From Nitrospirota bacterium (GTDB lineage Bacteria > Nitrospirota > Thermodesulfovibrionia > Thermodesulfovibrionales > SM23-35): DNA of 64,000 nt. The DNA lies in contig JBFLZS010000004.1 of the NCBI GenBank assembly GCA_040756135.1, forward strand, positions 7,469-71,468, written 5' to 3'. The translations under genes were made by a program, and so were the position numbers. Below the pieces are notes generated by a model. That model was not told the DNA's origin, searched no databases, and was given only the letters and a program-made list of their open reading frames with translations. Below, piece after piece: positions 1-64,000 of the stretch. Numbering within the stretch: position 1 is the stretch's first letter; every line of letters starts with the position of its first letter.

Positions 1-166
1 CACAGGAAGACTTCCCGCATTTTCTGGCCATTTCATAGACATTGCCCTTGACCAAGGCGCCACGTCCGAATACAACCTTAACAGAGCGCTTTAATTCTTC
101 CAGAAGACGCTGCAAGTCCTGCCGAAGACGGCTGAGAGTTTCAATATCTGTCCTTCTTGCCTGCAT
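1..166 (-). CDS. partial hypothetical protein (N-terminal part only, runs off left edge); CGKxxC motif, DUF6788-like by recall
   Basis: ATG at 166..164 read leftwards gives MQARRTDIETLSRLRQDLQRLLEELKRSVKVVFGRGALVKGNVYEMARKCGKSSC and stays open to position 1. It is absent from the ORF track because it is truncated. Confidence 0.35.
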   Translation of the reverse strand, partial: MQARRTDIETLSRLRQDLQRLLEELKRSVKVVFGRGALVKGNVYEMARKCGKSSC

Positions 167-306
167 GTTATATATATTAATAGCATACAGACTTAGAAAA
201 AGTCCAGAGAAAAATGATGGGCTTAGAGAAATATAACGATTAGATACTTGTCGAGTGTGCACTGCCGAAGAAATATTGACTACTCTTCCCACTGTCTGAA
301 TTGCAG

Positions 307-2943
307 CTACGCTTCCACCTCTGCAACCGCCTCCTTCCTGAATACAATCTTATTGTCTTCAAAATCAACCTCGATCATATCCCCTTCATTAAATGTCCTG
401 TCAAGGATCTTCATCGCAAGGGGATTTAATATCTCTCTTTGCAGTGACCTCTTCAATGGCCTTGCTCCATAAACAGGGTCAAAGCCAATATCTGCAAAAT
501 ACTCCTTAGCACTATCTGTCAGCTTTAGGTCAACATTCTTCTCTTTTATGAATCTCTTCATCCTGTTCACCTGTATCTCCACAATCTGTTTTAGGAGCTC
601 TCTGGTCAGCGGGTTAAAGATGATTATCTCATCAACCCTGTTTAAGAATTCAGGCCTGAAGAATGTTTTAAGGTCTTCCATAATCTTTTCCTTCAACTCA
701 GCATCGCTGGCGACCCAGTAAGCAGACGGCTTCTTTGCCCTTTCTTCAAGCATCTCCTGTATATGTGTACCACCTATATTCGACGTCATAATAACCACCG
801 TATTTCTGAAATCAATTGTCCTTCCGTGGCTGTCAGTAAGCCTTCCATCGTCAAGGAGTTGTAACAGAAGATTGAATACCTCTGGATGGGCCTTTTCAAC
901 CTCATCAAACAGGATTACAGAATAAGGCTTCCTCCTTACAGCCTCAGTGAGCTGTCCACCTTCTTCATACCCTATATATCCAGGGGGTGCGCCGATAAGT
1001 CTTGATACTGTATGCCTTTCCTGATATTCAGACATATCTATTCTTATCATTGCGTTTTCGTCGTCGAATAAGAATTCCGCAAGTGCCTTTGCAAGCTCTG
1101 TTTTACCAACACCTGTTGGGCCGAGGAAGACAAATGAGCCGAGTGGTCTGTTCGGATCTTGAATTCCCGCACGAGCCCTTCTAACCGCATTTGATACCGC
1201 CTCAATTGCCTCATCCTGTCCAACAACCCTTTGCCTCAATCGCTCATCCATATGAATAAGCTTTTGGACCTCTCCCTCGAGCATTCTGCTCACAGGTATA
1301 CCAGTCCACTTAGAAACCACCTCTGCAATATCCTCCTCGTCCACCTCTTCTTTTAGCATTTTCCTCTTCTTCTGAGCCTCGAGAAGCTTTTTATTTTCAC
1401 TTTCAAGTGCCCTCTGGAGTTCAAGTAATTTTCCGTATCTGAGTTCTGCCGCCTTTGTCAGGTCTCCTTCACGCTCCGCCCTTTCTGACTCTATCTTTGT
1501 CTTTTCGATCTGCTCTTTGTGTTCCCGTATCTTTGCTATAATTTCTTTTTCACTCATCCATTGAGCTCGTAGTTCATCACGCCTCACCTGGAGCTCAGCC
1601 ATTTCCTTCGTTATCTTTTGGAGCTTATCCTTAGATTCTTTTGAATCCTCCCTCATCATTGCCTGCTTTTCTATCTCGTGCTGGCGTAACTTTCTTTCGA
1701 TCTCATCAAGCTCTACAGGCATGCTGTCTATCTCCATCCTGAGTTTTGACGCAGCTTCATCAATAAGGTCAATTGCCTTATCAGGAAGGAACCTGTCTGT
1801 AATGTATCTGTTTGAAAGAACCGCAGCAGAAATCAATGCAGAGTCCTTAATCTTAACTCCGTGATGAACCTCGTATCTTTCCTTAAGACCACGAAGTATT
1901 GATATCGTATCTTCAACACTCGGCTCCTTAATAAGGATGGGCTGGAACCTCCTTTCGAGCGCAGGGTCCTTTTCTATATGCTTTCTGTATTCATCAATAG
2001 TCGTTGCACCAATGCACCTGAGATCCCCCCTCGCAAGGGGAGGCTTTAGTATGTTTGATGCATCGATTGCACCTTCTGCTGCACCAGCACCCACAATAGT
2101 GTGAAGCTCATCTATGAATAAAATGACCTTTCCTTCTGCCTGCTCAATCTCCTTCAAGACCGCCTTTAGCCGTTCCTCAAATTCCCCCCTGAATTTTGTG
2201 CCGGCAACAATTGCACCCATATCAAGCGCAACCACCCTTTTGTCCTTTAATGTCTCTGGCACGTCACCTGCAACTATCCTCTGTGCAAGACCTTCTGCGA
2301 TAGCGGTCTTACCCACACCAGCCTCACCGATAATCACAGGATTGTTTTTTGTCCTTCTTGATAGAACCTGTATTATTCTCCTTATCTCATCATCTCTACC
2401 AATAACAGGGTCAAGCCTTCCCTTTTTTGCAAGCTCCGTGAGGTCACGGCTGTATCTCTTAAGCGCTTGATATTTTTCTTCAGGAGTTGGGTCTGTCACA
2501 CGCTGTGCACCCCTTATCTCCCTCATAGCTGAAAGGACTTTATCAGCAGATGCCCCATATCTTTTTAAGAGGTCTGAACATGGCCCGCCTATTGATATAA
2601 GCGAAAGTAGTAAATGTTCAACGCTCACATATTCATCAGTGAAGTGCTCTGCCTCTTTAGAAGCATTTTCAAATACCTCTTTCAATCTCGGCGATATATA
2701 TATCTGTCCTAAAGGCGTTGCAGCTATAACCTTCGGGAACTTGTCAATTATCTCTTCTGCATCCTTTTGCAGCGCTTTAGTATTAATCCCGAGCCTTTTG
2801 AGTATCTGAGAAGCAACACCTTCTTCGTCCTCAAGCAGTGCCCAGAGCAGATGTTCAGCATCAAGCTGCTGATTGCCCTTTTTCTCTGTAAGCTTCTGTG
2901 CTTCTTGTATCGCCTCCTGACTTTTTATTGTAAATTTATCCAT
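307..2943 (-). CDS. clpB: ATP-dependent chaperone/disaggregase ClpB
   Basis: 878 aa with two AAA+ modules (Walker [11 protein letters not shown] and [10 protein letters not shown]), a long coiled-coil middle domain and an N-terminal Clp-N repeat region. Confidence 0.97.
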
Positions 2944-2971
2944 TATTTAAAACCCTCCTTATTCTTACCTC

Positions 2972-3319
2972 TTACTCCTCTGAAAAAATCCTCTTAAACC
3001 TCTCAACAAAATCCCTTCTCATATCATCTTCAAGAAGGCTCATCATCTCTTCCATTTCTCTTTGAATTGCCTCGAGCCTTTGCTTCATTCTGAGTATTAC
3101 TTCGACTCCTGCCTTGTTTACCCCAAGTTCTCTCGTGAGTCTGAGAATCATATCAAGCCTCTCAACATCTTCTTCTGAATAGAGCCTCAGCCTGTGTGTT
3201 CGCTTTGGTGTTACAAGACCTTCTCTCTCATATAACCTCAGCGTCTGTGGATGCACATTTAGCATTTTGGCCACAACGCTTATCATGTATAAAGGTTGTT
3301 TTTTATCTTTTATAGCCAT
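2972..3319 (-). CDS. hspR: MerR-family heat-shock repressor HspR
   Basis: 115 aa with a MerR-type HTH (YMISVVAKMLNVHPQTLRLYEREGLVTP). It lies between dnaJ and clpB, and its start overlaps the dnaJ stop by 1 nt. Confidence 0.85.
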   Translation of the reverse strand: MAIKDKKQPLYMISVVAKMLNVHPQTLRLYEREGLVTPKRTHRLRLYSEEDVERLDMILRLTRELGVNKAGVEVILRMKQRLEAIQREMEEMMSLLEDDMRRDFVERFKRIFSEE

Positions 3320-4410
3320 TACTTGCTTACCATCCCTTTCCGAGGGCTTTCCCTGTAAAGAGACTCTATCTCTTTTATAGCCTCTTTGGCCTTACTGGTA
3401 ATGTCCTTTGGTACCACTATCTTTATAACGACGTACTGGTTACCTCTTACCCCGGTCTTTGGCGAAGGGAAACCCTTCCCTGAAAGTTTAAACCTCTGAC
3501 CACCCTGTGTGCCCGGTGGCAGAGTCATAGCTGCTACTCCATCTAATGTAGGAACCTCGACCTTTGCTCCGAGTGCGGTCTCACCAAAGGTAACAGGCAG
3601 ATCAATATAGACATCATCCCCTTTTCTTTTAAATATCGGATGGGGTCTTACAGTGATTTCTATATGGAGGTCTCCAGCAGGGCCACCACCAACGCCAGCA
3701 CCGCCCATGCCCCTTAATTTAACCCTGGAACCAGTATCAACGCCGGCCGGAATTTTTACTTTTATTGTTTCTGTCTGTAATATTTTCCCTTTTCCTCCAC
3801 AGGAACGGCAAACCTTTGTTACCTTCCTTCCGGTACCCCTGCAGTCAGGACATGGCTGGGACATCCTGAAAAAACCCTTTGAGGTTTTCAAGCTTCCCGT
3901 GCCCTTACATGTATCACATACCTGTGAAGACTCGGCTCCTGAACCATTACATGACGCACACGTGACTTCCCTGTTAAATGTGATAGGCTTTGTTACGCCG
4001 GAGAAAGCCTCTTCGAGGGAAAGCTCAAGGCCCATGACCATATCGGGTCCCTTTGCATATGCAGCCTCTGGTCCTGCCCTGGCACCAAAGAGATCTGAAA
4101 AGAAATCACCAAGGCCACCGAGATCAAAACTTTCCTTGAAATCATAAGTCTTGGCTCTTTCAAACCAGGGGCCTTCGCCCTCAAATGGAGAACGGCCAAA
4201 CTGATCATATTCAGCCCTCTTTTTCGGGTCACTCAGGACCTCGTATGCCTCATTGAGTTCTTTGAATTTCTGTTCTGCTGTCTTGTCGCCAGGATTAAGG
4301 TCAGGGTGATATTTGCGCGCAAGTCTTCTGTATGCCTTCTTTATCTCATCCTGTGAAGCACTTTTACTTACACCAAGGATATTATAGTAATCTTTTACAG
4401 CAGGAGCCAT
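3319..4410 (-). CDS. dnaJ: co-chaperone DnaJ (type I, with zinc finger)
   Basis: J domain with HPD ([15 protein letters not shown]), four CxxCxGxG repeats ([32 protein letters not shown]) and a C-terminal client-binding domain. Confidence 0.9.
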
Positions 4411-4431
4411 CCTTACCTTCCTTTATTTCAT

Positions 4432-4460
4432 ATCATATTAACTTAGTCAATTTTTGTCAA
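4432..4460 (-). promoter_or_regulatory. candidate sigma70-type promoter of dnaJ-hspR-clpB overlapping a HAIR-like inverted repeat
   Basis: On the minus strand: TTGACA (4460..4455), 17 nt, TATGAT (4437..4432), shortly upstream of the AAGGAAGG RBS. The overlapping CTTGACA-N7-ACTAAGT resembles the HspR operator CTTGAGT-N7-ACTCAAG. Confidence 0.4.
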
Positions 4461-4570
4461 GTACTTTGTTATGAGTGTTGCGTAAATATCATTCTTGCAC
4501 TATTTGTAAAAATCATAATTGCACATGTTACTAAGGAGACCATAAGTAAGAGCACATTGCTTATGTTTCC

Positions 4571-4646
4571 GTCATTCCCGCAGTTCTTAAGCGGGAATCC
4601 AGTCTTTTCTTTGGTTTTTCTGGATTCCTGCCTTCGCAGGAATGAC
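4571..4646. repeat. GTCATTCC hairpin doublet (family B)
   Basis: GTCATTCCCGCagttcttaaGCGGGAATCCAG, a spacer, then CTGGATTCCTGCcttcGCAGGAATGAC. The same architecture occurs at 44003, 59001 and inside the 168-bp elements. Confidence 0.7.
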
Positions 4647-4871
4647 ACAATAAACATGTCCCTGCAGGCTTTAAGCAGGGAGAGTAAGAACTTTACCTAA
4701 CAATATGTACACCAATGATTTCCCATATGTACACAAATGATTTTTCCGTAACAGTATTTTGTTATGAGAAGAAGATTAAATAATAATTTGGGTAAAAGTC
4801 ATGGGGTACCTTTGGAAGGGTAAAAAGGAACCATCCCTGTAGAAAAAGAAGCAGTTCTGATTATTTCAACC

Positions 4872-5864
4872 TTACTCGAGTCTTAATACGTCTCCTTTCT
4901 TTAACGTGGTTACACCGGATTTAGGATAACCGATTGAGAACTTATCCTGCACGGTTTTTACCTCAACCAAACCTACCATCTTTTCCTCCTGACCGAGCAC
5001 AAGGTTCGTATCAGGGTCTATGATAGCCTCGCCCACAGAATATGCCTTAAAAACCATTCCCGGCTTTATGTTCAGATTTGATCCTGCATTGATATAGACG
5101 TTCTCTCCCATTACCTTTATTACCTTTGCAGAGAATGGTATTGCTTCCATTTTTGATATAATAAAATTCACACAATCAGAGATTGCCTGCCTCGTTGCCT
5201 GACCAAGAGGAGTTTTCTTAAAGCCTTCTGCATTAAAATCTACTTGTCCCCTTGCGATACCAACACCGACACCAGAAGCCTCTGCGTGTCCAGTTGCATT
5301 ATGGGAATACAACACCTGCCCAGTTGTTGTATCAATTAGTCTTATATCAACAGCCACATGGGCGCTGGAAGTTTTTACGCCGAGCCTGAAGCCCGCGATA
5401 CCAATACCGCCTCCTCCACCAGATTCTGCCATATCAAATTCTGATACCACGCCTCTTAAGATTATCTGTGCTCCTAAGAGTTCACCCACCTTAGCAGCAG
5501 ACTCCTGTTTCACTAAACCTGTCTGGCCGAGTTCCTGCTCTCCTATGACATCTTGCAATACCTGTCTTTCTACTACTATGAACCTTCCGGTCTTCATGAG
5601 TTCTGTTGTAAGCATCTCTGCAAATCCTTCTCCAAGCTTCCAGTTCCCATATACACCGGTTACCTTGTTCTCGAACCTTGTCACTGCAACCCTTTTTTTG
5701 GGTCCATAATAAGGTGGATAAACAGGCCCAATAGGTTGAGCAGATTCCTTCTCCACAGTGCTTTCTTTTTCTTCCTCCATTGCAGACTGGTCAAAAGCAT
5801 ATGTGAATTTAACAGTAAAAGCCGACAACAGAATTACTAAAATACATATGTATTTCTTGAGCAT
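4872..5864 (-). CDS. CsgG-family (curli-type secretion channel) lipoprotein-like protein with extra C-terminal beta domain
   Basis: 330 aa with a signal peptide and CsgG-like core motifs (RVAVTRFENK, FAEMLTTELMKTGRFIVVERQ, LGAQIILRGVVSEF). Confidence 0.7.
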   Translation of the reverse strand: MLKKYICILVILLSAFTVKFTYAFDQSAMEEEKESTVEKESAQPIGPVYPPYYGPKKRVAVTRFENKVTGVYGNWKLGEGFAEMLTTELMKTGRFIVVERQVLQDVIGEQELGQTGLVKQESAAKVGELLGAQIILRGVVSEFDMAESGGGGGIGIAGFRLGVKTSSAHVAVDIRLIDTTTGQVLYSHNATGHAEASGVGVGIARGQVDFNAEGFKKTPLGQATRQAISDCVNFIISKMEAIPFSAKVIKVMGENVYINAGSNLNIKPGMVFKAYSVGEAIIDPDTNLVLGQEEKMVGLVEVKTVQDKFSIGYPKSGVTTLKKGDVLRLE

Positions 5865-6094
5865 AGTCTTTACCCCCGTATTAAAAAATTTCGTGTTATA
5901 AAATAAATATTACCATAGTTTAACCCAAATTACGCAAGGTTAAATAAAATACTCGTTATTTGTCATTCTGAACTTGTTTCAGAATCTCCTACTGTCATTT
6001 CCTTCCCATCCTTTAAGGAAGAAAGCATATTGTCATATTATCACAAAATACCAATTTATATGCGCTGGGCGCTTCGCCGCCGGTGCGCAGATAG

Positions 6095-6295
6095 ATAATA
6101 AAAATTCATAAAGAACGGTTATTCGTAGACACTGCATTATGTGAAAAATGCAAATCAACTGCGATTGTGTATGACATTGATTTGCTTGATCAAGATTTAA
6201 TTTCTGAAGCTTCGAAAATTACAAGAAAATCAGAAGCTCAAATCAAAAATGACTTAAAAAATGTTTACGAAATATTAAATAGAATAAAAGCCTAA
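6095..6295 (+). pseudogene. cassette ORF remnant without canonical start
   Basis: A 66-codon open frame (..CEKCKSTAIVYDIDLLDQDLISEASKITRKSEAQIKNDLKNVYEILNRIKA*) with no in-frame ATG. Its stop TAA lies inside the first attC-like site. Confidence 0.3.
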
Positions 6296-6345
6296 CGAAT
6301 CACTCCAGCGGATGGCTTTACAGCCACCGCTGATTTAAGTTGGCC
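6290..6345 (+). repeat. attC-like recombination site candidate 1
   Basis: GCCTAAC (fits RYYYAAC) ..cagcgg atggc tttaca gccac ccgctg.. GTTGGCC. It is an imperfect bulged hairpin of 56 bp placed at the 3' end of an ORF. Confidence 0.5.
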
Positions 6346-6360
6346 ATAATATAGAAGATA

Positions 6361-6795
6361 ATGATTCTGACGCTGACCATTGAGTGTATTTGGGGTGCTT
6401 ACCTGAAAGAGCCCTGTATTCGCGTAATTGAAATAGAGGAAAACGCAAGTCTCTATGAGTTACACGATGCGATTCAAGATACTGTTAATTTTGGGCGGGA
6501 TCATCCCTTTGAATTCTACTTAGCAAACAGTTCATCACCTCAGGCCCATAAATAATGGCTAACCGAAAAAGACGAATGGGAGGATAAGGAAGATGACTTT
6601 TATAGGATCAGGCTGACAGACATCTGGCCCACTGGCCGGAAGAAACTGTACTATCTATTCGATTTTGGGGACAACTGGACCTTTGAAATCCACAAAGAAC
6701 GGGGAGTAAGAGTGCCTGAGCCCGGAGTTAAATATCCAAGACTGATAAAAGCAATTGGTCCCAATCCAGAACAATATCCGAGATTTGAAGAATGA
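6361..6795 (+). pseudogene. pRiA4b ORF-3-like family protein interrupted by an in-frame TAA
   Basis: The frame-1 ORF stops at TAA 6553..6555 and continues in the same frame to TGA 6793..6795. The downstream part carries the family signature YLFDFGDNWTFEI. Confidence 0.7.
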
Positions 6796-6805
6796 ATGAG
6801 AAAAT

Positions 6806-6873
6806 GGCCAACATGGCCATGCACCGGATCGGCAAGAAACGGCTCTTGCCTCCCGGTTATGGCCATGTTATGC
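6806..6873 (+). repeat. attC-like recombination site candidate 2
   Basis: GGCCAAC, then outer stem AACATGGCCATgcACCGG / CCGGttATGGCCATGTT, with an inner perfect 7-bp hairpin GGCAAGA-N6-TCTTGCC, ending GTTATGC. It starts 11 bp after the upstream stop codon. Confidence 0.5.
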
Positions 6874-7076
6874 GATCAACGACATTTGGAGTCTGATGAA
6901 AAAGAAATAGTTGCCAATTTAAACAACATAATAAAGTAAAAGGAAATAAGAAAATAAATGCCTAACCACTCGCTCAAGAGGGACGCAGGACCGGCCGCCA
7001 TTTTTTTTCATCCCCGGTGTCAGTGCACCGCGCCCCTTAGCTCAGTCATCAAGATAAAGTAGATAAGGAGGGTATC

Positions 7077-7517
7077 ATGAAAACAGCGCCTTTAATTTTA
7101 GTCTTATCTCTTCTCATCCTTTTTTCCTATTCAGAAGCATTCAGTGCCAATCCCGCGCCTTACACTGAAGAGGCATACAAAAAAATTGAAGCAGAAGCGA
7201 AAATGAATAAGTCTATCTATGATGCAAATTTATCAAAAGAAGAAAATTTAAGAAAAACTGTAGAATTATTCCGTAGTATATATTCGAAGGCTGGCTATAA
7301 TTATGATGATACTATAATCAAAGTAGTTGATGATATGCGACATCATCCCGAACGCATTCCAAATAATCCATATTCTGTCCCAACAATGATATATGTTGGA
7401 GTACACATAATGATGTCCGAGTGCAATTACGTAAATGTGGATTGTCTGAAATTTTTTTCGTCTGATACTGCGGAAGCAATTATTTGGCTAATAAAAAATA
7501 CTGAGTTCAAGTTTTAG
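7077..7517 (+). CDS. hypothetical secreted protein (cassette ORF)
   Basis: 146 aa with a signal peptide (MKTAPLILVLSLLILFSYSEAFSA) and the RBS AAGGAGGG 5-12 nt upstream. No family was recognised. Confidence 0.6.
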   Translation: MKTAPLILVLSLLILFSYSEAFSANPAPYTEEAYKKIEAEAKMNKSIYDANLSKEENLRKTVELFRSIYSKAGYNYDDTIIKVVDDMRHHPERIPNNPYSVPTMIYVGVHIMMSECNYVNVDCLKFFSSDTAEAIIWLIKNTEFKF

Positions 7518-7710
7518 CGGTATATGACAGTTTGAGGAGTATCTTATCATATCTGAATGGGAAGGCATAACACGTCAATCAAGGCGATGGGGGATAAGCC
7601 TCTGCGGGTTTGCAAAAGTGCTTGCACCTGAATTTCTGTACGACAAAATGAAAGTCCTGGCATACGAATCAAGCCCGGAATAAGCCTGCTTTCAATAACA
7701 GCATCATAAG

Positions 7711-7739
7711 TTGACTTCAAGATTAATGTGGGTTATTAT
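7711..7739 (+). promoter_or_regulatory. candidate promoter of the RHH/MazF toxin-antitoxin pair
   Basis: TTGACT (7711..7716), 17 nt, TATTAT (7734..7739), located 34 nt upstream of the antitoxin ATG. Confidence 0.4.
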
Positions 7740-7772
7740 AGCTATAAATATCCACATTATATGGAGGACATA

Positions 7773-8003
7773 ATGAGAACAATACAGATGACTTTAGATG
7801 ATGACCTGGTTGTGGCAGTAGATAATATTGTTAAAAAACTGAAGACATCTCGTTCCGCTTTTGCCCGTAAAGCATTAAAGGATGCTATCAAACAGGTGAA
7901 TATAAATATGCTCGAAAAGAAACATAAAAAAGGATATGAGCGTCATCCTGTTGGCAAAACGGAATTAAATGTTTGGGAGACAGAACAAGAGTGGGGTGAT
8001 TAA
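7773..8003 (+). CDS. ribbon-helix-helix (CopG/MazE-like) antitoxin
   Basis: MRTIQMTLDDDLVVAVDNIVKKLKTSRSAFARKALKDAI is a typical RHH. GGAGG lies 6 nt before ATG 7773, while the track start at 7728 is GTG. The stop overlaps the toxin start. Confidence 0.8.
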   Translation: MRTIQMTLDDDLVVAVDNIVKKLKTSRSAFARKALKDAIKQVNINMLEKKHKKGYERHPVGKTELNVWETEQEWGD

Positions 8004-8314
8004 TGAAGCGGGGTGATGTGAGATGGTACAAGTTCAAAACTCCTGACAAGAAACGGCCAGTGGTTATTCTAACAAGAAATTCTATACTGGATTATTTAGC
8101 TGAGGTTACAGTTGCTCCAATAACTTCAATAATACGCGACATACCAAGCGAAGTACCTTTATCCCGTGAAGACGGCATGCATAAAGATTGCGCTATTAAT
8201 TGTGACCACATACAGACGGTTTCAAAATCAAAAATTGGGGCATTAATTACTACTTTATCTAAAGAGAAGCTGCTTGGGCTTCGCAACGCAATAAGTTTCG
8301 CTTTAAATCTATAA
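8003..8314 (+). CDS. PemK/MazF-family endoribonuclease toxin
   Basis: 103 aa with RGDVRWYKF..KKRPVVILT..VTVAPITS, the MazF/PemK core. It overlaps the antitoxin gene by 1 nt (ATGA arrangement: the TAA stop of the antitoxin ends on the first base of the toxin ATG). Confidence 0.9.
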   Translation: MKRGDVRWYKFKTPDKKRPVVILTRNSILDYLAEVTVAPITSIIRDIPSEVPLSREDGMHKDCAINCDHIQTVSKSKIGALITTLSKEKLLGLRNAISFALNL

Positions 8315-8330
8315 CTTCAAATGGAGGAAG

Positions 8331-8383
8331 AGCCAACAAATCACTGAGCCGTGGCGTTCTGCCACTGCTTAGTTTAGTTGTTT
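8331..8383 (+). repeat. attC-like recombination site candidate 3 (sequence-related to candidate 1)
   Basis: AGCCAAC aaatcactgagc cgtggc gttct gccact gcttagttta GTTGTTT. It aligns with site 1 (AAC.AATCACT..AGC.G.TGGC-loop-GCCAC.GCT.A.TTTA.GTTG) and lies 17 bp after the mazF stop. Confidence 0.5.
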
Positions 8384-8403
8384 AAAAGCTGCTTTTCAGA
8401 TAT

Positions 8404-10041
8404 TTAAACGGAGCGTCTTCCCTCCGCAATCTGTGCTCGAATGCGCTGCTTCTTGTATACCTTCCTGTTAAAATATAAGAATAATTTTGGAAGGATTGTG
8501 GTCGAAATGCCAAGCTGCTTGTCTAAGAGCTCGAACACCCAGTTAACTGCCCTCAGGATCGGGGTAAACGCAGCGGCAGTCAATCTGAAAAGCTGTCGGA
8601 CAGGGGAAAATATTAGAAATCTTTTGATTGTACTCAGCAAGGCCGGGAAAACCTTTGTCTTCTCAAGCCATGTATATCTGGTCATGGTCTCAAGGGCGCA
8701 GCAGAATAAATACAGAGGGTCTATAAATAGCCCCTCGTGGCGATAGAGTTTGAGGAGGGTTAACATTATCCTGAAAGGTGTCCTTTGAGCAAACTTGACC
8801 CTGTATTTAATCCTTGCAAGCTCGTCTCCCTCGATCCTTTCCATTCCAGGTATTGCCCTTCCTGTTTCAGGATCGTAGATAAGATTGTACATAGGGGAAC
8901 CCTTCTGAACACGGAACCTGTTAGTCACTAAGGTGTCAACATTCCACTTGCGTCCAAACCAGAGCATATCCGTCATATCCTCCTCTGTTTCACCCGGGGA
9001 CCCAAGGATAAAATTGCAGATTAATAAGATGTTTGTCTTCTGCATCATGCGCATGGCCTTTTCAATGCTTTTTAGGGTCTGACCTTTGCCATATAATCTA
9101 AGTGTTTCATTTTTAAGTGACTCAACCCCAAAACTCAATGCAAGGAGACCTGCCTCCTCCATTTTTTTAAGGGCTTCAACGCTGCTTTTAAGCACGTGGT
9201 CTATTCTTCCAGTCCCTATATAGAGTTTGCGAATCCTGTTCTGAAGCAGCAGATCCGAAAGCTCTTCAAGCATCTTCATATTGGTGGTCATGTCATCGTC
9301 AACCCAGCCTACGATAGGTGCATCTATCTCTTTTATTTCATTAAACAAGCTCCAGGCAGACCTGCCATGCCAGCGCATGAAATTGCCATCAAAGTCCTTC
9401 CCGTATTCAAAACAGAATTTACACCTGTAGTTACAACCCACGGCAGCCCGTATAAGGTCAGCCTTTATCCCCATCATATGATAATTGTACTTGGCGTTGC
9501 GCAGATTTCTTCTCGGGTAGATATCTTCAGGGAGGTCGTGGATGACCCGTTGGGTATAGACGACCTCGTCGCCTTTTCTATAGGCAAGGTTTTTGACATT
9601 TTCAGGTGTTCCCTCGTTAAGGAGTTCCATAATAGGAATCTCGGGATTGCCACGGATAATAACATCGATCTTCTGGTACATCTGTAATATTCTGTCAGGT
9701 TCTTTAAATCCTGTGCCTCCTGCAACAACCGGGATTCCGTCTGGGATCTGGAACAGTATGTCGGGTATAACATGGATATCCCACTTACCGAATATTGAAC
9801 AGTCCTCGAAATAGCCATAAAGACAAACAAGATCTGCGTTTCTTAGGTGCTCTTTAATATCCGTCTCATAACGCATATCTAAAAGTATTGCATTTCTACC
9901 AGTCGCAGCAACACCGGCCTGCATATATTCAGCAGCGATAGGCGGGAGGGCATAGTATGGATTAATGTACGTGAAAGGATAAACAATAACTACATTTTTG
10001 ATATCCCCTTTTCTTTTTTGTAAATAAGAAATGGAAACCAT
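8404..10041 (-). CDS. B12-binding-domain radical SAM protein with hydrophobic C-terminal extension
   Basis: 545 aa with an N-terminal Rossmann-like B12-binding part, the cluster motif GCNYRCKFC (CxxxCxxC) and a TIM-barrel region (GTGRID, SFGVES). Confidence 0.85.
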   Translation of the reverse strand: MVSISYLQKRKGDIKNVVIVYPFTYINPYYALPPIAAEYMQAGVAATGRNAILLDMRYETDIKEHLRNADLVCLYGYFEDCSIFGKWDIHVIPDILFQIPDGIPVVAGGTGFKEPDRILQMYQKIDVIIRGNPEIPIMELLNEGTPENVKNLAYRKGDEVVYTQRVIHDLPEDIYPRRNLRNAKYNYHMMGIKADLIRAAVGCNYRCKFCFEYGKDFDGNFMRWHGRSAWSLFNEIKEIDAPIVGWVDDDMTTNMKMLEELSDLLLQNRIRKLYIGTGRIDHVLKSSVEALKKMEEAGLLALSFGVESLKNETLRLYGKGQTLKSIEKAMRMMQKTNILLICNFILGSPGETEEDMTDMLWFGRKWNVDTLVTNRFRVQKGSPMYNLIYDPETGRAIPGMERIEGDELARIKYRVKFAQRTPFRIMLTLLKLYRHEGLFIDPLYLFCCALETMTRYTWLEKTKVFPALLSTIKRFLIFSPVRQLFRLTAAAFTPILRAVNWVFELLDKQLGISTTILPKLFLYFNRKVYKKQRIRAQIAEGRRSV

Positions 10042-10048
10042 TAGAGGA

Positions 10049-10861
10049 TTAGAGATTTTTAGATTGTCTGAGGAGAAAAGGCATTAACTCCCTCATAATG
10101 AGGCCTTCCCTGTAACCATTGCCGTTAGGATTTACCTTGACGACATCAGATCTCTCCCAGTTCTGGAACAGGTCAATAATCTTATTAATCGACTCTTGTT
10201 GCAGTCCCTCTATTGTCTCTCTAACCGGCAGAGAGGTAACGAGATTTTTATCAATAAAATCGTTTATCTTCTCCCGATAAAAAAGCGATAGGAATACCAT
10301 CCCTTTTAATATCCTTTTGTTTGTCTTGAAAGAAAATATAAACCTTTCAAGCGAATTCTCAAGGAAAAGATCATTCCTTGCCTGTATCTTCCTGTCAATT
10401 GCCATGGCTTGAAACCAGTAACTCTTGTCAATAATGCTATCAGCCTTTATCTCCATTACTGAATGCCTGAAATTTTTCTTATCGATTATATATGTGTTAT
10501 GAGCAACTGTATCAGCTGCAAGATGGCTCATATATCCGTATACGAATGCCCTCTGTTGTTTTGTCTTACTTGCCTTCATAAGATCAAAGGCAACATCCCA
10601 GTTGTGCGAGTTTTTTTCATAAGGGAGATATTTCTTTCCAACAATAATATCGGCCACAAGATTTCCATAAAGAAAATCCTTCCTATACCGCCTGATGATC
10701 TCGAATAATCCCGCGGGAAGCAGTGAACCCATGAAATACAGTTCATTCCCGATGTATATATGTGTTAACGGCCCCCATGCAAACGCCGCTGTTGGAATTA
10801 ACAAAAAAGATAAAATAATTAAAAATCTAAAAAATATCATTTCAGCTCCTTTAATTGTCAT
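10049..10861 (-). CDS. zinc-dependent phospholipase C-like family protein (exported)
   Basis: Signal/TM N-terminus followed by AWGPLTHIYIG and HLAADTVAHN histidine motifs. The assignment is recall-based. It ends 8 nt upstream of the rSAM start, so they probably form an operon. Confidence 0.5.
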   Translation of the reverse strand: MTIKGAEMIFFRFLIILSFLLIPTAAFAWGPLTHIYIGNELYFMGSLLPAGLFEIIRRYRKDFLYGNLVADIIVGKKYLPYEKNSHNWDVAFDLMKASKTKQQRAFVYGYMSHLAADTVAHNTYIIDKKNFRHSVMEIKADSIIDKSYWFQAMAIDRKIQARNDLFLENSLERFIFSFKTNKRILKGMVFLSLFYREKINDFIDKNLVTSLPVRETIEGLQQESINKIIDLFQNWERSDVVKVNPNGNGYREGLIMRELMPFLLRQSKNL

Positions 10862-11238
10862 ATTTTATAAGCATATATTAGCTTATTTTCTAAAGAAATA
10901 TCTACCTGATCCCGCTTTAACGTCAAACTCGCATATAAAAAAATCAGCAGTTAACCCGAAAAATGCAATTAAATAATGCAGATGTTGTGAAAAAATTTAT
11001 TTTTCGATACCTTAGTGTACCTTTAGCGAATGGGATAACGAATATTTTTATCAATAGAACATATAAAAATATTTTCGATAATTCATCGAGTTAAATAAAT
11101 TTTTGAACAATGTCTGCATTATTCGGGTTAAGGGAAAGATACATATGTTGAGAAAGAGAGAGCGCATATTTTATAATTCATTAATTTTCGTTGTAGAGAA
11201 ATCTCTAAGTTATTCCGTCGGAAGGAAAAGGTTTTTTT

Positions 11239-12267
11239 ATGAAAATGTACTTCTTTTTTAAGGTTATTACATTGCTATTTATTTTCTTTTTTACCCATCA
11301 AATTCTTTACTCATCCGAAATATTTTCTGATGAAAAACATCGGGAAGACGTACGTAAAGAGCCTGAGTCTCATGCTGCTGTTTCACTCGACCGCGTAATT
11401 GCAGTGGTCAACAAGGAAGTTATAACATGGAGCGAGCTATATAAGATGATGGAGCAGGAGGCAACAGACCATGTGAAGGCGTTGCATGAAGAAGAACGGA
11501 TGAATATATTTAAAGATAATGAGGCATTCTTTCTTGATAAGCTTATTGACCTGAGACTCCAGATCCAGGAGGCCAAGAGGCTTGGGCTTGGGGTTACACC
11601 CGAAGAAATGACAGAAGCTATAGAAAATATAAAAAAGAAATATTCATTGACTGATAACGCCTTAAGGGAATCTCTCGAAAAGGAAGGGTTAACATTTGAA
11701 GAGTACAGAAAAAGACTCTCTGAACAGATAACTGTCAGCAAGCTTGTCGGTCAGCAAATAAGAAGTAAAATTGTTATATCTGATAAAGAAGTAAAAAAAT
11801 ACATGGAGGAAAATAAAAAAAGATTCGGTGATGGTGAAACTCTCAGGCTGAGGCAGATATTCTTTAAGAGACCAAAAAATGATGCAGAGAAGAAGGCATT
11901 AGAAGACAGGGCAGATTTAATCATTCAGAAATTGAAGGCAGGTGAGGATTTCTCCGCACTTGCAAAAGAGTATTCTGAAGATCCTTCAGGAAAGTTTGGT
12001 GGTGATCTTGGGTTTATGAAAAAGGACCTTCTTGCAAAAGAATTCATTGATGTACTTGATACAATGAAAATAGGCGATTTCAGTATCCCATTCTGGTCTG
12101 AAAAAGGGCTTCACATTATAAAGCTTGAGGAAAAGGTATCGGCACAAAGTATAGATGAAGTGAGAGAAGATGTAAGGAAGCAATTGGCCGAGGATCAGTT
12201 TTCAGAGAGATATAAAAACTGGATTAAAGGCTTACGAGAGAAGGCCTATATTGAAATAAGGTTATAG
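11239..12267 (+). CDS. SurA-like periplasmic chaperone / parvulin peptidyl-prolyl isomerase
   Basis: Signal peptide, a SurA-N-like helical region and a PpiC parvulin domain (FSALAKEYSEDPSGKFGGDLGFMKK..GLHIIKLEEK). Confidence 0.8.
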   Translation: MKMYFFFKVITLLFIFFFTHQILYSSEIFSDEKHREDVRKEPESHAAVSLDRVIAVVNKEVITWSELYKMMEQEATDHVKALHEEERMNIFKDNEAFFLDKLIDLRLQIQEAKRLGLGVTPEEMTEAIENIKKKYSLTDNALRESLEKEGLTFEEYRKRLSEQITVSKLVGQQIRSKIVISDKEVKKYMEENKKRFGDGETLRLRQIFFKRPKNDAEKKALEDRADLIIQKLKAGEDFSALAKEYSEDPSGKFGGDLGFMKKDLLAKEFIDVLDTMKIGDFSIPFWSEKGLHIIKLEEKVSAQSIDEVREDVRKQLAEDQFSERYKNWIKGLREKAYIEIRL

Positions 12268-12298
12268 GTGCAAAATCTCTCTAAGTGCTTGATTTTAT

Positions 12299-12374
12299 TG
12301 GCGGTCCCAACGGGATTCGAACCCGTGTTTTAGCCTTGAGAGGGCCATGTCCTAGGCCTCTAGACGATGGGACC
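12299..12374 (-). tRNA. tRNA-Glu (anticodon CUC)
   Basis: The reverse complement folds as a cloverleaf: GGTCCCA acceptor, anticodon arm TGGCC-CTCTCAA-GGCTA, T arm ACGGG-TTCGAATC-CCGT, with an encoded CCA. It is close to the classic tRNA-Glu sequence. Confidence 0.9.
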
Positions 12375-12377
12375 GCT

Positions 12378-12451
12378 TGGCTGGGGAGAGAGGATTCGAA
12401 CCCCTGTAAGCAGATCCAGAGTCTGCCGTCCTGCCACTGGACGACTCCCCA
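12378..12451 (-). tRNA. tRNA-Gln (anticodon CUG)
   Basis: Reverse complement TGGGGAG..GCAGA-CTCTGGA-TCTGC..GGTTCGAATCC..CTCCCCA-G-CCA. The acceptor and anticodon stems pair fully (the T stem has one G-U pair). Confidence 0.9.
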
Positions 12452-12540
12452 AAAGTACTATTATTAGTACTATATAAATAATTAAGAAGGTAAAATGTAT
12501 TTCTACTATATCATAAAGCCTGAAACCCCATCAATAATTG

Positions 12541-13185
12541 TCACCTTTCAGTTATCACTTCATCAGGCAGTTCATCTACATCCCCGGGCGTTATTTGAAA
12601 ATGTTTGGCGAGCAATTCACCTGCTTGTCTCATAGCTTCACATAACGCATCACAGGCTCTACCATCTTTTATTCCATTAGAAACAATATTTGCGAATTTA
12701 TTCAGAGTTTCCTGTTCAATCTTTTCATAAATGCCTTTATCAGCAAGAACCCAGACTTTCCTTTCAAGTAAAGAAAGAAAAAATAAAATCCCTGTATTCT
12801 TTCTTGTCTTATAAAGTCCTTTCTCATAGAATGCCCTCACTGCCCTTTGCATTACTGTATGTTCTCTCCTTTTAAGCCCTATGAATCCAATTTTAAGGAG
12901 AGGGAATTTTTGAAAAATATACTGGGAGGGAAAAAAGAACAGGAAACTCCACGGTATGAAAAACCAGAGGGATGAATGGAAAAACAAAATTGTTAAAATT
13001 AATGATAAGAGGCTACCAAAGAATATCCCCCCTAATAATTCAGCCTCCATATATCGATCACTGCTGTCAACCACCATGACCGCAACTTCCCCAATTGTAC
13101 GCGATTCAACTTCATGGATGGTTTTTGTTATCCTTTCCATGTCCTCCTTTTTAAAAAACTTTTCTGCCTTTATCTTATATTTCAT
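12541..13185 (-). CDS. TPM-domain membrane protein (third gene of lemA-TPM-TPM operon)
   Basis: 214 aa with ITKTIHEVESRTIGEVAVMVVDSSDRY, TM helices, then a second alpha/beta part. Its start abuts the upstream stop. Confidence 0.7.
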   Translation of the reverse strand: MKYKIKAEKFFKKEDMERITKTIHEVESRTIGEVAVMVVDSSDRYMEAELLGGIFFGSLLSLILTILFFHSSLWFFIPWSFLFFFPSQYIFQKFPLLKIGFIGLKRREHTVMQRAVRAFYEKGLYKTRKNTGILFFLSLLERKVWVLADKGIYEKIEQETLNKFANIVSNGIKDGRACDALCEAMRQAGELLAKHFQITPGDVDELPDEVITER

Positions 13186-14099
13186 TACCAGTCCCCTGAC
13201 GCTCCACCACCACCAAAACCACCACCTCCACCGCCTCCGAAGTCACTGCCTCCGCCAAAACCTCCACCAAAATCACTGCCTCCTGATCCGCCTCCACCTG
13301 TACCATAATATCCGCTACCTGACCAGAAACCTCCGCCTCTGTAAACCCCCGCTGAAGAGAAAAGTATTGGAAGTAACAGACCTGAAATTAAACCTAATAA
13401 GGCAAAAAAAATGAGCCAGGAAAACCCAATTGAAGGAACTGTTAGATAAACGAATACAGGTAGCCCGATAGCTCCTGCTACAGCAGATAGAATACGCGAA
13501 ATGCTTCCGAGAACAAGCATAACAAAGGAGCCAAAAATGAGGAAAGTGATGAAGCGTGAAGAATTATTATGTTTCTGAGAAAGATTATTCCCATCAGCCT
13601 TGAACTCCCCTCTTGTTGCGTCGATTAGGGCATGGGCGCCGGAGATAAAACCTCCATCAAAGTCCCCTCTTTTAAACTGTGGCTTTATAACAAGGTCTAT
13701 AATCCGTCCTGCCATTAAATCTGTCAACCTTCCTTCAAGTCCCCTCCCTACCTCAATCCTTATCTTTCTTTCCTGTTTAGCAACAAGAAATATTACACCA
13801 TTATCTTTGACTTTCTGACCGATTTTCCATGCTTCAGCAACCTTAATGCTAAATTCTTCAAGCACCTCTCCCTCGAGAGATGGTATTGTCAAAATGACTA
13901 CCTGTGTCGAGTCTGTTTGTTCAAACGCCTTTAACTTATTTTCAAGTTCAGTCTCTGCTGAAGGCGATATCATATTGGCATAGTCATTGACATAGCCCTG
14001 AAGTTTCGGGACATCGAGGGCATGGGCGGAAGGAAATAAAAGGAAGATACAAGATGCAAGATACAAGATGCAAGATATAAATTTAAAATAGTTTTTCAA
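13185..14099 (-). CDS. TPM-domain protein (YgcG-like) with Gly-rich C-terminal tail
   Basis: Signal peptide, TPM core (VNDYANMISPS..STQVVILTIPSL..IRIEVGRGLEG), TM helices and a GGGSGGSDFGGGFGGG tail. Confidence 0.8.
   Translation of the reverse strand: MKNYFKFISCILYLASCIFLLFPSAHALDVPKLQGYVNDYANMISPSAETELENKLKAFEQTDSTQVVILTIPSLEGEVLEEFSIKVAEAWKIGQKVKDNGVIFLVAKQERKIRIEVGRGLEGRLTDLMAGRIIDLVIKPQFKRGDFDGGFISGAHALIDATRGEFKADGNNLSQKHNNSSRFITFLIFGSFVMLVLGSISRILSAVAGAIGLPVFVYLTVPSIGFSWLIFFALLGLISGLLLPILFSSAGVYRGGGFWSGSGYYGTGGGGSGGSDFGGGFGGGSDFGGGGGGGFGGGGASGDW
14044..14078. repeat. 7-bp tandem array (AAGATRC x5) inside the signal-peptide codons of the TPM gene
   Basis: aagatac aagatgc aagatac aagatgc aagatat. 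On the coding strand this spells ..ISCILYLASCIF... Confidence 0.85.
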
Positions 14100-14101
14100 A
14101 G

Positions 14102-14683
14102 TTAGAATTTTACCTTTGGAGCCTTTTCAGCCCCTGACTCAGCCTTAAAAGGCTCTCGAGATTTTAAATGCAATAGATATTTATTTGTGAAATTATTTGG
14201 GAATACCCTTATTGAGGTATTGAATGTCGCAACAGCATTGTTATAACGTGTGCGTGCAACATTTATCCTGTTTTCTGTCCCTTCCAGTTGATGCTGGAGG
14301 TCCTTAAAACGTTGGTCTGCCTTAAGATCAGGATATTTTTCTACTACTACCATAAGCCTTGAAAGTGCACTGCTCATTGCTGACTGTGTCTCCTGAAACT
14401 GTGCAAAAGTCTTGGGATCATCGAGAATACTCTTTGACATCTGAATCGTTCCAACCTTTGCCCTTGCCTCTGTCACTGCTGTCAAGGTCTCCCTCTCATG
14501 CTTTGCATATGCCTTTACTACCTCTACAAGATTAGGAATAAGATCGTTTCTTCTCTGATATGACGCCTCAACATCACCCCAAGCTGCTTTCACAGCCTCT
14601 TCATTCTTCTGCATGATGTTATAACCACAGCCGTAGAAACTTAAAAGCATAAGGATGAGTAAAATATAATTCTGTTTCTTCAT
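14102..14683 (-). CDS. lemA: LemA family protein
   Basis: 193 aa with an N-terminal anchor and the LemA signature (AWGDVEASYQRRNDLIPNLVEVVKAYAKHERETL). Confidence 0.9.
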   Translation of the reverse strand: MKKQNYILLILMLLSFYGCGYNIMQKNEEAVKAAWGDVEASYQRRNDLIPNLVEVVKAYAKHERETLTAVTEARAKVGTIQMSKSILDDPKTFAQFQETQSAMSSALSRLMVVVEKYPDLKADQRFKDLQHQLEGTENRINVARTRYNNAVATFNTSIRVFPNNFTNKYLLHLKSREPFKAESGAEKAPKVKF

Positions 14684-14766
14684 ATTTCCTCCTCAATTTT
14701 TTTATGGATGAAAGCTAAATATAATTTTTAACTATAACATATCTATTCTCAAAACTAAAAAATTAT

Positions 14767-14935
14767 GGTTCTTTCGTAAAAAAGTTGAAAATCATGAATA
14801 CTGGATTCCCGCCTGCGCGGGAATGACAAACTGCTTACAATTAAAAACGTCATTCCCCGACCCCCGATTACAACCTTCGAGGGCAGGCTTGATCGGGGAA
14901 TCCAGAGTGCCTTTTCAACTAAAATACGAAAGACA
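14767..14935. mobile_element. 168-169 bp MITE-like element, copy 1 (family C)
   Basis: Near-identical to 31988..32155. Terminal inverted repeats are TCTTTCGTAaaaaAGTTGAAAA / TTTTCAACTaaaaTACGAAAGA, and the interior consists of family-B hairpins. Confidence 0.8.
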
Positions 14936-15087
14936 CAAAATTATTAACCACAAGTGCGAAAACACATATTGCCATGTATGTGGTAAACTGCTGATAGAAA
15001 GATATTATTTGATATTAATGAAAAATATTAAGGACAATAGATGCCTGAAATATAGCACCATTATTCTTGGAAGGTTTGAATAAGATA

Positions 15088-16185
15088 ATGGGTCAATGCA
15101 AATTATGTAATATCACATCAAGCCTCATATCTAAAGAGATCAGTGTATGCCTTAAATGTATAAGAGAGAAACCCGAGGATGCCCTGCTACTTGCCTTGGA
15201 GGCACACAGAAGGAGCAGGTCTGCCTTTGGGCTTCCTGAAAATCCTCCTAAAGACCTTGAAGGTATCCCCTGTAACATCTGTGTGAATCAGTGCCGAATC
15301 CCTGAGAATGATATAGGATACTGCGGGTTAAGGAAAAATGAGGGTGGAAGGCTCATGGGTGTCTCACCAGAGCAAGGTAAACTTTCCTGGTATCATGATC
15401 CCCTTCCTACAAATTGTGTTGGAGACTGGGTATGCCCTGGAGGAACAGGGGCAGGCTACCCTAAATATGCTTACTCTCCTGGACCTGAGTATGGATATAA
15501 AAATCTTGCTGTTTTTTACCATGCGTGTTCATTCAATTGTCTATACTGCCAGAACTGGCACTTTAGAAGAGAGACCCTGAGGCCTCACACAACTTCGGTC
15601 CACAAACTCGTTTCATCTGTTGATAAAAAGACATCCTGTATTTGTTATTTCGGGGGTGACCCAACACCCCAGCTCCCATTTTCACTCAGGGCATCAAGAC
15701 TTGCCATTGAGGAAAATATGGACAGAATCCTCAGGGTATGCTGGGAGACAAATGGCTCCATGCATAAAGGACTCCTCGATAAGATGATGGAACTCTCGCT
15801 GATTTCTGGCGGCTGTATAAAGTTTGATTTAAAGGCATGGGACGAAAATCTCCATATCGTCCTGACAGGGATTACCAACAAAAGAACCCTGGAGAATTTT
15901 TTAAGGGTTGGTGAAAAGATTAAGGTAAGACAAATCCCTCCCCTTGTTATTGCGAGCACCCTGCTTGTACCCGGCTACATAGATGAAGATGAGGTAAGGC
16001 ATATTGCAAGATTCATAGCATCAATAAGTCCTGATATCCCATATGGCCTGCTGGCGTTTTATCCTCATTTTTATATGTCTGACATGCCTTTGACTACAAA
16101 GGTTCTTGCGGAGAGATGTCGAAGTGTTGCTCAGGAAGAGGGGCTCAGGAATGTGAGAATAGGGAATGTACATCTTCTTGCATAG
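15088..16185 (+). CDS. radical SAM activase-like protein (PflA / AmmeMemoRadiSam-type family)
   Basis: Cluster motif CSFNCLYCQNW, an N-terminal Cys-rich region (CKLCN..CLKC; CNICVNQC..YCG). ATG 15088 is preferred over the TTG at 15067. Confidence 0.7.
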   Translation: MGQCKLCNITSSLISKEISVCLKCIREKPEDALLLALEAHRRSRSAFGLPENPPKDLEGIPCNICVNQCRIPENDIGYCGLRKNEGGRLMGVSPEQGKLSWYHDPLPTNCVGDWVCPGGTGAGYPKYAYSPGPEYGYKNLAVFYHACSFNCLYCQNWHFRRETLRPHTTSVHKLVSSVDKKTSCICYFGGDPTPQLPFSLRASRLAIEENMDRILRVCWETNGSMHKGLLDKMMELSLISGGCIKFDLKAWDENLHIVLTGITNKRTLENFLRVGEKIKVRQIPPLVIASTLLVPGYIDEDEVRHIARFIASISPDIPYGLLAFYPHFYMSDMPLTTKVLAERCRSVAQEEGLRNVRIGNVHLLA

Positions 16186-16300
16186 TCAGGCTATAATGGC
16201 AATGAGTCTGTTCTTGATGCGAATGTTGTCTATTTATCGAAGCTTGCATCCATGGCCTCAATCGCCCTTGAGATCATCAAATTAAAAGAAAAAATTTCAG

Positions 16301-16475
16301 AGTTGTAATAGTGAGCACATTGATTTATAAAATCCCTCCTAACCTCCCTTTGCCAAAGGGAGGAATAATCCCCTCTTGAGAGGGGTGTAGGGGTAGTGTA
16401 ATACCCTCTTTGGCAAAGAGGGGCGAGGGGAGATTTTCTGAATAATATGAATTCTATTATAAGACCGTTATTAAC
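16301..16475. mobile_element. MITE-like element family A, copy 1 (inverted relative to copies 2, 3 and 5)
   Basis: Contains GGAGGGATTTTATAAA, CCCTTTGCCAAAGGGAGG, CCCCTCTTGAGAGGGG, CCCTCTTTGGCAAAGAGGGG and the terminus TATTATAAGACCGTTATTAAC. Confidence 0.8.
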
Positions 16476-16489
16476 TGTATGTCGCTTTT

Positions 16490-17185
16490 TTATTTCCTTC
16501 CAACAGGCATGATATAAAGTGGCTGTTCCCTGTCAGGCATCTTCATAATCTTTTTCACCTCATCATCGTAAAAGGCCCCGATAACCACTGCACCAAGATT
16601 GAGCGAGACTGCCTGCAGAAATACATTCTGGGCTGCATGACCGGCCTCAATATGCACATACCTTATGCCTCTCTCTCCATATTTCACGGTTGTTCGTTCA
16701 TAAACTGCTGAAAATACAATAACCGCAGGAGCATCTCTCACAGAAGACTGGTTGAGGGCAGCACTACACAGTTCATTCCTTTTATCGCCTTTTACAACCA
16801 TCTCGATCCCATGTTTATGCGGTCTATATCTATAAATTCCGCCTGGAAGGTCTCTTACATTGCCAGCAAAAATATACACCTCAAGAGGGTAAAGAGCCCC
16901 AGCGGAAGGAGCTGTTCTGAAACCGAATGAACCTGTAATTCCCTGTGCAGCCCAGAGGAGCTGTGAAACCTCAGCAAGTGTCAGAGGTTTGTCTTTATAA
17001 TCTCTGACACACCTTCTCTTAAGTAAGGCTTCTTCCACAGAAGTATTACTTTTATACGCAGGTTCAGGTAGTTTTATTATCTCTGACTCATCTTTTGACA
17101 TCGGTTCATCTTTCTCTTTTGCCTGCATTATTATAACAAATACTATCCCTATACATAGTACAATTATAGATAATAGGAATCTCAT
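16490..17185 (-). CDS. SagB-type nitroreductase-family dehydrogenase with N-terminal membrane anchor
   Basis: LLWAAQGITG..FRTAPSAGALYPLEVY..GIYRYRPHKHG..HIEAGHAAQNV. The start was moved to MRFLLSIIVL (ATG 17185) because upstream codons read through a repeat. Confidence 0.75.
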   Translation of the reverse strand: MRFLLSIIVLCIGIVFVIIMQAKEKDEPMSKDESEIIKLPEPAYKSNTSVEEALLKRRCVRDYKDKPLTLAEVSQLLWAAQGITGSFGFRTAPSAGALYPLEVYIFAGNVRDLPGGIYRYRPHKHGIEMVVKGDKRNELCSAALNQSSVRDAPAVIVFSAVYERTTVKYGERGIRYVHIEAGHAAQNVFLQAVSLNLGAVVIGAFYDDEVKKIMKMPDREQPLYIMPVGRK

Positions 17186-17377
17186 AATTGAATAGACATT
17201 ATTCAAAAAATCTCCCCTTTCCCCTCTTTGCCAAAGAGGGGTACACACCCCTTAATCCCCTCTTTATAGAGGGGAACTTTTCCTCCCGGAGCCTGCCCTG
17301 AGCGAAGTCGAAGGGGCAAAGGGAGGTGAGGGGGGATTTTATAAAACTAATGTAGTTATGAGAACGTTAATAATAGG
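17171..17377. mobile_element. MITE-like element family A, copy 2 (with extra internal insert)
   Basis: Termini TAATAGGAATCTCATAATTG .. GTTATGAGAACGTTAATAATAGG. The core is TCTCCCCTTTCCCCTCTTTGCCAAAGAGGGG plus a CCTGAGCGAAGTCGAAGG module. Confidence 0.8.
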
Positions 17378-17417
17378 AACGAATATGTCTTTGTCTTATT
17401 AATAATCAAAAATATCT

Positions 17418-18581
17418 CTAATAAGTTTTACTTCTTGCTGCCTCTTTTATCAATGCCTGGCCTATAACATTCCTCTGTATCTGATTTGTACCCTCATAAA
17501 TCTGGAGAATCTTTGCATCACGCATCATCTTCTCAACAGGATACTCCCTCATATATCCTGAGCCACCCATAACCTGGACCGCATTTGTGGTAACACGCAT
17601 AGCGACATCAGTCGCAAAAACCTTTGCCATTGCTGATTCCTTTGTTATATCCTTGGCACCACTGTCTATATACTTTGCCACTGAATAAACAAGCGCCCTT
17701 GCTGCCTCTATCTCTGTTGCCATATCTGCAAGCATATGCTGGACTGCCTGGAAACTTATTATGGGTTGTCCGAATTGGATGCGCTGCCTTGCAAACTTCA
17801 GCGCCTCTTCAAATGCACCCTGGGCTACTCCAACTCCCTGTGCCCCAACGCCTGTTCTCGAGTTATCAAGTGTTTTCATGGCCACAATAAACCCAAACCC
17901 TTCCCTCCCCAGGATATTATCCTTAGGGATTCTACAGTTATCGAATATAAGCTCTCTTGTAGTTGACGCCCTTATACCCATCTTTTTTTCTTTTTTGCCA
18001 AAATGGAAACCGGGAATTCCTTTTTCAACCATAAATGCAGAGGCGCCTCTTGCGCCCTTTGCCTTGTCAGTCATCGCGATTATCGTATAAATCTCTGCCT
18101 CGCCTCCATTTGTTATCCATTGCTTTGTGCCATTTAAAACATACTCATTTCCATCAAGCCTTGCGGTTGTCTGTATGCCCGCGGCATCGCTTCCTGCATT
18201 TGCCTCTGTAAGGCCAAATGCAACGAGCCTCTTTCCCGCTGCGATATCCGGAAGGTATTTCTTCTTCTGTTCGTCAGAACCGAAAAGAAGCATAGGATAT
18301 GTACCGAGGGCATTTGCTGCGAATGTTGTCGAAACACCAAGGCATGCCCTTGATAGTTCTTCAACCGCAATACACAACTCGAGACTTCCTTTTCCAAGCC
18401 CTCCGTATTCCTCAGGGATAAAAAGACCGAAGAGATCCGACTGAGCAAGCACCTTCATTATTTCCCATGGAAATTCCTCTTTCTCATCAAGTTCTTCTCT
18501 TACCGGAACGACCTTCTCCTCAGCTAACTGCCTTGTCAGTTCCTTTATCATTACCTGTTCTTCAGTCAAAAAGTAATCCAT
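17418..18581 (-). CDS. acyl-CoA dehydrogenase (short/medium-chain, butyryl-CoA dehydrogenase-like)
   Basis: 387 aa with the full ACAD architecture (GLTEANAGSDA, WITNGG, YEGTNQIQR). Confidence 0.92.
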   Translation of the reverse strand: MDYFLTEEQVMIKELTRQLAEEKVVPVREELDEKEEFPWEIMKVLAQSDLFGLFIPEEYGGLGKGSLELCIAVEELSRACLGVSTTFAANALGTYPMLLFGSDEQKKKYLPDIAAGKRLVAFGLTEANAGSDAAGIQTTARLDGNEYVLNGTKQWITNGGEAEIYTIIAMTDKAKGARGASAFMVEKGIPGFHFGKKEKKMGIRASTTRELIFDNCRIPKDNILGREGFGFIVAMKTLDNSRTGVGAQGVGVAQGAFEEALKFARQRIQFGQPIISFQAVQHMLADMATEIEAARALVYSVAKYIDSGAKDITKESAMAKVFATDVAMRVTTNAVQVMGGSGYMREYPVEKMMRDAKILQIYEGTNQIQRNVIGQALIKEAARSKTY

Positions 18582-18603
18582 TATTATCCTCTATTTTACT
18601 TTT

Positions 18604-18975
18604 TCATTCTTCAAAATATGCTGCAGATGAAGTCTCAGATTCCCAGACAGTAATAGCAGAGAGATGAATGTTACCGTTATTTATTTTTTTTCTGAGAGAG
18701 TCATAAATCCACTTTGCGATGTTTTCTGAAGATGGGTTTTTCTCGGTAAATGGGAATATATCATTCAAAAAGCTATGGTCAAGCGGTGCGACAACCTCTT
18801 CTGTAAGCCTCTTGAGTTCGTTGAAATCTATTACTATATCTATTTCATTAAGCCTTTCCGCAATAACATGCACCTGAACCTTCCAGTTATGGCCATGAAG
18901 TTTTTCACATTCCCCCCTGTAACCCCTGATCTGGTGAGCTGCTGAAAAATCTGTTTCTATCATCAATTCAAACAT
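18604..18975 (-). CDS. queD: 6-carboxy-5,6,7,8-tetrahydropterin synthase QueD
   Basis: 123 aa with FSAAHQIRGYRGECEKLHGHNW (CxxxHGH motif) and a PTPS fold. Confidence 0.9.
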   Translation of the reverse strand: MFELMIETDFSAAHQIRGYRGECEKLHGHNWKVQVHVIAERLNEIDIVIDFNELKRLTEEVVAPLDHSFLNDIFPFTEKNPSSENIAKWIYDSLRKKINNGNIHLSAITVWESETSSAAYFEE

Positions 18976-18993
18976 CTGTTACTTTCTAAGTTT

Positions 18994-19050
18994 TTTTAAA
19001 TGCATCAATAATAACCGTATTCAATATAAAATAGCAATTAGTCTCGCGAT
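18994..19050. repeat. 57-bp repeat, copy 1 (copy 2 at 20664..20720)
   Basis: TTTTAAATGCATCAATAATAACCGTATTCAATATAAAATAGCAATTAG is identical over 48 bp in both copies, and 7 of the next 9 nt match. Confidence 0.85.
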
Positions 19051-19102
19051 GATGGGGTCCGCGACAAAAAATGGGTAGGAACCTGGGTCCGTTCCAGAGG
19101 TG

Positions 19103-19753
19103 TTAATTTATTTTTTTCAAGCGGATCAATCTGTTTTTGTCCGAGGGGACATTAAACCACATGGTCTGTTCGTAGTATTCCTTGTACTCCGGAATTGCAT
19201 CGTAAAGAATGCTCTCTTCACGTTTTGCCCGTATCAAGATAAGGACAAATTGTAATAAAGCCAAAAGAGATACAGGCAATGTCTGATAGATCATCATCTC
19301 GTCAATGGCAAGGATGATATAAGCGAAATAAAGAGGATGCCTGATGTATTTATAGGGACCTGTCTTGACCAGTGAATTAGCCTCGGGCAACACAGTCAGG
19401 TTCGATTTTAGACTCAATAATGCCCAGATTATGAATAGACCGACAAGAAAATTCAGCAGCGTCCCCGTTTGCCTGAGAATATCAACGGGTGTAAGGCCGG
19501 GAGAAAAAAGGATAACAAAAATGGGATGAATAGATACCAATGAGCTTATGTAGATAGAACTGATTCTTCTGTCAATAAATCTTGGCTTGTTTTTTAGAGC
19601 CTTTATTAAGAAATAAATATCCATGAAATTGATGATAAGATAGGGAAGACAGATCAAAAATTTTATGCTGCTTGCTAAGCCGGCTATTTGCCTGATCATA
19701 AATGAGATGGAAACCAGGATCACAAGGAGATGCATTAAAAGTCGAATTTGCAT
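19103..19753 (-). CDS. ICMT/PEMT-family membrane methyltransferase
   Basis: Polytopic membrane protein with GPYKYIRHPLYFAYIILAI, characteristic of isoprenylcysteine carboxyl / phospholipid methyltransferases. Confidence 0.6.
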   Translation of the reverse strand: MQIRLLMHLLVILVSISFMIRQIAGLASSIKFLICLPYLIINFMDIYFLIKALKNKPRFIDRRISSIYISSLVSIHPIFVILFSPGLTPVDILRQTGTLLNFLVGLFIIWALLSLKSNLTVLPEANSLVKTGPYKYIRHPLYFAYIILAIDEMMIYQTLPVSLLALLQFVLILIRAKREESILYDAIPEYKEYYEQTMWFNVPSDKNRLIRLKKIN

Positions 19754-19786
19754 ATCACTATCCTGATAATTCTAAGAATTTTTAAG

Positions 19787-19940
19787 CTTATTAACGGTCT
19801 CAAAATAGAATTCATATTATTCGGAAAATCTCCCCTCACCCCTCTTTGCCAAAGAGGGGTATGATTCCTCCCTTTGGCAAAGGGAGGTTAGGAGGGATTT
19901 TATAAATCAATGTGCTCACTATTATGAGACTGTTAATAAC
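19787..19940. mobile_element. MITE-like element family A, copy 3 (most complete)
   Basis: TIRs CTTATTAACGGTCTCAAAATAG .. CTATTATGAGACTGTTAATAAC. The core is CCCCTCTTTGCCAAAGAGGGG and CCTCCCTTTGGCAAAGGGAGG. Confidence 0.85.
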
Positions 19941-19987
19941 TCAATTAATTACACATTCAAATATCTGTTACAGTATATCCATACCTT

Positions 19988-20509
19988 TTAAGTTTTCTTC
20001 TTGAAGACCGAGATGTAAGGGAGGTTCCTGAACTGGTTGTCATAATCAAGTCCATAGCCAACCACAAATACATTCGGTACTTCAAAACCTACGTAATCCA
20101 GTGGAACATCTACCAACCTTCTCTCTTTTTTGTCCAGGAATACACATATCTTTAGACTATTAGGTCCCCTCGCAAGAATCCTTTCCCGGACATAATTGAT
20201 AGTAATACCTGTATCAATTATATCGTCTACGAGAAGCACATCCCTATTCGATATGTCTTCCCTGATATCACAATGTATCTTCACCTCTCCTGTTGTATCA
20301 GTCTTTATATAACTTGAGGCCATTATAAAGTCAACCGTAAGGGGGACTTTGATAGCCCTGACAAGGTCTGAAAGAAACATGAAAGCACCTCTGAGAATTC
20401 CGACAGTTAGAATGTTCTTGCGAGCATAATCACTTGATATCCTCTCCGCAAGTTCTTTGACTTTAGACTGTATCTGCTTGGTTGTAAAAAGAGGTTTTCC
20501 TATTACCAT
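19988..20509 (-). CDS. hpt: hypoxanthine(-guanine) phosphoribosyltransferase
   Basis: 173 aa with the PRPP-binding loop VLLVDDIIDTGITI and an Hpt-type N-terminus. Confidence 0.92.
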   Translation of the reverse strand: MVIGKPLFTTKQIQSKVKELAERISSDYARKNILTVGILRGAFMFLSDLVRAIKVPLTVDFIMASSYIKTDTTGEVKIHCDIREDISNRDVLLVDDIIDTGITINYVRERILARGPNSLKICVFLDKKERRLVDVPLDYVGFEVPNVFVVGYGLDYDNQFRNLPYISVFKKKT

Positions 20510-20530
20510 ATGAATCCTCCTTTTATTTGA

Positions 20531-20960
20531 ATGCGTATTGTCAAAACTTAACCACAGAGAGCACAGAGAAAACCGAAACTACAGAGGACACGAAGAAATA
20601 ATTTATGTTTATAAAAGCTCCGTGTTCTCTGTGGTCTAAACTGTGGTTTCATGTCTTATCCTCTTTTAAATGCATCAATAATAACCGTATTCAATATAAA
20701 ATAGCAATTAGCCTTGCGATTATTCGAGGCCCGTTACACACCCCCGCACCCCCGAAAAGGGGCGTTGCCCCAACGGGGCTTTTCGCCCTCTCAAGAGGGG
20801 AATTCCCTCTCCCCTGGCGGGAGGGGCGAAAAAAAGAGGACAAAATGAAACCACAAAAAAAGAATTTCACCACAGAGCACACAGAGAAAAAGATATTTTT
20901 AAGTTTAAAAAACTCTGTGAACTTTGTGTTCTCTGTGGTTAATTTTTGACAATACGAGGG
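20531..20960. repeat. nested composite repeat
   Basis: Left arm CGTATTGTCAAAActtAACCACAGAGAgCACAGAG and right arm CTCTGTGAACTTTGTGTTCTCTGTGGTTAATTTTTGACAATACG are inverted copies. They bracket 20664..20720 and a run of GC-rich hairpins. Confidence 0.7.
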
Positions 20961-21042
20961 CGAGGGTGAGGGAGTGAGGCTTTATTTATGAACTCATTGG
21001 TAAAGGATGTTATAATAAACAATAAGATAATAAGATAATAAG

Positions 21043-23898
21043 ATGTCTATTAGAGTTTTTTATACCTCGTTTCTGTACAGAGAGTCCACAGATATCCTTC
21101 TCAAGGCAGCAATTGACAATATAAAGGACTCTGATTATTCAAAAATCCTTTATATCGCACCCACACCGAGAAAGGTCAGGGACTGTCAGAAGAGATTTCA
21201 TGGGCTAACCCTGTTAGATAACAAACACCTAACAGGGCTAACAGGAGGCTGCTACATCCACCCTGAGATGATGACGATAAAACAATTCTCAAAAAGACTT
21301 TATTCTCTGTATGGAGAAAAAAAAGTCATCCCCCGCTCTCTGATACCGATCATAATATCGAGGCTATCAGACAGGGGGATGGGTTTTGCATCTATTATCA
21401 CTAATTTTATCAATGAGATTAAACAGCGTCATCCTGACAAAGATATCAAAACTATTGGCAAGGAACTTAAGGCTATTTTTCACGAGCTCGGTATTCCTGA
21501 AGAGGTCTCCGTCAGGGCGATGGAGGCTCTCGAGATATTCGATGCATATCAAGAGCTCATGAATAAAAATTCTGCTGTGGATGAAAACGATATTATGGTA
21601 GCCTGTCCCGGCCTGATTGAGAGGCATAATTACCGCCCCACAATCCTTATACTCGATGGATTCTATGAACTTACCGGGTCGGAAGAGGCAATCCTGAAGA
21701 AGCTTATAACAAATGCAAAAGATACCTATATTTCAATCCCTTGCGATACTACTTTTTTAGATATAACAAGCAATTATATAAATTTTCTAAAGCATTACTT
21801 TAATATTGAAGAGGTCTATTTATATCCTGAAAAAGAGGCGATAGATCTTCGACATGCTCAGGTTTATCACCCATACCCTGGAATAGAGGAAGAGGTTGAA
21901 GGTATAGCAAGAAATATAAAGAACTGCTTTATATCCGGCAAGATAAGGGATTTAGAAAAAATAACAGTTACATTCCCTGCATTATATAAATATACAGATA
22001 TGGTAGGCCGTATCTTCACAAGATACGGCCTACCATACACCACCTCGATTTCAAAACCCGCTGGAAGGACACGACCCTTTCTCGACCTGATAGCGCTGCT
22101 TGAATCCGTAGCAGATGATTATCCGAGGCTCTCATTCTCAGAATGCCTTATATCACCCTATTTCAAAAATGTGCCTTCGGCACTTAAGGAATGGATACCT
22201 CATATTTGCCTCAGATCAGGCATAATCAAGGGAAAAGATGCATGGCTCAACCTCTCAAAGGCAATCAGCAATCAGCAATCAGCAATCAGCAATCTTATGC
22301 CCGATCTTGAAAAGGAACTTCGATGGGTCTTCAAGAAACTTGCTCCGCTGGAATCTATCAGGGATGGAGGGAGCTATAGCCAATACTGCGAGGTTATCAT
22401 TAAACTTTTGAATGACCTTGATTTCTCTGATGTCAGCAGTAAGGATATAGATCTAATGGAGCAGGTACTTGAGATACTAAAGGATCTTTCCTTTATTGAT
22501 AACCTCACCATTTTCAATCCTCATATTGCGACCCTCACATTGCGACAATTTACAGATGCCCTGAAGCATATCCTGAATGCTACAGAGACAGAAACAGAAG
22601 GTACAGGTGTTCAGGTCATGGGCTTCCCCGAGATAAGGGGTATCGAGCCTGAATATCTGTACATCGGGGGACTTAAGGACGAAGACCTGCCATCAAAGCC
22701 CGATATTGACCATATACTGCCTGATAGTGTAAGGACACAATTTGGGCTTGTAAACCTGAAAAGATATTTACTCCTCCAGAGATTTACATTCCAAAGGGCG
22801 ATAGAATCAACAAAAAATCTACACCTCTCCTATCCAGTTATGGAAGGGGATAGATTCTTTCTTCCCTCCCCTTTCCTTCCCTGGAACAGAGATGTAAAAC
22901 ATCAGGTTCACGGAATCTTCTCAAAGGAGGAAGATCTCATAAGAAAAGGCAGAACAGCCCTTGCATCATTTATAACAGAGATAGGAGGTATCGAAGAAAA
23001 GTTAAAAAATAAATTTGGAGAGGACTCTTATATCAGGGTCACAGATATAGATTCTTACAGGAGCTGTCCGAGAAGGTTCTTTATAGAAAAGGTCCTCCAG
23101 CTTGAACCATTAGAGATAAAAGAGTATGAGGTCGAGGCAAGGCTTCTCGGAACTATTGCCCATGAAATTATGCAGGCCCTGATATCAAAGCCATTTGCAG
23201 ATTTAGAAGATCTCAGGATTAGAGCAGAAGCGATAATAGACAAACTCCTCTCTGATAAACCTGTAGAAGACTACTGGAAAAAGGTGATTAAGGATACATT
23301 CCTTTCAATCCTGCCAGGAATATATGAACTCGAAAGCAAGCTTGCGGATGAAGGATATTCATTCATGCATGCAGAGGTTCCTGTTAGGGGCGAGGTTATA
23401 AAGGGAATAAAACTGAAGGGGAAGGTAGACAGGATAGATAAAAAAGTTCCGAGTTCCGAGTTCCGAGTTCCGAGTTCTAAGGATAATAAACTCGTCACTG
23501 ATGTTGTTGAGCTTATTGATTACAAGACAGGAACAACACAATTCAGTGGGTCACAGGTAATGACAAAGGGAGCTACACTTCAGTTGTTCCTGTATGCAGC
23601 ACTGTTAGAGGCTCTTGGAAACAAAGTAGAACGTGTAGGCATCTATTCACTCAAGGACATAAAGCTATCATGGATTCCCGGAAAGATTGATAAGAAAAAT
23701 AATCGGACAATCGATGACTATATTGGGTCAGGTCTCCGTTTCCTCAAGGAGACTGTATCAAAAGTGAGAAAGGGAGATTTTTCTGCATCCCCATTGAACG
23801 AGCAGACATGCAGGAACTGTCCTGAAAGACCATACTGTCCGTATGTACAAAAGACGGTTGCGGGGATGCTCCCCTCTCCCCTTGCGGGAGAGGGTTAG
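21043..23898 (+). CDS. addB: AddB-type helicase-nuclease subunit (PD-(D/E)XK nuclease with Fe-S cysteines)
   Basis: 951 aa with the C-terminal nuclease motif GKVDRID..ELIDYKTG plus CPRRF..CRNCPERPYCPY, directly upstream of addA. Confidence 0.8.
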   Translation: MSIRVFYTSFLYRESTDILLKAAIDNIKDSDYSKILYIAPTPRKVRDCQKRFHGLTLLDNKHLTGLTGGCYIHPEMMTIKQFSKRLYSLYGEKKVIPRSLIPIIISRLSDRGMGFASIITNFINEIKQRHPDKDIKTIGKELKAIFHELGIPEEVSVRAMEALEIFDAYQELMNKNSAVDENDIMVACPGLIERHNYRPTILILDGFYELTGSEEAILKKLITNAKDTYISIPCDTTFLDITSNYINFLKHYFNIEEVYLYPEKEAIDLRHAQVYHPYPGIEEEVEGIARNIKNCFISGKIRDLEKITVTFPALYKYTDMVGRIFTRYGLPYTTSISKPAGRTRPFLDLIALLESVADDYPRLSFSECLISPYFKNVPSALKEWIPHICLRSGIIKGKDAWLNLSKAISNQQSAISNLMPDLEKELRWVFKKLAPLESIRDGGSYSQYCEVIIKLLNDLDFSDVSSKDIDLMEQVLEILKDLSFIDNLTIFNPHIATLTLRQFTDALKHILNATETETEGTGVQVMGFPEIRGIEPEYLYIGGLKDEDLPSKPDIDHILPDSVRTQFGLVNLKRYLLLQRFTFQRAIESTKNLHLSYPVMEGDRFFLPSPFLPWNRDVKHQVHGIFSKEEDLIRKGRTALASFITEIGGIEEKLKNKFGEDSYIRVTDIDSYRSCPRRFFIEKVLQLEPLEIKEYEVEARLLGTIAHEIMQALISKPFADLEDLRIRAEAIIDKLLSDKPVEDYWKKVIKDTFLSILPGIYELESKLADEGYSFMHAEVPVRGEVIKGIKLKGKVDRIDKKVPSSEFRVPSSKDNKLVTDVVELIDYKTGTTQFSGSQVMTKGATLQLFLYAALLEALGNKVERVGIYSLKDIKLSWIPGKIDKKNNRTIDDYIGSGLRFLKETVSKVRKGDFSASPLNEQTCRNCPERPYCPYVQKTVAGMLPSPLAGEG
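22261..22294. repeat. 7-bp tandem array GCAATCA x~5 in frame inside addB
   Basis: gcaatca gcaatca gcaatca gcaatca gcaatc, translated as AISNQQSAISN. Confidence 0.9.
23446..23478. repeat. 7-bp tandem array GTTCCGA x~4.7 in frame inside the addB nuclease domain
   Basis: gttccga x4 plus gttct, translated as VPSSEFRVPSS, between the DRID and DYK nuclease motifs. Confidence 0.9.
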
Positions 23899-23909
23899 GG
23901 TGAGGGGGA

Positions 23910-26783
23910 ATGGAAAAGTATCTTGATATAACAAAAAGCGTTATCATCTCATCCCCTGCCGGTTCGGGAAAGACAGAGAAGCTCGCAAGGCGATATATAA
24001 GTTTGCTGCTTGGCGGCTCTGAAATAGAAAAAATACTTGCAATAACCTTTACTGAGAAGGCGGCAGCAGAGATGAAGGAAAGAATTCTCAGGATACTTGA
24101 AAAGGAAAACCCTGATATGTTCCTGAAGGTCAGGGAAAAGATGCCTCTCATGCGCATATCCACAATACATTCGTTCTGTCTTAAATTACTAAAACGGTTT
24201 TCAATAGAACTCGGCCTTGACCCTTCCCTTGAAGTAATAGATGAATTCAATGCATCCATCCTGTGGTCTGAGTCTGTGTATGAAAGCCTTATGGAAGAGA
24301 AAAATAGCCCTGACCTATTCTTCAATATGATGAAAAACAGGGGCGTCAAGGGCTGGGATAATCTATCCAGAATCCTCGATGAACTACACGGAAGGAGGCC
24401 GCATCCAGAGCTTATATTAAAAGAAAGTCGCCCTGTTGAGGGAGAAGAAGAAAAGAAAATCCTTGACCTGTATTCAAGATGTCTAAAACGTTATACTGAT
24501 AAAAAACGTGAAAGACATCTAATTGATTTTGACGATCTTGAGCTACTCGCGTATGAGGCCCTTGTCAAAAACCCTGAATGGCAGAACATCCTTTATTCAT
24601 TTGATGAACATACAGACCATATACTCGTGGATGAGTTCCAGGATACAAGCTCCCTGCAATGGAAGATTATAGACAAACTCACAGAAGAATGGCGCTCGGG
24701 CCTCGGTGCAAAAAGGGATTCTGGAAAGATACCAACCATCTTTCTCGTCGGAGATGAAAAACAGTCCATCTATCTCTTCAGGGGTGCAAATGTAAGCGTC
24801 TTTCGGGATGCAAAGGAGAAATTTTCCGAATGGCTCAGTAATGAATATTACTTTGAAGAGATACGGGAAAACTACAGGAGTCTGCCTGAAATAGTAAACT
24901 TTACAAACAGTCTTTTCAAAAGATTAATGCCTCCAACCCTGTATGAAAAATGGCGTACTATGTACACACCATTTGAGACAACAAGGGTAGGCAATGGCCA
25001 TGTCGAGCTTATCCTGATGGAAGGTAGTGAAGGCATAAAAAAGAGGCGTGAACAGGAAGCCTCGGCCTTATCAAAAAGGATACAATCATTAATTAATCAA
25101 TACGAGGTATGGGATGGGGAGACAAAGAGAACCTGCACCTATGGTGATATCGCGATACTTTTAAGAAAGAGAACACACCTCGGCATATTTGAAGATGCAT
25201 TAAGAAGAGAGGGAGTACCCTTCATTGTATTAAAAGGTATTGGTTTTTACGATGAGCCAGAGGTTGCAGTACTGAGAGAACTGCTTTCTTTTATCATTGA
25301 TCCGATGGATGATTATAGCCTGTTCTGTCTCCTCAGGTCTCCTCTTTTTGGTATTGACTACAGGATATTATTCAGACTGATTGATAAAAAAGGTGACCTC
25401 ACTTTATTAGAGAAACTTCAATCTCAAATCCCCCCTTCCCCCCCTTTACTAAAGGGGGGAAGGGGGGGATTAATGGCCCGTCATTTATCTGAGGCATTTA
25501 ATCTTATCTCCGGCTGGATCAGGAGATCTGCACATACACCCCTTGCTATTCTCCTTGAGGATGCGCTTTCAGAGACAAAGGGGTGGCAGTATTACTGGGA
25601 AAAACAGAGATATGTAAACATAAAAAAATTCATAGGACTTATTGAACAATATGAGTCACAAGGTTTCTCCAGCCTTGACATAAGGGAAAAACTCATCAAG
25701 GCAAGATGGGGTGAGGAGGCGAAGGCAAACATTAATACAGAGGGTATGAATGCTGTAAAGATAATGACAATTCATGCTGCTAAAGGCCTCCAGTTTCCAG
25801 TAGTATTCCTTCCGTCACTTGATGAAGATAATCTTCCAAGAAGCAGCTCAATAGTGATAGAGGAAGATGGAGAAAGGCTCTCTTTATCATACGAAGAAGA
25901 CCCTAATAAGAGGAAAAAGATTGGACATTTCATCAGGCGAAGGGAAAAAGAACTCGAAGAGGAAAAAAGACTCTTTTATGTTGCAATCACAAGGGCAAGG
26001 GATTTCCTCTGTATGCTCGGTGCACCAAAGAAAGAAGAAAAACATAAAGGAAGGCTCGCATATGTTACTGATAACCTCGAACACCTCTCTTCTCTCAAGA
26101 TAATAACCGAATCGGATATTAATGTCTTTAAAAATCCCCCCATCCCCCCTTTACCAAAGGGGGGTAAGGGGGGATTTATTTCTTACGAATTTTCAGAACA
26201 ATTCTTGTTTGAACCAGCATACACAGAACCCATCTCATATGAACCTTCACTCAAATGGCAGGATGTCACAGAGGATTTAGACATAAGGGTAAAACACGGT
26301 GAAGACTGGGTCTTACTTGGAAAGGTTTTTCATAGTCTCTTTGAAGAGCTCGCAAAGGGGATCATAAGGTTTGACGAAATAGAGAGAAGAACATTGATAC
26401 TTTTAAGAAATGAGATACATATAAAAAAAGATATAGAAAGATTGATGGAGATTATAAGAAAAGATTTTGAAAAGCTTGATTCATCGGGGTATCTAAAAGA
26501 TGTAGTTCTCCCGCAGATAAACTCCTATGCAGAGCTTCCTTTTATCATGCAGAAAGGAAACACAGTCTTCAGGGGCAGGATAGACAGGATTGTTATAAAA
26601 GATAATATCGCCAATATTTATGATTATAAGACCTTTCCTGTAAAAGAAAGAGAATTATCAGAACTTATTGATGAATACAGGTTCCAGATGGACATTTACA
26701 CGGCTGCTGCAGAAAAATTACTTTCCCTCAAGACAAAAGGGTACATCTTGTTTACACATTTGCCTTTACTGGTAGAGGTTTAG
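23910..26783 (+). CDS. addA: AddA-type UvrD-family helicase with C-terminal PD-(D/E)XK nuclease
   Basis: 957 aa with Walker A SPAGSGKTEKL, DEFQDTS, helicase motifs (IMTIHAAKGLQFP, YVAITRAR) and C-terminal GRIDRIV..IYDYKT. Confidence 0.85.
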   Translation: MEKYLDITKSVIISSPAGSGKTEKLARRYISLLLGGSEIEKILAITFTEKAAAEMKERILRILEKENPDMFLKVREKMPLMRISTIHSFCLKLLKRFSIELGLDPSLEVIDEFNASILWSESVYESLMEEKNSPDLFFNMMKNRGVKGWDNLSRILDELHGRRPHPELILKESRPVEGEEEKKILDLYSRCLKRYTDKKRERHLIDFDDLELLAYEALVKNPEWQNILYSFDEHTDHILVDEFQDTSSLQWKIIDKLTEEWRSGLGAKRDSGKIPTIFLVGDEKQSIYLFRGANVSVFRDAKEKFSEWLSNEYYFEEIRENYRSLPEIVNFTNSLFKRLMPPTLYEKWRTMYTPFETTRVGNGHVELILMEGSEGIKKRREQEASALSKRIQSLINQYEVWDGETKRTCTYGDIAILLRKRTHLGIFEDALRREGVPFIVLKGIGFYDEPEVAVLRELLSFIIDPMDDYSLFCLLRSPLFGIDYRILFRLIDKKGDLTLLEKLQSQIPPSPPLLKGGRGGLMARHLSEAFNLISGWIRRSAHTPLAILLEDALSETKGWQYYWEKQRYVNIKKFIGLIEQYESQGFSSLDIREKLIKARWGEEAKANINTEGMNAVKIMTIHAAKGLQFPVVFLPSLDEDNLPRSSSIVIEEDGERLSLSYEEDPNKRKKIGHFIRRREKELEEEKRLFYVAITRARDFLCMLGAPKKEEKHKGRLAYVTDNLEHLSSLKIITESDINVFKNPPIPPLPKGGKGGFISYEFSEQFLFEPAYTEPISYEPSLKWQDVTEDLDIRVKHGEDWVLLGKVFHSLFEELAKGIIRFDEIERRTLILLRNEIHIKKDIERLMEIIRKDFEKLDSSGYLKDVVLPQINSYAELPFIMQKGNTVFRGRIDRIVIKDNIANIYDYKTFPVKERELSELIDEYRFQMDIYTAAAEKLLSLKTKGYILFTHLPLLVEV
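25427..25471. repeat. GC-rich palindromic element (family P) in frame in addA
   Basis: AATCCCCCCTTCCCCCCCTTTACTAAAGGGGGGAAGGGGGGGATT, translated as IPPSPPLLKGGRGGL. Confidence 0.9.
26133..26176. repeat. GC-rich palindromic element (family P) in frame in addA
   Basis: AATCCCCCCATCCCCCCTTTACCAAAGGGGGGTAAGGGGGGATT, translated as NPPIPPLPKGGKGGF. Confidence 0.9.
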
Positions 26784-26893
26784 AGACAAAGAGGGGCATT
26801 ACACACCCCTACACCCCTCTCAAGAGGGGATTATTCCTCCCTTTGGAAAAGGGAGGTTAGGAGGGATTTTATAAGAATTACGTACACATTATT
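26784..26893. mobile_element. MITE-like element family A, copy 4 (left end truncated at addA stop)
   Basis: ..CAAAGAGGGGCATTACACACCCCTACACCCCTCTCAAGAGGGGATTATTCCTCCCTTTGGAAAAGGGAGGTTAGGAGGGATTTTATAAG... The right end runs into the ATG of the next gene. Confidence 0.75.
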
Positions 26894-27790
26894 ATGAAAC
26901 CATTATTAATTGTTCATGGAGGTGCCGGATCCAAAAGACCCGGCAAGGAGGTTTTTAAAAAGCTTTCCGGCTCACTCTCATCAGGTTATAAAATATTGAG
27001 CAAGGGCGGGACTGCCATAGACGCAATCGTTGAATCAATAATGCTTCTCGAAGACTCAGGAATCTTTAACGCAGGTTCGGGAGGGAACCTGCAACTTGAT
27101 GGTGTCAGAAGACTCGACGCATCGCTTATGGAGGGTCGGTACTTTAAGGCCGGCTCGGTAATCGGCCTTGAGGGCATACGAAACCCGATCAAGGTAGCAA
27201 GGTTTATTATGGACCTGCCTCATGTGATATTCACGAATAAAGGTGCAAAAAGGATTGCAGATGCAATAAAAATTGAGTCCTTACCAGAACCGGATAAAGA
27301 GTCGTTAGAGTATCTGGAAAAGATAAAGAAAAGGGAACAAGCACTGACCGAAATCTATAAACAGTATTTCTCGACAGTCGGGGCGGTTGCCTTAGATACA
27401 CATGGAGATATTGCAGCAGGTGCGTCAACAGGCGGGATACCTGCAATGCTTCCCGGAAGGGTCGGCGACACCCCTGTCATAGGGTCAGGTATATATGCGG
27501 AAAACTCACTTGGTGCTGTATCTTGTACCGGCGTGGGAGAATATATAATAAGGCTTTCTCTTGCAAAAGAGATATGTATGAATCTTAAGACCATGACTCC
27601 TTATAAGGCATCAGTATTGTCACTAAAACGGCTTTCTAAAATAGGCGGCGAGGCAGGGATCATATTAATAAATAATAAAGGGCGATTCACAATAATGCAT
27701 ACAACTGAATATATGCCTTCAGGATATGCTGACAATCGGGGATTTGTAATCAAAGAAGGATTTGAGAAGACCTCCATTGCTCTCTTCTGA
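26894..27790 (+). CDS. isoaspartyl peptidase / L-asparaginase (Ntn hydrolase)
   Basis: 298 aa with LIVHGGAG, NAGSGG and the autoprocessing site STVGAVALD. Confidence 0.88.
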   Translation: MKPLLIVHGGAGSKRPGKEVFKKLSGSLSSGYKILSKGGTAIDAIVESIMLLEDSGIFNAGSGGNLQLDGVRRLDASLMEGRYFKAGSVIGLEGIRNPIKVARFIMDLPHVIFTNKGAKRIADAIKIESLPEPDKESLEYLEKIKKREQALTEIYKQYFSTVGAVALDTHGDIAAGASTGGIPAMLPGRVGDTPVIGSGIYAENSLGAVSCTGVGEYIIRLSLAKEICMNLKTMTPYKASVLSLKRLSKIGGEAGIILINNKGRFTIMHTTEYMPSGYADNRGFVIKEGFEKTSIALF

Positions 27791-27892
27791 TGATGTTGCT
27801 TGCGAAATACTTAGCATTACCATCAATCAATTCTCTTAAAGCGAAAGATAATTGTTCATCAAACAGACTTTTCTTATCAGGTCTCATAAAGT

Positions 27893-28003
27893 TTAACCCG
27901 GGTTATTTATGAAATCATCCCATGTCAGTATCCCGTCCCTCCAGAGTCTTTTTTCAAGTTTCTCACCGATGCCGTTTAGGACACTGAATGTATTTCTTAT
28001 CAT
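27893..28003 (-). pseudogene. decayed 5' fragment of a gene (N-terminus resembles RNase-H-fold exonuclease family, recall-based)
   Basis: A 36-codon ORF MIRNTFSVLNGIGEKLEKRLWRDGILTWDDFINNPG*. A second short frame from ATG 27887 (MRPDKKSLFDEQLSFALRELIDGNAKYFA..) runs into the asparaginase 3' end. Confidence 0.3.
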
Positions 28004-28282
28004 TTGCCCCTATTATACCTCTTTAGCATTTAAAAGGATAAGGCTTAAAGTGTGAGGTAACTATATCCTTACACTATTATCGCTGAGGGTTGCCGCTAAG
28101 TGCGGAGGGTACATTCAGCATGATAAGTAAGTATTCAGACCCTTGATGATCCCCTTTGTCATTTTTTTCTCCCTTTAAAGCTGAGAGAGCATATCAAACT
28201 ATATATATGGCATTTTCGATATTGACTAACAACAGCATTTAATGATAAGATTACACATATAATTACACATATGGAGGGATGA

Positions 28283-28594
28283 ATGAAAAGAACAAATATT
28301 ATGCTTACCGATGAACAACATAAGAAACTGAAATCCTATGCAAAGAAAGAAGGGAGAACCCTCGGAGAGCTTGTTAGGGAAGCTTTGGATAACACTTATA
28401 AAAAGAGAAATATTTTAGAACACAGGAAAAATATTGCTCTTGATGCCTATCAGGAAGGCCTTATCAGTCTTGGAAAGCTGTCTGAGATTTTAGGCTTAGA
28501 CATAGTTAGTGGGAGACTATATCTAAAAGAAAAGAATATTCCACTTAAAGTTCAGGATCTCCAAGAAATTGCCAAGGATGCAGTGAATGCCTGA
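28283..28594 (+). CDS. antitoxin, RHH N-terminus plus UPF0175-like C-terminus
   Basis: MKRTNIMLTDEQHKKLKSYAKKEGRTLGELVREAL (RHH) and ..GLISLGKLSEILGL... It overlaps the downstream PIN gene by 8 nt. Confidence 0.7.
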   Translation: MKRTNIMLTDEQHKKLKSYAKKEGRTLGELVREALDNTYKKRNILEHRKNIALDAYQEGLISLGKLSEILGLDIVSGRLYLKEKNIPLKVQDLQEIAKDAVNA

Positions 28595-29084
28595 TGTCAT
28601 TTTTGACAACTGTGTTCTCAGCAATTTTGCCTTATCAGAAGCCGTCCATATCATCAGGAGACTTTATGAAAACACTTCATTTGTAACTAATTTTGTCGTT
28701 GCAGAAAATATGAAAGGTATTATTAAAGGATACAATGAGCTTAATAAAATAAGGGAGGCAATAAGAGAAGACTGGCTTAAGGAGGTAACTCTGGAGGGTC
28801 AGGAGGAGAAGAAACTCTTTGAATCGCTATCGGTGTCTTTAGGGCTGGGTGAGGCATCAAGCCTTGCTGTTGCAAAGACAAGGGGTTTCATTTTTGCCTG
28901 TGACGATATGGTTGCAAGAAGAGAGGCACAATTGCTGAATATAAAACTCACTGGAACTTTAGGGATACTCATAAAAGCTGTAAAAAAGAGGCTTATTTAT
29001 CAAAAAGAGGCAGATAGGATATTAGCCCGGATGGTTGAAAACGGCTTTTATTCACCTATAAGGTCGTTAAAGGAAATACTATAA
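28587..29084 (+). CDS. PIN-like (DUF3368-type) toxin
   Basis: 165 aa with GLGEASSLAVAKTRGFIFACDDMVARREAQLLNIKLTGTLGILIKA, typical of the DUF3368 PIN family. Confidence 0.7.
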   Translation: MPDVIFDNCVLSNFALSEAVHIIRRLYENTSFVTNFVVAENMKGIIKGYNELNKIREAIREDWLKEVTLEGQEEKKLFESLSVSLGLGEASSLAVAKTRGFIFACDDMVARREAQLLNIKLTGTLGILIKAVKKRLIYQKEADRILARMVENGFYSPIRSLKEIL

Positions 29085-29171
29085 CCTTTCTTAGTTTATC
29101 CCCATCTCTGCTATAATTAGTGCATGAAACGTTCATGTCTTAAAAAGACGCAAAGGATAATGAAAATTAGT

Positions 29172-29217
29172 AATCCCCCTTATACCCCCCTTTAGAAAAG
29201 GGGGGCAAGGGGGGATT
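29172..29217. repeat. family P palindrome fused to a conserved leader (twin of 35640..35684)
   Basis: AATCCCCCTTATACCCCCCTTTAGAAAAGGGGGGCAAGGGGGGATT, followed by TGAGGTATTTTCAG and a start codon. Confidence 0.9.
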
Positions 29218-29231
29218 TGAGGTATTTTCAG

Positions 29232-29717
29232 GTGAAACATATTGACAGAATATGCGAAAAATACAATATAGCCCTATGTTATCTCTTTGGCTCTCAACAG
29301 GACCAAGGGAAGGCCATTCTGGAAGGTAAGCAGGTTGAAGTGGTAGACACAGAATCAGATATTGATTTTGCGGTTCTGTTTAAAACGCCTCCTGAAAATT
29401 CCCTTGAAACCTATGCCTTGTTGAGCCTTGACCTTCAAGAACTCGTAACACCTTTTAAAGCTGACCTCCTTTTTCTACATGAGGTTGACCATTTGATACA
29501 GCTTGAGGCAATTAAAGGGATAAACATATATTCCTTTGACAATGTATTTAGAGATGAATATGAAGAAAAGGTGATGATGTTCGCATCGGATGAATTAGAG
29601 ATATTTAAAATGAATGAGAAAGATCTGTTAGAGGCGATAGACAATGGTTATTTCGAATTTGAATACAAAGCTGATAGATATAGACAGCGGTCTACGATTC
29701 GTAGAGGAGAGGGTTAG
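29232..29717 (+). CDS. MNT-type nucleotidyltransferase-domain protein (no adjacent HEPN partner)
   Basis: LCYLFGSQ...ESDIDFAVLF (the GS..DxD NTase motif). GTG 29232 was chosen by analogy with glgA, and the C-terminal GEG* is supplied by a repeat. Confidence 0.65.
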   Translation: MKHIDRICEKYNIALCYLFGSQQDQGKAILEGKQVEVVDTESDIDFAVLFKTPPENSLETYALLSLDLQELVTPFKADLLFLHEVDHLIQLEAIKGINIYSFDNVFRDEYEEKVMMFASDELEIFKMNEKDLLEAIDNGYFEFEYKADRYRQRSTIRRGEG

Positions 29718-29743
29718 GGTGAGGGGGGATTGGTAAGAGGAAA

Positions 29744-29983
29744 ATGAGGAATATAAAAGTCAGTCCGGAAACCATAGCAATATTGCAGGTACAGTTGGAG
29801 TTATTCAGGAAGAAATTCGGCAGGGACCCGGGACCTGAAGATCCTGTATTTTTCGACCCTAATTGCGATGTGCCGACACCAATTTTAAAGACGCAGTTAA
29901 AAGAAAGCTTAAGAAAAGCCTGCGAAAAAACAGGCGTTGACTATAGCAAGGCGATTGAAATGTTCAAAATTGATGATGCATAG
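29744..29983 (+). CDS. hypothetical 79-aa protein
   Basis: Open frame with the AAGAGGAAAA RBS region. No family was recognised. Confidence 0.4.
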   Translation: MRNIKVSPETIAILQVQLELFRKKFGRDPGPEDPVFFDPNCDVPTPILKTQLKESLRKACEKTGVDYSKAIEMFKIDDA

Positions 29984-29994
29984 AGGGTGAATTT

Positions 29995-30153
29995 ATGTCA
30001 ACCTTTCAGATACTTCATATCTCTGACCTTCATATAAAAACAAAAGAAGATTTTGACAGGTCTGTCGTTCTCGATCCACTCATCAAAAGAGTTATAGAAG
30101 ACCTGAAATTAGACTTTAAGCCGGAAATAGTTATAGTAGAAAAGACCTGCTGA
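29995..30153 (+). pseudogene. truncated metallophosphoesterase N-terminal fragment
   Basis: MSTFQILHISDLHIKTKEDFDRS..PEIVIV then a premature stop. The expected GD/GNHD motifs are missing. Confidence 0.45.
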
Positions 30154-30248
30154 AAGGCATGAAGAATTATTACACTTTTATTAAAAAGAACTATCCTCAC
30201 TTAATTCAAATGGGATGAGAAAATCTTCATCAATGGCAATCAGTATGG

Positions 30249-31133
30249 TCACTCATATACATTAATATCTCCCAAAACCACCCCGTTAATTTCTCTCACA
30301 GATTTTATTGGTGATTTAAATGTTATGGAATTACCATCCATCTCAAGAAGGATCCCCAGTGCCATTGTATCTTTATTATGATTCAGCCCGATTAGTGTGC
30401 CCTCTTTAAAGCCTATCTCTTTATGCATGAGTGGTTTACCATTATGAAAGAGGTGAACATCGTCCAATAAGAACTCGGCAACCTTTTTCTCATCGAAATA
30501 CTCATTAAATCTATCTTTTCTATATCTAATGCGGGACTCTCTACTTCTTTGCTGTGCCATTTTAGATGCTTTAATGCGATGAATATCGAGACCCTCGATC
30601 ATTGATAGAAGGTGTTCAAGTTCGTTATGCCTTTGTATGGCAATGATATGTTCAGGCATTATGGCCTTTATCTTTCCGATCTTTAATGACTTTCCAGCCT
30701 CGCCGTTAATTAAGCCTGTTGTATCTACAAGTACAAGTTCAGATTCTGATCTGCCGATGTCAACTAATTTTTTTACTCCCTCTATCATCAATGGGATTTT
30801 TTTTGCAGGGTTTAATGAACCAATAAAGAATATCTTATCAGTGCTAAAGTCTTTAATGTCTTCTGCTGTTTTGAATATCTTCATATTAATTGTACCGGGT
30901 AATCCGAGAGATGATTGTCCAATATCGGAGTCAATAAGTGAGGCAGCTCTATTTTTCGATATAAACCTTTCTATTAGATATCTTGTCAGTGTGGATTTAC
31001 CTGAATTGGTTATGCCTAAGAGCAAAGCGGTGCCTCTGCGATTTACAAGTCCTTCTACTAGATCTTCCCATTCAGGCTCTGGTGTAATTTCTAACCTCTT
31101 GTAACCCTTTGGCTGCCCTTTACCTGATGACAT
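30249..31133 (-). CDS. Clp1/Grc3-family P-loop protein (putative polynucleotide 5'-hydroxyl kinase)
   Basis: 294 aa with Walker A GITNSGKSTL followed by LIDSDIGQSSL (the DxDxGQ Clp1 signature) and VLVDTTG. Confidence 0.55.
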   Translation of the reverse strand: MSSGKGQPKGYKRLEITPEPEWEDLVEGLVNRRGTALLLGITNSGKSTLTRYLIERFISKNRAASLIDSDIGQSSLGLPGTINMKIFKTAEDIKDFSTDKIFFIGSLNPAKKIPLMIEGVKKLVDIGRSESELVLVDTTGLINGEAGKSLKIGKIKAIMPEHIIAIQRHNELEHLLSMIEGLDIHRIKASKMAQQRSRESRIRYRKDRFNEYFDEKKVAEFLLDDVHLFHNGKPLMHKEIGFKEGTLIGLNHNKDTMALGILLEMDGNSITFKSPIKSVREINGVVLGDINVYE

Positions 31134-31183
31134 CGATTAAGTATATATATTAAACCTGTGTAATCAATACCAATTGAGCCTGC

Positions 31184-31948
31184 CTACTCCTTATCTACCT
31201 TTGAATAAGGGAGATTGAGTTTAATAACCTGATTCTTTTCTCCGAGTTTTTCGATCTCTTTCCCATCAAATATTAGCTTTACTCCCCCTGCATTGCCGAT
31301 CTTTAATGAGAAACCATTTTTTGCCTGAAATTTGACTGACTCTCCTGGCTTTAGCAATATATCTTTTGTACTGGTATTATCTATATTTACAGAAAACCAT
31401 GTGGTGTCAGTAGCAAAAACCTCAAGGATGTGAACCCCGCTCCACGGCTTTACACCCGTGGCTTCCTGTGGAGCGGGGTGAAATGTCTCAACAACAGTCG
31501 GGGATATTTCTGGTTTGGTCTCGGCAGAGGGCGGAGGTATTTCTTTTTTGGTTTCGGGAGCGAATAGAGGCATTACAGTTTTTTCTCGCGAGAAATGGAA
31601 AAGAATAAATATAACAGTTATTATCAGTATTAACAGTGCTGGAATTAGTACGTATCTGGTCTTTAGCTTTTTCTTATACACATCCTCATTTTTAGGCATT
31701 TCTTTATTTTCGGTTTGGGGAGGTGAAATCTGTTGAATATAAGCCTTTATGGCAATCTCCGGATCGATGTTCAGAATTTTAGAATATTCGCGAATGTAAC
31801 CCTTTACATAAACCTCCTCTGGAAGCCCTTCAAATTCTTCATCCTCAATCGCCTTGAGGATTTTGTATCTTATTTTCAGGGTCTTGGAAATTTCATAGAG
31901 ATCCTGACCTGATTCTTCACGTCTCTTCCTTAATATCTCCCCTACCAA
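31184..31948 (-). CDS. rodZ: RodZ-like cytoskeleton protein (XRE HTH, TM segment, DUF4115-like C-terminus)
   Basis: N-terminal HTH (LRKRREESGQDLYEISKTLKIRYKILKAIE), a single TM helix, a Pro-rich linker and a C-terminal beta domain. Confidence 0.7.
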   Translation of the reverse strand: MVGEILRKRREESGQDLYEISKTLKIRYKILKAIEDEEFEGLPEEVYVKGYIREYSKILNIDPEIAIKAYIQQISPPQTENKEMPKNEDVYKKKLKTRYVLIPALLILIITVIFILFHFSREKTVMPLFAPETKKEIPPPSAETKPEISPTVVETFHPAPQEATGVKPWSGVHILEVFATDTTWFSVNIDNTSTKDILLKPGESVKFQAKNGFSLKIGNAGGVKLIFDGKEIEKLGEKNQVIKLNLPYSKVDKE

Positions 31949-31987
31949 TTTATCTCCTTATCTAAAGGTATTTCTAACAATAAAATA

Positions 31988-32155
31988 GGTTCTTTCGTAA
32001 AATAGTTGAAAATCATAAATACTGGATTCCCGCCTGCGCGGGAATGACAAACTGCTTACAATTAAAAACGTCATTCCCCGACCCCCGATTACAACCTTCG
32101 AGGGCGGGCTTGATCGGGGAATCCAGAAGCCTTTTCAACTAAAATACGAAAGACA
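31988..32155. mobile_element. 168-bp MITE-like element, copy 2 (family C)
   Basis: Near-identical to 14767..14935 with only a handful of substitutions, in the same orientation. Confidence 0.8.
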
Positions 32156-32231
32156 ATAAGATAATAACATAATATATAAAGTCAATAAAGCGAAAGAGCA
32201 TTGTAGACTGCCTGTGTTATTATAGCTAACG

Positions 32232-33545
32232 ATGAAGCGGGTTGTTGTAACAGGCATCGGTGCAGTTAGTTCCCTTGGAAATTCATTTTATGAGTCCTGG
32301 AGGGCTGCAAAAACAGGATTATCAGGCATACTGCCAATAACAAGATTTGATGTCTCTGATATGAGATGGAAGGTCGCAGGTGAGTTAAAGGGATTTGATG
32401 CAGGGAAATATCTTTCTCAAAAAGAGATGATCCGAGTTGACCCGTTTGTGCATTATGCTGTTGCTGCAGCAATGATGGCAGTAGAGGATGCAGGACTGAT
32501 AGATCAGAAGTCAGAAGTCAGAAGTCAGAAGTCAAATCCCCCTCCACCCCCCTTTACTAAAGGGGGGGTAGGGGGGATTACTAACTCCGAACTCTTAAAC
32601 TCTGCTGGGGTTATTATCGGTTCAAGCCGTGGAGGGATCACAACAATAGAAAAAGAGCTGCAAAAATTATACGCATCACGTATCACGCATCATGCATCAC
32701 GCATTTCTGCCTATCTCATGCCATCAACAACGATCAGCATGGCTTCGTCTTATGTTGCCCAAAAACTTGGTATAAAGGGCCACTGTCTCGGTATATCCAA
32801 TTCATGTGCATCAGGCACAAGTGCGATAGGTGAAGCATATAGGCTGATCAGGTCAGGCTATCAAGGTATCGTGCTATGTGGTGGAGCCGAAGCCCCTTTA
32901 TGCAGGATATGTATTGAAGGATATGGTTCATCAGGTGCTTTATCCAAGGTCAACGATCCCTCTGCGAGCAGGCCGTTTGACAGGACGAGGGATGGATTTG
33001 TCCTTTCAGAAGGCGCGTGTATTTTTGTCCTGGAAGATTATGAGAGTGCATTGCGAAGAGGTATAAGGACGTACGGAGAGATTGTAGGCTATGGGAATAC
33101 AACAGATGCATTTCATCAAACCATACCGGCCTCTGAAGGTGAGGCAAGGGCAATAAAGATGGCAATAGATGAGGCAGGATTGAAGCCTGAAGATATTGAT
33201 TTTATCAATGCACATGGTACATCGACACCCCTTGGTGATAAAACCGAGACAGAGGCGATAAAGCTGTCATTTGGCAAGAGAGCCTATTATATCCCTGTAA
33301 GTTCTACTAAATCCATGACTGGTCATATGCTTGCTGCATCCGGAGCCCTTGAGGCAGCTTTTACCTTAATGAGTATGAATGAAGGGGTTATTCCACCAAC
33401 AATCAATCTGAAAGAGAAAGACCCTGAATGTGATCTTAATTATGTAACCGAAACAAAAAGGGCTGATATTAAATCTGCTATTTCTAATTCATTCGGCTTT
33501 GGTGGGGTGAATGCGGTGCTGGTTTTTAAAAGGATTGGCCTCTGA
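32232..33545 (+). CDS. fabF: 3-oxoacyl-ACP synthase II (FabF) carrying two repeat-derived insertions
   Basis: KAS fold with active-site context NSCASGTSAIG, HGTSTPLGD and GHMLAASG. The extra segments are at 32505..32579 and 32671..32705. Confidence 0.9.
   Translation: MKRVVVTGIGAVSSLGNSFYESWRAAKTGLSGILPITRFDVSDMRWKVAGELKGFDAGKYLSQKEMIRVDPFVHYAVAAAMMAVEDAGLIDQKSEVRSQKSNPPPPPFTKGGVGGITNSELLNSAGVIIGSSRGGITTIEKELQKLYASRITHHASRISAYLMPSTTISMASSYVAQKLGIKGHCLGISNSCASGTSAIGEAYRLIRSGYQGIVLCGGAEAPLCRICIEGYGSSGALSKVNDPSASRPFDRTRDGFVLSEGACIFVLEDYESALRRGIRTYGEIVGYGNTTDAFHQTIPASEGEARAIKMAIDEAGLKPEDIDFINAHGTSTPLGDKTETEAIKLSFGKRAYYIPVSSTKSMTGHMLAASGALEAAFTLMSMNEGVIPPTINLKEKDPECDLNYVTETKRADIKSAISNSFGFGGVNAVLVFKRIGL
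32505..32579. repeat. composite insert: 7-bp array (CAGAAGT x4) plus family P palindrome, in frame in fabF
   Basis: cagaagt x4 then AATCCCCCTCCACCCCCCTTTACTAAAGGGGGGGTAGGGGGGATT, translated as KSEVRSQKSNPPPPPFTKGGVGGI. By my count the span is 75 bp. Confidence 0.9.
32671..32705. repeat. 7-bp tandem array (ACGCATC-like x5) in frame in fabF
   Basis: acgcatc acgtatc acgcatc atgcatc acgcatt, translated as ASRITHHASRIS. Confidence 0.85.
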
Positions 33546-34503
33546 ATTCCCTCATTGCCTCGTCTTGCAGTGTTTCTATATCGTTTCTGTATTTGGGTGA
33601 GAAATGCATTACGATAAGATTTTTAACCCCTGCATCCCTCGCAATCCTTCCGGTGATCTTTGCCGTAAGGTGGAACCTTTGTAGTGCCCTGTCTCTATCC
33701 TTCTCCATAAAATATGTCTCACAATAGAATGTATCAGAGTCGCGTACAAATTCTGCAATCTTTTTAATATTTTCATCATTTATGGACACATCAGTCACAT
33801 AAGATATCTTCTGACCTTTTGTTATATTTGCTATCTTTTCTAACTCTTCAAATTTATATCTCCTGTTAGAGACCACTAACTCTGTATCTCCTGATCTACG
33901 CTCTCTGATAGCCTTTTTCAATTCTGACAACCAGGGTCCTACAGGAAGTCCCATTTCTCTTAAGACGACCTTATTAATATTGATGTGAAATTCTTCCTCG
34001 ATCGAGAAGGCAAGACACGGTACCTGATGGTCTAACTGTACAGCCTTTATCCTAAATAGAGGCTCCCTTAAAATAATCCCGCTGAATTCAGACGTGCTAT
34101 TGTCTACCCTCTTAAAGTAGTTTCCAGCATGAAAGCTTGATGCGATCATTTTATCTCCCCTTATACAGAAAACCTCTATCTTCAAGGGATATTCTTTTAT
34201 AAGGTTCCATGTGTAGCCTCTGAGTTTGCCTTCTACACACTCAGTAATATTTGAAGGCCCATATACCCTCAGAGGCGTTTCCCTCCTCAGGAGTGCCCTG
34301 AGAAGTGTATCAAATCCTATGAAGTGGTCTATATGTGTATGTGTCACAAAGACGTCTGTTATCTTTTGCAGATCGCCAGGTTTGAGTCTGTCAATACTAC
34401 CTGCATCGAATAAAAATGCCCTCCTTTCCCTTATCATCCTGACAAAGAGAGTTGGGTCTTCAAAAGGGCCATTTACAAGTCTATGAATAAATGTAGATTT
34501 CAT
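33526..34503 (-). CDS. MBL-fold metallo-hydrolase (RNase Z-like)
   Basis: 325 aa with VFVTHTHIDHFIG (HxHxDH). Its 3' end overlaps the fabF 3' end convergently by 20 nt. Confidence 0.7.
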   Translation of the reverse strand: MKSTFIHRLVNGPFEDPTLFVRMIRERRAFLFDAGSIDRLKPGDLQKITDVFVTHTHIDHFIGFDTLLRALLRRETPLRVYGPSNITECVEGKLRGYTWNLIKEYPLKIEVFCIRGDKMIASSFHAGNYFKRVDNSTSEFSGIILREPLFRIKAVQLDHQVPCLAFSIEEEFHININKVVLREMGLPVGPWLSELKKAIRERRSGDTELVVSNRRYKFEELEKIANITKGQKISYVTDVSINDENIKKIAEFVRDSDTFYCETYFMEKDRDRALQRFHLTAKITGRIARDAGVKNLIVMHFSPKYRNDIETLQDEAMREFRGQSF

Positions 34504-34558
34504 GAGTGATTATATACCAATATGATATAATAATACCAAGATTACCATGGAGTATAGG

Positions 34559-34618
34559 GCATAGAGCGAAGAGGATAGAGTTTCATACCTTTAGCTCTTT
34601 GCTCCATGCTCTTTGCTA
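34559..34618. repeat. inverted pair of short 7-bp-periodic arrays upstream of galT-like gene
   Basis: catagag cgaagag gatagag ... ctctttg ctccatg ctctttg ctat. The CTCTTTG unit recurs inside kdsB. Confidence 0.5.
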
Positions 34619-34633
34619 TAAAGTGGAGGAAAT

Positions 34634-35629
34634 ATGTCAGAACTTAGAAAGGACCCTATATCCGGCCGCTGGGTTATTATCTCTGTAGAAAGAGGTAAAA
34701 GGCCAACAGATTTTGTCTCTCCTTCTCAGAGAAAAAAAGGTGGTTTCTGTCCCTTCTGCCCCGGTAACGAATATACTACACCAGCAGAAATAATGGCTTT
34801 TAGACCTTCTGATACAAAGCCGAATTCACCGGGATGGACGTTAAGGGTCATGTCTAATAAGTTTCCTGCCCTCCAGATATATGGAGACCTGAATAAGACA
34901 GGAGAGGGCATTTTTGACAAGATGAACGGGATAGGTGCTCATGAGGTTATTGTGGAGACACCAGATCACATGCTAACCCTCTCGACTATGCCGTTAAAGT
35001 CAGTTGAAGATGCACTTTGGGCATATTACCTACGACTCTCTGACCTAAAGAAAGATCAGCGTTTTAAGTATGTGCTGATATTTAAGAATGAAGGAGATGC
35101 TGCGGGTGCATCCCTTGAACATTCCCATACACAGTTGATCGCACTGCCGATTATCCCTAAACTGGTGAAAGAAGAGACCGATGCCGCAAAACGTTATTAT
35201 GATTTAAAGGAAAGATGTATTTTCTGTGATGTTATTAATCAGGAACTCGAAAGCAGGAAAAGGGTAATATACGAAAACGCAAGGTATGTTGCACTCGCAC
35301 CATTTGCGCCGAGTGCGCCTTTTGAGACGTGGATATTGCCTAAGAGGCATGAGTCGAGGTTCAGCCCTCCGGATAAGAGTTTCTCGGGTCTTGCAGAAAT
35401 ACTCCAGGTTATCCTGAAACAGATGGACAGGATACTCGATGTGCCTCCTTATAATTTCGTGTTACACACGTCTGCTTTTACCGATGAAATAAATGATTAC
35501 TACCACTGGCATATAGAGCTTGTGCCCAAGCTCACAAAGATTGCTGGCTTTGAGTGGGGTTCGGGTTTCTATATTAATCCTACACCTCCTGAGGAGTCAG
35601 CAAGGTTTATGAGGGAGGCAAAGATATAA
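34634..35629 (+). CDS. galactose-1-phosphate uridylyltransferase-family (HIT branch) nucleotidyltransferase
   Basis: CPFCPGNE zinc motif and the active site SLEHSHTQLIA (HxHxQ). It is adjacent to glgA. Confidence 0.85.
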   Translation: MSELRKDPISGRWVIISVERGKRPTDFVSPSQRKKGGFCPFCPGNEYTTPAEIMAFRPSDTKPNSPGWTLRVMSNKFPALQIYGDLNKTGEGIFDKMNGIGAHEVIVETPDHMLTLSTMPLKSVEDALWAYYLRLSDLKKDQRFKYVLIFKNEGDAAGASLEHSHTQLIALPIIPKLVKEETDAAKRYYDLKERCIFCDVINQELESRKRVIYENARYVALAPFAPSAPFETWILPKRHESRFSPPDKSFSGLAEILQVILKQMDRILDVPPYNFVLHTSAFTDEINDYYHWHIELVPKLTKIAGFEWGSGFYINPTPPEESARFMREAKI

Positions 35630-35639
35630 TGAAATTTGT

Positions 35640-35684
35640 AATCCCCCTATACCCCCCTTTAGAAAAGGGGGGCGAGGGGGGATT
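35640..35684. repeat. family P palindrome fused to a conserved leader (twin of 29172..29217)
   Basis: AATCCCCCTATACCCCCCTTTAGAAAAGGGGGGCGAGGGGGGATT, followed by TGAGGTATTTTCAG-ATG of glgA. Confidence 0.9.
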
Positions 35685-35698
35685 TGAGGTATTTTCAG

Positions 35699-37156
35699 AT
35701 GAAGATACTCATTGCAACTCCTGAAGCCGTACCTTATGTTAAGACCGGCGGCCTTGCAGATGTTGCGGGGTCCTTATTTAAGGAATACAGAAGGATGAAG
35801 AAAGAGGCATACATTATCCTGCCTTTTTATAAAAAGATAAAGGATGGCCAGTCTTCGATAGAGGATACAGGTGTCAGGATAAATGTTCCGGTAGGAGACA
35901 CGGTCATAGAGGGAAGGATTTTCAGCAATCAATATTCAACCTATTTTATAGGGTGTGATAAATTTTTTGACAGACAAGAACTTTATGGTACACCGGCGGG
36001 AGATTATAGTGATAATATATCGAGATTTGTATTTTTCTCAAGGGGGATAATCGAGGCATGTAAGGCTTTGAACTTTAAACCAGATGTAATCCACTGTAAT
36101 GACTGGCAGACAGGACTTGTGCCGCTTTATCTGAAGACAATATATAGAGGTGATAAATTTTTTAAAAATGTGGCTACTATACTTACAATACATAATCTTG
36201 GATACCAGGGTCTTTTCCCATCATCGGACTTACCCATCACAAATCTTGGGTGGGAGCTTTTCAACCCCGAGGGCATTGAATTCTACGGAAAGATAAATTT
36301 TCTTAAAGCAGGCATTATATCCGCAGATATCCTGAATACAGTTAGTAACACTTATGCAAAAGAAATCCTCAATAAAGAGTTTGGTTTTGGCCTTGACGGT
36401 GTGCTGCGAATGAGAGAGTCGGTACTTTACGGTGTTATAAACGGTATAGATTATGAAGAGTGGGACCCTTCGAGAGATCTGTTTATACCTGCTAATTATA
36501 GCTATAATGACATCTCGGGGAGGGCATTCTGTAAAAAGGAGCTTATGAGATTATTGTTTGGACCGTCAGACATTCTTGATGCCGAACGCATCCCGCTCAT
36601 AGGCATTGTCGGAAGGCTTTCTGCACAGAAGGGATTGGACCTTGTTCTACAGTCCATCGATGAACTCCTGTCCTTTGGTGTAAAGCTTGTTATCCTGGGT
36701 AAAGGTGATGAAGTGTACCACAACAGTTTTTCAGAGGTCGCAAAAAAATATAAAGGCAAGGTATCTGTTATCATTGGATTCGAAGAGCCACTTGCCCACA
36801 AAATTTACGCAGGTTCAGACTTTTTTCTGATGCCATCGAGGTACGAGCCATGCGGACTTGGCCAGCTTATAGCCCTGCGATATGGATGCATTCCTATAGC
36901 AAGAAGGACAGGTGGACCTTCTGATACTATACATGATTATGAGCCCCTGAAATCGAAGGGTACGGGTTTCCTTTTTTCTGATTACACACCCTCTGCAATG
37001 CAGGATGCCGTAAAAAGGGCCCTTTGCGTTTATACAGATGAGGATAAAAAGCACAAGATGATAATAGATGGTATGAATATGGATTTCTCATGGAAGAAAT
37101 CAGCAGAAAGATACATTGAACTCTATAATGCTGCTATAGAAAAAAGAAAGGCTTAA
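35699..37156 (+). CDS. glgA: glycogen synthase GlgA
   Basis: MKILIATPEAVPYVKTGGLADV N-terminus and a GT5 fold (PSRYEPCGL). ATG 35699 is preferred over the TTG at 35684. Confidence 0.92.
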   Translation: MKILIATPEAVPYVKTGGLADVAGSLFKEYRRMKKEAYIILPFYKKIKDGQSSIEDTGVRINVPVGDTVIEGRIFSNQYSTYFIGCDKFFDRQELYGTPAGDYSDNISRFVFFSRGIIEACKALNFKPDVIHCNDWQTGLVPLYLKTIYRGDKFFKNVATILTIHNLGYQGLFPSSDLPITNLGWELFNPEGIEFYGKINFLKAGIISADILNTVSNTYAKEILNKEFGFGLDGVLRMRESVLYGVINGIDYEEWDPSRDLFIPANYSYNDISGRAFCKKELMRLLFGPSDILDAERIPLIGIVGRLSAQKGLDLVLQSIDELLSFGVKLVILGKGDEVYHNSFSEVAKKYKGKVSVIIGFEEPLAHKIYAGSDFFLMPSRYEPCGLGQLIALRYGCIPIARRTGGPSDTIHDYEPLKSKGTGFLFSDYTPSAMQDAVKRALCVYTDEDKKHKMIIDGMNMDFSWKKSAERYIELYNAAIEKRKA

Positions 37157-37169
37157 TAAGGTATTTCTG

Positions 37170-39614
37170 ATGGATACAGCACACAAACAAAAACTTGCTG
37201 AAATAATTTTTGAAAACATCCAGGACGGTATTATAATGCTTGATAGAAGCTACAGGATACTCGCTGTTAATAAATCTGCAGAGAAATGGATAGAAAACCC
37301 CTCCTCTGACCTTATAGGTAAAGACTGCGCTGAATTATTTCATGATCTTACAGGGATATGTCCACATTGTGCAGCCAAGGTCACGTTCGAAACAGGAGAG
37401 GTCAATATTGTGACGCAGAAAGGGAATCTTAAAAATACTGCATATTACGCTGAACTTTCAGCATATCCTGTAAAGAATGAGACAGGGGAGGTTATTGAAT
37501 GTGTTGTATTTATTCAGGATGCAACTGAAAGGATGCTCTGTCATGATGAGATTCTTGGTCTTTATAACGAGGTTACCCAGACAAAGGAGTATATCGAGGG
37601 AATTATAGAAAACTCGGCAGATGCAATAGTCACCTCTGATCTCGATGGGTTTATTACCTCATGGAATGAAGGGGCAGAGAGAATATATGGATTCACAAAG
37701 GAAGAGGCATTGGGGAAATTTTTACCTTTTCTTCCTGAATTTCTCATTGACCCTGAATGGGAAAACACTCAAAGGATAAAGAATGGAGAGGTACTGAAGG
37801 ATATGGAGACCTTCAGGAAGAGGAAGGATGGTACGATCATAACAGTCAGTCTTACGCTTTCTCCGATTAAAGATGTGGCAGGTCGGGTTATTGGTATCAG
37901 CGGTATATCCAGGGATATATCAGAGAAGAAACGTATTGAGAGAGAGCTGATCATGAGGAACCAGGAACTTTCGAGACTCTTATTTATCAGTTCAGCTATG
38001 AGGGGGACACTTGAACTTGACAGGTTGTTAAGAATGGTTCTTGCTGCAGTTACCATGGGCGATGGGCTCGGCTTTAATCGGGCAATCCTTTTCCTGGTTG
38101 ATGAAAAAAGGAATATATTGAAGGGGGCTGTGGGGGTAGGGCCTGCGAGTTCTGAGGAGGCGTGGCGTATATGGGAGAGACTTTCCATAGAGAAGAAGAC
38201 GCTGGCTGACATAATGCATGATATAGAAATTGGGCCGTTGAGAAAGGATTCTTTTTTTGACAGACTCAGCCGCGGTATGGAGATACCTTTGTCAGAGGAA
38301 ACAATTCTTACAAAGACCGTGAAAGAGAAGAAACCTTTTAATATTCATGATGTAAAAGAAGAACCACTCTCAGATACACTCCTAATACAGCAGTTGGGCA
38401 CACATGCTTATTCAGTTTCGCCTCTGATATCGAGGGATAAGGTAATAGGAGTCCTCTGGGTTGACAACCATTTCAACAGGAGGCCTATAGCTGAGGGAGA
38501 TATGAGGTTTCTCAGCGGTTTTTCAAACCATATTGCAACAGCCATAGAGAGCGCAAGGCTCTTTGAGCAGGTAGCCCTTGCAGAGCAGGAACTTGAGAAT
38601 ATATTTGAGTCAATATCTGATATGGTCTACTTCATTACGAAGGATTATGTGTTAAAGAACATCAATAAGGCTGTCAGCAAGAGGCTGGGTAAACCTGTAG
38701 AGGAAATCACAGGGAAGAAATGCTATGAGGTAATTCATGGTATGAACGGACCGCGGGCAGAGTGCCCGCATCATAAAACTATTGAGACAGGGAAGGCATT
38801 TGTAGAGGAGGTTGAAGACCATCATCTTGGCGGTACGTTCATATTTTCAAGCTCTCCGATATTTGATACGGCAGGGGAATTTATAGGTACGGTAAATGTA
38901 GTTAGTGATATAACAGAGCTGAAAAACCTGCGTGAGAGGCTTATAATGGCAGAGAGGATGGCGGCACTCGGAGAAGTTGCAGCAAAAGTAGCTCATGAGA
39001 TAAGGAATCCTCTTGTCTCTCTTGGGGGGTTTGCAAAAAGACTTGAGAAGAAGTTAGACGGCAACCTGAAAGAGTATGCAGATATAATTGTAAAGGAAGT
39101 CGAAAGACTTGAGGGCATACTTAATGAGATTCTCAGTTTTGTTAAGGAAACAAGGGTTGTAAAGGAAACAGTCGATTCTGCCAGACTTATTGAAGATGTT
39201 ATCTCTCTTACAAAATCCGATCTTGAAGAGCGGGATGTAGTTCTCGTCAGAGAAATTGGCGAGCGTATCGAGATGTATATAGATCCTAACAGGATGAAAG
39301 AAGCCCTGCTTAATATACTGAAAAATGCTGTTCAGGCTGTGGGCAGTAACGGTAAAATATTAATAAAGACATATATTAAAGATAATAATGCTGTGGTTGA
39401 GATAAAAGATACAGGCGCAGGAATAGCCGAGGAGGACCTGCCGTTTATATTTGACCCTTTCTTTACTACAAAAAGGACAGGTACCGGACTTGGCCTTGCT
39501 ATAACACACAGGATTATAGAAGAGCACTCGGGAAATATTGAGGTAGAGAGCAAGCCCGGCGCGGGAAGCATATTCAGGGTATTTATACCATTGAAAATGA
39601 GAAGTGAAAAATAA
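37170..39614 (+). CDS. multi-sensor histidine kinase (PAS-PAS-GAF-PAS-HisKA-HATPase)
   Basis: 814 aa with H-box AHEIRNPL, N-box NILKNAVQA, and G boxes DTGAGI and GTGLGLAI. Confidence 0.85.
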   Translation: MDTAHKQKLAEIIFENIQDGIIMLDRSYRILAVNKSAEKWIENPSSDLIGKDCAELFHDLTGICPHCAAKVTFETGEVNIVTQKGNLKNTAYYAELSAYPVKNETGEVIECVVFIQDATERMLCHDEILGLYNEVTQTKEYIEGIIENSADAIVTSDLDGFITSWNEGAERIYGFTKEEALGKFLPFLPEFLIDPEWENTQRIKNGEVLKDMETFRKRKDGTIITVSLTLSPIKDVAGRVIGISGISRDISEKKRIERELIMRNQELSRLLFISSAMRGTLELDRLLRMVLAAVTMGDGLGFNRAILFLVDEKRNILKGAVGVGPASSEEAWRIWERLSIEKKTLADIMHDIEIGPLRKDSFFDRLSRGMEIPLSEETILTKTVKEKKPFNIHDVKEEPLSDTLLIQQLGTHAYSVSPLISRDKVIGVLWVDNHFNRRPIAEGDMRFLSGFSNHIATAIESARLFEQVALAEQELENIFESISDMVYFITKDYVLKNINKAVSKRLGKPVEEITGKKCYEVIHGMNGPRAECPHHKTIETGKAFVEEVEDHHLGGTFIFSSSPIFDTAGEFIGTVNVVSDITELKNLRERLIMAERMAALGEVAAKVAHEIRNPLVSLGGFAKRLEKKLDGNLKEYADIIVKEVERLEGILNEILSFVKETRVVKETVDSARLIEDVISLTKSDLEERDVVLVREIGERIEMYIDPNRMKEALLNILKNAVQAVGSNGKILIKTYIKDNNAVVEIKDTGAGIAEEDLPFIFDPFFTTKRTGTGLGLAITHRIIEEHSGNIEVESKPGAGSIFRVFIPLKMRSEK

Positions 39615-39669
39615 GAAGTGAGAAGTGAAATCTTAACTTCCTATTTCCTATTTTCCACTTCCTACTTTT
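39597..39669. repeat. inverted 7-bp-periodic arrays forming an imperfect hairpin between kinase and regulator genes (possible attenuator or terminator)
   Basis: gagaagt gaaaaat aagaagt gagaagt gaaa / acttcct atttcct attttcc acttcct actttt. The left arm encodes the last residues and the stop of the kinase. Confidence 0.5.
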
Positions 39670-39685
39670 AAGAAGGAGGAGAGAT

Positions 39686-40033
39686 ATGAAGATACTTGTG
39701 GTTGATGATGACCTGCACATCCAAAGGCTATATAAAGAGGAGTTTGAAGATGAGGGCTATGAAGTCGTTGTAGCATCCAATGGGCAGGAGGCAATGGAGC
39801 TATTCGATAAAGAAATCCCTGATATTGTTACTCTTGATATTCTTTTGCCCGACATAGACGGAATACGAATTCTGAGACAGATGAAGGAAAAGAACCCCAG
39901 GATACCCATTATCATGTCTACCGCCTATGATTACAGGGATGATTTTGCTGTATGGGCTTCAGAGGCATATATTGTTAAGTCATCAGATCTTGACGAGTTG
40001 AAGTCCATGATAAAGAAGCTTACCAATAAGTAA
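39686..40033 (+). CDS. single-domain CheY-like response regulator
   Basis: 115 aa with VVDDD, DILLPDIDG and the STAY motif, and a strong AAGGAGGA RBS. Confidence 0.88.
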   Translation: MKILVVDDDLHIQRLYKEEFEDEGYEVVVASNGQEAMELFDKEIPDIVTLDILLPDIDGIRILRQMKEKNPRIPIIMSTAYDYRDDFAVWASEAYIVKSSDLDELKSMIKKLTNK

Positions 40034-40035
40034 TA

Positions 40036-42036
40036 ATGTCGCGTGAAATCTATCTTGAAAGCACACCTTTACACGAGGCGATAGCGAAGTGGCTTAAAAA
40101 GCTTGATTCTGAAGGGGTTATGAGGCCACTCTCAGGGGAAACAATCAAGGTTGTAAATTCCCTTGGAAGAGTTACCGCTGAGGCAATCATCGCAAATATC
40201 TCTTCTCCGTTTTACCATTCGTCAGCGATGGATGGCTATGCCGTGAGATTCGCAGATACTTTTGGTGCCTCAGAGAGGACTCCTAAAAGGTTAAAGATAG
40301 GAGAACATACAGTTTATGTTGATACAGGTGATCCTATGCCTGACGGGTTTAACGCAGTAATAATGATAGAGGATGTAAATATAATAAAAAGTCAGAAGTC
40401 AGAAGTCAGAAGTCAGACAAATCCCCCCTTTCCCCCCTTTACTAAAGGGGGGTTAGGAGAAATTGATGAATACATCGAGATAATTTCGCCTGCAACACCC
40501 TGGCAGCATGTGAGGGTAATTGGTGAAGACATTGTGGCTACAGAGCTGATACTACCTGAGAATCATAAGATAAGACCTGTTGACATAGGTGCAATGCTAA
40601 CAGGCGGGCATATAGAGGTGATTGTCAGGAAAAGACCGCGTGTTGTTGTTATCCCGACAGGTACGGAACTTGTTGAGGCAGGAGGGGATTTAAAGAAAGG
40701 TGATATTATCGAATATAACTCAAGAATCTTCAGCGGTCTTGTCTCTGAATGGGGAGGTGAGTCTATCAGATTCAGGATTATACCCGATGTGATCGAAGAA
40801 CTGAAAAGGGCGATACTGGATGCCCTCGACATGGGGGACCTGGTTGTTGTTAATGCTGGTGCATCTGCTGGCTCGGAAGACTTCACTGCAAAGGCTATAA
40901 ATGAGCTCGGAGAAGTGATACTCCATGGCGTTAGCATAAAGCCGGGTAAGCCCGTCATCCTTGGATGGATAAAAGGTAAACCCATTCTTGGCATACCCGG
41001 CTATCCTGTATCTGCTTATATAACATTCAATCTATTTGCAAGGCCACTTATTTATAAATGGCAGGGTCTCGATATAGAAGGGCCTGAGATATTGAGGGCG
41101 AAGATTTCGAGGCAGGTCGCATCTACCTTAGGACATGAGGAATTCCTTAGAGTAAAGGTGGGGAAGGTCGGTGATAATTTTATCGCAACCCCTGTTAGCC
41201 GTGGAGCAGGTATACTTATGTCTCTTGTACGTGCTGATGGTTTTGTCCGAATACCTGCTATGTCCGAAGGTATTGGTGCAGGCACAGAGGTAGATGTGGA
41301 GCTAATGAGGTCTAAAGGCGATATTGAAAATACGATTGTCTGTATCGGAAGCCATGACAATGCCCTCGATCTGCTTGCTAATATACTAAAGAAGAGGCAT
41401 CCTAAGTTTTCTCTCTCATCAGCCCATGTGGGTTCAATGGGAGGTCTGATGTCATTAAAGAGAGGAGAGGCATATATGGCAGGAACACATCTGTTAGATG
41501 AGAAGACAGGGGAGTACAATGTATCATTTATAAAAAGACTTCTTCCTGATAAAAAGATCCTCCTCATAAATCTTGTCTATAGAGAGCAGGGTCTTGTTGT
41601 GCTAAAAGGTAATCCCAAAAACATAAATGGATTTGAAGACTTAACAAGAAGTGATGTCGTGTTTGTCAACAGACAGGCCGGTGCAGGAACAAGGCTTCTT
41701 ACAGATAAGTGTTTAAGAGAACTTGGGATAAAACCTGAAAATGTAAAAGGTTATGAAAGGGAGGAATATACACACATGGGCGTTGCATCTGCGGTGCTTA
41801 CAGGGGTTGCAGACACTGGCCTTGCAATACTTGCATCTGCGAGGGCATTAAATCTCGATTTTATCCCTGTTGCAAAGGAAAGATATGACCTTGCAATACC
41901 TCGTGAATTCTTTGAGACGGAGATGCTTCAGAATCTCATAAAGATTATAAGCGAGGACACAGAATTCAAGGATATGGTGATGGCGCTTGGGGGATACGAT
42001 ATATCAGATATGGGAAAGGTGATGTATGAAGGTTAA
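40036..42036 (+). CDS. moeA: MoeA molybdopterin molybdenumtransferase fused to a periplasmic-binding-protein-like domain
   Basis: 666 aa with MoeA domains (SAMDGYAV, GGVSxG-like GASAGSEDF, PGKP, PGYPVS) plus a C-terminal PBP-like module. Confidence 0.85.
   Translation: MSREIYLESTPLHEAIAKWLKKLDSEGVMRPLSGETIKVVNSLGRVTAEAIIANISSPFYHSSAMDGYAVRFADTFGASERTPKRLKIGEHTVYVDTGDPMPDGFNAVIMIEDVNIIKSQKSEVRSQTNPPFPPFTKGGLGEIDEYIEIISPATPWQHVRVIGEDIVATELILPENHKIRPVDIGAMLTGGHIEVIVRKRPRVVVIPTGTELVEAGGDLKKGDIIEYNSRIFSGLVSEWGGESIRFRIIPDVIEELKRAILDALDMGDLVVVNAGASAGSEDFTAKAINELGEVILHGVSIKPGKPVILGWIKGKPILGIPGYPVSAYITFNLFARPLIYKWQGLDIEGPEILRAKISRQVASTLGHEEFLRVKVGKVGDNFIATPVSRGAGILMSLVRADGFVRIPAMSEGIGAGTEVDVELMRSKGDIENTIVCIGSHDNALDLLANILKKRHPKFSLSSAHVGSMGGLMSLKRGEAYMAGTHLLDEKTGEYNVSFIKRLLPDKKILLINLVYREQGLVVLKGNPKNINGFEDLTRSDVVFVNRQAGAGTRLLTDKCLRELGIKPENVKGYEREEYTHMGVASAVLTGVADTGLAILASARALNLDFIPVAKERYDLAIPREFFETEMLQNLIKIISEDTEFKDMVMALGGYDISDMGKVMYEG
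40391..40464. repeat. composite insert: 7-bp array (GTCAGAA x4) plus family P palindrome, in frame in moeA
   Basis: gtcagaa x3 gtcagac then AATCCCCCCTTTCCCCCCTTTACTAAAGGGGGGTTAGGAGAAATT, translated as SQKSEVRSQTNPPFPPFTKGGLGEI. Confidence 0.9.
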
Positions 42037-43287
42037 TTATCCCTTTTTTTGTGGTTCTCCTTTTTCTTCAACCTCGCCTTCAATAAGTCTTTTTGCACCA
42101 ATAAATCTTTTGAAATAATATGGGGTTTCGAGACTGTCAATAGTAACCTTCTTGCCCCTTGATGATGCATGTATAAAAAGGTTATTGCCGAGATAAATCC
42201 CTACATGTGAGGGGAAGGATGCATATGTCCTGAAGAAGACGAGGTCACCTATAGAAAGCTCTTCCTTATCAACAGGATTTCCTTCAGAGAATTGCTCTCT
42301 TGCCGACCGTGGAAGATTTATCCCGATCAGGCTATAGACCTTTTGAACATATGCTGAGCAGTCAATCCCGAGAAGGCTGCTTTCGCCAAACCTGTAAGGA
42401 ATACCTAACAATTTTTTTGCGAAAAGGATAAGCCTTTCCTTCATACTGAGTTCTTTTAGGCCGGGGTCTTCAGATTCAGAGGCCTTCTTTATCTCATCTT
42501 CGATATGTGGCTGTGAAAGTATTGCCTCGTGATTTTTTATTTCAGCCACTTCAACCACGGGTTCTAAAAGGATTTTCTGACCCGGTTTTAATAAGTTTGT
42601 CTCGAGATTATTGATATCCATCAGCTCATCAGGATCGATATTAAACTTCTTTGCAATCTTCCAGATATTGTCGCCTTTTTCCACAGTATAATTCCTTGGC
42701 TCGGTTCGTTTAACAAGGAGCTTTCGTCCTATTCTTAGTTTTTTTGATCTAAGATTGTTGATCTCCTTGAGTTCATCTATTGATATTGAGTACTTTTTCG
42801 ATAAGAAAAATAAGGTATCGCCTCTTTTTACTACGTGGTATAAAGAATCCTCTTGACGTTTCACCGTTTCAATATTATCACCTGAAAATCCCCTATTTCC
42901 CTTTTTAAAATCCCCCTCTAATCCCCCTTTATTAAATCCCCCCTCACCCCCCTTTGCTAAAGGGGGGGTGGGGGGATTATCCATTTTCCAAAGTGTATGG
43001 GAGGATTCAGTGTGATTAACTTTATCTTTCTTTTGGGCAAGTTTATTCTTCTTTGGAGCTCCTTTTTTATTCGATGGAATGGTTATTTTTATGCCTGGTT
43101 TAAGATTAGCAGGCCTTAAATTATTAACTTTAATGATATCTTGTGTTCTAACCTTAAATTTTTTAGCTATTTTATATGGGTTGTCGCCTTTTTTTATTGT
43201 ATAAGTTGTATCAGCGTAAATATTGCCTGTGATAAAAGTTGCAAGCGTAAGGATAACAATAAAAAGATAAAGCCTTATCATACTCAC
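42037..43287 (-). CDS. LysM-repeat NlpC/P60 peptidoglycan hydrolase
   Basis: Signal peptide, three LysM repeats (YTIKKGDNPYKIAKKF, VVKRGDTLFFLSKKY, YTVEKGDNIWKIAKKF) and NlpC/P60 motifs (GIDCSAYV..H). Confidence 0.85.
   Translation of the reverse strand: MSMIRLYLFIVILTLATFITGNIYADTTYTIKKGDNPYKIAKKFKVRTQDIIKVNNLRPANLKPGIKITIPSNKKGAPKKNKLAQKKDKVNHTESSHTLWKMDNPPTPPLAKGGEGGFNKGGLEGDFKKGNRGFSGDNIETVKRQEDSLYHVVKRGDTLFFLSKKYSISIDELKEINNLRSKKLRIGRKLLVKRTEPRNYTVEKGDNIWKIAKKFNIDPDELMDINNLETNLLKPGQKILLEPVVEVAEIKNHEAILSQPHIEDEIKKASESEDPGLKELSMKERLILFAKKLLGIPYRFGESSLLGIDCSAYVQKVYSLIGINLPRSAREQFSEGNPVDKEELSIGDLVFFRTYASFPSHVGIYLGNNLFIHASSRGKKVTIDSLETPYYFKRFIGAKRLIEGEVEEKGEPQKKG
42886..42978. repeat. family P palindrome preceded by three extra AATCCCC half-sites, in frame in the LysM hydrolase gene
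   Basis: aaaATCCCCtatttccc..AATCCCCCtct AATCCCCCttt..AATCCCCCCTCACCCCCCTTTGCTAAAGGGGGGGTGGGGGGATT. On the coding strand this gives DNPPTPPLAKGGEGGFNKGGLEGDFKKGNRGFSG. Confidence 0.85.
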
Positions 43288-43296
43288 CTCCCATAA

Positions 43297-43830
43297 TTAA
43301 GCAGCTTCCTCCCGTACAAGGTCCTTAAGAGTCGGTAACTCTGTAAGGTCCTTCAAACCGAAATATTGTAAAAATTCTCTTGTTGTCCCGTAAAGAAAAG
43401 GCCTTCCAGGTACATCTTTGCGGCCCATTATCTTTACAAGCCTTTTTTCAAGAAGGGTCTTGATAGCGCTGTCAGAATTAACACCCCTGATCTGTTCAAT
43501 CTCAGCCCTGATTACAGGTTGTTTGTATGCTATTATAGCCAGGGTTTCGAGGGCAGGCATTGATAGTCTGCTCGATATATGTGTACTCCTGAACTTCTTT
43601 ATCCACTCTTCGTACTCAGGATTTGTTACCATCTGATAGCCATTGGCAATTTCAACTATGAATAGCCCTTTATTTCGCTCTCTGTACTCTATGATAAGTT
43701 CGTTAAGGAGGCTTTTTATTTCAGACTCAGGAAGTTCTATTATATCTTTTACAGCGGAAAGCGTTATCGGTTCCCCTGAAAGAAACAAAAAAGCCTCAAG
43801 TATCGATTTCTTTTCTATGTCTTCCATCAC
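43297..43830 (-). CDS. scpB: segregation and condensation protein B
   Basis: 177 aa with two winged-helix repeats (LEAFLFLSGEPI.., ALETLAIIAYKQPVIRAEIEQIRGV). Confidence 0.88.
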   Translation of the reverse strand: MMEDIEKKSILEAFLFLSGEPITLSAVKDIIELPESEIKSLLNELIIEYRERNKGLFIVEIANGYQMVTNPEYEEWIKKFRSTHISSRLSMPALETLAIIAYKQPVIRAEIEQIRGVNSDSAIKTLLEKRLVKIMGRKDVPGRPFLYGTTREFLQYFGLKDLTELPTLKDLVREEAA

Positions 43831-44002
43831 AAGACGTTAAAATATACCAGAAATTAGCCTAAAAATTCAATCTTTTTCTTCAAAAAAATTTTCTTTGATG
43901 ATTTCTTTAGTTTGCTGCTTAATGCATCATCTATTGTATTTTTTTGCCCTTTTTAGTAGCGATATGATGGCTACGTAGTTTCTGTGTATAAAGTCGGGTT
44001 TT

Positions 44003-44110
44003 GTCATTGTCCGGCTTGACCGGACAATCCATGGTTCTACAAGCTCACCATGACAATTGTCACCCTGAGCCTGCCGAAGGGTGGATTCCCCGATCAAGTC
44101 GGGGAATGAC
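44003..44110. repeat. GTCATTGYCC hairpin doublet (family B) with a central GTCACCCTGAGCCTGCCGAAGGGTG module
   Basis: GTCATTGTCCGGcttgaCCGGACAATCCATGG ... GGATTCCCCGAtcaagTCGGGGAATGAC. Confidence 0.7.
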
Positions 44111-44261
44111 GGAATATTCAATTTGCAATTTATACATAGACTCTACGGAGTTTTAACAAGACTTAAAAAACTGTCAGAAGATAGAGGAATTAGCAGTATA
44201 AATAGGCTAATGACAACGGAACCACTCCCGATGTATAATTTTGCTAAAAGGGGTTTTTCAT

Positions 44262-45359
44262 ATGAAGAGGCTTGTTGTAAAGATTGGCAGTAATATACTC
44301 GCTGACGGGAAAAAAGGGCTTGATACAAAAAGGATCTCATCTATAGCACGCGAAATATCTGAACTACAAGATATGGGATATGATATTGTCCTTGTCTCAT
44401 CGGGTGCTATCGCTGCTGGCATGGGTAAACTTAGTTTAAAAGAAAAACCAAGAGATATAAAACTTAAACAGGCTGTTGCGGCAATCGGACAGAGTAGCCT
44501 CATGTGGGCTTATGAGAGGAGCTTTGGAGATTATAGAAAGAAAGTAGCACAGGTGTTACTTACACGAGATGATCTTTCTGACCGGAAAAGATACATTAAC
44601 TCTAAGAACACACTTCTTACATTACTTTTATATAAGATTATCCCAATAATAAACGAAAATGATACCGTTGCAACTGATGAGATAAGGTTTGGAGATAATG
44701 ACTATCTTGCCTCTCTCGTTGCAAGTCTTATAGAGGCTGAGAGGCTTATAATACTTTCAGATGTTGATGGGCTTTATACAGAAGACCCGAGGCGAAGTGT
44801 AAAGGCAAAGATTATTGATTATGTGGAGGAAATAACGCCCGAAATCGAGGAAAAAGCAGGAGGTACAGGAAGCGCAGTGGGTACAGGAGGAATGTATTCA
44901 AAACTCCTTGCTGCTAAACAGGCAGTTAGTCATGGTATCATTGTGCATATAATCAGCGGGAGAAAGGATGGACTCCTGACGTCTCTTGTGCAAGGTAAAC
45001 ATTGTGGGACTATATTCGAGCCAAAAAAGGAAAAGTTGTCGTCAAGGAAGGGCTGGATTGCTTATGGCAGCCGTTCAAAAGGAAGCCTTATTATAGATGA
45101 AGGTGCAATAAAGGCACTGATACAGGGGGGCAAGAGCCTTCTTCCTTCAGGTATTGTCACTGTTGAGGGTGATTTTGACACAGGCGATGCAGTCTACTGC
45201 CTTGATTCAAAAGGGAACCGTATTGCTAAAGGTCTGACCAATTATTCATCTTCAGAGATTGACAAAATAAAGGGCAGAAAGACATCAGAGATTGAAAAGG
45301 TTCTCGGGTATAAATACTCTGATGAGGCGATACACAGAGACAATTTGGTGTTATTGTAA
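44262..45359 (+). CDS. proB: glutamate 5-kinase (with PUA domain)
   Basis: MKRLVVKIGSN.., NENDTVA and a C-terminal PUA domain. ATG 44262 is preferred over the TTG at 44241. Confidence 0.92.
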   Translation: MKRLVVKIGSNILADGKKGLDTKRISSIAREISELQDMGYDIVLVSSGAIAAGMGKLSLKEKPRDIKLKQAVAAIGQSSLMWAYERSFGDYRKKVAQVLLTRDDLSDRKRYINSKNTLLTLLLYKIIPIINENDTVATDEIRFGDNDYLASLVASLIEAERLIILSDVDGLYTEDPRRSVKAKIIDYVEEITPEIEEKAGGTGSAVGTGGMYSKLLAAKQAVSHGIIVHIISGRKDGLLTSLVQGKHCGTIFEPKKEKLSSRKGWIAYGSRSKGSLIIDEGAIKALIQGGKSLLPSGIVTVEGDFDTGDAVYCLDSKGNRIAKGLTNYSSSEIDKIKGRKTSEIEKVLGYKYSDEAIHRDNLVLL

Positions 45360-45371
45360 ACTTAAAAATTC

Positions 45372-46379
45372 TTACACTATTCCTTCTTTCAGTATATCAT
45401 GCAGGTGAATAATCCCAATAGGTTTCCCTTTATTATCAGGCACCACAAGTGCCGTTATTGAATAGCTCTCCATAATGGATAATGCCTTTGCCGCAAGTTC
45501 TTCTTCAGATACTGTCTTTGGATTTCTTGTCATGACTTCACCTGCTGATAAATCAAAGAGCTTTCCTCCCCATCTTTCTAATCCCCTTCTTACATCTCCA
45601 TCTGTTATTACTCCGGCAATTTTTCCGTCATCGTCTAAAACAATAGTATGACCGAGCCTCTTGGATGACATTTCTATAACTGCCTTAGACATTGGAGTTT
45701 CGGGTAACACTAAAGGCAGACTTTCACCAGTAAGCATTAAATCTTTTACCTTAATAAGAAGCTTTTTGCCGATGCTGCCCCTCGGATGGAAAAAGGCAAA
45801 ATCTTCTTCTTTAAACCCTCTCTTTAAAAGCAATGCAACTGCAAGGGCATCACCCATCGCCATTGCCGCTGTTGTCGATGCGGTGGGAACAACACCAATA
45901 GGGTATGCCTCTTTTTTTACAGAGACATCGAGGGTAACATCTGCTACCTTTGAAAGGGTTGCATTCGGATTGCCTGTTATTGAGATGATGTGAACATTAA
46001 ACCTTTTTAGAAAAGGTATGAGTCCAAGAATCTCTTCTGTCTCACCGCTATTTGAGATGGCGATAATGACGTCATCCGAAGTAACCATCCCGAGGTCACC
46101 ATGGCTTGCCTCAGCAGGATGAAGAAAGAATGCGGGTGTACCGGTTGATGCAAGTGTGGCTGCTATTTTCTTGCCCACGAGACCTGACTTACCCATCCCC
46201 GTGATAACGACTCTCCCTTTACTTGAATAAACAATATCTACTGCCTTCTCAAAATTACTGTTGAGTTTCTCGATCAAGGCATAAACAGCATCAGCTTCTG
46301 TCTTTAAAACCTTTTTCGCTATATCAAGGATACTGACCTTAGAACGGGCTTTCTTTTCCAATGCCTTTTTCTTCCCCAT
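45372..46379 (-). CDS. kdsD: arabinose-5-phosphate isomerase (KdsD/KpsF, SIS plus 2xCBS)
   Basis: SIS domain (VITGMGKSGLVGKKIAATLASTGTP) followed by a tandem CBS pair. Confidence 0.88.
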   Translation of the reverse strand: MGKKKALEKKARSKVSILDIAKKVLKTEADAVYALIEKLNSNFEKAVDIVYSSKGRVVITGMGKSGLVGKKIAATLASTGTPAFFLHPAEASHGDLGMVTSDDVIIAISNSGETEEILGLIPFLKRFNVHIISITGNPNATLSKVADVTLDVSVKKEAYPIGVVPTASTTAAMAMGDALAVALLLKRGFKEEDFAFFHPRGSIGKKLLIKVKDLMLTGESLPLVLPETPMSKAVIEMSSKRLGHTIVLDDDGKIAGVITDGDVRRGLERWGGKLFDLSAGEVMTRNPKTVSEEELAAKALSIMESYSITALVVPDNKGKPIGIIHLHDILKEGIV

Positions 46380-46516
46380 ATCCCCTCTTCGCTTTATTGT
46401 AGAAGTATAGCCAAAAATACCAAGATATTATATCTCATAACCTCTTTTTTAAAAAGAATTTTAAGCATCATATTTCGTCAGTCTTAAACAAATAAAACAA
46501 GAAATTGCTTCAAAAA

Positions 46517-47362
46517 TTATAATGAGTTGCAGGATATCGAAAGAGACTTCACTGATTGGTCTATTGCCTTAACAGAGGCCAGAAGTTTCTCTACTTCATC
46601 CAGTTTTATCATATTCGGGCCATCGCATAAGGCCTTATCAGGCTCCGGATGGACCTCCATGAATAGCCCATCAACACCAACCGCTACTGCTGCCCTCGCA
46701 AGAGGTTCTGCAAATTCCTTCTGACCGCCTGAACAGTTTCCCCGCCCTCCTGGAAGTTGTAGACTATGAGTAACATCAAAGATGACAGGGTATCCAAAGG
46801 ACCTCATTATAGATAATCCCCTGAAGTCAACGACAAGATTGTTATATCCAAAAGAAGTACCCCGCTCTGTAATAAAAATATTCTGGTTTCCTGTTGATGT
46901 GAACTTCTCTATTATATTTTTAATGTCCCAAGGCGCAAGGAATTGCCCCTTTTTGACATTAACAGGTTTTCCTGTCTTTGATGCAGAAAGGATTAGATCA
47001 GTCTGCCTGGATAAAAAAGCAGGAACCTGAAGGACATCAAGAATATCTGCAGCAGGCTTGACCTCCTCTACTGAATGTACATCTGAGATTACAGGGATGT
47101 TAAATTTGCTCCTGACGTCGGAAAGTACCTTTAATCCCTTCTCTAAGCCGGGTCCTCTAAAGGAAGAGATAGAGGTTCGATTAGCCTTATCATAGGAACT
47201 CTTGAATAGAAGAGGGAGACCAATTCGTTCACATATCTTTTTCAGTCTTTCCGCAGTGTAAAATATAACTTCTTCGCTTTCGATAACGCATGGCCCGGCA
47301 ATAATGAAAAGAGGATTATTACCTCCAAGCCTTGTATTTGCTATATTTATTTCCTTCGTCAA
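46517..47362 (-). CDS. kdsA: 3-deoxy-8-phosphooctulonate synthase
   Basis: 281 aa with FKSSYDKANRTS, VQVPAFLSRQTDL and DVTHSLQ. Confidence 0.92.
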   Translation of the reverse strand: MTKEINIANTRLGGNNPLFIIAGPCVIESEEVIFYTAERLKKICERIGLPLLFKSSYDKANRTSISSFRGPGLEKGLKVLSDVRSKFNIPVISDVHSVEEVKPAADILDVLQVPAFLSRQTDLILSASKTGKPVNVKKGQFLAPWDIKNIIEKFTSTGNQNIFITERGTSFGYNNLVVDFRGLSIMRSFGYPVIFDVTHSLQLPGGRGNCSGGQKEFAEPLARAAVAVGVDGLFMEVHPEPDKALCDGPNMIKLDEVEKLLASVKAIDQSVKSLSISCNSL

Positions 47363-47364
47363 TA

Positions 47365-49829
<2,465 letters not shown>

Positions 49830-49935
49830 TATGTAGTATTATTATATATTTCTTTATCATAACTTGACAATGTTTTTTTATAAACAGTATATTCTCTCTT
49901 TAGTTTATAAAAAGTAAAGTAGAAAAGGAAGATAT

Positions 49936-51603
49936 ATGGCAACAAAACACAAGATTCCAGGCTCTCCGTGGAGGGCATATATTGAGAGTGCATTTTTTGC
50001 AAATTCTGTAAGAAAGACAACGATGGCTGAACTCTATAAACTCGCTACAACACAACCCGAAGTTGTCACAACCTCTGAGCCTATATATAAGCCGGAGCAG
50101 TTTGGACTTCCTAAGAATGCTAATGTCCTTATCTCTAATGATGGAGGAATTGTAGGACGGACAGCGAGGTCAAGGCGGTTAGTTCGTGAAATGGGGAAGG
50201 ATAGGGATAGGGATAGATATCTATCCCTTATAGGAGAGGCCGTTTACAATTTCAACCGACGTGAGGGGTTGTGGCTTGAAGGGATTGTTGGGTTGCATCC
50301 CGATTTTATGGTTAAGGCACATCTTTTGAGCCCTGCAACTGATGCGAAGAACATGCTTGATTGGGGTTTCAATTTTACCCCATGGATGAAACCATGGAGT
50401 GACCTGTATGTGAAGTCACGTATATTAGATGAGCCAGATATACTCGTATTTGCTGACCCTGAATGGTCGCATCCTGATTTCCCCAGTGGACTTGTCATTA
50501 TCGATGAGATGCAAAATTGTATCGCTATTTTAGGATTACGCTATTTCGGTGAGAGGAAAAAGGGTACACTGACTCTTGCCTGGACTATTGGTGTTCGACA
50601 GAATATGGTTGCCTGCCATGGGGGCATTAAGAAGATTGGCAACAAACCTCCGGTTGCTGTATTCGGGCTGTCTGGTTCTGGAAAATCTTCAATTACCAAT
50701 AGCCATGATCATGCAGGGACATTAAGAGAGGATGAAAAGGTTACCGTTATTCATGATGATGCATTCTTAATAGACCTGGAACATGACTTTACCGTTGCGC
50801 TTGAGCCGAGTCTTTTCGATAAAACAGATGCAGTTGAATTTCAGGATGATATAATCAAGTATTTCTATTCAGCCCAGAATGTAGCTGTAACAGAGCTCCC
50901 TGATGGCAGTAAGAAAATGGTCTGTGCAGATATCAGGAACGACAACGGTCGTTGTATTAAGACAAGGGATATGTTTAACCATGCAGATTTCTGCGAAAGA
51001 CCATGCATGGTCATATGGTTACAGAAGGATACAAGCCTGCCACCTATCTGCAAGGTTAATTCAATAAACCTTGCTGTGGCCATGGGGGCATCACTGAGCA
51101 CAATGCGTGCTAAAGGGGTAGAAAATGTTGACCCGAAGGAACTCGAAAAATTAGTGATTGAGCCCTTTGCAAACCCATTCAGGGTTCACCCACTTTTAGA
51201 AGATTGCATACAATTTAAAAAACTGTTCAAACTGGGGACAGAATGCTATATTATGAACACGCATGCCTTTGGTCTGCCAAGGACTCTGGTAGATATTCCG
51301 AAGGATCTCTCGCTCTCCATTGTCACAGAACTGGTAAGGGGGAACATCGAGTGGAGGGAATGGAAGGCGTTTCAGGGACTTTTACTACCCAAAAACGGGA
51401 AAGAGTTGTTTGGTGCTGATTATGATAAAAAATATAAGCCAACAAGGGATCCAGAGTATCTTAGATTCTTGCGCGACAGGATGCAGGACCGTATTACTTA
51501 CTTATCTAACAAGAGAGACATGGAACAAGATATGGACAGTGTCTTTATTGACCCCCTTGTTGCGGCAAGAACTGTGATTGACCAGATTTTGCACCCTATT
51601 TAG
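49936..51603 (+). CDS. PEP carboxykinase (ATP)-family protein, divergent
   Basis: 555 aa with a kinase-1a-like loop FGLSGSGKSSITN and an overall PckA-like length. The assignment is recall-based. Confidence 0.55.
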   Translation: MATKHKIPGSPWRAYIESAFFANSVRKTTMAELYKLATTQPEVVTTSEPIYKPEQFGLPKNANVLISNDGGIVGRTARSRRLVREMGKDRDRDRYLSLIGEAVYNFNRREGLWLEGIVGLHPDFMVKAHLLSPATDAKNMLDWGFNFTPWMKPWSDLYVKSRILDEPDILVFADPEWSHPDFPSGLVIIDEMQNCIAILGLRYFGERKKGTLTLAWTIGVRQNMVACHGGIKKIGNKPPVAVFGLSGSGKSSITNSHDHAGTLREDEKVTVIHDDAFLIDLEHDFTVALEPSLFDKTDAVEFQDDIIKYFYSAQNVAVTELPDGSKKMVCADIRNDNGRCIKTRDMFNHADFCERPCMVIWLQKDTSLPPICKVNSINLAVAMGASLSTMRAKGVENVDPKELEKLVIEPFANPFRVHPLLEDCIQFKKLFKLGTECYIMNTHAFGLPRTLVDIPKDLSLSIVTELVRGNIEWREWKAFQGLLLPKNGKELFGADYDKKYKPTRDPEYLRFLRDRMQDRITYLSNKRDMEQDMDSVFIDPLVAARTVIDQILHPI

Positions 51604-51618
51604 AAAGGCCATAATGTT

Positions 51619-52308
51619 TTGGATTTCTCGAGTATCGCAAGGCAGATAATCATATCGGTATTCCCTATCCTGATAGCTATTATATTTCATGAGCTTTCTC
51701 ATGGTTTTGTTGCAAACAGATTGGGTGACCCGACAGCCAAGATGATGGGCAGGCTTACACTGAATCCGATAGCCCATATTGACCCGATCGGAACGATACT
51801 AATGCCCCTTATGCTTTTAATTTTTACTAATGGTCAGTTTGTTTTTGGATATGCAAAACCAGTCCCTATAAATCCGATGAACTTCAAAAATCCTAAAAGG
51901 GATATGGCAATTTCAGCGGCTGCAGGTCCAATAACAAATATCCTTCTTGCAATTCTTAGTGCATTAACCCTTCATTTTCTGCTGAAACCTTTATTAAATT
52001 TCCTGCCCGGATATATTTCGAATATTGTTATTCTGCCTTTGCTGATGATATTTACATATTCAGCTCTTGTGAATATTGTCTTAGCATGTTTTAACATGAT
52101 ACCGATACCTCCTCTTGATGGGGGAAGAGTATTGACCGGTTTACTCCCGTATAAACAGGCGATCTCATTCAGTAAAATAGAACCCTTTGGTTTTCTGATT
52201 GTTATTTTACTGATAGTTACAAATATAGCAAACTATTTCATCGTTCCTTTCATATTCTTTTTTGTGAATCTACTTCAACTTAAATATTTCTTGGCATTAC
52301 TCCATTAA
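51619..52308 (+). CDS. M50-family site-2 protease-like membrane metalloprotease
   Basis: HELSHGFVA (HExxH) in the first TM region, and NMIPIPPLDGGRV (the NxxPxxxLDG motif). Confidence 0.8.
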   Translation: MDFSSIARQIIISVFPILIAIIFHELSHGFVANRLGDPTAKMMGRLTLNPIAHIDPIGTILMPLMLLIFTNGQFVFGYAKPVPINPMNFKNPKRDMAISAAAGPITNILLAILSALTLHFLLKPLLNFLPGYISNIVILPLLMIFTYSALVNIVLACFNMIPIPPLDGGRVLTGLLPYKQAISFSKIEPFGFLIVILLIVTNIANYFIVPFIFFFVNLLQLKYFLALLH

Positions 52309-52403
52309 ATAATCGAGGATTGGTTCCTTCCTGAATTGCAAGATCAAATACTCATTTGGAAACACGGGGATATTGAATGGAAATTTATGGTAAAAGCGGA
52401 TAA

Positions 52404-52685
52404 CTACGGATGACTGCCAACGTGTGCGCTGAACCTCCCTTCAAGCTCACCCAGCTTATTCGCCAGAAGCATATAATCTCTTTCAAAATGGCTTACTATA
52501 GCCCTTATATCAACCTCAATACGCTCAAGCCTTTTATCCATTTGCTCAAATCGCTTATCCATCTGCTCAAATCGCTTATCCATTTGCTCAAATCTTTTAT
52601 TTGTATCTTCCCTCAGTTTGCCTATTTCATCCCTTATAGATATGAGTATTTCTACTGTAATATCCCTGACCTTCCCTTTCTCCAT
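52404..52685 (-). CDS. small coiled-coil protein with 21-bp (7-aa) tandem repeat
   Basis: 93 aa, KRFEQMD KRFEQMD KRFEQMD KRLERIE. No family was assigned. Confidence 0.55.
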   Translation of the reverse strand: MEKGKVRDITVEILISIRDEIGKLREDTNKRFEQMDKRFEQMDKRFEQMDKRLERIEVDIRAIVSHFERDYMLLANKLGELEGRFSAHVGSHP

Positions 52686-52931
52686 TAAATCTCCTTTTTA
52701 CACAAATTATATCAAAACACATGCTATTATAGCATCTATGTCCTGCGTCATGTAAAATGTAACCATATAGACAATCGTTGCGATATTTATAATATAACTA
52801 CATACTTGTCCAAAATCTTTACCCAGATAGAGATCCTGATAATTCAGATAAATATGATATAATTTAAAACCCTTAAAAATAGAAGGTATAAGGTAAAAAA
52901 TATTTCAAAGATTATATGAGGTAATGGGTAA

Positions 52932-53918
52932 ATGAATAAGGAAAGGGTACTCAGCGGAATGCAGGCAAGTGGAAGGTTGCATCTCGGCAACCTAATAGGG
53001 GCATTGAGCAACTGGGTGGGGCTTCAGGACAAATATGATTGTTATTACTTTGTTGCAGACTGGCATGCACTTACTACAGGATATGCAGACACGTCATCTA
53101 TAAAAGAATCTACAACGGATATTCTCATAAATTTCTTGGCAGCAGGCATTGATCCTGAAAAATGCACGATATTTATTCAATCGAGGGTACTTGAACATGC
53201 AGAGCTACACCTTCTTCTCTCGATGATAACCCCGCTCGGCTGGCTCGAAAGGGTTCCTACGTACAAAGAAAAACAGCAGGAACTCAAAGACAGAGACTTA
53301 TCCACATATGGTTTTCTCGGATACCCGCTCCTTCAGACCGCTGATATTATCATATACAGAGCTAAGTATGTTCCTGTGGGAATTGACCAGGTTCCACACT
53401 TAGAGATAAGTCGAGAGATTACAAGACGTTTTAATTATCTTTATAGAGAAATTTTCCCTGAACCGGAGGCATTGCTTACAGAGTTTCCGAAGGTTGTAGG
53501 AATCGATGGAAGAAAGATGTCAAAGAGTTATGAAAATGCAATATATCTTTCTGACACGCCTGAAGAGGTTGAGCAAAAATTAAGGACTATGGTTACCGAT
53601 CCTGCAAGAATAAAGAGGACAGATACAGGTAACCCAGAGTTATCCCCTGTTTACCAACTCCACAAGATTTTCTCATCAAAAGAGGAGCAGGAAGAGGTAG
53701 CAGAGGGATGTAGAACTGCGGCTATTGGCTGTATTGACTGCAAAAAGATTCTCATCAAGAATGTCTTCAAGGTCATGGATCCAATCTGGACAAAGCGCAA
53801 TGGACTCCTTAATAATCCTGATGTCCTTCATGATATCGTGGATAAAGGAACAGAAAAGGCAAAAAGAGTTGCCGGAGAGACCATGAGACTTGTCAGAGAG
53901 GCAATGGGCTTATATTGA
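52932..53918 (+). CDS. trpS: tryptophan--tRNA ligase
   Basis: 328 aa with a HIGH-type loop (SGRLHLGNLIG), KMSKS and a class Ic architecture. Confidence 0.95.
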   Translation: MNKERVLSGMQASGRLHLGNLIGALSNWVGLQDKYDCYYFVADWHALTTGYADTSSIKESTTDILINFLAAGIDPEKCTIFIQSRVLEHAELHLLLSMITPLGWLERVPTYKEKQQELKDRDLSTYGFLGYPLLQTADIIIYRAKYVPVGIDQVPHLEISREITRRFNYLYREIFPEPEALLTEFPKVVGIDGRKMSKSYENAIYLSDTPEEVEQKLRTMVTDPARIKRTDTGNPELSPVYQLHKIFSSKEEQEEVAEGCRTAAIGCIDCKKILIKNVFKVMDPIWTKRNGLLNNPDVLHDIVDKGTEKAKRVAGETMRLVREAMGLY

Positions 53919-53960
53919 GCCCCTCTTAACAAAAATGCATTAAAATTAGAAAGAGTTTAT

Positions 53961-54275
53961 CTATTTTTTAAAATTCCTCTCGTTATTTCTATGTCGCTTA
54001 ACCGGAACAGGGGAAAGATTTGGGTTGAGGGTATATGCCTCTTTAAAGTATTTTATTGATTCAGAATAATTCTTCATCTTATAGCTGGCATAACCAAGAA
54101 GGTAATAAGCATATGGATCAGGGTTCTTCTCAACATATTCCTTCAGATATTTTGCAGCTTTCTTAAAATCTCCCTTTTTATAAAAAGAGAGGGCATCTTT
54201 AAACCCACCGGTATCTGCAAAAACCAACGAACTCATTAGAAATAAGGCTATTAATCCCAGTATAAAAATTCTCAT
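53961..54275 (-). CDS. TPR-repeat exported protein
   Basis: Signal peptide MRIFILGLIALFLMSSLVFA and TPR motifs (AYYLLGYASYKMKNYSESIKYFKEAY). AGGAGG lies 8 nt upstream and overlaps the PBP1A stop. Confidence 0.7.
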   Translation of the reverse strand: MRIFILGLIALFLMSSLVFADTGGFKDALSFYKKGDFKKAAKYLKEYVEKNPDPYAYYLLGYASYKMKNYSESIKYFKEAYTLNPNLSPVPVKRHRNNERNFKK

Positions 54276-54285
54276 AACAAACCTC

Positions 54286-56595
54286 CTAATCAAAATTAAG
54301 ATCCTTGTATCTATCCTTTGTCCCGAGGATAGAGGTAGATGGTGCATACTGTCTTGGCTCTGAACCTTCCTTGAAATATTCTTTAATACCCGCTGATTCG
54401 TCCTTTGATAAAAGTCCTGTCACAGGATCTATAGTATGACTAACTATGCCTTCAGGGATAGGGAATTCTTCAACCTCCCCGCTCAGGAAATCCTTCATAA
54501 AATACACCCAGAGAGGAGACGCTGCGCGAGCACCTGTCTCCCGAGGACCGAGTGACCTCATATCGTCAAAGCCAACCCACGCAACAGAGACTAAATTTGT
54601 TGAATAGCCTACAAACCATGCATCCCTGTACTCATTTGTTGTCCCGGTCTTTCCAGCAACCGGCCTGCCGAGTGCCTTTGCCCTCCATCCCGTGCCGTTT
54701 TTTACAACATCCTCCATCATCGAGGTTATCAGGAATGCAGTCTGTGGACTTATAACCTCCTCTGCTTCTGGTTCATTGCTTTCGAGAACCTTACCTTTTG
54801 AATCAGTGATATATTTTACTGCAATAGGTTTTATCTTCATGCCACCATTCGCAAATACGCTGTAACTCAAGGCAAGATCAAAAGGAGTAAGACTTAATGA
54901 ACCGAGAGCTACTGTAAGATCTCTCGGCATGTCACTCTGAATGCCCACAGTTCTTGCAAATTCCAGCAGGTTATCTATTCCTACAGCATCGACTAATTTC
55001 ACTGTAACGACATTTCTTGAATAAGTTAATGCCTCTCTAAGAGTTGTAGGCCCATAAAATTTGTGGTCATAGTTTTCAGGACTCCATTCCCCTTTTGGTC
55101 CTCCTTGGTAGGTCACGGGTTCATCTACCATGATGCTTGCAGGGGTAAAGCCGTAGTCAAGAGCGGCTGCATATATAATCGGCTTGAATGCAGAACCTGG
55201 CTGGCGTCTTGCATATATGGCCCTGTTAAACTCGCTTTTTACAAAATCATACCCGCCGATAATTGCCCTGATAAATCCGGTATCAGGCTCTAAAGACACT
55301 AAGGCTCCTTCTACTTCCGGTTCCTGCTCAAGTGAAAGTCGGACATCGCTGCCACGTATACTTTTTATGCTTACCTTTACTATATCTCCGGGTTTAAGAA
55401 TCTGTGTCAGCCTGAAATCTTTCAAAACCTTGCCAGTCTTCTTCTTCGGGTCGATGACATTTGAAGCCCATGTTGCATCCTCGATTAAAAGCCTCCCTAT
55501 AATGCCTCTTGTTTTTATTATGGCCTCATTATTACTAACCTTTAGAACAAGTCCTGAAGAGATATCACCTGGGGTTGTGACAACCGAGGTTGTGAACTCT
55601 TTCACTTTCATCTCTTTTTCAAAATCAATGTCTGTTTTATGTTCTAACGGACCACGCCATCCTCTTCTTTTGTCAAGCTCCCTTAGCCCTTGCTGCAGGG
55701 CCTTCGCAGCCGACAATTGTGCCCTTCTATCTAATGTTGTATATACCTTCAACCCCTTTTTATATACTGCCTCTTCACCATATTTTTCTTCAAGATATTT
55801 TCTTATATAATCTATGAAGTAGTTGTTTGCCTCTATGCCCTTCCTCGTGCTTGAAAGATAAACGGGCTGTCTTAGTGCATTATCTTTTTCGGATCTTTTA
55901 ATAAAACCTTCTTCCTCCATGCGCGAAAGTACGATACTCTGTCTCTCCTTTGCCTTTGCCAGATTATTGTAAGGGGAATATAATAAAGGCGCCTTTATGA
56001 GACCTGCAATAAACGCAGCTTCAGACAAGGTTATATCTTTAACCGATTTCCCAAAATATATCCTCGAAGCCATCTCAACACCATATGCACCATGGCCGAA
56101 ATAGACCTTATTCAGGTAGAGTTCGAGTATCTCTTTCTTTGAGAGGTTCTTTTCTATCTTTATAGCGAGCGCTGCCTCCCTGAGCTTTCTTTTAAGGGTT
56201 TTCTCCGGTGTAAGAAACATCACCTTTGCAAGCTGCTGGGTTATTGTGCTTCCGCCCTCCTTGAGTTCCACATAAAGAATGTCCTTGATGACCGCCCTCG
56301 CTATGGCAAGATAATCAATTCCCTTATGCCTCCAGAACCTTGAATCTTCAACCGCTATCACAGCATTTATTACGTGTTCTGGTATCTTATCCAGTGGGAC
56401 AAATATACCTTTTTCTACTTTGAGTTCTCCTATAAGGACATCATCGTCAGCATATATCTTTGTGCCTGCTGTAGGCCTGTATTGCTTAATCTCTTCAATT
56501 GATGGCATACCTCTGCTGACCGCCAGATAGCCCCCAGCAGAGGTACCAAGTAAGATTGAAAAGGATGCGAGGATAATAATAAATTTCAGTCTCAT
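54286..56595 (-). CDS. penicillin-binding protein 1A (bifunctional transglycosylase/transpeptidase)
   Basis: GT51 motifs (EDSRFWRHKGID, GGSTITQQ) and TP motifs (SAFKP, SRN, KTGTT). ATG 56595 is preferred over the TTG at 56631. Confidence 0.92.
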   Translation of the reverse strand: MRLKFIIILASFSILLGTSAGGYLAVSRGMPSIEEIKQYRPTAGTKIYADDDVLIGELKVEKGIFVPLDKIPEHVINAVIAVEDSRFWRHKGIDYLAIARAVIKDILYVELKEGGSTITQQLAKVMFLTPEKTLKRKLREAALAIKIEKNLSKKEILELYLNKVYFGHGAYGVEMASRIYFGKSVKDITLSEAAFIAGLIKAPLLYSPYNNLAKAKERQSIVLSRMEEEGFIKRSEKDNALRQPVYLSSTRKGIEANNYFIDYIRKYLEEKYGEEAVYKKGLKVYTTLDRRAQLSAAKALQQGLRELDKRRGWRGPLEHKTDIDFEKEMKVKEFTTSVVTTPGDISSGLVLKVSNNEAIIKTRGIIGRLLIEDATWASNVIDPKKKTGKVLKDFRLTQILKPGDIVKVSIKSIRGSDVRLSLEQEPEVEGALVSLEPDTGFIRAIIGGYDFVKSEFNRAIYARRQPGSAFKPIIYAAALDYGFTPASIMVDEPVTYQGGPKGEWSPENYDHKFYGPTTLREALTYSRNVVTVKLVDAVGIDNLLEFARTVGIQSDMPRDLTVALGSLSLTPFDLALSYSVFANGGMKIKPIAVKYITDSKGKVLESNEPEAEEVISPQTAFLITSMMEDVVKNGTGWRAKALGRPVAGKTGTTNEYRDAWFVGYSTNLVSVAWVGFDDMRSLGPRETGARAASPLWVYFMKDFLSGEVEEFPIPEGIVSHTIDPVTGLLSKDESAGIKEYFKEGSEPRQYAPSTSILGTKDRYKDLNFD

Positions 56596-56723
56596 TTTTG
56601 AATTATAACTTTGATAAAGAAGACGTGTCAAAACAACATTAGGTGAGGAAACATTAAAACTTCTTGCAACAGGCTATTTTACTAAAAATGGATTACCTTC
56701 AGATTAAAAAATTTATAGATTAT

Positions 56724-57797
56724 TTAATCACCAAAACTGATGCCCAAAGACCTCGCTGTTTGGATTATATCACTGTCCAGAGGCACTGTTTTCATTTTAC
56801 CAATTGCCTCTTTGATTGGTACTGCACAGATCTCGGTGGAACGAAGTGCAACCATTGTGCCGAACTTGCCAGCCTCAGCAAACCTTATCGCTGCGGTGCC
56901 AAATCTCAAACAGAGCAGCCTGTCGAAGGTAGTAGGGGCACCCCCCCTTTGTAAATGACCGAGAACTATCACCCTCGTCTCTTTTCCGGTCTTCTCCTGG
57001 ATATTATCGGCCACTTTCTTACCTATCCCACCGAGTCTGATCTCACCATGACATTCTTCGATCACTGTTACATCTCCCCCAATAGGTTTGGCTCCCTCTG
57101 CAACAACGACAATAGCGTAATTCTGTCCAATAACCTTTAGTTGTCTTATCTTATTACACACTTTTTCAATATCAAATGGGATCTCGGGTATCAGGATGAC
57201 ATCGGATGAACCCGAAATGCCCGAATAAAGCGCTATCCAGCCCACATATCTTCCCATTACCTCAACAACCATTACCCTATCGTGAGATTTAGCAGTAGTA
57301 TGAAGTTTATCTATAGCCTCAGTTGCTGTATTGACCGCTGTATCAAAACCGAATGTGACATCAGTCGAATTTATATCATTATCAATTGTTTTAGGAATAC
57401 CGATTACAGGAACGCCTTTCTCCGAAAACTTATTCGCAATGCTAAGGCTCCCGTCACCTCCAATCGCAACAAGTGCATCAAAACCCAGGGCCTTAAATTT
57501 CGAAACCACTTCATCAGAAATATCCGTCTCCACAACATTTCCATCAGGCATTTCCACAGGATATCTGAACGGGTCGCCCTTGATTGCAGAACCGAGAATC
57601 GTGCCCCCGATATTTGTAATATCCCAGACAGATTCCGGTGTCAGACGTACAACCTGATTCGTATCAATAAGACCCCGATAACCATATTTTATCCCATAAA
57701 CCTCCCACCCTTTTTTGTAGGCAGCAAGAACTACACCACGGATTACTGCGTTCAACCCAGGTGCATCACCGCCTCCAGTATTAACAGCTATCTTCAT
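56724..57797 (-). CDS. pfkA: 6-phosphofructokinase
   Basis: 357 aa with GGDAPGLNA, IGGDGS, PKTIDND and the MGR motif. Confidence 0.92.
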   Translation of the reverse strand: MKIAVNTGGGDAPGLNAVIRGVVLAAYKKGWEVYGIKYGYRGLIDTNQVVRLTPESVWDITNIGGTILGSAIKGDPFRYPVEMPDGNVVETDISDEVVSKFKALGFDALVAIGGDGSLSIANKFSEKGVPVIGIPKTIDNDINSTDVTFGFDTAVNTATEAIDKLHTTAKSHDRVMVVEVMGRYVGWIALYSGISGSSDVILIPEIPFDIEKVCNKIRQLKVIGQNYAIVVVAEGAKPIGGDVTVIEECHGEIRLGGIGKKVADNIQEKTGKETRVIVLGHLQRGGAPTTFDRLLCLRFGTAAIRFAEAGKFGTMVALRSTEICAVPIKEAIGKMKTVPLDSDIIQTARSLGISFGD

Positions 57798-57815
57798 TTT
57801 ATCTGAAATCCTCCT

Positions 57816-58922
57816 CTAAGGTTTCCCGTATTCTTCAAATCTTCCACCTTTTGTAATCCAGACAACATAAGGTGCTGCCGTTATATCACCATTTGAATCG
57901 AAACCTATCTTTCCAAGGGCACCGCTGAATGTCATTGAATGTAACTTATTGATGATTGTTTTCCCTTCAGTTGTCTTAGCCTCTTTAATTGCAGTCAACA
58001 AGATATTTGTAGCGTCATAGGCATAAATAGAATATGGGCCAATTTCTCCGTATCGTGACTGGTATCTGTCAATAAAGCCTTTTGCTGACGGGATATTCTT
58101 CGGGTCAGGGCTGAATGTAAGATAGGTACCTTCTGCTGGACGGGTTCCAGCGATCTCGATAAATTTTGGATCTATCGTTCCGTCACCGCTCATGAATTTA
58201 GCGTTCAATCCAAGTTCATTAGCTTGTTTTACAAGGAGTCCTGCCTCAGGGTAAATGCCTCCGAAAAAGATGAGTTCAGGTTTTTTAGACTTTACTGTAG
58301 TGAGAACCATTTTGAAATCTTTATCCCCCTGGATAATCCCTCCATAATAAACTACCTTGACCTTATCAACTATGAACTTTTTGAACTCATCAGCAAGACC
58401 CTTGCCGTATGTTGTGTTATCATGAAGAATAGCTATGTTATTAAGTTTAAGATAATTTATAACAAAATCTGCTGCAATCTTACCTTGCTGATCATCCCTG
58501 CCACAAACCCTGAATACCCCCTTATAACCCTTTTCTGTAAGTTGAGGGTTTGTTGATGCAGGGGTAATCATTGGAATTTCTGCGCTATTGTAAACATCTG
58601 ATGCAGGTATGGAGCAACTTGAATTGAAATGGCCAATAACTCCGACTACGCCCTCATTAACCATCTTATTTGCAACAGCAACTGCCTGTTTGGGGTCATG
58701 CTGGTCGTCGCTTACTATCATCTGGACCCTCTTGCCAAGGACACCACCTTTACTATTCCATTCCTCAACTGCAAGCGAGACACCGTTCTTAAAATCCATA
58801 CCCATTTTTGCCTGGTCACCTGTCATAGGGCCTGCAATGCCAATCTTTATTGTCTCGTCTTTTTTCTGGCATGCTGAAAACAATAAACAAAAAGACATGA
58901 TAATGAATAAAATCTTCCTCAT
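57816..58922 (-). CDS. branched-chain amino acid ABC transporter substrate-binding lipoprotein (LivK/LivJ family)
   Basis: Lipobox LLFSAC and a type I PBP fold (IKIGIAGPMTGDQA.., GVIGHFNSS). Confidence 0.88.
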   Translation of the reverse strand: MRKILFIIMSFCLLFSACQKKDETIKIGIAGPMTGDQAKMGMDFKNGVSLAVEEWNSKGGVLGKRVQMIVSDDQHDPKQAVAVANKMVNEGVVGVIGHFNSSCSIPASDVYNSAEIPMITPASTNPQLTEKGYKGVFRVCGRDDQQGKIAADFVINYLKLNNIAILHDNTTYGKGLADEFKKFIVDKVKVVYYGGIIQGDKDFKMVLTTVKSKKPELIFFGGIYPEAGLLVKQANELGLNAKFMSGDGTIDPKFIEIAGTRPAEGTYLTFSPDPKNIPSAKGFIDRYQSRYGEIGPYSIYAYDATNILLTAIKEAKTTEGKTIINKLHSMTFSGALGKIGFDSNGDITAAPYVVWITKGGRFEEYGKP

Positions 58923-59000
58923 TTTTGTGTAATTCTCCTTCTATATCTTTTATCTTCTTTGAAAACTTACTAAGACGGCCATAAGTAAGGATACATGATC

Positions 59001-59069
59001 GTCATTGCCCGACTTGATCGGGCAATCCAGAGAAAGGAACTGGATTCTCCGGTTGAGCCGGAGAATGAC
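59001..59069. repeat. GTCATTGCCC hairpin doublet (family B)
   Basis: GTCATTGCCCGActtgaTCGGGCAATCCAG ... CTGGATTCTCCGGttgaGCCGGAGAATGAC. Confidence 0.75.
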
Positions 59070-59169
59070 AAACGGACAAAACTATGTCGCCATACTAATG
59101 ACCTCATTAGTACATATAACATTTTAATAATGTCGGGTCTTGAATTCAATATTTCTTTTTAAAGAATCC

Positions 59170-59889
59170 CTACTCTCCAAGATAGGCATTCCTTACCTTT
59201 TCATTTCTTAACAACTCTTCACCGATGCCTTGCAGTACCAACCTCCCGTTTTCAAGAACATAACCTCTGTTTGACAGTTTTAAGGCTGCCTTCGCATTCT
59301 GCTCGACAAGGAGAATTGTAACACCTTCACTATTAATTTCTTTTATGGTTTTGAATATCTTGCTCACAATAATAGGTGCAAGCCCGAGAGAAGGCTCATC
59401 CAGAAGAAGAAGCTTAGGATGAGACATAAGTGCCCTGCCTATTGCAAGCATCTGCTGTTCCCCTCCACTCAACGTACCAGCCATCTGTTTATATCTTTCT
59501 TTCAGAATGGGGAAAAGGTTGTACACCATTTCAAGAGAGGATTCAAAATTGCCTCGATTAGAAAATCCTCCCATCTCAAGATTCTCTATTATGGTTAGTT
59601 TAGGAAAAATCCTTCTACCTTCGGGTATCTGGCTTATACCCATTTCAACAATCCTATGAGGAGGAATTCCTTTAATACTTTCCCCATTAAATACAATATC
59701 ACCTGAAAAAGGTCTCAATATCCCGGATATCGTCATAAGTGTTGTAGATTTTCCGGCCCCATTGCTCCCGATGAGGCAGACTATTTCACCATGTTCGACT
59801 TCTATATCAATACCCTTTAAAGCCTCAATAGGGCCGTAGGATACATGAACATCAACAAGCTTTAGCATAGCCTCTATTTGCATGGACAA
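59170..59889 (-). CDS. livF: branched-chain amino acid ABC transporter ATP-binding protein LivF
   Basis: Walker A GSNGAGKST, signature LSGGEQQ, Walker B LLLLDEPS and C-terminal AYLGE. The true start may be the downstream ATG giving MLKLVDVHVSYG. Confidence 0.9.
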   Translation of the reverse strand: MSMQIEAMLKLVDVHVSYGPIEALKGIDIEVEHGEIVCLIGSNGAGKSTTLMTISGILRPFSGDIVFNGESIKGIPPHRIVEMGISQIPEGRRIFPKLTIIENLEMGGFSNRGNFESSLEMVYNLFPILKERYKQMAGTLSGGEQQMLAIGRALMSHPKLLLLDEPSLGLAPIIVSKIFKTIKEINSEGVTILLVEQNAKAALKLSNRGYVLENGRLVLQGIGEELLRNEKVRNAYLGE

Positions 59890-59901
59890 GAAATAATTTC
59901 T

Positions 59902-61248
59902 CTACCATATACAATTACATTTAATTTGTTCATATTCCATCTTCAGACTATTCCACATAGCTATTGTTTCTTTGCAAAGAGCAACCTTATTGTAATTATG
60001 TTTTGATTTCAGGTGTTTTATTATTGTCGAGTACATTGTAAATCGTGTTTGAAAATCAATCTTTTTGCCCCAATTAGAAGATTCTCTTAAATACTTAACC
60101 CAGCTTTTATCTGAACAGCCATTAATAGTGCTTTGCAGCCCCCTTAAAGAACCGAGAGTAATTCGTTCCGGGAAAAGATGCTCAAAAATTAAATCTACCA
60201 ATTGCAAATAGGATTCTTCCCATCCATCTATTGGAACCATTGGATCTATTCTAAGCCTGACTTCATATCCTGCATGGTAAACCTTTTTTGCTGCCTCGAT
60301 TCTCTTTAAAACAGGAGGTGCTTTCTTCTCCCACATTTTGGCAACAGGTATAGCATTGAGACTAAAGCTTATAATTACTTGACCGTGTGGTTCAAGTTCT
60401 AAAAGATTTTTTACATTGATGGATTTGGTTAAAAATAAAACTTTATGTAGTTTTTGAGTTTGAAATATGGGAATAATGAATTTTGAAAATGGGGATCCGC
60501 CATTTTCAGACATTAGTGAATCAGCAATTTCACCCGTATTTAGGACTTCTGGTGTCTCGACCTCCTCTAAAAATCTTCTGGTATGTTGTTCTATTTTCTC
60601 ATAAGACTTGACCACAGGTTCTTTGCCATTAGGTCTGAATCTAAAAGTCCCTTTTAAATAACACCAGCTACAGTCATAGGGACAGCCATAAGCCCACTTA
60701 AGTTCAAGAAAATGAGGGCAAACTACATCAGTTGATTTCTCAGGGGAAGGCGTCTTATCAAATCTTATAATTATAGAGCCATCATTGACTCGCTCCACCA
60801 ATATTTCTTTTTTACCGCTAAGTTGTGGATATTCCTTATAATAAATTTTTGGCTTTAAGGTTTGCTTAGGAATGAAGAATAAAAATTCAGCAGTTGCAGG
60901 GTTATTTTGTGGAAATATTATTCTATCCTGTTCACTCAATCCTCTTAGAGTTTTAGAAGTGATTCTTTCTATTTTAACTTTATTTTTCTTTTCTAATTCT
61001 TTAAGTGCCTCTCTATAGTGTTTATCAATATAAGGTGGTTCAGAATACCAAGGTTCGCATACTTCTTCCTGGATTTTTTCATATTCTATAACTCTTCCTT
61101 TAAACCGCTCCAATAAATGCTTCTTTAAATCGTCAATGTTGTTTATGTCAAATAGTTTAGTTTGATACCTTGCTGCTAAATCTTTAGGGCCCAGATATGC
61201 AAAATTACCCTCTGCACTTTGATTATACATAATGTTTTTCATTGACAT
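59902..61248 (-). CDS. radical SAM protein, spore-photoproduct-lyase-like core with a roughly 170-aa uncharacterised N-terminal domain
   Basis: 448 aa with the cluster motif GCPYDCSWCYLKG (CxxxCxxC) at about residue 190. The C-terminal 260 aa are SPL/SplB-like by recall, and the N-terminal region was not assigned. Confidence 0.6.
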   Translation of the reverse strand: MSMKNIMYNQSAEGNFAYLGPKDLAARYQTKLFDINNIDDLKKHLLERFKGRVIEYEKIQEEVCEPWYSEPPYIDKHYREALKELEKKNKVKIERITSKTLRGLSEQDRIIFPQNNPATAEFLFFIPKQTLKPKIYYKEYPQLSGKKEILVERVNDGSIIIRFDKTPSPEKSTDVVCPHFLELKWAYGCPYDCSWCYLKGTFRFRPNGKEPVVKSYEKIEQHTRRFLEEVETPEVLNTGEIADSLMSENGGSPFSKFIIPIFQTQKLHKVLFLTKSINVKNLLELEPHGQVIISFSLNAIPVAKMWEKKAPPVLKRIEAAKKVYHAGYEVRLRIDPMVPIDGWEESYLQLVDLIFEHLFPERITLGSLRGLQSTINGCSDKSWVKYLRESSNWGKKIDFQTRFTMYSTIIKHLKSKHNYNKVALCKETIAMWNSLKMEYEQIKCNCIW

Positions 61249-61250
61249 TT

Positions 61251-61577
61251 TTATTCTCTCTCGAGATATTTTACAATCCTTCTTGCAATCTCAAAAACAG
61301 CAGCAAGCTGGGTAGCTTTGACCTCTTTTAAGCCCTTAATCTGCATTAACTCTTTCAGTGATATTCCCATAAGCCCATATAAAGAATGATACTTCTCTAA
61401 TATTTCATCCGCAATATTCTGCGCTGACTTGCCTTTTACTCCAGAGCTTAAAATTATTGCTAAAAGTTCACTTTCAGTGCATGAATCCGGCCCAAGCCTT
61501 CGAAATTTGCCCCCCGGATGTTTCCAAGAGACATTCTTATTATCTTTTGTTCCTGATAAAGCAACATCCTTTTCCAT
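61251..61577 (-). CDS. RadC N-terminal (helix-hairpin-helix) domain-only protein, lacking the JAB/MPN domain
   Basis: 108 aa, ESELLAIILSSGVKGKSAQNIADEILEKYHSLYGLMGISLKELMQIKGLKEVKATQLAAVFEIARR, which matches the RadC N-terminal consensus. It stops 2 nt before the rSAM start. Confidence 0.65.
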   Translation of the reverse strand: MEKDVALSGTKDNKNVSWKHPGGKFRRLGPDSCTESELLAIILSSGVKGKSAQNIADEILEKYHSLYGLMGISLKELMQIKGLKEVKATQLAAVFEIARRIVKYLERE

Positions 61578-61719
61578 AGTTATATGTCCTCTAAATAAAT
61601 TAGCAATAGTTTACTCGATAAGCTTTTCTCTTGCTCTCTCAACTTTTGGCCAATCCGGAATCTTCAATCTATATTCAGCCATGCCTTAATTATTTTCTAT
61701 AAACCCTTTTGCAACAAAT

Positions 61720-62163
61720 TCACTTTATCAACGAATTTAATAATTCCTTCATCTTATTTAAAAATTCTGATGCAGATTTCACCGCCTGTTCTGCTTCCTC
61801 GTCTGTTGAGAAAAAACTTAAATCATACTGGTCGTTATGCCTTATTTCCCTGTGGTGATCAAGTAAATCAACCCATTTCTTTTTAAGTTTTTTTGTCTTG
61901 ACATATTTTTCTTCAAGATATCTGGCAACGCAGGCATGACTTTTTTCCCTAAAACCATCAAAGAACAGGATTGCTCTTGCAGAATGAAACATAACCATGT
62001 AAGATGCAAGGACAGAAGAATCAAATGCTTCACTTTTAAGTGTCTTTTCTGCCTCTTTTAACCATTTTTCTGACCTTTCGATGGAACGGAATGCCTTCTC
62101 TCTTGAAGGCGGAATTTTCCTTAATAATCCCTCACTTATGCAGTCATTATAACTGAATGCCAC
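61720..62163 (-). CDS. HEPN-domain protein (toxin partner of upstream NTase)
   Basis: 147 aa, all-helical, with an R-x4-H region (HHREIRHNDQY). It overlaps the NTase gene by 17 nt. Confidence 0.7.
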   Translation of the reverse strand: MAFSYNDCISEGLLRKIPPSREKAFRSIERSEKWLKEAEKTLKSEAFDSSVLASYMVMFHSARAILFFDGFREKSHACVARYLEEKYVKTKKLKKKWVDLLDHHREIRHNDQYDLSFFSTDEEAEQAVKSASEFLNKMKELLNSLIK

Positions 62164-62686
62164 CTTTATCTCCGTATATGATTATTGAGCCAAAAGCCAA
62201 TGAATGATAGAATAGTGTATCCTCTTTTTTTAATTTCTCAATCTTTTTATCAGTCAAAAAAAGAATCCTTAAGTTCTTTATTGCTTTGTTTAATTCTGAT
62301 GTTAAGGCAGCCTGTTTCTCTTCACTTGTTTCTCCAATCATTATCCATAAATCAACATCCGAATCTTCATTATTTTCACCTTTTGCACAACTTCCATATA
62401 ATCCCACCGATTTAATAAAAGGGTATTTTTCAAATATTTTTGTACTGATATGATTTATGTTTAATAATATCCTAATTCCTTTCGTTACTGAGGAATTATT
62501 TATGACAAATTTTCCATTTGACTTTTTGGCTATACCTTCTTTTACCAAAATGTCAAAATATTTAGAAACAAGTCCCTTGCTCAGTTTAAGTTGATTTGCA
62601 ATATTATTAACACTGATGTTATCTCTTTTATAGATAACAGTTTCAAGGATTCTTATTCTTTCTCTCGTTGAAAATATATTTTCCAT
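62147..62686 (-). CDS. nucleotidyltransferase-domain protein with N-terminal winged HTH (MNT-type antitoxin)
   Basis: wHTH (ISVNNIANQLKLSKGLVSKYFDILVKEGI) and the NTase motif GLYGSCAKGENNEDSDVDLWI. Confidence 0.75.
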   Translation of the reverse strand: MENIFSTRERIRILETVIYKRDNISVNNIANQLKLSKGLVSKYFDILVKEGIAKKSNGKFVINNSSVTKGIRILLNINHISTKIFEKYPFIKSVGLYGSCAKGENNEDSDVDLWIMIGETSEEKQAALTSELNKAIKNLRILFLTDKKIEKLKKEDTLFYHSLAFGSIIIYGDKGGIQL

Positions 62687-62946
62687 GTTCCCATCACATA
62701 AACTAATTGTTCACGATTTATGAACTTATCGTTCATATTTTATGAACACTTTATGCTTTTGTCAAATGTTATCTTTAGGTTAATCCTTCATTGCTTTTTC
62801 ACTTGTCCATTTTGGATATTATTATTCTTTAAGATGGGCCAATCTGGAATCTTCAATTTTTATTCAGCTCTATGAATTATTGACTATGTCCGCCGCTCTG
62901 AGATTCAGAGTTTCTTTGCTTTGCAACAACTTATTCGTTTGATTTT

Positions 62947-63294
62947 TCAAATGAAATCGAATAGATAATCAGTTGGATTTTCTTTGGGCCATTCTGAGAC
63001 ATATTCTAAAATCGCATCTGCAATCCCTTTAAAATCGTTCAGTTTGTAAGACGATGAGACTATCAGTACTCCTTTATGTGATATATTACTTGCGAAAAAT
63101 TGACGGGTAAGAATGATGTAATCGTTTCTGTTTCGAGTTATGAAGCAACGCTTCTCTAAGGCTGCATATTCTAATTGTTCCTGATCTGTAAATCCTGTTC
63201 GTCCAAGCTCATGCACGCTAATAGCATCTATGCCCTTCTCTCTGAGGATAACTGCTATTTGTGGGCTCAGGTCTTCATCCAGGAGAAGCTTCAT
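62947..63294 (-). CDS. DUF5615-type PIN-like toxin
   Basis: MKLLLDEDLSPQIAVILREKGIDAISVHELG..D. It overlaps the upstream DUF433 gene by 4 nt. Confidence 0.7.
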   Translation of the reverse strand: MKLLLDEDLSPQIAVILREKGIDAISVHELGRTGFTDQEQLEYAALEKRCFITRNRNDYIILTRQFFASNISHKGVLIVSSSYKLNDFKGIADAILEYVSEWPKENPTDYLFDFI

Positions 63295-63707
63295 CCCTTC
63301 TTCCTGACAAATGGAAGTTCAGAATGGGCTTTCTCCTTACTCCATGCCCTGTTCATCTCTATCAATTTTTTTATTTCATCAGGATAGGTCTTTGCATACC
63401 CAATTGCTGCCATGATCTGTCTGTCTGTAAGCCAGTGAAATGTCTCTTTTAAGGCATGGATATCATTATTGAGTTCCTGATAGGCTGATATAAGTTCCCA
63501 GACATCTATCCCTGTACCTTCAATCCGCGCACGCCTTCCTGCAGGTCCATCAACAAAGACTATCCCGGGACACTTCCTCATCTTCACGGCTTCAGTAATT
63601 AGTTCTGATGTGAGACTTGAGAAAGTTTCTTTTTTTGTGTGTAGAAGGCTTTCAACATCAGATAAAGTCTTTTTATCTATACGAATACTCTTAACGACAC
63701 TACTCAT
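63291..63707 (-). CDS. DUF433-domain antitoxin-like protein
   Basis: CPGIVFVDGPAGRRARIEGTGIDVWELISAY, a DUF433-type core. GGAGGGG lies 4-10 nt upstream of the start. Confidence 0.7.
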   Translation of the reverse strand: MSSVVKSIRIDKKTLSDVESLLHTKKETFSSLTSELITEAVKMRKCPGIVFVDGPAGRRARIEGTGIDVWELISAYQELNNDIHALKETFHWLTDRQIMAAIGYAKTYPDEIKKLIEMNRAWSKEKAHSELPFVRKKG

Positions 63708-63718
63708 TTTCCCCTCCG

Positions 63719-63870
63719 TATATTAAAGGTCTCATAATTGAATTGACATTTATCAGAAAATCTCCCCTTGCCCCTCTTTGCCAAAGAGGGGTATTATTCC
63801 TCCCTTTGGCAAAGGGAGGTTAGGAGGGATTTTATAAATTATTGTATTCATTTTTTAGACTGTTAATAAG
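63719..63870. mobile_element. MITE-like element family A, copy 5
   Basis: TATTAAAGGTCTCATAATTG..TCTCCCCTTGCCCCTCTTTGCCAAAGAGGGG..CCTCCCTTTGGCAAAGGGAGGTTAGGAGGGATTTTATAAA..TTTTAGACTGTTAATAAG. Confidence 0.85.
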
Positions 63871-63926
63871 TATATGTATACATCATACTACATTGTAATA
63901 TTATACTTGTCAAGACACAACACCTT

Positions 63927-64000
63927 TCAATATTCCTTACCAAGATAAGCCTCTATAACCATCTTATCCGTCTTTATATCTGCTGGTAGCCCTTCAGCAA
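63927..64000 (-). CDS. livG: partial ABC transporter ATP-binding protein, LivG-like C-terminus (runs off right edge)
   Basis: The reverse strand reads ..AEGLPADIKTDKMVIEAYLGKEY*, the typical LivG/LivF C-terminal AYLG motif. Confidence 0.55.
   Translation of the reverse strand, partial: AEGLPADIKTDKMVIEAYLGKEY

Follow-up and report, generated by a model that had tools for sequence, protein, structure and literature searches.

The 64,000-nt stretch of Nitrospirota DNA analysed here (the window), which comes from a contig of a metagenome-assembled genome, contains a genuine 4.04-kb insertion in what is natively a spacer of a few bases between livG and livF. The inserted segment is probably an accreted and partly decayed mosaic rather than one element, in which a deletion left the remnant of a larger module whose function has been lost. 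The features of the region are as follows.

63927-64000, minus strand: 3′ end of livG, its last 23 codons and the TGA stop (63929-63927), matching the LivG C terminus of the relative L002
63885-63913, minus strand: promoter-like site TTGACA-17-TAGTAT (10 of 12 positions in the consensus scan), within the island and ahead of the MITE and the DUF433 gene
63727-63862, no strand assigned: MITE, 136 nt, with TTAA at 63723-63726 and 63863-63866
63291-63707, minus strand: DUF433-like gene, 138 aa, putative antitoxin (Pfam DUF433; PDB 2GA1)
62947-63294, minus strand: DUF5615 PIN-like gene, 115 aa, putative toxin (Pfam DUF5615, 64 bits; PIN_10, 24 bits)
62837-62868, minus strand: radC 5′-end stub B, a 32-nt direct repeat of 61648-61679
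62737-62765, minus strand: promoter-like site TTGACA-17-TAAAAT (11 of 12, the best in the region), upstream of the MNT gene
62147-62686, minus strand: wHTH-fused minimal nucleotidyltransferase (MNT) gene, 179 aa (Pfam Polbeta, NTP_transf_2)
61720-62163, minus strand: HEPN gene, 147 aa, PF05168/UPF0332 type (Pfam HEPN, 68 bits)
61611-61682, minus strand: radC 5′-end stub A, a 23-codon ORF, MAEYRLKIPDWPKVEREREKLIE*
61251-61577, minus strand: RadC-N-only gene, 108 aa (Pfam UPF0758_N, 62 bits)
61243-61250, minus strand: chimeric junction, a 2-nt spacer and ATG TCA as in L088 and L089, then codon ~261 of a TcmP-radical SAM gene
59902-61248, minus strand: radical SAM ORF, 448 aa (GMT-wHTH, SPL and Radical_SAM)
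59170-59868, minus strand: livF (Pfam ABC_tran and BCA_ABC_TP_C; best NCBIfam model, LivF)

Translation of the 24 minus-strand codons at the right edge gives AEGLPADIKTDKMVIEAYLGKEY, the rest of livG lying beyond the window; the 257-aa LivG of L002, the closest complete relative, ends in AEGLPADIRKDKMVIEAYLGREH. A shared TGAAAG follows the livG stop, and the left edge of the insertion was placed there. LivF is 84-92% identical to its counterparts in the Nitrospirota relatives L001 and L002, and synteny downstream of livF (livK, pfk) is retained. The distance from the livG stop to the livF start is ~4.04 kb, compared with 6 nt in L002. Indeed, livG and livF are adjacent in all 74 of the fetched loci that show both genes, with gaps of -1 to 223 nt, and these loci span several phyla. 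Because of this adjacency we read the segment as inserted, and because it is universal across phyla in the loci compared, adjacency is taken as the ancestral state. GC content within the island is uneven, at 0.27-0.37, against ~0.41-0.45 in the flanks. The original prediction had named a LivG-like end with its stop at 63927, a split between two genes that adjoin or overlap elsewhere, a MITE in the gap and a given set of genes on one strand; all of this is borne out, with each of the six island ORFs intact, in its place and on the minus strand. The MITE has terminal inverted repeats (GGTCTCATAAT... and ...TAGACTG) and two internal G/C-rich palindromes, and four to five further copies lie within the window, at ~16.3, 17.2, 19.8 and 26.8 kb. 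The spacing of 12 nt that had been given between the radical SAM gene and livF applies to the start candidate TTG 59889 only. Measured to ATG 59868, the conserved MLKL start that is also used in L003, L005, L007 and L073, it is 33 nt; a further candidate upstream is ATG 59883.

The gene nearest livF had been described simply as a 448-aa radical SAM gene. The ORF is there, but it is an in-frame chimera, in which the start codon of a lost DNA methyltransferase gene is joined to codon ~261 of a ~705-aa TcmP-wHTH-SPL-like radical SAM protein, and hence a 5′-truncated remnant that lacks both TcmP and the methyltransferase gene that normally follows RadC-N. In the alignment, the 3′ end of the RadC-N gene and the following TAA-AA-ATGTCA are common to the window, L088 and L089, after which the window switches to L081. 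The ATG at this shared site in L088 and L089 starts an 849-aa N6_N4 methyltransferase. Blastn homology to L081 begins at 61243 and covers only 61243-60006 (88% identity), and all tblastn matches begin at ORF residue 3. In L081, the full-length radical SAM gene is preceded by the C terminus of a member of this methyltransferase family (73% identity across 120 aa). Among the best 120 homologues, most of the closest relatives of the ORF (65-92% identical) are 700-720 aa long, and in both of the full-length relatives examined, P0002 and P0030, the N-terminal extension is a TcmP domain (TIGR04474, 209 bits; cut-off 53). This domain is absent from the whole 64-kb window, in which the search recovered only P0002 residues 261-706. 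Full-length relatives occur in type I, II and III restriction-modification operons.

The RadC-N-only protein that precedes this ORF contains the helix-hairpin-helix UPF0758_N domain without a JAB domain. Although it is homologous to the N-terminal domain of RadC (NCBIfam RadC model positions 3-83), which in the UPF0758 family combines the helix-hairpin-helix domain with JAB, it is a real stand-alone family and not merely a broken radC: nearly all of the 120 homologues listed, from 265, are 93-132 aa in length and contain PF20582 only, in agreement with its original description. This conserved ~109-aa family lacks JAB by design, shares only 35% identity with the full-length radC of the same contigs, and is encoded 2 nt ahead of a large DNA methyltransferase gene. 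The latter arrangement, with the 849-aa gene, is seen in L088 and L089; in both contexts observed (three loci), a methyltransferase gene and never a radical SAM gene follows RadC-N. These arrangements suggest an ancestral module of RadC-N-only, a ~849-aa DNA methyltransferase fusion and the ~705-aa radical SAM protein, from which one deletion of ~3.4 kb would have taken out the methyltransferase gene from codon 3 onward together with the first ~260 radical SAM codons, which encode TcmP, so that the survivor would be an in-frame ORF read from the methyltransferase start codon. Because no single contig with all three proposed module genes was found, an illegitimate joining of two loci is a possible alternative to the deletion.

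Identity between the 448-aa ORF and the C-terminal two thirds of the TcmP-wHTH-radical SAM fusions is 86-92%; the N-terminal half of these fusions matches both the PADLOC candidate PDC-M30A (E 1e-37) and TcmP, the three-Cys-motif partner (TIGR04474). On plasmids of Halopiger and Streptomyces, TcmP is encoded by a gene of its own, next to a radical SAM or Gp37/Gp68 gene. In contrast to PDC-M30, no TcmP domain is present here, and PADLOC gives no match for the ORF; our literature search found no published function for the TcmP/radical SAM family. The radical SAM core is homologous to that of the spore photoproduct lyase SplB (PF20903, TIGR04070; PDB 4FHC), with Pfam SPL at 74 bits (E 1e-20), a match of residues 183-354 to PDB 4FHE (E 9e-10) and a retained CxxxCxxC cluster motif (CPYDCSWC). 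However, it scores only 81 bits against an SplB equivalog cut-off of 400, carries an additional N-terminal wHTH (GMT-wHTH, 36 bits), to which its relatives add TcmP, and belongs to a family found in restriction-modification operons and not among sporulation genes.

Could the segment nonetheless be a working defence or addiction island with every module active, in which RadC-N and the 448-aa wHTH-radical SAM protein form a self-sufficient two-gene DNA-targeting system? The intactness of six ORFs on one strand, the conserved cluster motif and the match of the MNT/HEPN pair to the PADLOC candidate PDC-M05 are consistent with such a system. In addition, the 448-aa ORF is fully open, with a dN/dS of 0.068 (dS 0.62) relative to a full-length relative; L092 has a further TcmP-less copy, independent of this one, that shares the N-terminal boundary, its break lying within ~30 nt of the same methionine; and in distant relatives the core is widespread as a stand-alone protein of 290-350 aa. 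Because of these last observations the remnant may still function. We nevertheless consider a working island unlikely, as RadC-N is otherwise followed by a methyltransferase, the start of the ORF is borrowed from that enzyme, the closest relatives of the ORF are mostly ~700 aa long, with TcmP in those examined, the L092 short form is itself an orphan between clpB and mutS without partner genes, and PADLOC recognized nothing in the island beyond MNT/HEPN, leaving the 448-aa ORF, RadC-N, DUF433 and DUF5615 without a match. The original view of a single, coherent defence or addiction island is not upheld. With neither the modification enzyme nor the TcmP partner left, the original function of the RadC-N and radical SAM part has most likely been lost.

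Both small gene pairs appear to be intact. The DUF433-like and DUF5615 genes overlap by 4 nt, and the latter is annotated by NCBI as a DUF5615 family PIN-like protein. The DUF433-like protein scores just below the Pfam DUF433 cut-off (21.7 versus 23.6 bits), and its residues 27-116 match the DUF433 structure PDB 2GA1 (E 3e-4). In their small size, their overlap and the order of DUF433 upstream of DUF5615/PIN_10, the two resemble predicted DUF433/DUF5615 type II toxin-antitoxin pairs, the differences being an N-terminal extension of ~55 aa on the DUF433 protein here and its sub-cut-off score; the toxin is putative. The MNT and HEPN genes overlap by 17 nt. MNT has HTH matches at residues 5-60, a GSx10DxD motif (GSCAKGENNEDSDVD) and a match to PDC-M05A (E 2e-9), while HEPN matches PDC-M05B (E 1e-5) and the PDB HEPN structures 9XBD and 2HSB. 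With MNT upstream of and overlapping HEPN, the motif present and both models matched, the pair is like PDC-M05. It differs from the HepT/MntA type VII toxin-antitoxin system in that its HEPN protein is of the PF05168/UPF0332 type and not DUF86 as in HepT, and in that its MNT carries an N-terminal wHTH and falls below the NCBIfam MntA cut-off (32 versus 60 bits).

The MNT/HEPN pair is bracketed by two 32-nt repeats in exact register, 1.2 kb apart, which the earlier reading of the modules had missed. None would be expected by chance, and by their sequence they can be identified as stubs of the 5′ end of radC. Stub B reads as a radC start (MAEYRLKIPDWP...) when set against L085 and L087, whose radC starts are intact, and its homology to intact radC stops directly past GATTGGCC. 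Homology of the metagenome contigs L083 and L084 to the window is confined to 61627-62505 (86% DNA identity) and ends within stub A at 61627. Conceivably, the whole 4 kb could have arrived in a single integration of one mobile element, for example one that targets radC-like sequence and has the 32-nt repeats as its attachment sites. The exact register of the repeats is compatible with this, as is the recurrence of the GATTGGCC breakpoint in the unrelated context of L086, and the available text of a study in Enterococcus (PMC7371108) presents radC as a transposon insertion-hotspot context, which provides a lead only. However, ORF and Pfam scans found no integrase, transposase or recombinase in the segment, the repeats enclose 1.2 kb and not the island, and they do not fold as hairpins (z-scores 0.2-0.4). 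Moreover, closest relatives and GC vary from one part of the island to another, and in L003 a DUF5615 gene adjoins livF with none of the other modules between them. One integration event is thus very unlikely, and we favor an accreted mosaic.

The same junction carries other cargo in relatives. The 3′ end of the L003 DUF5615 gene lies ~200 nt upstream of livF, and its C terminus is identical to that in the window at 15 of 16 residues. In L005, a DUF4926 gene precedes livF and livG is absent within 660 nt, and L073 and L007 have livG-livF inserts of 223 and 168 nt with terminal inverted repeats. Because several Nitrospirota relatives carry other inserts there, the livG-livF spacer is a recurrent permissive insertion site in this lineage. 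The synteny comparison bears out the original proposal of an insertion, although L003 and L005 reveal repeated hits on the junction with differing cargo. An assembly chimera or an ancestral arrangement since lost by relatives can be all but dismissed. In their favor, the DNA derives from a MAG contig, that of L001, the closest relative, breaks within livF, and a multi-copy MITE lies at one island edge. Yet the two island edges fall exactly in the native spacer of a few bases, the order and orientation of livG and livF are correct, two relatives from other samples, L003 and L005, have different genes at the same place, and livG-livF adjacency is universal across phyla. As far as the available text of reports on E. 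coli and Pseudomonas extends (PMC10121019, PMC10250203), core-genome hotspots between conserved genes there hold defence or accessory cargo without mobility genes, and the present site is similar in that a fixed junction receives varying cargo, including toxin-antitoxin or defence-type genes, without an integrase. Unlike those hotspots as described in that text, the junction here is within an operon, in a 0-12-nt spacer between two translationally coupled ABC-transporter ATPase genes, and its cargo is small, partly degraded and known from a few MAG contigs and not from a pan-genome.

It had also been proposed that livF must depend on read-through from the island. Such dependence is plausible because a consensus scan found no minus-strand terminator-like site in the island and there is no space for a promoter before livF outside the radical SAM ORF; "must" is too strong. 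The promoter- and terminator-like matches are not commoner than in shuffled sequence and are suggestive only. With the insertion, livF has lost its close coupling to livG, and its transcription most likely comes from read-through that starts at the liv promoter and at island promoters.

In the history that we infer, the MITE, the DUF433/DUF5615 pair, the MNT/HEPN pair and the restriction-modification-linked remnant would have accreted at the junction, MNT/HEPN having been imported with a radC 5′-end stub so that it now lies between two. Both small pairs are probably still active as addiction or abortive-infection-type modules and contribute to retaining the segment. The islet is instructive, yet fairly ordinary genome junk.

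Genes livG and livF, which encode ABC-transporter ATPases, are neighbors in the relatives of the window organism. A LivF scan, limited to one genome per species, yielded 80 loci; the best matches are Nitrospirota/Thermodesulfovibrionales MAGs, which places the window organism there. In all 74 of the 74 loci that show both genes, livG and livF are adjacent, with alignment gaps of −1 to 223 nt. The closest complete relative, L002, whose LivF is 84% identical, has the order livH-livM-livG-livF-livK-pfk with the livF ATG 6 nt past the stop codon of livG. Other relatives have the pair either overlapping (TAATG) or abutting, the native separation being 0–12 nt or an overlap. The original prediction, that a normally adjacent pair is interrupted here, is therefore borne out, and the partial ORF at the window edge is indeed livG as far as 23 residues and synteny show, its C terminus resembling that of L002 LivG. 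Given this adjacency or overlap in relatives, the 4.04 kb that part them in the window were inserted into a spacer that natively spans a few bases, and we regard the insertion as almost certainly real. ORF and profile searches recovered the coordinates and gene list that had been proposed for the island, in which every feature from the livG edge through livF lies on the minus strand.

Features of the livG–livF segment, in the order of transcription.
63929-63927 (stop), minus strand: 3′ end of livG, last 23 codons AEGLPADIKTDKMVIEAYLGKEY*; C terminus matches L002 LivG
Directly after the livG stop, minus strand: 60-nt spacer with promoter-like TTGACA-17-TAGTAT
63727-63862: MITE (small mobile repeat), 136 nt, with TTAA on either side
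63707-63291, minus strand: DUF433-like gene, profile match
63294-62947, minus strand: DUF5615 PIN-like gene, profile match
62686-62147, minus strand: wHTH-fused minimal nucleotidyltransferase (MNT), profile match
62163-61720, minus strand: HEPN gene, profile match
61577-61251, minus strand: RadC-N-only gene, 108 aa, RadC N-terminal domain alone
61248-59902, minus strand: radical SAM ORF, 448 aa, with GMT-wHTH, SPL, and Radical_SAM matches
59868 (conserved ATG, MLKL...) or 59889 (first TTG), minus strand: start of livF; the ATG start is common to four relatives

The gap of 12 nt that had been reported between the radical SAM ORF and livF holds from the first TTG (59889) but becomes 33 nt from the conserved ATG at 59868. 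GC content is 0.27–0.37 over 59.8–63.0 kb versus about 0.41–0.45 in the flanks, and is host-like (0.40–0.45) over the DUF433/DUF5615 part. There is no integrase, recombinase, or transposase among the island ORFs and there are no repeats at the island edges, TTAA flanks being present only at the internal MITE. An Rfam scan of 58.8–64.0 kb gave no match near any gathering score, and no paralogues of the island genes occur elsewhere within the 64-kb window.

The two small gene pairs look intact, and their putative activity is read from family membership only. The DUF433 and DUF5615 genes, a predicted toxin-antitoxin pair, overlap by 4 nt; the DUF5615 match, at 64 bits, is above its cut-off, and the DUF433 match, at 21.7 bits, falls just below the gathering score of 23.6, with a further match to PDB 2GA1 (E = 3e-4). 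MNT and HEPN are adjacent, with an overlap of 17 nt; the MNT protein has the GSx10DxD motif, and the two proteins match the A and B models of the PADLOC candidate PDC-M05 (PDC-M05A, E = 2e-9; PDC-M05B, E = 1e-5). Filing this pair as type VII HepT/MntA was rejected: the MntA model NF047752 reaches 31.9 bits, below its cut-off of 60, and the HEPN protein is of the PF05168/UPF0332 type, not DUF86. Its local motif, REIRHNDQYD, may correspond to the Rx4-6H of HepT. PADLOC found nothing for the other four island proteins, the 448-aa ORF included, and PADLOC, PHROGs, and NCBIfam returned only family names for DUF433, DUF5615, and RadC-N. The description of the segment as a defense or addiction island stands only in part: it is a real insertion, but with MNT/HEPN as its sole PADLOC match and about half of it wreckage rather than a working defense system, so that it should not be counted as a new system. 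It is a small accessory/toxin-antitoxin islet at a core-genome hotspot, which is a known kind of element; its position within an operon is unusual.

The nearest relatives differ between parts of the island, which indicates that it is a mosaic. Two Lake Tanganyika metagenome contigs, L083 and L084, share 86% DNA identity with window positions 61627-62505 only, that is, with the MNT/HEPN pair and about 55 nt beyond. For L081, a Logan contig, the identity of 88% is confined to positions 61243-60006. In both Lake Tanganyika contigs the HEPN copy (L083, 1877-2289; L084, 908-1320) aligns to the window HEPN in two overlapping segments that lie in different frames; it appears to be frameshifted, and so represents a further copy of this module in decay. 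The MITE has terminal inverted repeats, TTAA on both sides, and 4–5 further copies in the window. In addition, two 32-nt direct repeats, at 62837-62868 and 61648-61679, flank MNT/HEPN, where zero matches are expected by chance. A metagenome pattern scan showed that the same sequence opens intact radC (MAEYRLKIPDWPKDERPRE...) in contigs L085 and L087, which identifies the two window repeats as radC 5′ stubs; in contig L086 it forms a stub, with yggS on one side and a DNA methyltransferase gene on the other. One window stub ends directly after GATTGGCC, as in L086, and the other retains ~70 nt, as in L083/L084. The common breakpoint after GATTGGCC suggests either site-specific insertion into radC or recombination re-using an old stub. 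An integron or cassette reading of the repeats was discarded, as they fold no better than shuffled sequence, are the first codons of radC, and are accompanied by no IntI integrase. Such radC 5′ stubs recur in unrelated contexts (window 62837-62868 and 61611-61682; L086 6415-6449; L083 1774-1805). Elsewhere in the window, positions 59000-59029 in the livF-livK spacer match 44082-44111, in a palindromic element at 44.0–44.1 kb, as a 30-nt inverted repeat (93%), probably another small repeat family, and positions 25400-43000 hold many intergenic CCCCCCTTTnnnAAAGGGGGG-type palindromic repeats (families D1 and D2) and short intergenic AGTCAGA-type tandem runs.

The RadC-N-only gene carries UPF0758_N without the JAB/MPN domain (PF04002), stopping at position 83 of the 212-position RadC model. 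It is not a 3′-truncated radC pseudogene, since its homologues are almost all ~109 aa in length: there are 265 at 65–90% identity, and among the 120 listed nearly all are 93–132 aa and all contain PF20582 alone. The genomic context was read in three loci that represent two distinct contexts, L088 and L089 with L090. Two nucleotides after the RadC-N-only gene comes a gene of 849 aa that carries an N6_N4 DNA methyltransferase domain (L088 5001-7882; L089 5001-7879); in L090 the methyltransferase gene is cut off at the contig end. In L089 and L090 a full-length radC (233 aa) is also found 1.7 kb upstream. The long C-terminal part of the 849-aa methyltransferase is recorded as NmeDI_C, a match that our own Pfam scan did not reproduce, and endonuclease activity is at most predicted. 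The placement of the RadC-N-only gene 2 nt before a large methyltransferase gene hints at a regulatory or DNA-targeting role. As a conserved small gene it is a reusable lead, which concerns the relatives rather than the window.

The radical SAM ORF proved to be the C-terminal part of a larger protein. Among its best 120 homologues most are 700–720 aa in length and align over the entire query. Two of these, P0002 and P0030, were scanned for domains; in both, the ~260 residues that extend the N terminus form a TcmP (three-Cys-motif partner) domain, matched by TIGR04474 at 209 bits (cut-off 53) and by PADLOC PDC-M30A (E = 1e-37). A tblastn search with P0002, which is 86% identical, matched the window over residues 261-706 alone, with no match to TcmP, as separate gene or domain, anywhere in the 64 kb; a profile search found no methyltransferase in the island. 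Alignment of the junction shows that the 3′ end of RadC-N, its stop, a 2-nt spacer, and ATG TCA are common to the window, L088, and L089, where the shared ATG is the methyltransferase start. The window sequence then switches to that of L081 at ATGAAAAAC, corresponding to codon ~261 of the full-length gene, and every tblastn match to relatives starts at residue 3 of the radical SAM ORF. Immediately upstream of the full-length TcmP-radical SAM gene, L081 encodes the C terminus of a methyltransferase from this same family, which is 73% identical over 120 aa to residues 730-849 of the L088 protein. The simplest history would start from a module of three genes, in the order RadC-N, methyltransferase, and TcmP-wHTH-radical SAM, from which a loss of about 3.4 kb (2544 nt from the methyltransferase gene, a 73-nt spacer, and 780 nt from the TcmP region) produced the in-frame chimera. 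None of the contigs found carries the three genes together, so that this ancestor is one that we infer. Overall, there is good support for a mosaic islet that has decayed in part and includes a chimeric radical SAM remnant, and we consider this reading probable.

A rival view is that the 448-aa protein, a wHTH and SPL-like radical SAM part without TcmP that is now started from the initiation codon of the lost methyltransferase, has been kept by selection. The evidence on retained function is mixed. The ORF is fully open, its GCPYDCSWCY aligns with the SPL cluster motif with CxxxCxxC intact, and dN/dS against the full-length L081 relative is 0.068 (dS 0.62, over 1237 nt), which points to a recent deletion or to continuing selection on the remnant. 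Moreover, L092 (2110-3916) holds an independent TcmP-less copy of 442 aa, truncated at the same domain boundary; it starts from the same methionine (MKNIM), and its break is no more than about 30 nt away from it. Stand-alone radical SAM cores of 290–350 aa are common among distant relatives. Against this, both the TcmP partner and the methyltransferase are gone, the start codon is borrowed, and the 448-aa ORF has no PADLOC match. On balance we doubt that the remnant has retained its function, and we hold the scenario of a new start and maintenance by selection to be similarly unlikely. If it were true, the TcmP-radical SAM family would serve restriction-modification systems as a modular accessory that acts on DNA and has a catalytic half able to work alone, and the RadC-N-only protein would be its small DNA-binding companion. 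The TcmP-less copy in L092 is an orphan between clpB and mutS.

The full-length protein, of ~705 aa with TcmP, wHTH, and SPL-like radical SAM parts, is found inside type I, II, and III restriction-modification operons.

Contexts of the full-length TcmP-radical SAM gene.
L093 (1879-8536), L094 (with L095 as a partial copy), L101 (1878-8295), and L102: flanked by type III mod and res
L100 (167-3629): after HsdS
L096 (7001-10997) and L097: before a 271–292-aa ORF and an N6_N4 methyltransferase (a small one in L096), between argG and argH
L081 (1-2476): after the 849-aa methyltransferase

In L096 the segment 5080-12722, with the radical SAM gene, a 271-aa ORF, and the methyltransferase, is inserted between argG and argH of the arginine operon, a second case of such cargo inside a biosynthetic or transport operon. 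In contrast to these full-length relatives, which adjoin mod/res, HsdS, or an N6_N4 methyltransferase, the window keeps only part of the protein and has no methyltransferase or restriction genes. On plasmids, TcmP (with wHTH) is encoded by a gene of its own, whose neighbor in Halopiger is a radical SAM gene; in Streptomyces it adjoins a Gp37/Gp68 gene and an N-6 methylase. Homology links the radical SAM core to spore photoproduct lyase (PDB 4FHE, E = 9e-10), with scores far below the cut-offs of the equivalog models for that enzyme (TIGR04070, 81 bits versus 400; TIGR03886, 57 versus 438). Our literature search found no functional study of TcmP, PDC-M30, GMT-wHTH, or restriction-modification-linked radical SAM enzymes, and viral contigs scanned with the full-length protein gave no relatives. 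Because of its restriction-modification contexts and this lack of functional studies, we take the family to be an uncharacterized restriction-modification accessory that probably acts on DNA. Its consistent embedding in three restriction-modification types offers a concrete setting for asking what the protein does to DNA; this is again a reusable lead on relatives rather than on the window.

The livG–livF junction carries something else in 4 of 11 Nitrospirota loci.

Cargo at the livG–livF junction in relatives.
L003: contig begins inside a DUF5615 gene, whose final 16 codons remain (15/16 identical to the window's), ~200 nt upstream of livF
L005 (1-660): DUF4926 gene (84 bits) and a short gene fragment directly upstream of livF, without livG within 660 nt
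L073 (7583-7801): 223-nt insert with terminal inverted repeats
L007 (9846-10000): 168-nt insert with terminal inverted repeats

The L005 fragment resembles the N terminus of another radical SAM protein. The inserts in L073 and L007, with terminal inverted repeats of 19–26 nt, are MITE-like and unrelated to the MITE of the window. L002 is nearer to the window than L003 and has a clean junction. Because the clean locus is the closer of the two, the distribution points to a permissive site at which inserts have been gained and lost, rather than to one ancestral event.

On the minus strand, promoter-like sites with 10–11 of 12 matches were found only at 63913-63885, 63866-63838, and 62765-62737, such consensus matches being no commoner than in shuffled sequence and Nitrospirota promoters possibly differing from the consensus. 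The same consensus scan gave no site of 10–11 matches within 2.3 kb upstream of livF, and there was no terminator-like hairpin on the minus strand of the scanned region. Judged from these sequence features, livF mRNA would most likely arise by read-through from the liv promoter and from island promoters. Landing in the livG–livF spacer breaks the coupling of the two ATPase genes, as it has in the window, and a spacer of a few bases in a conserved transporter operon can, within a single bacterial lineage, receive insertions repeatedly.
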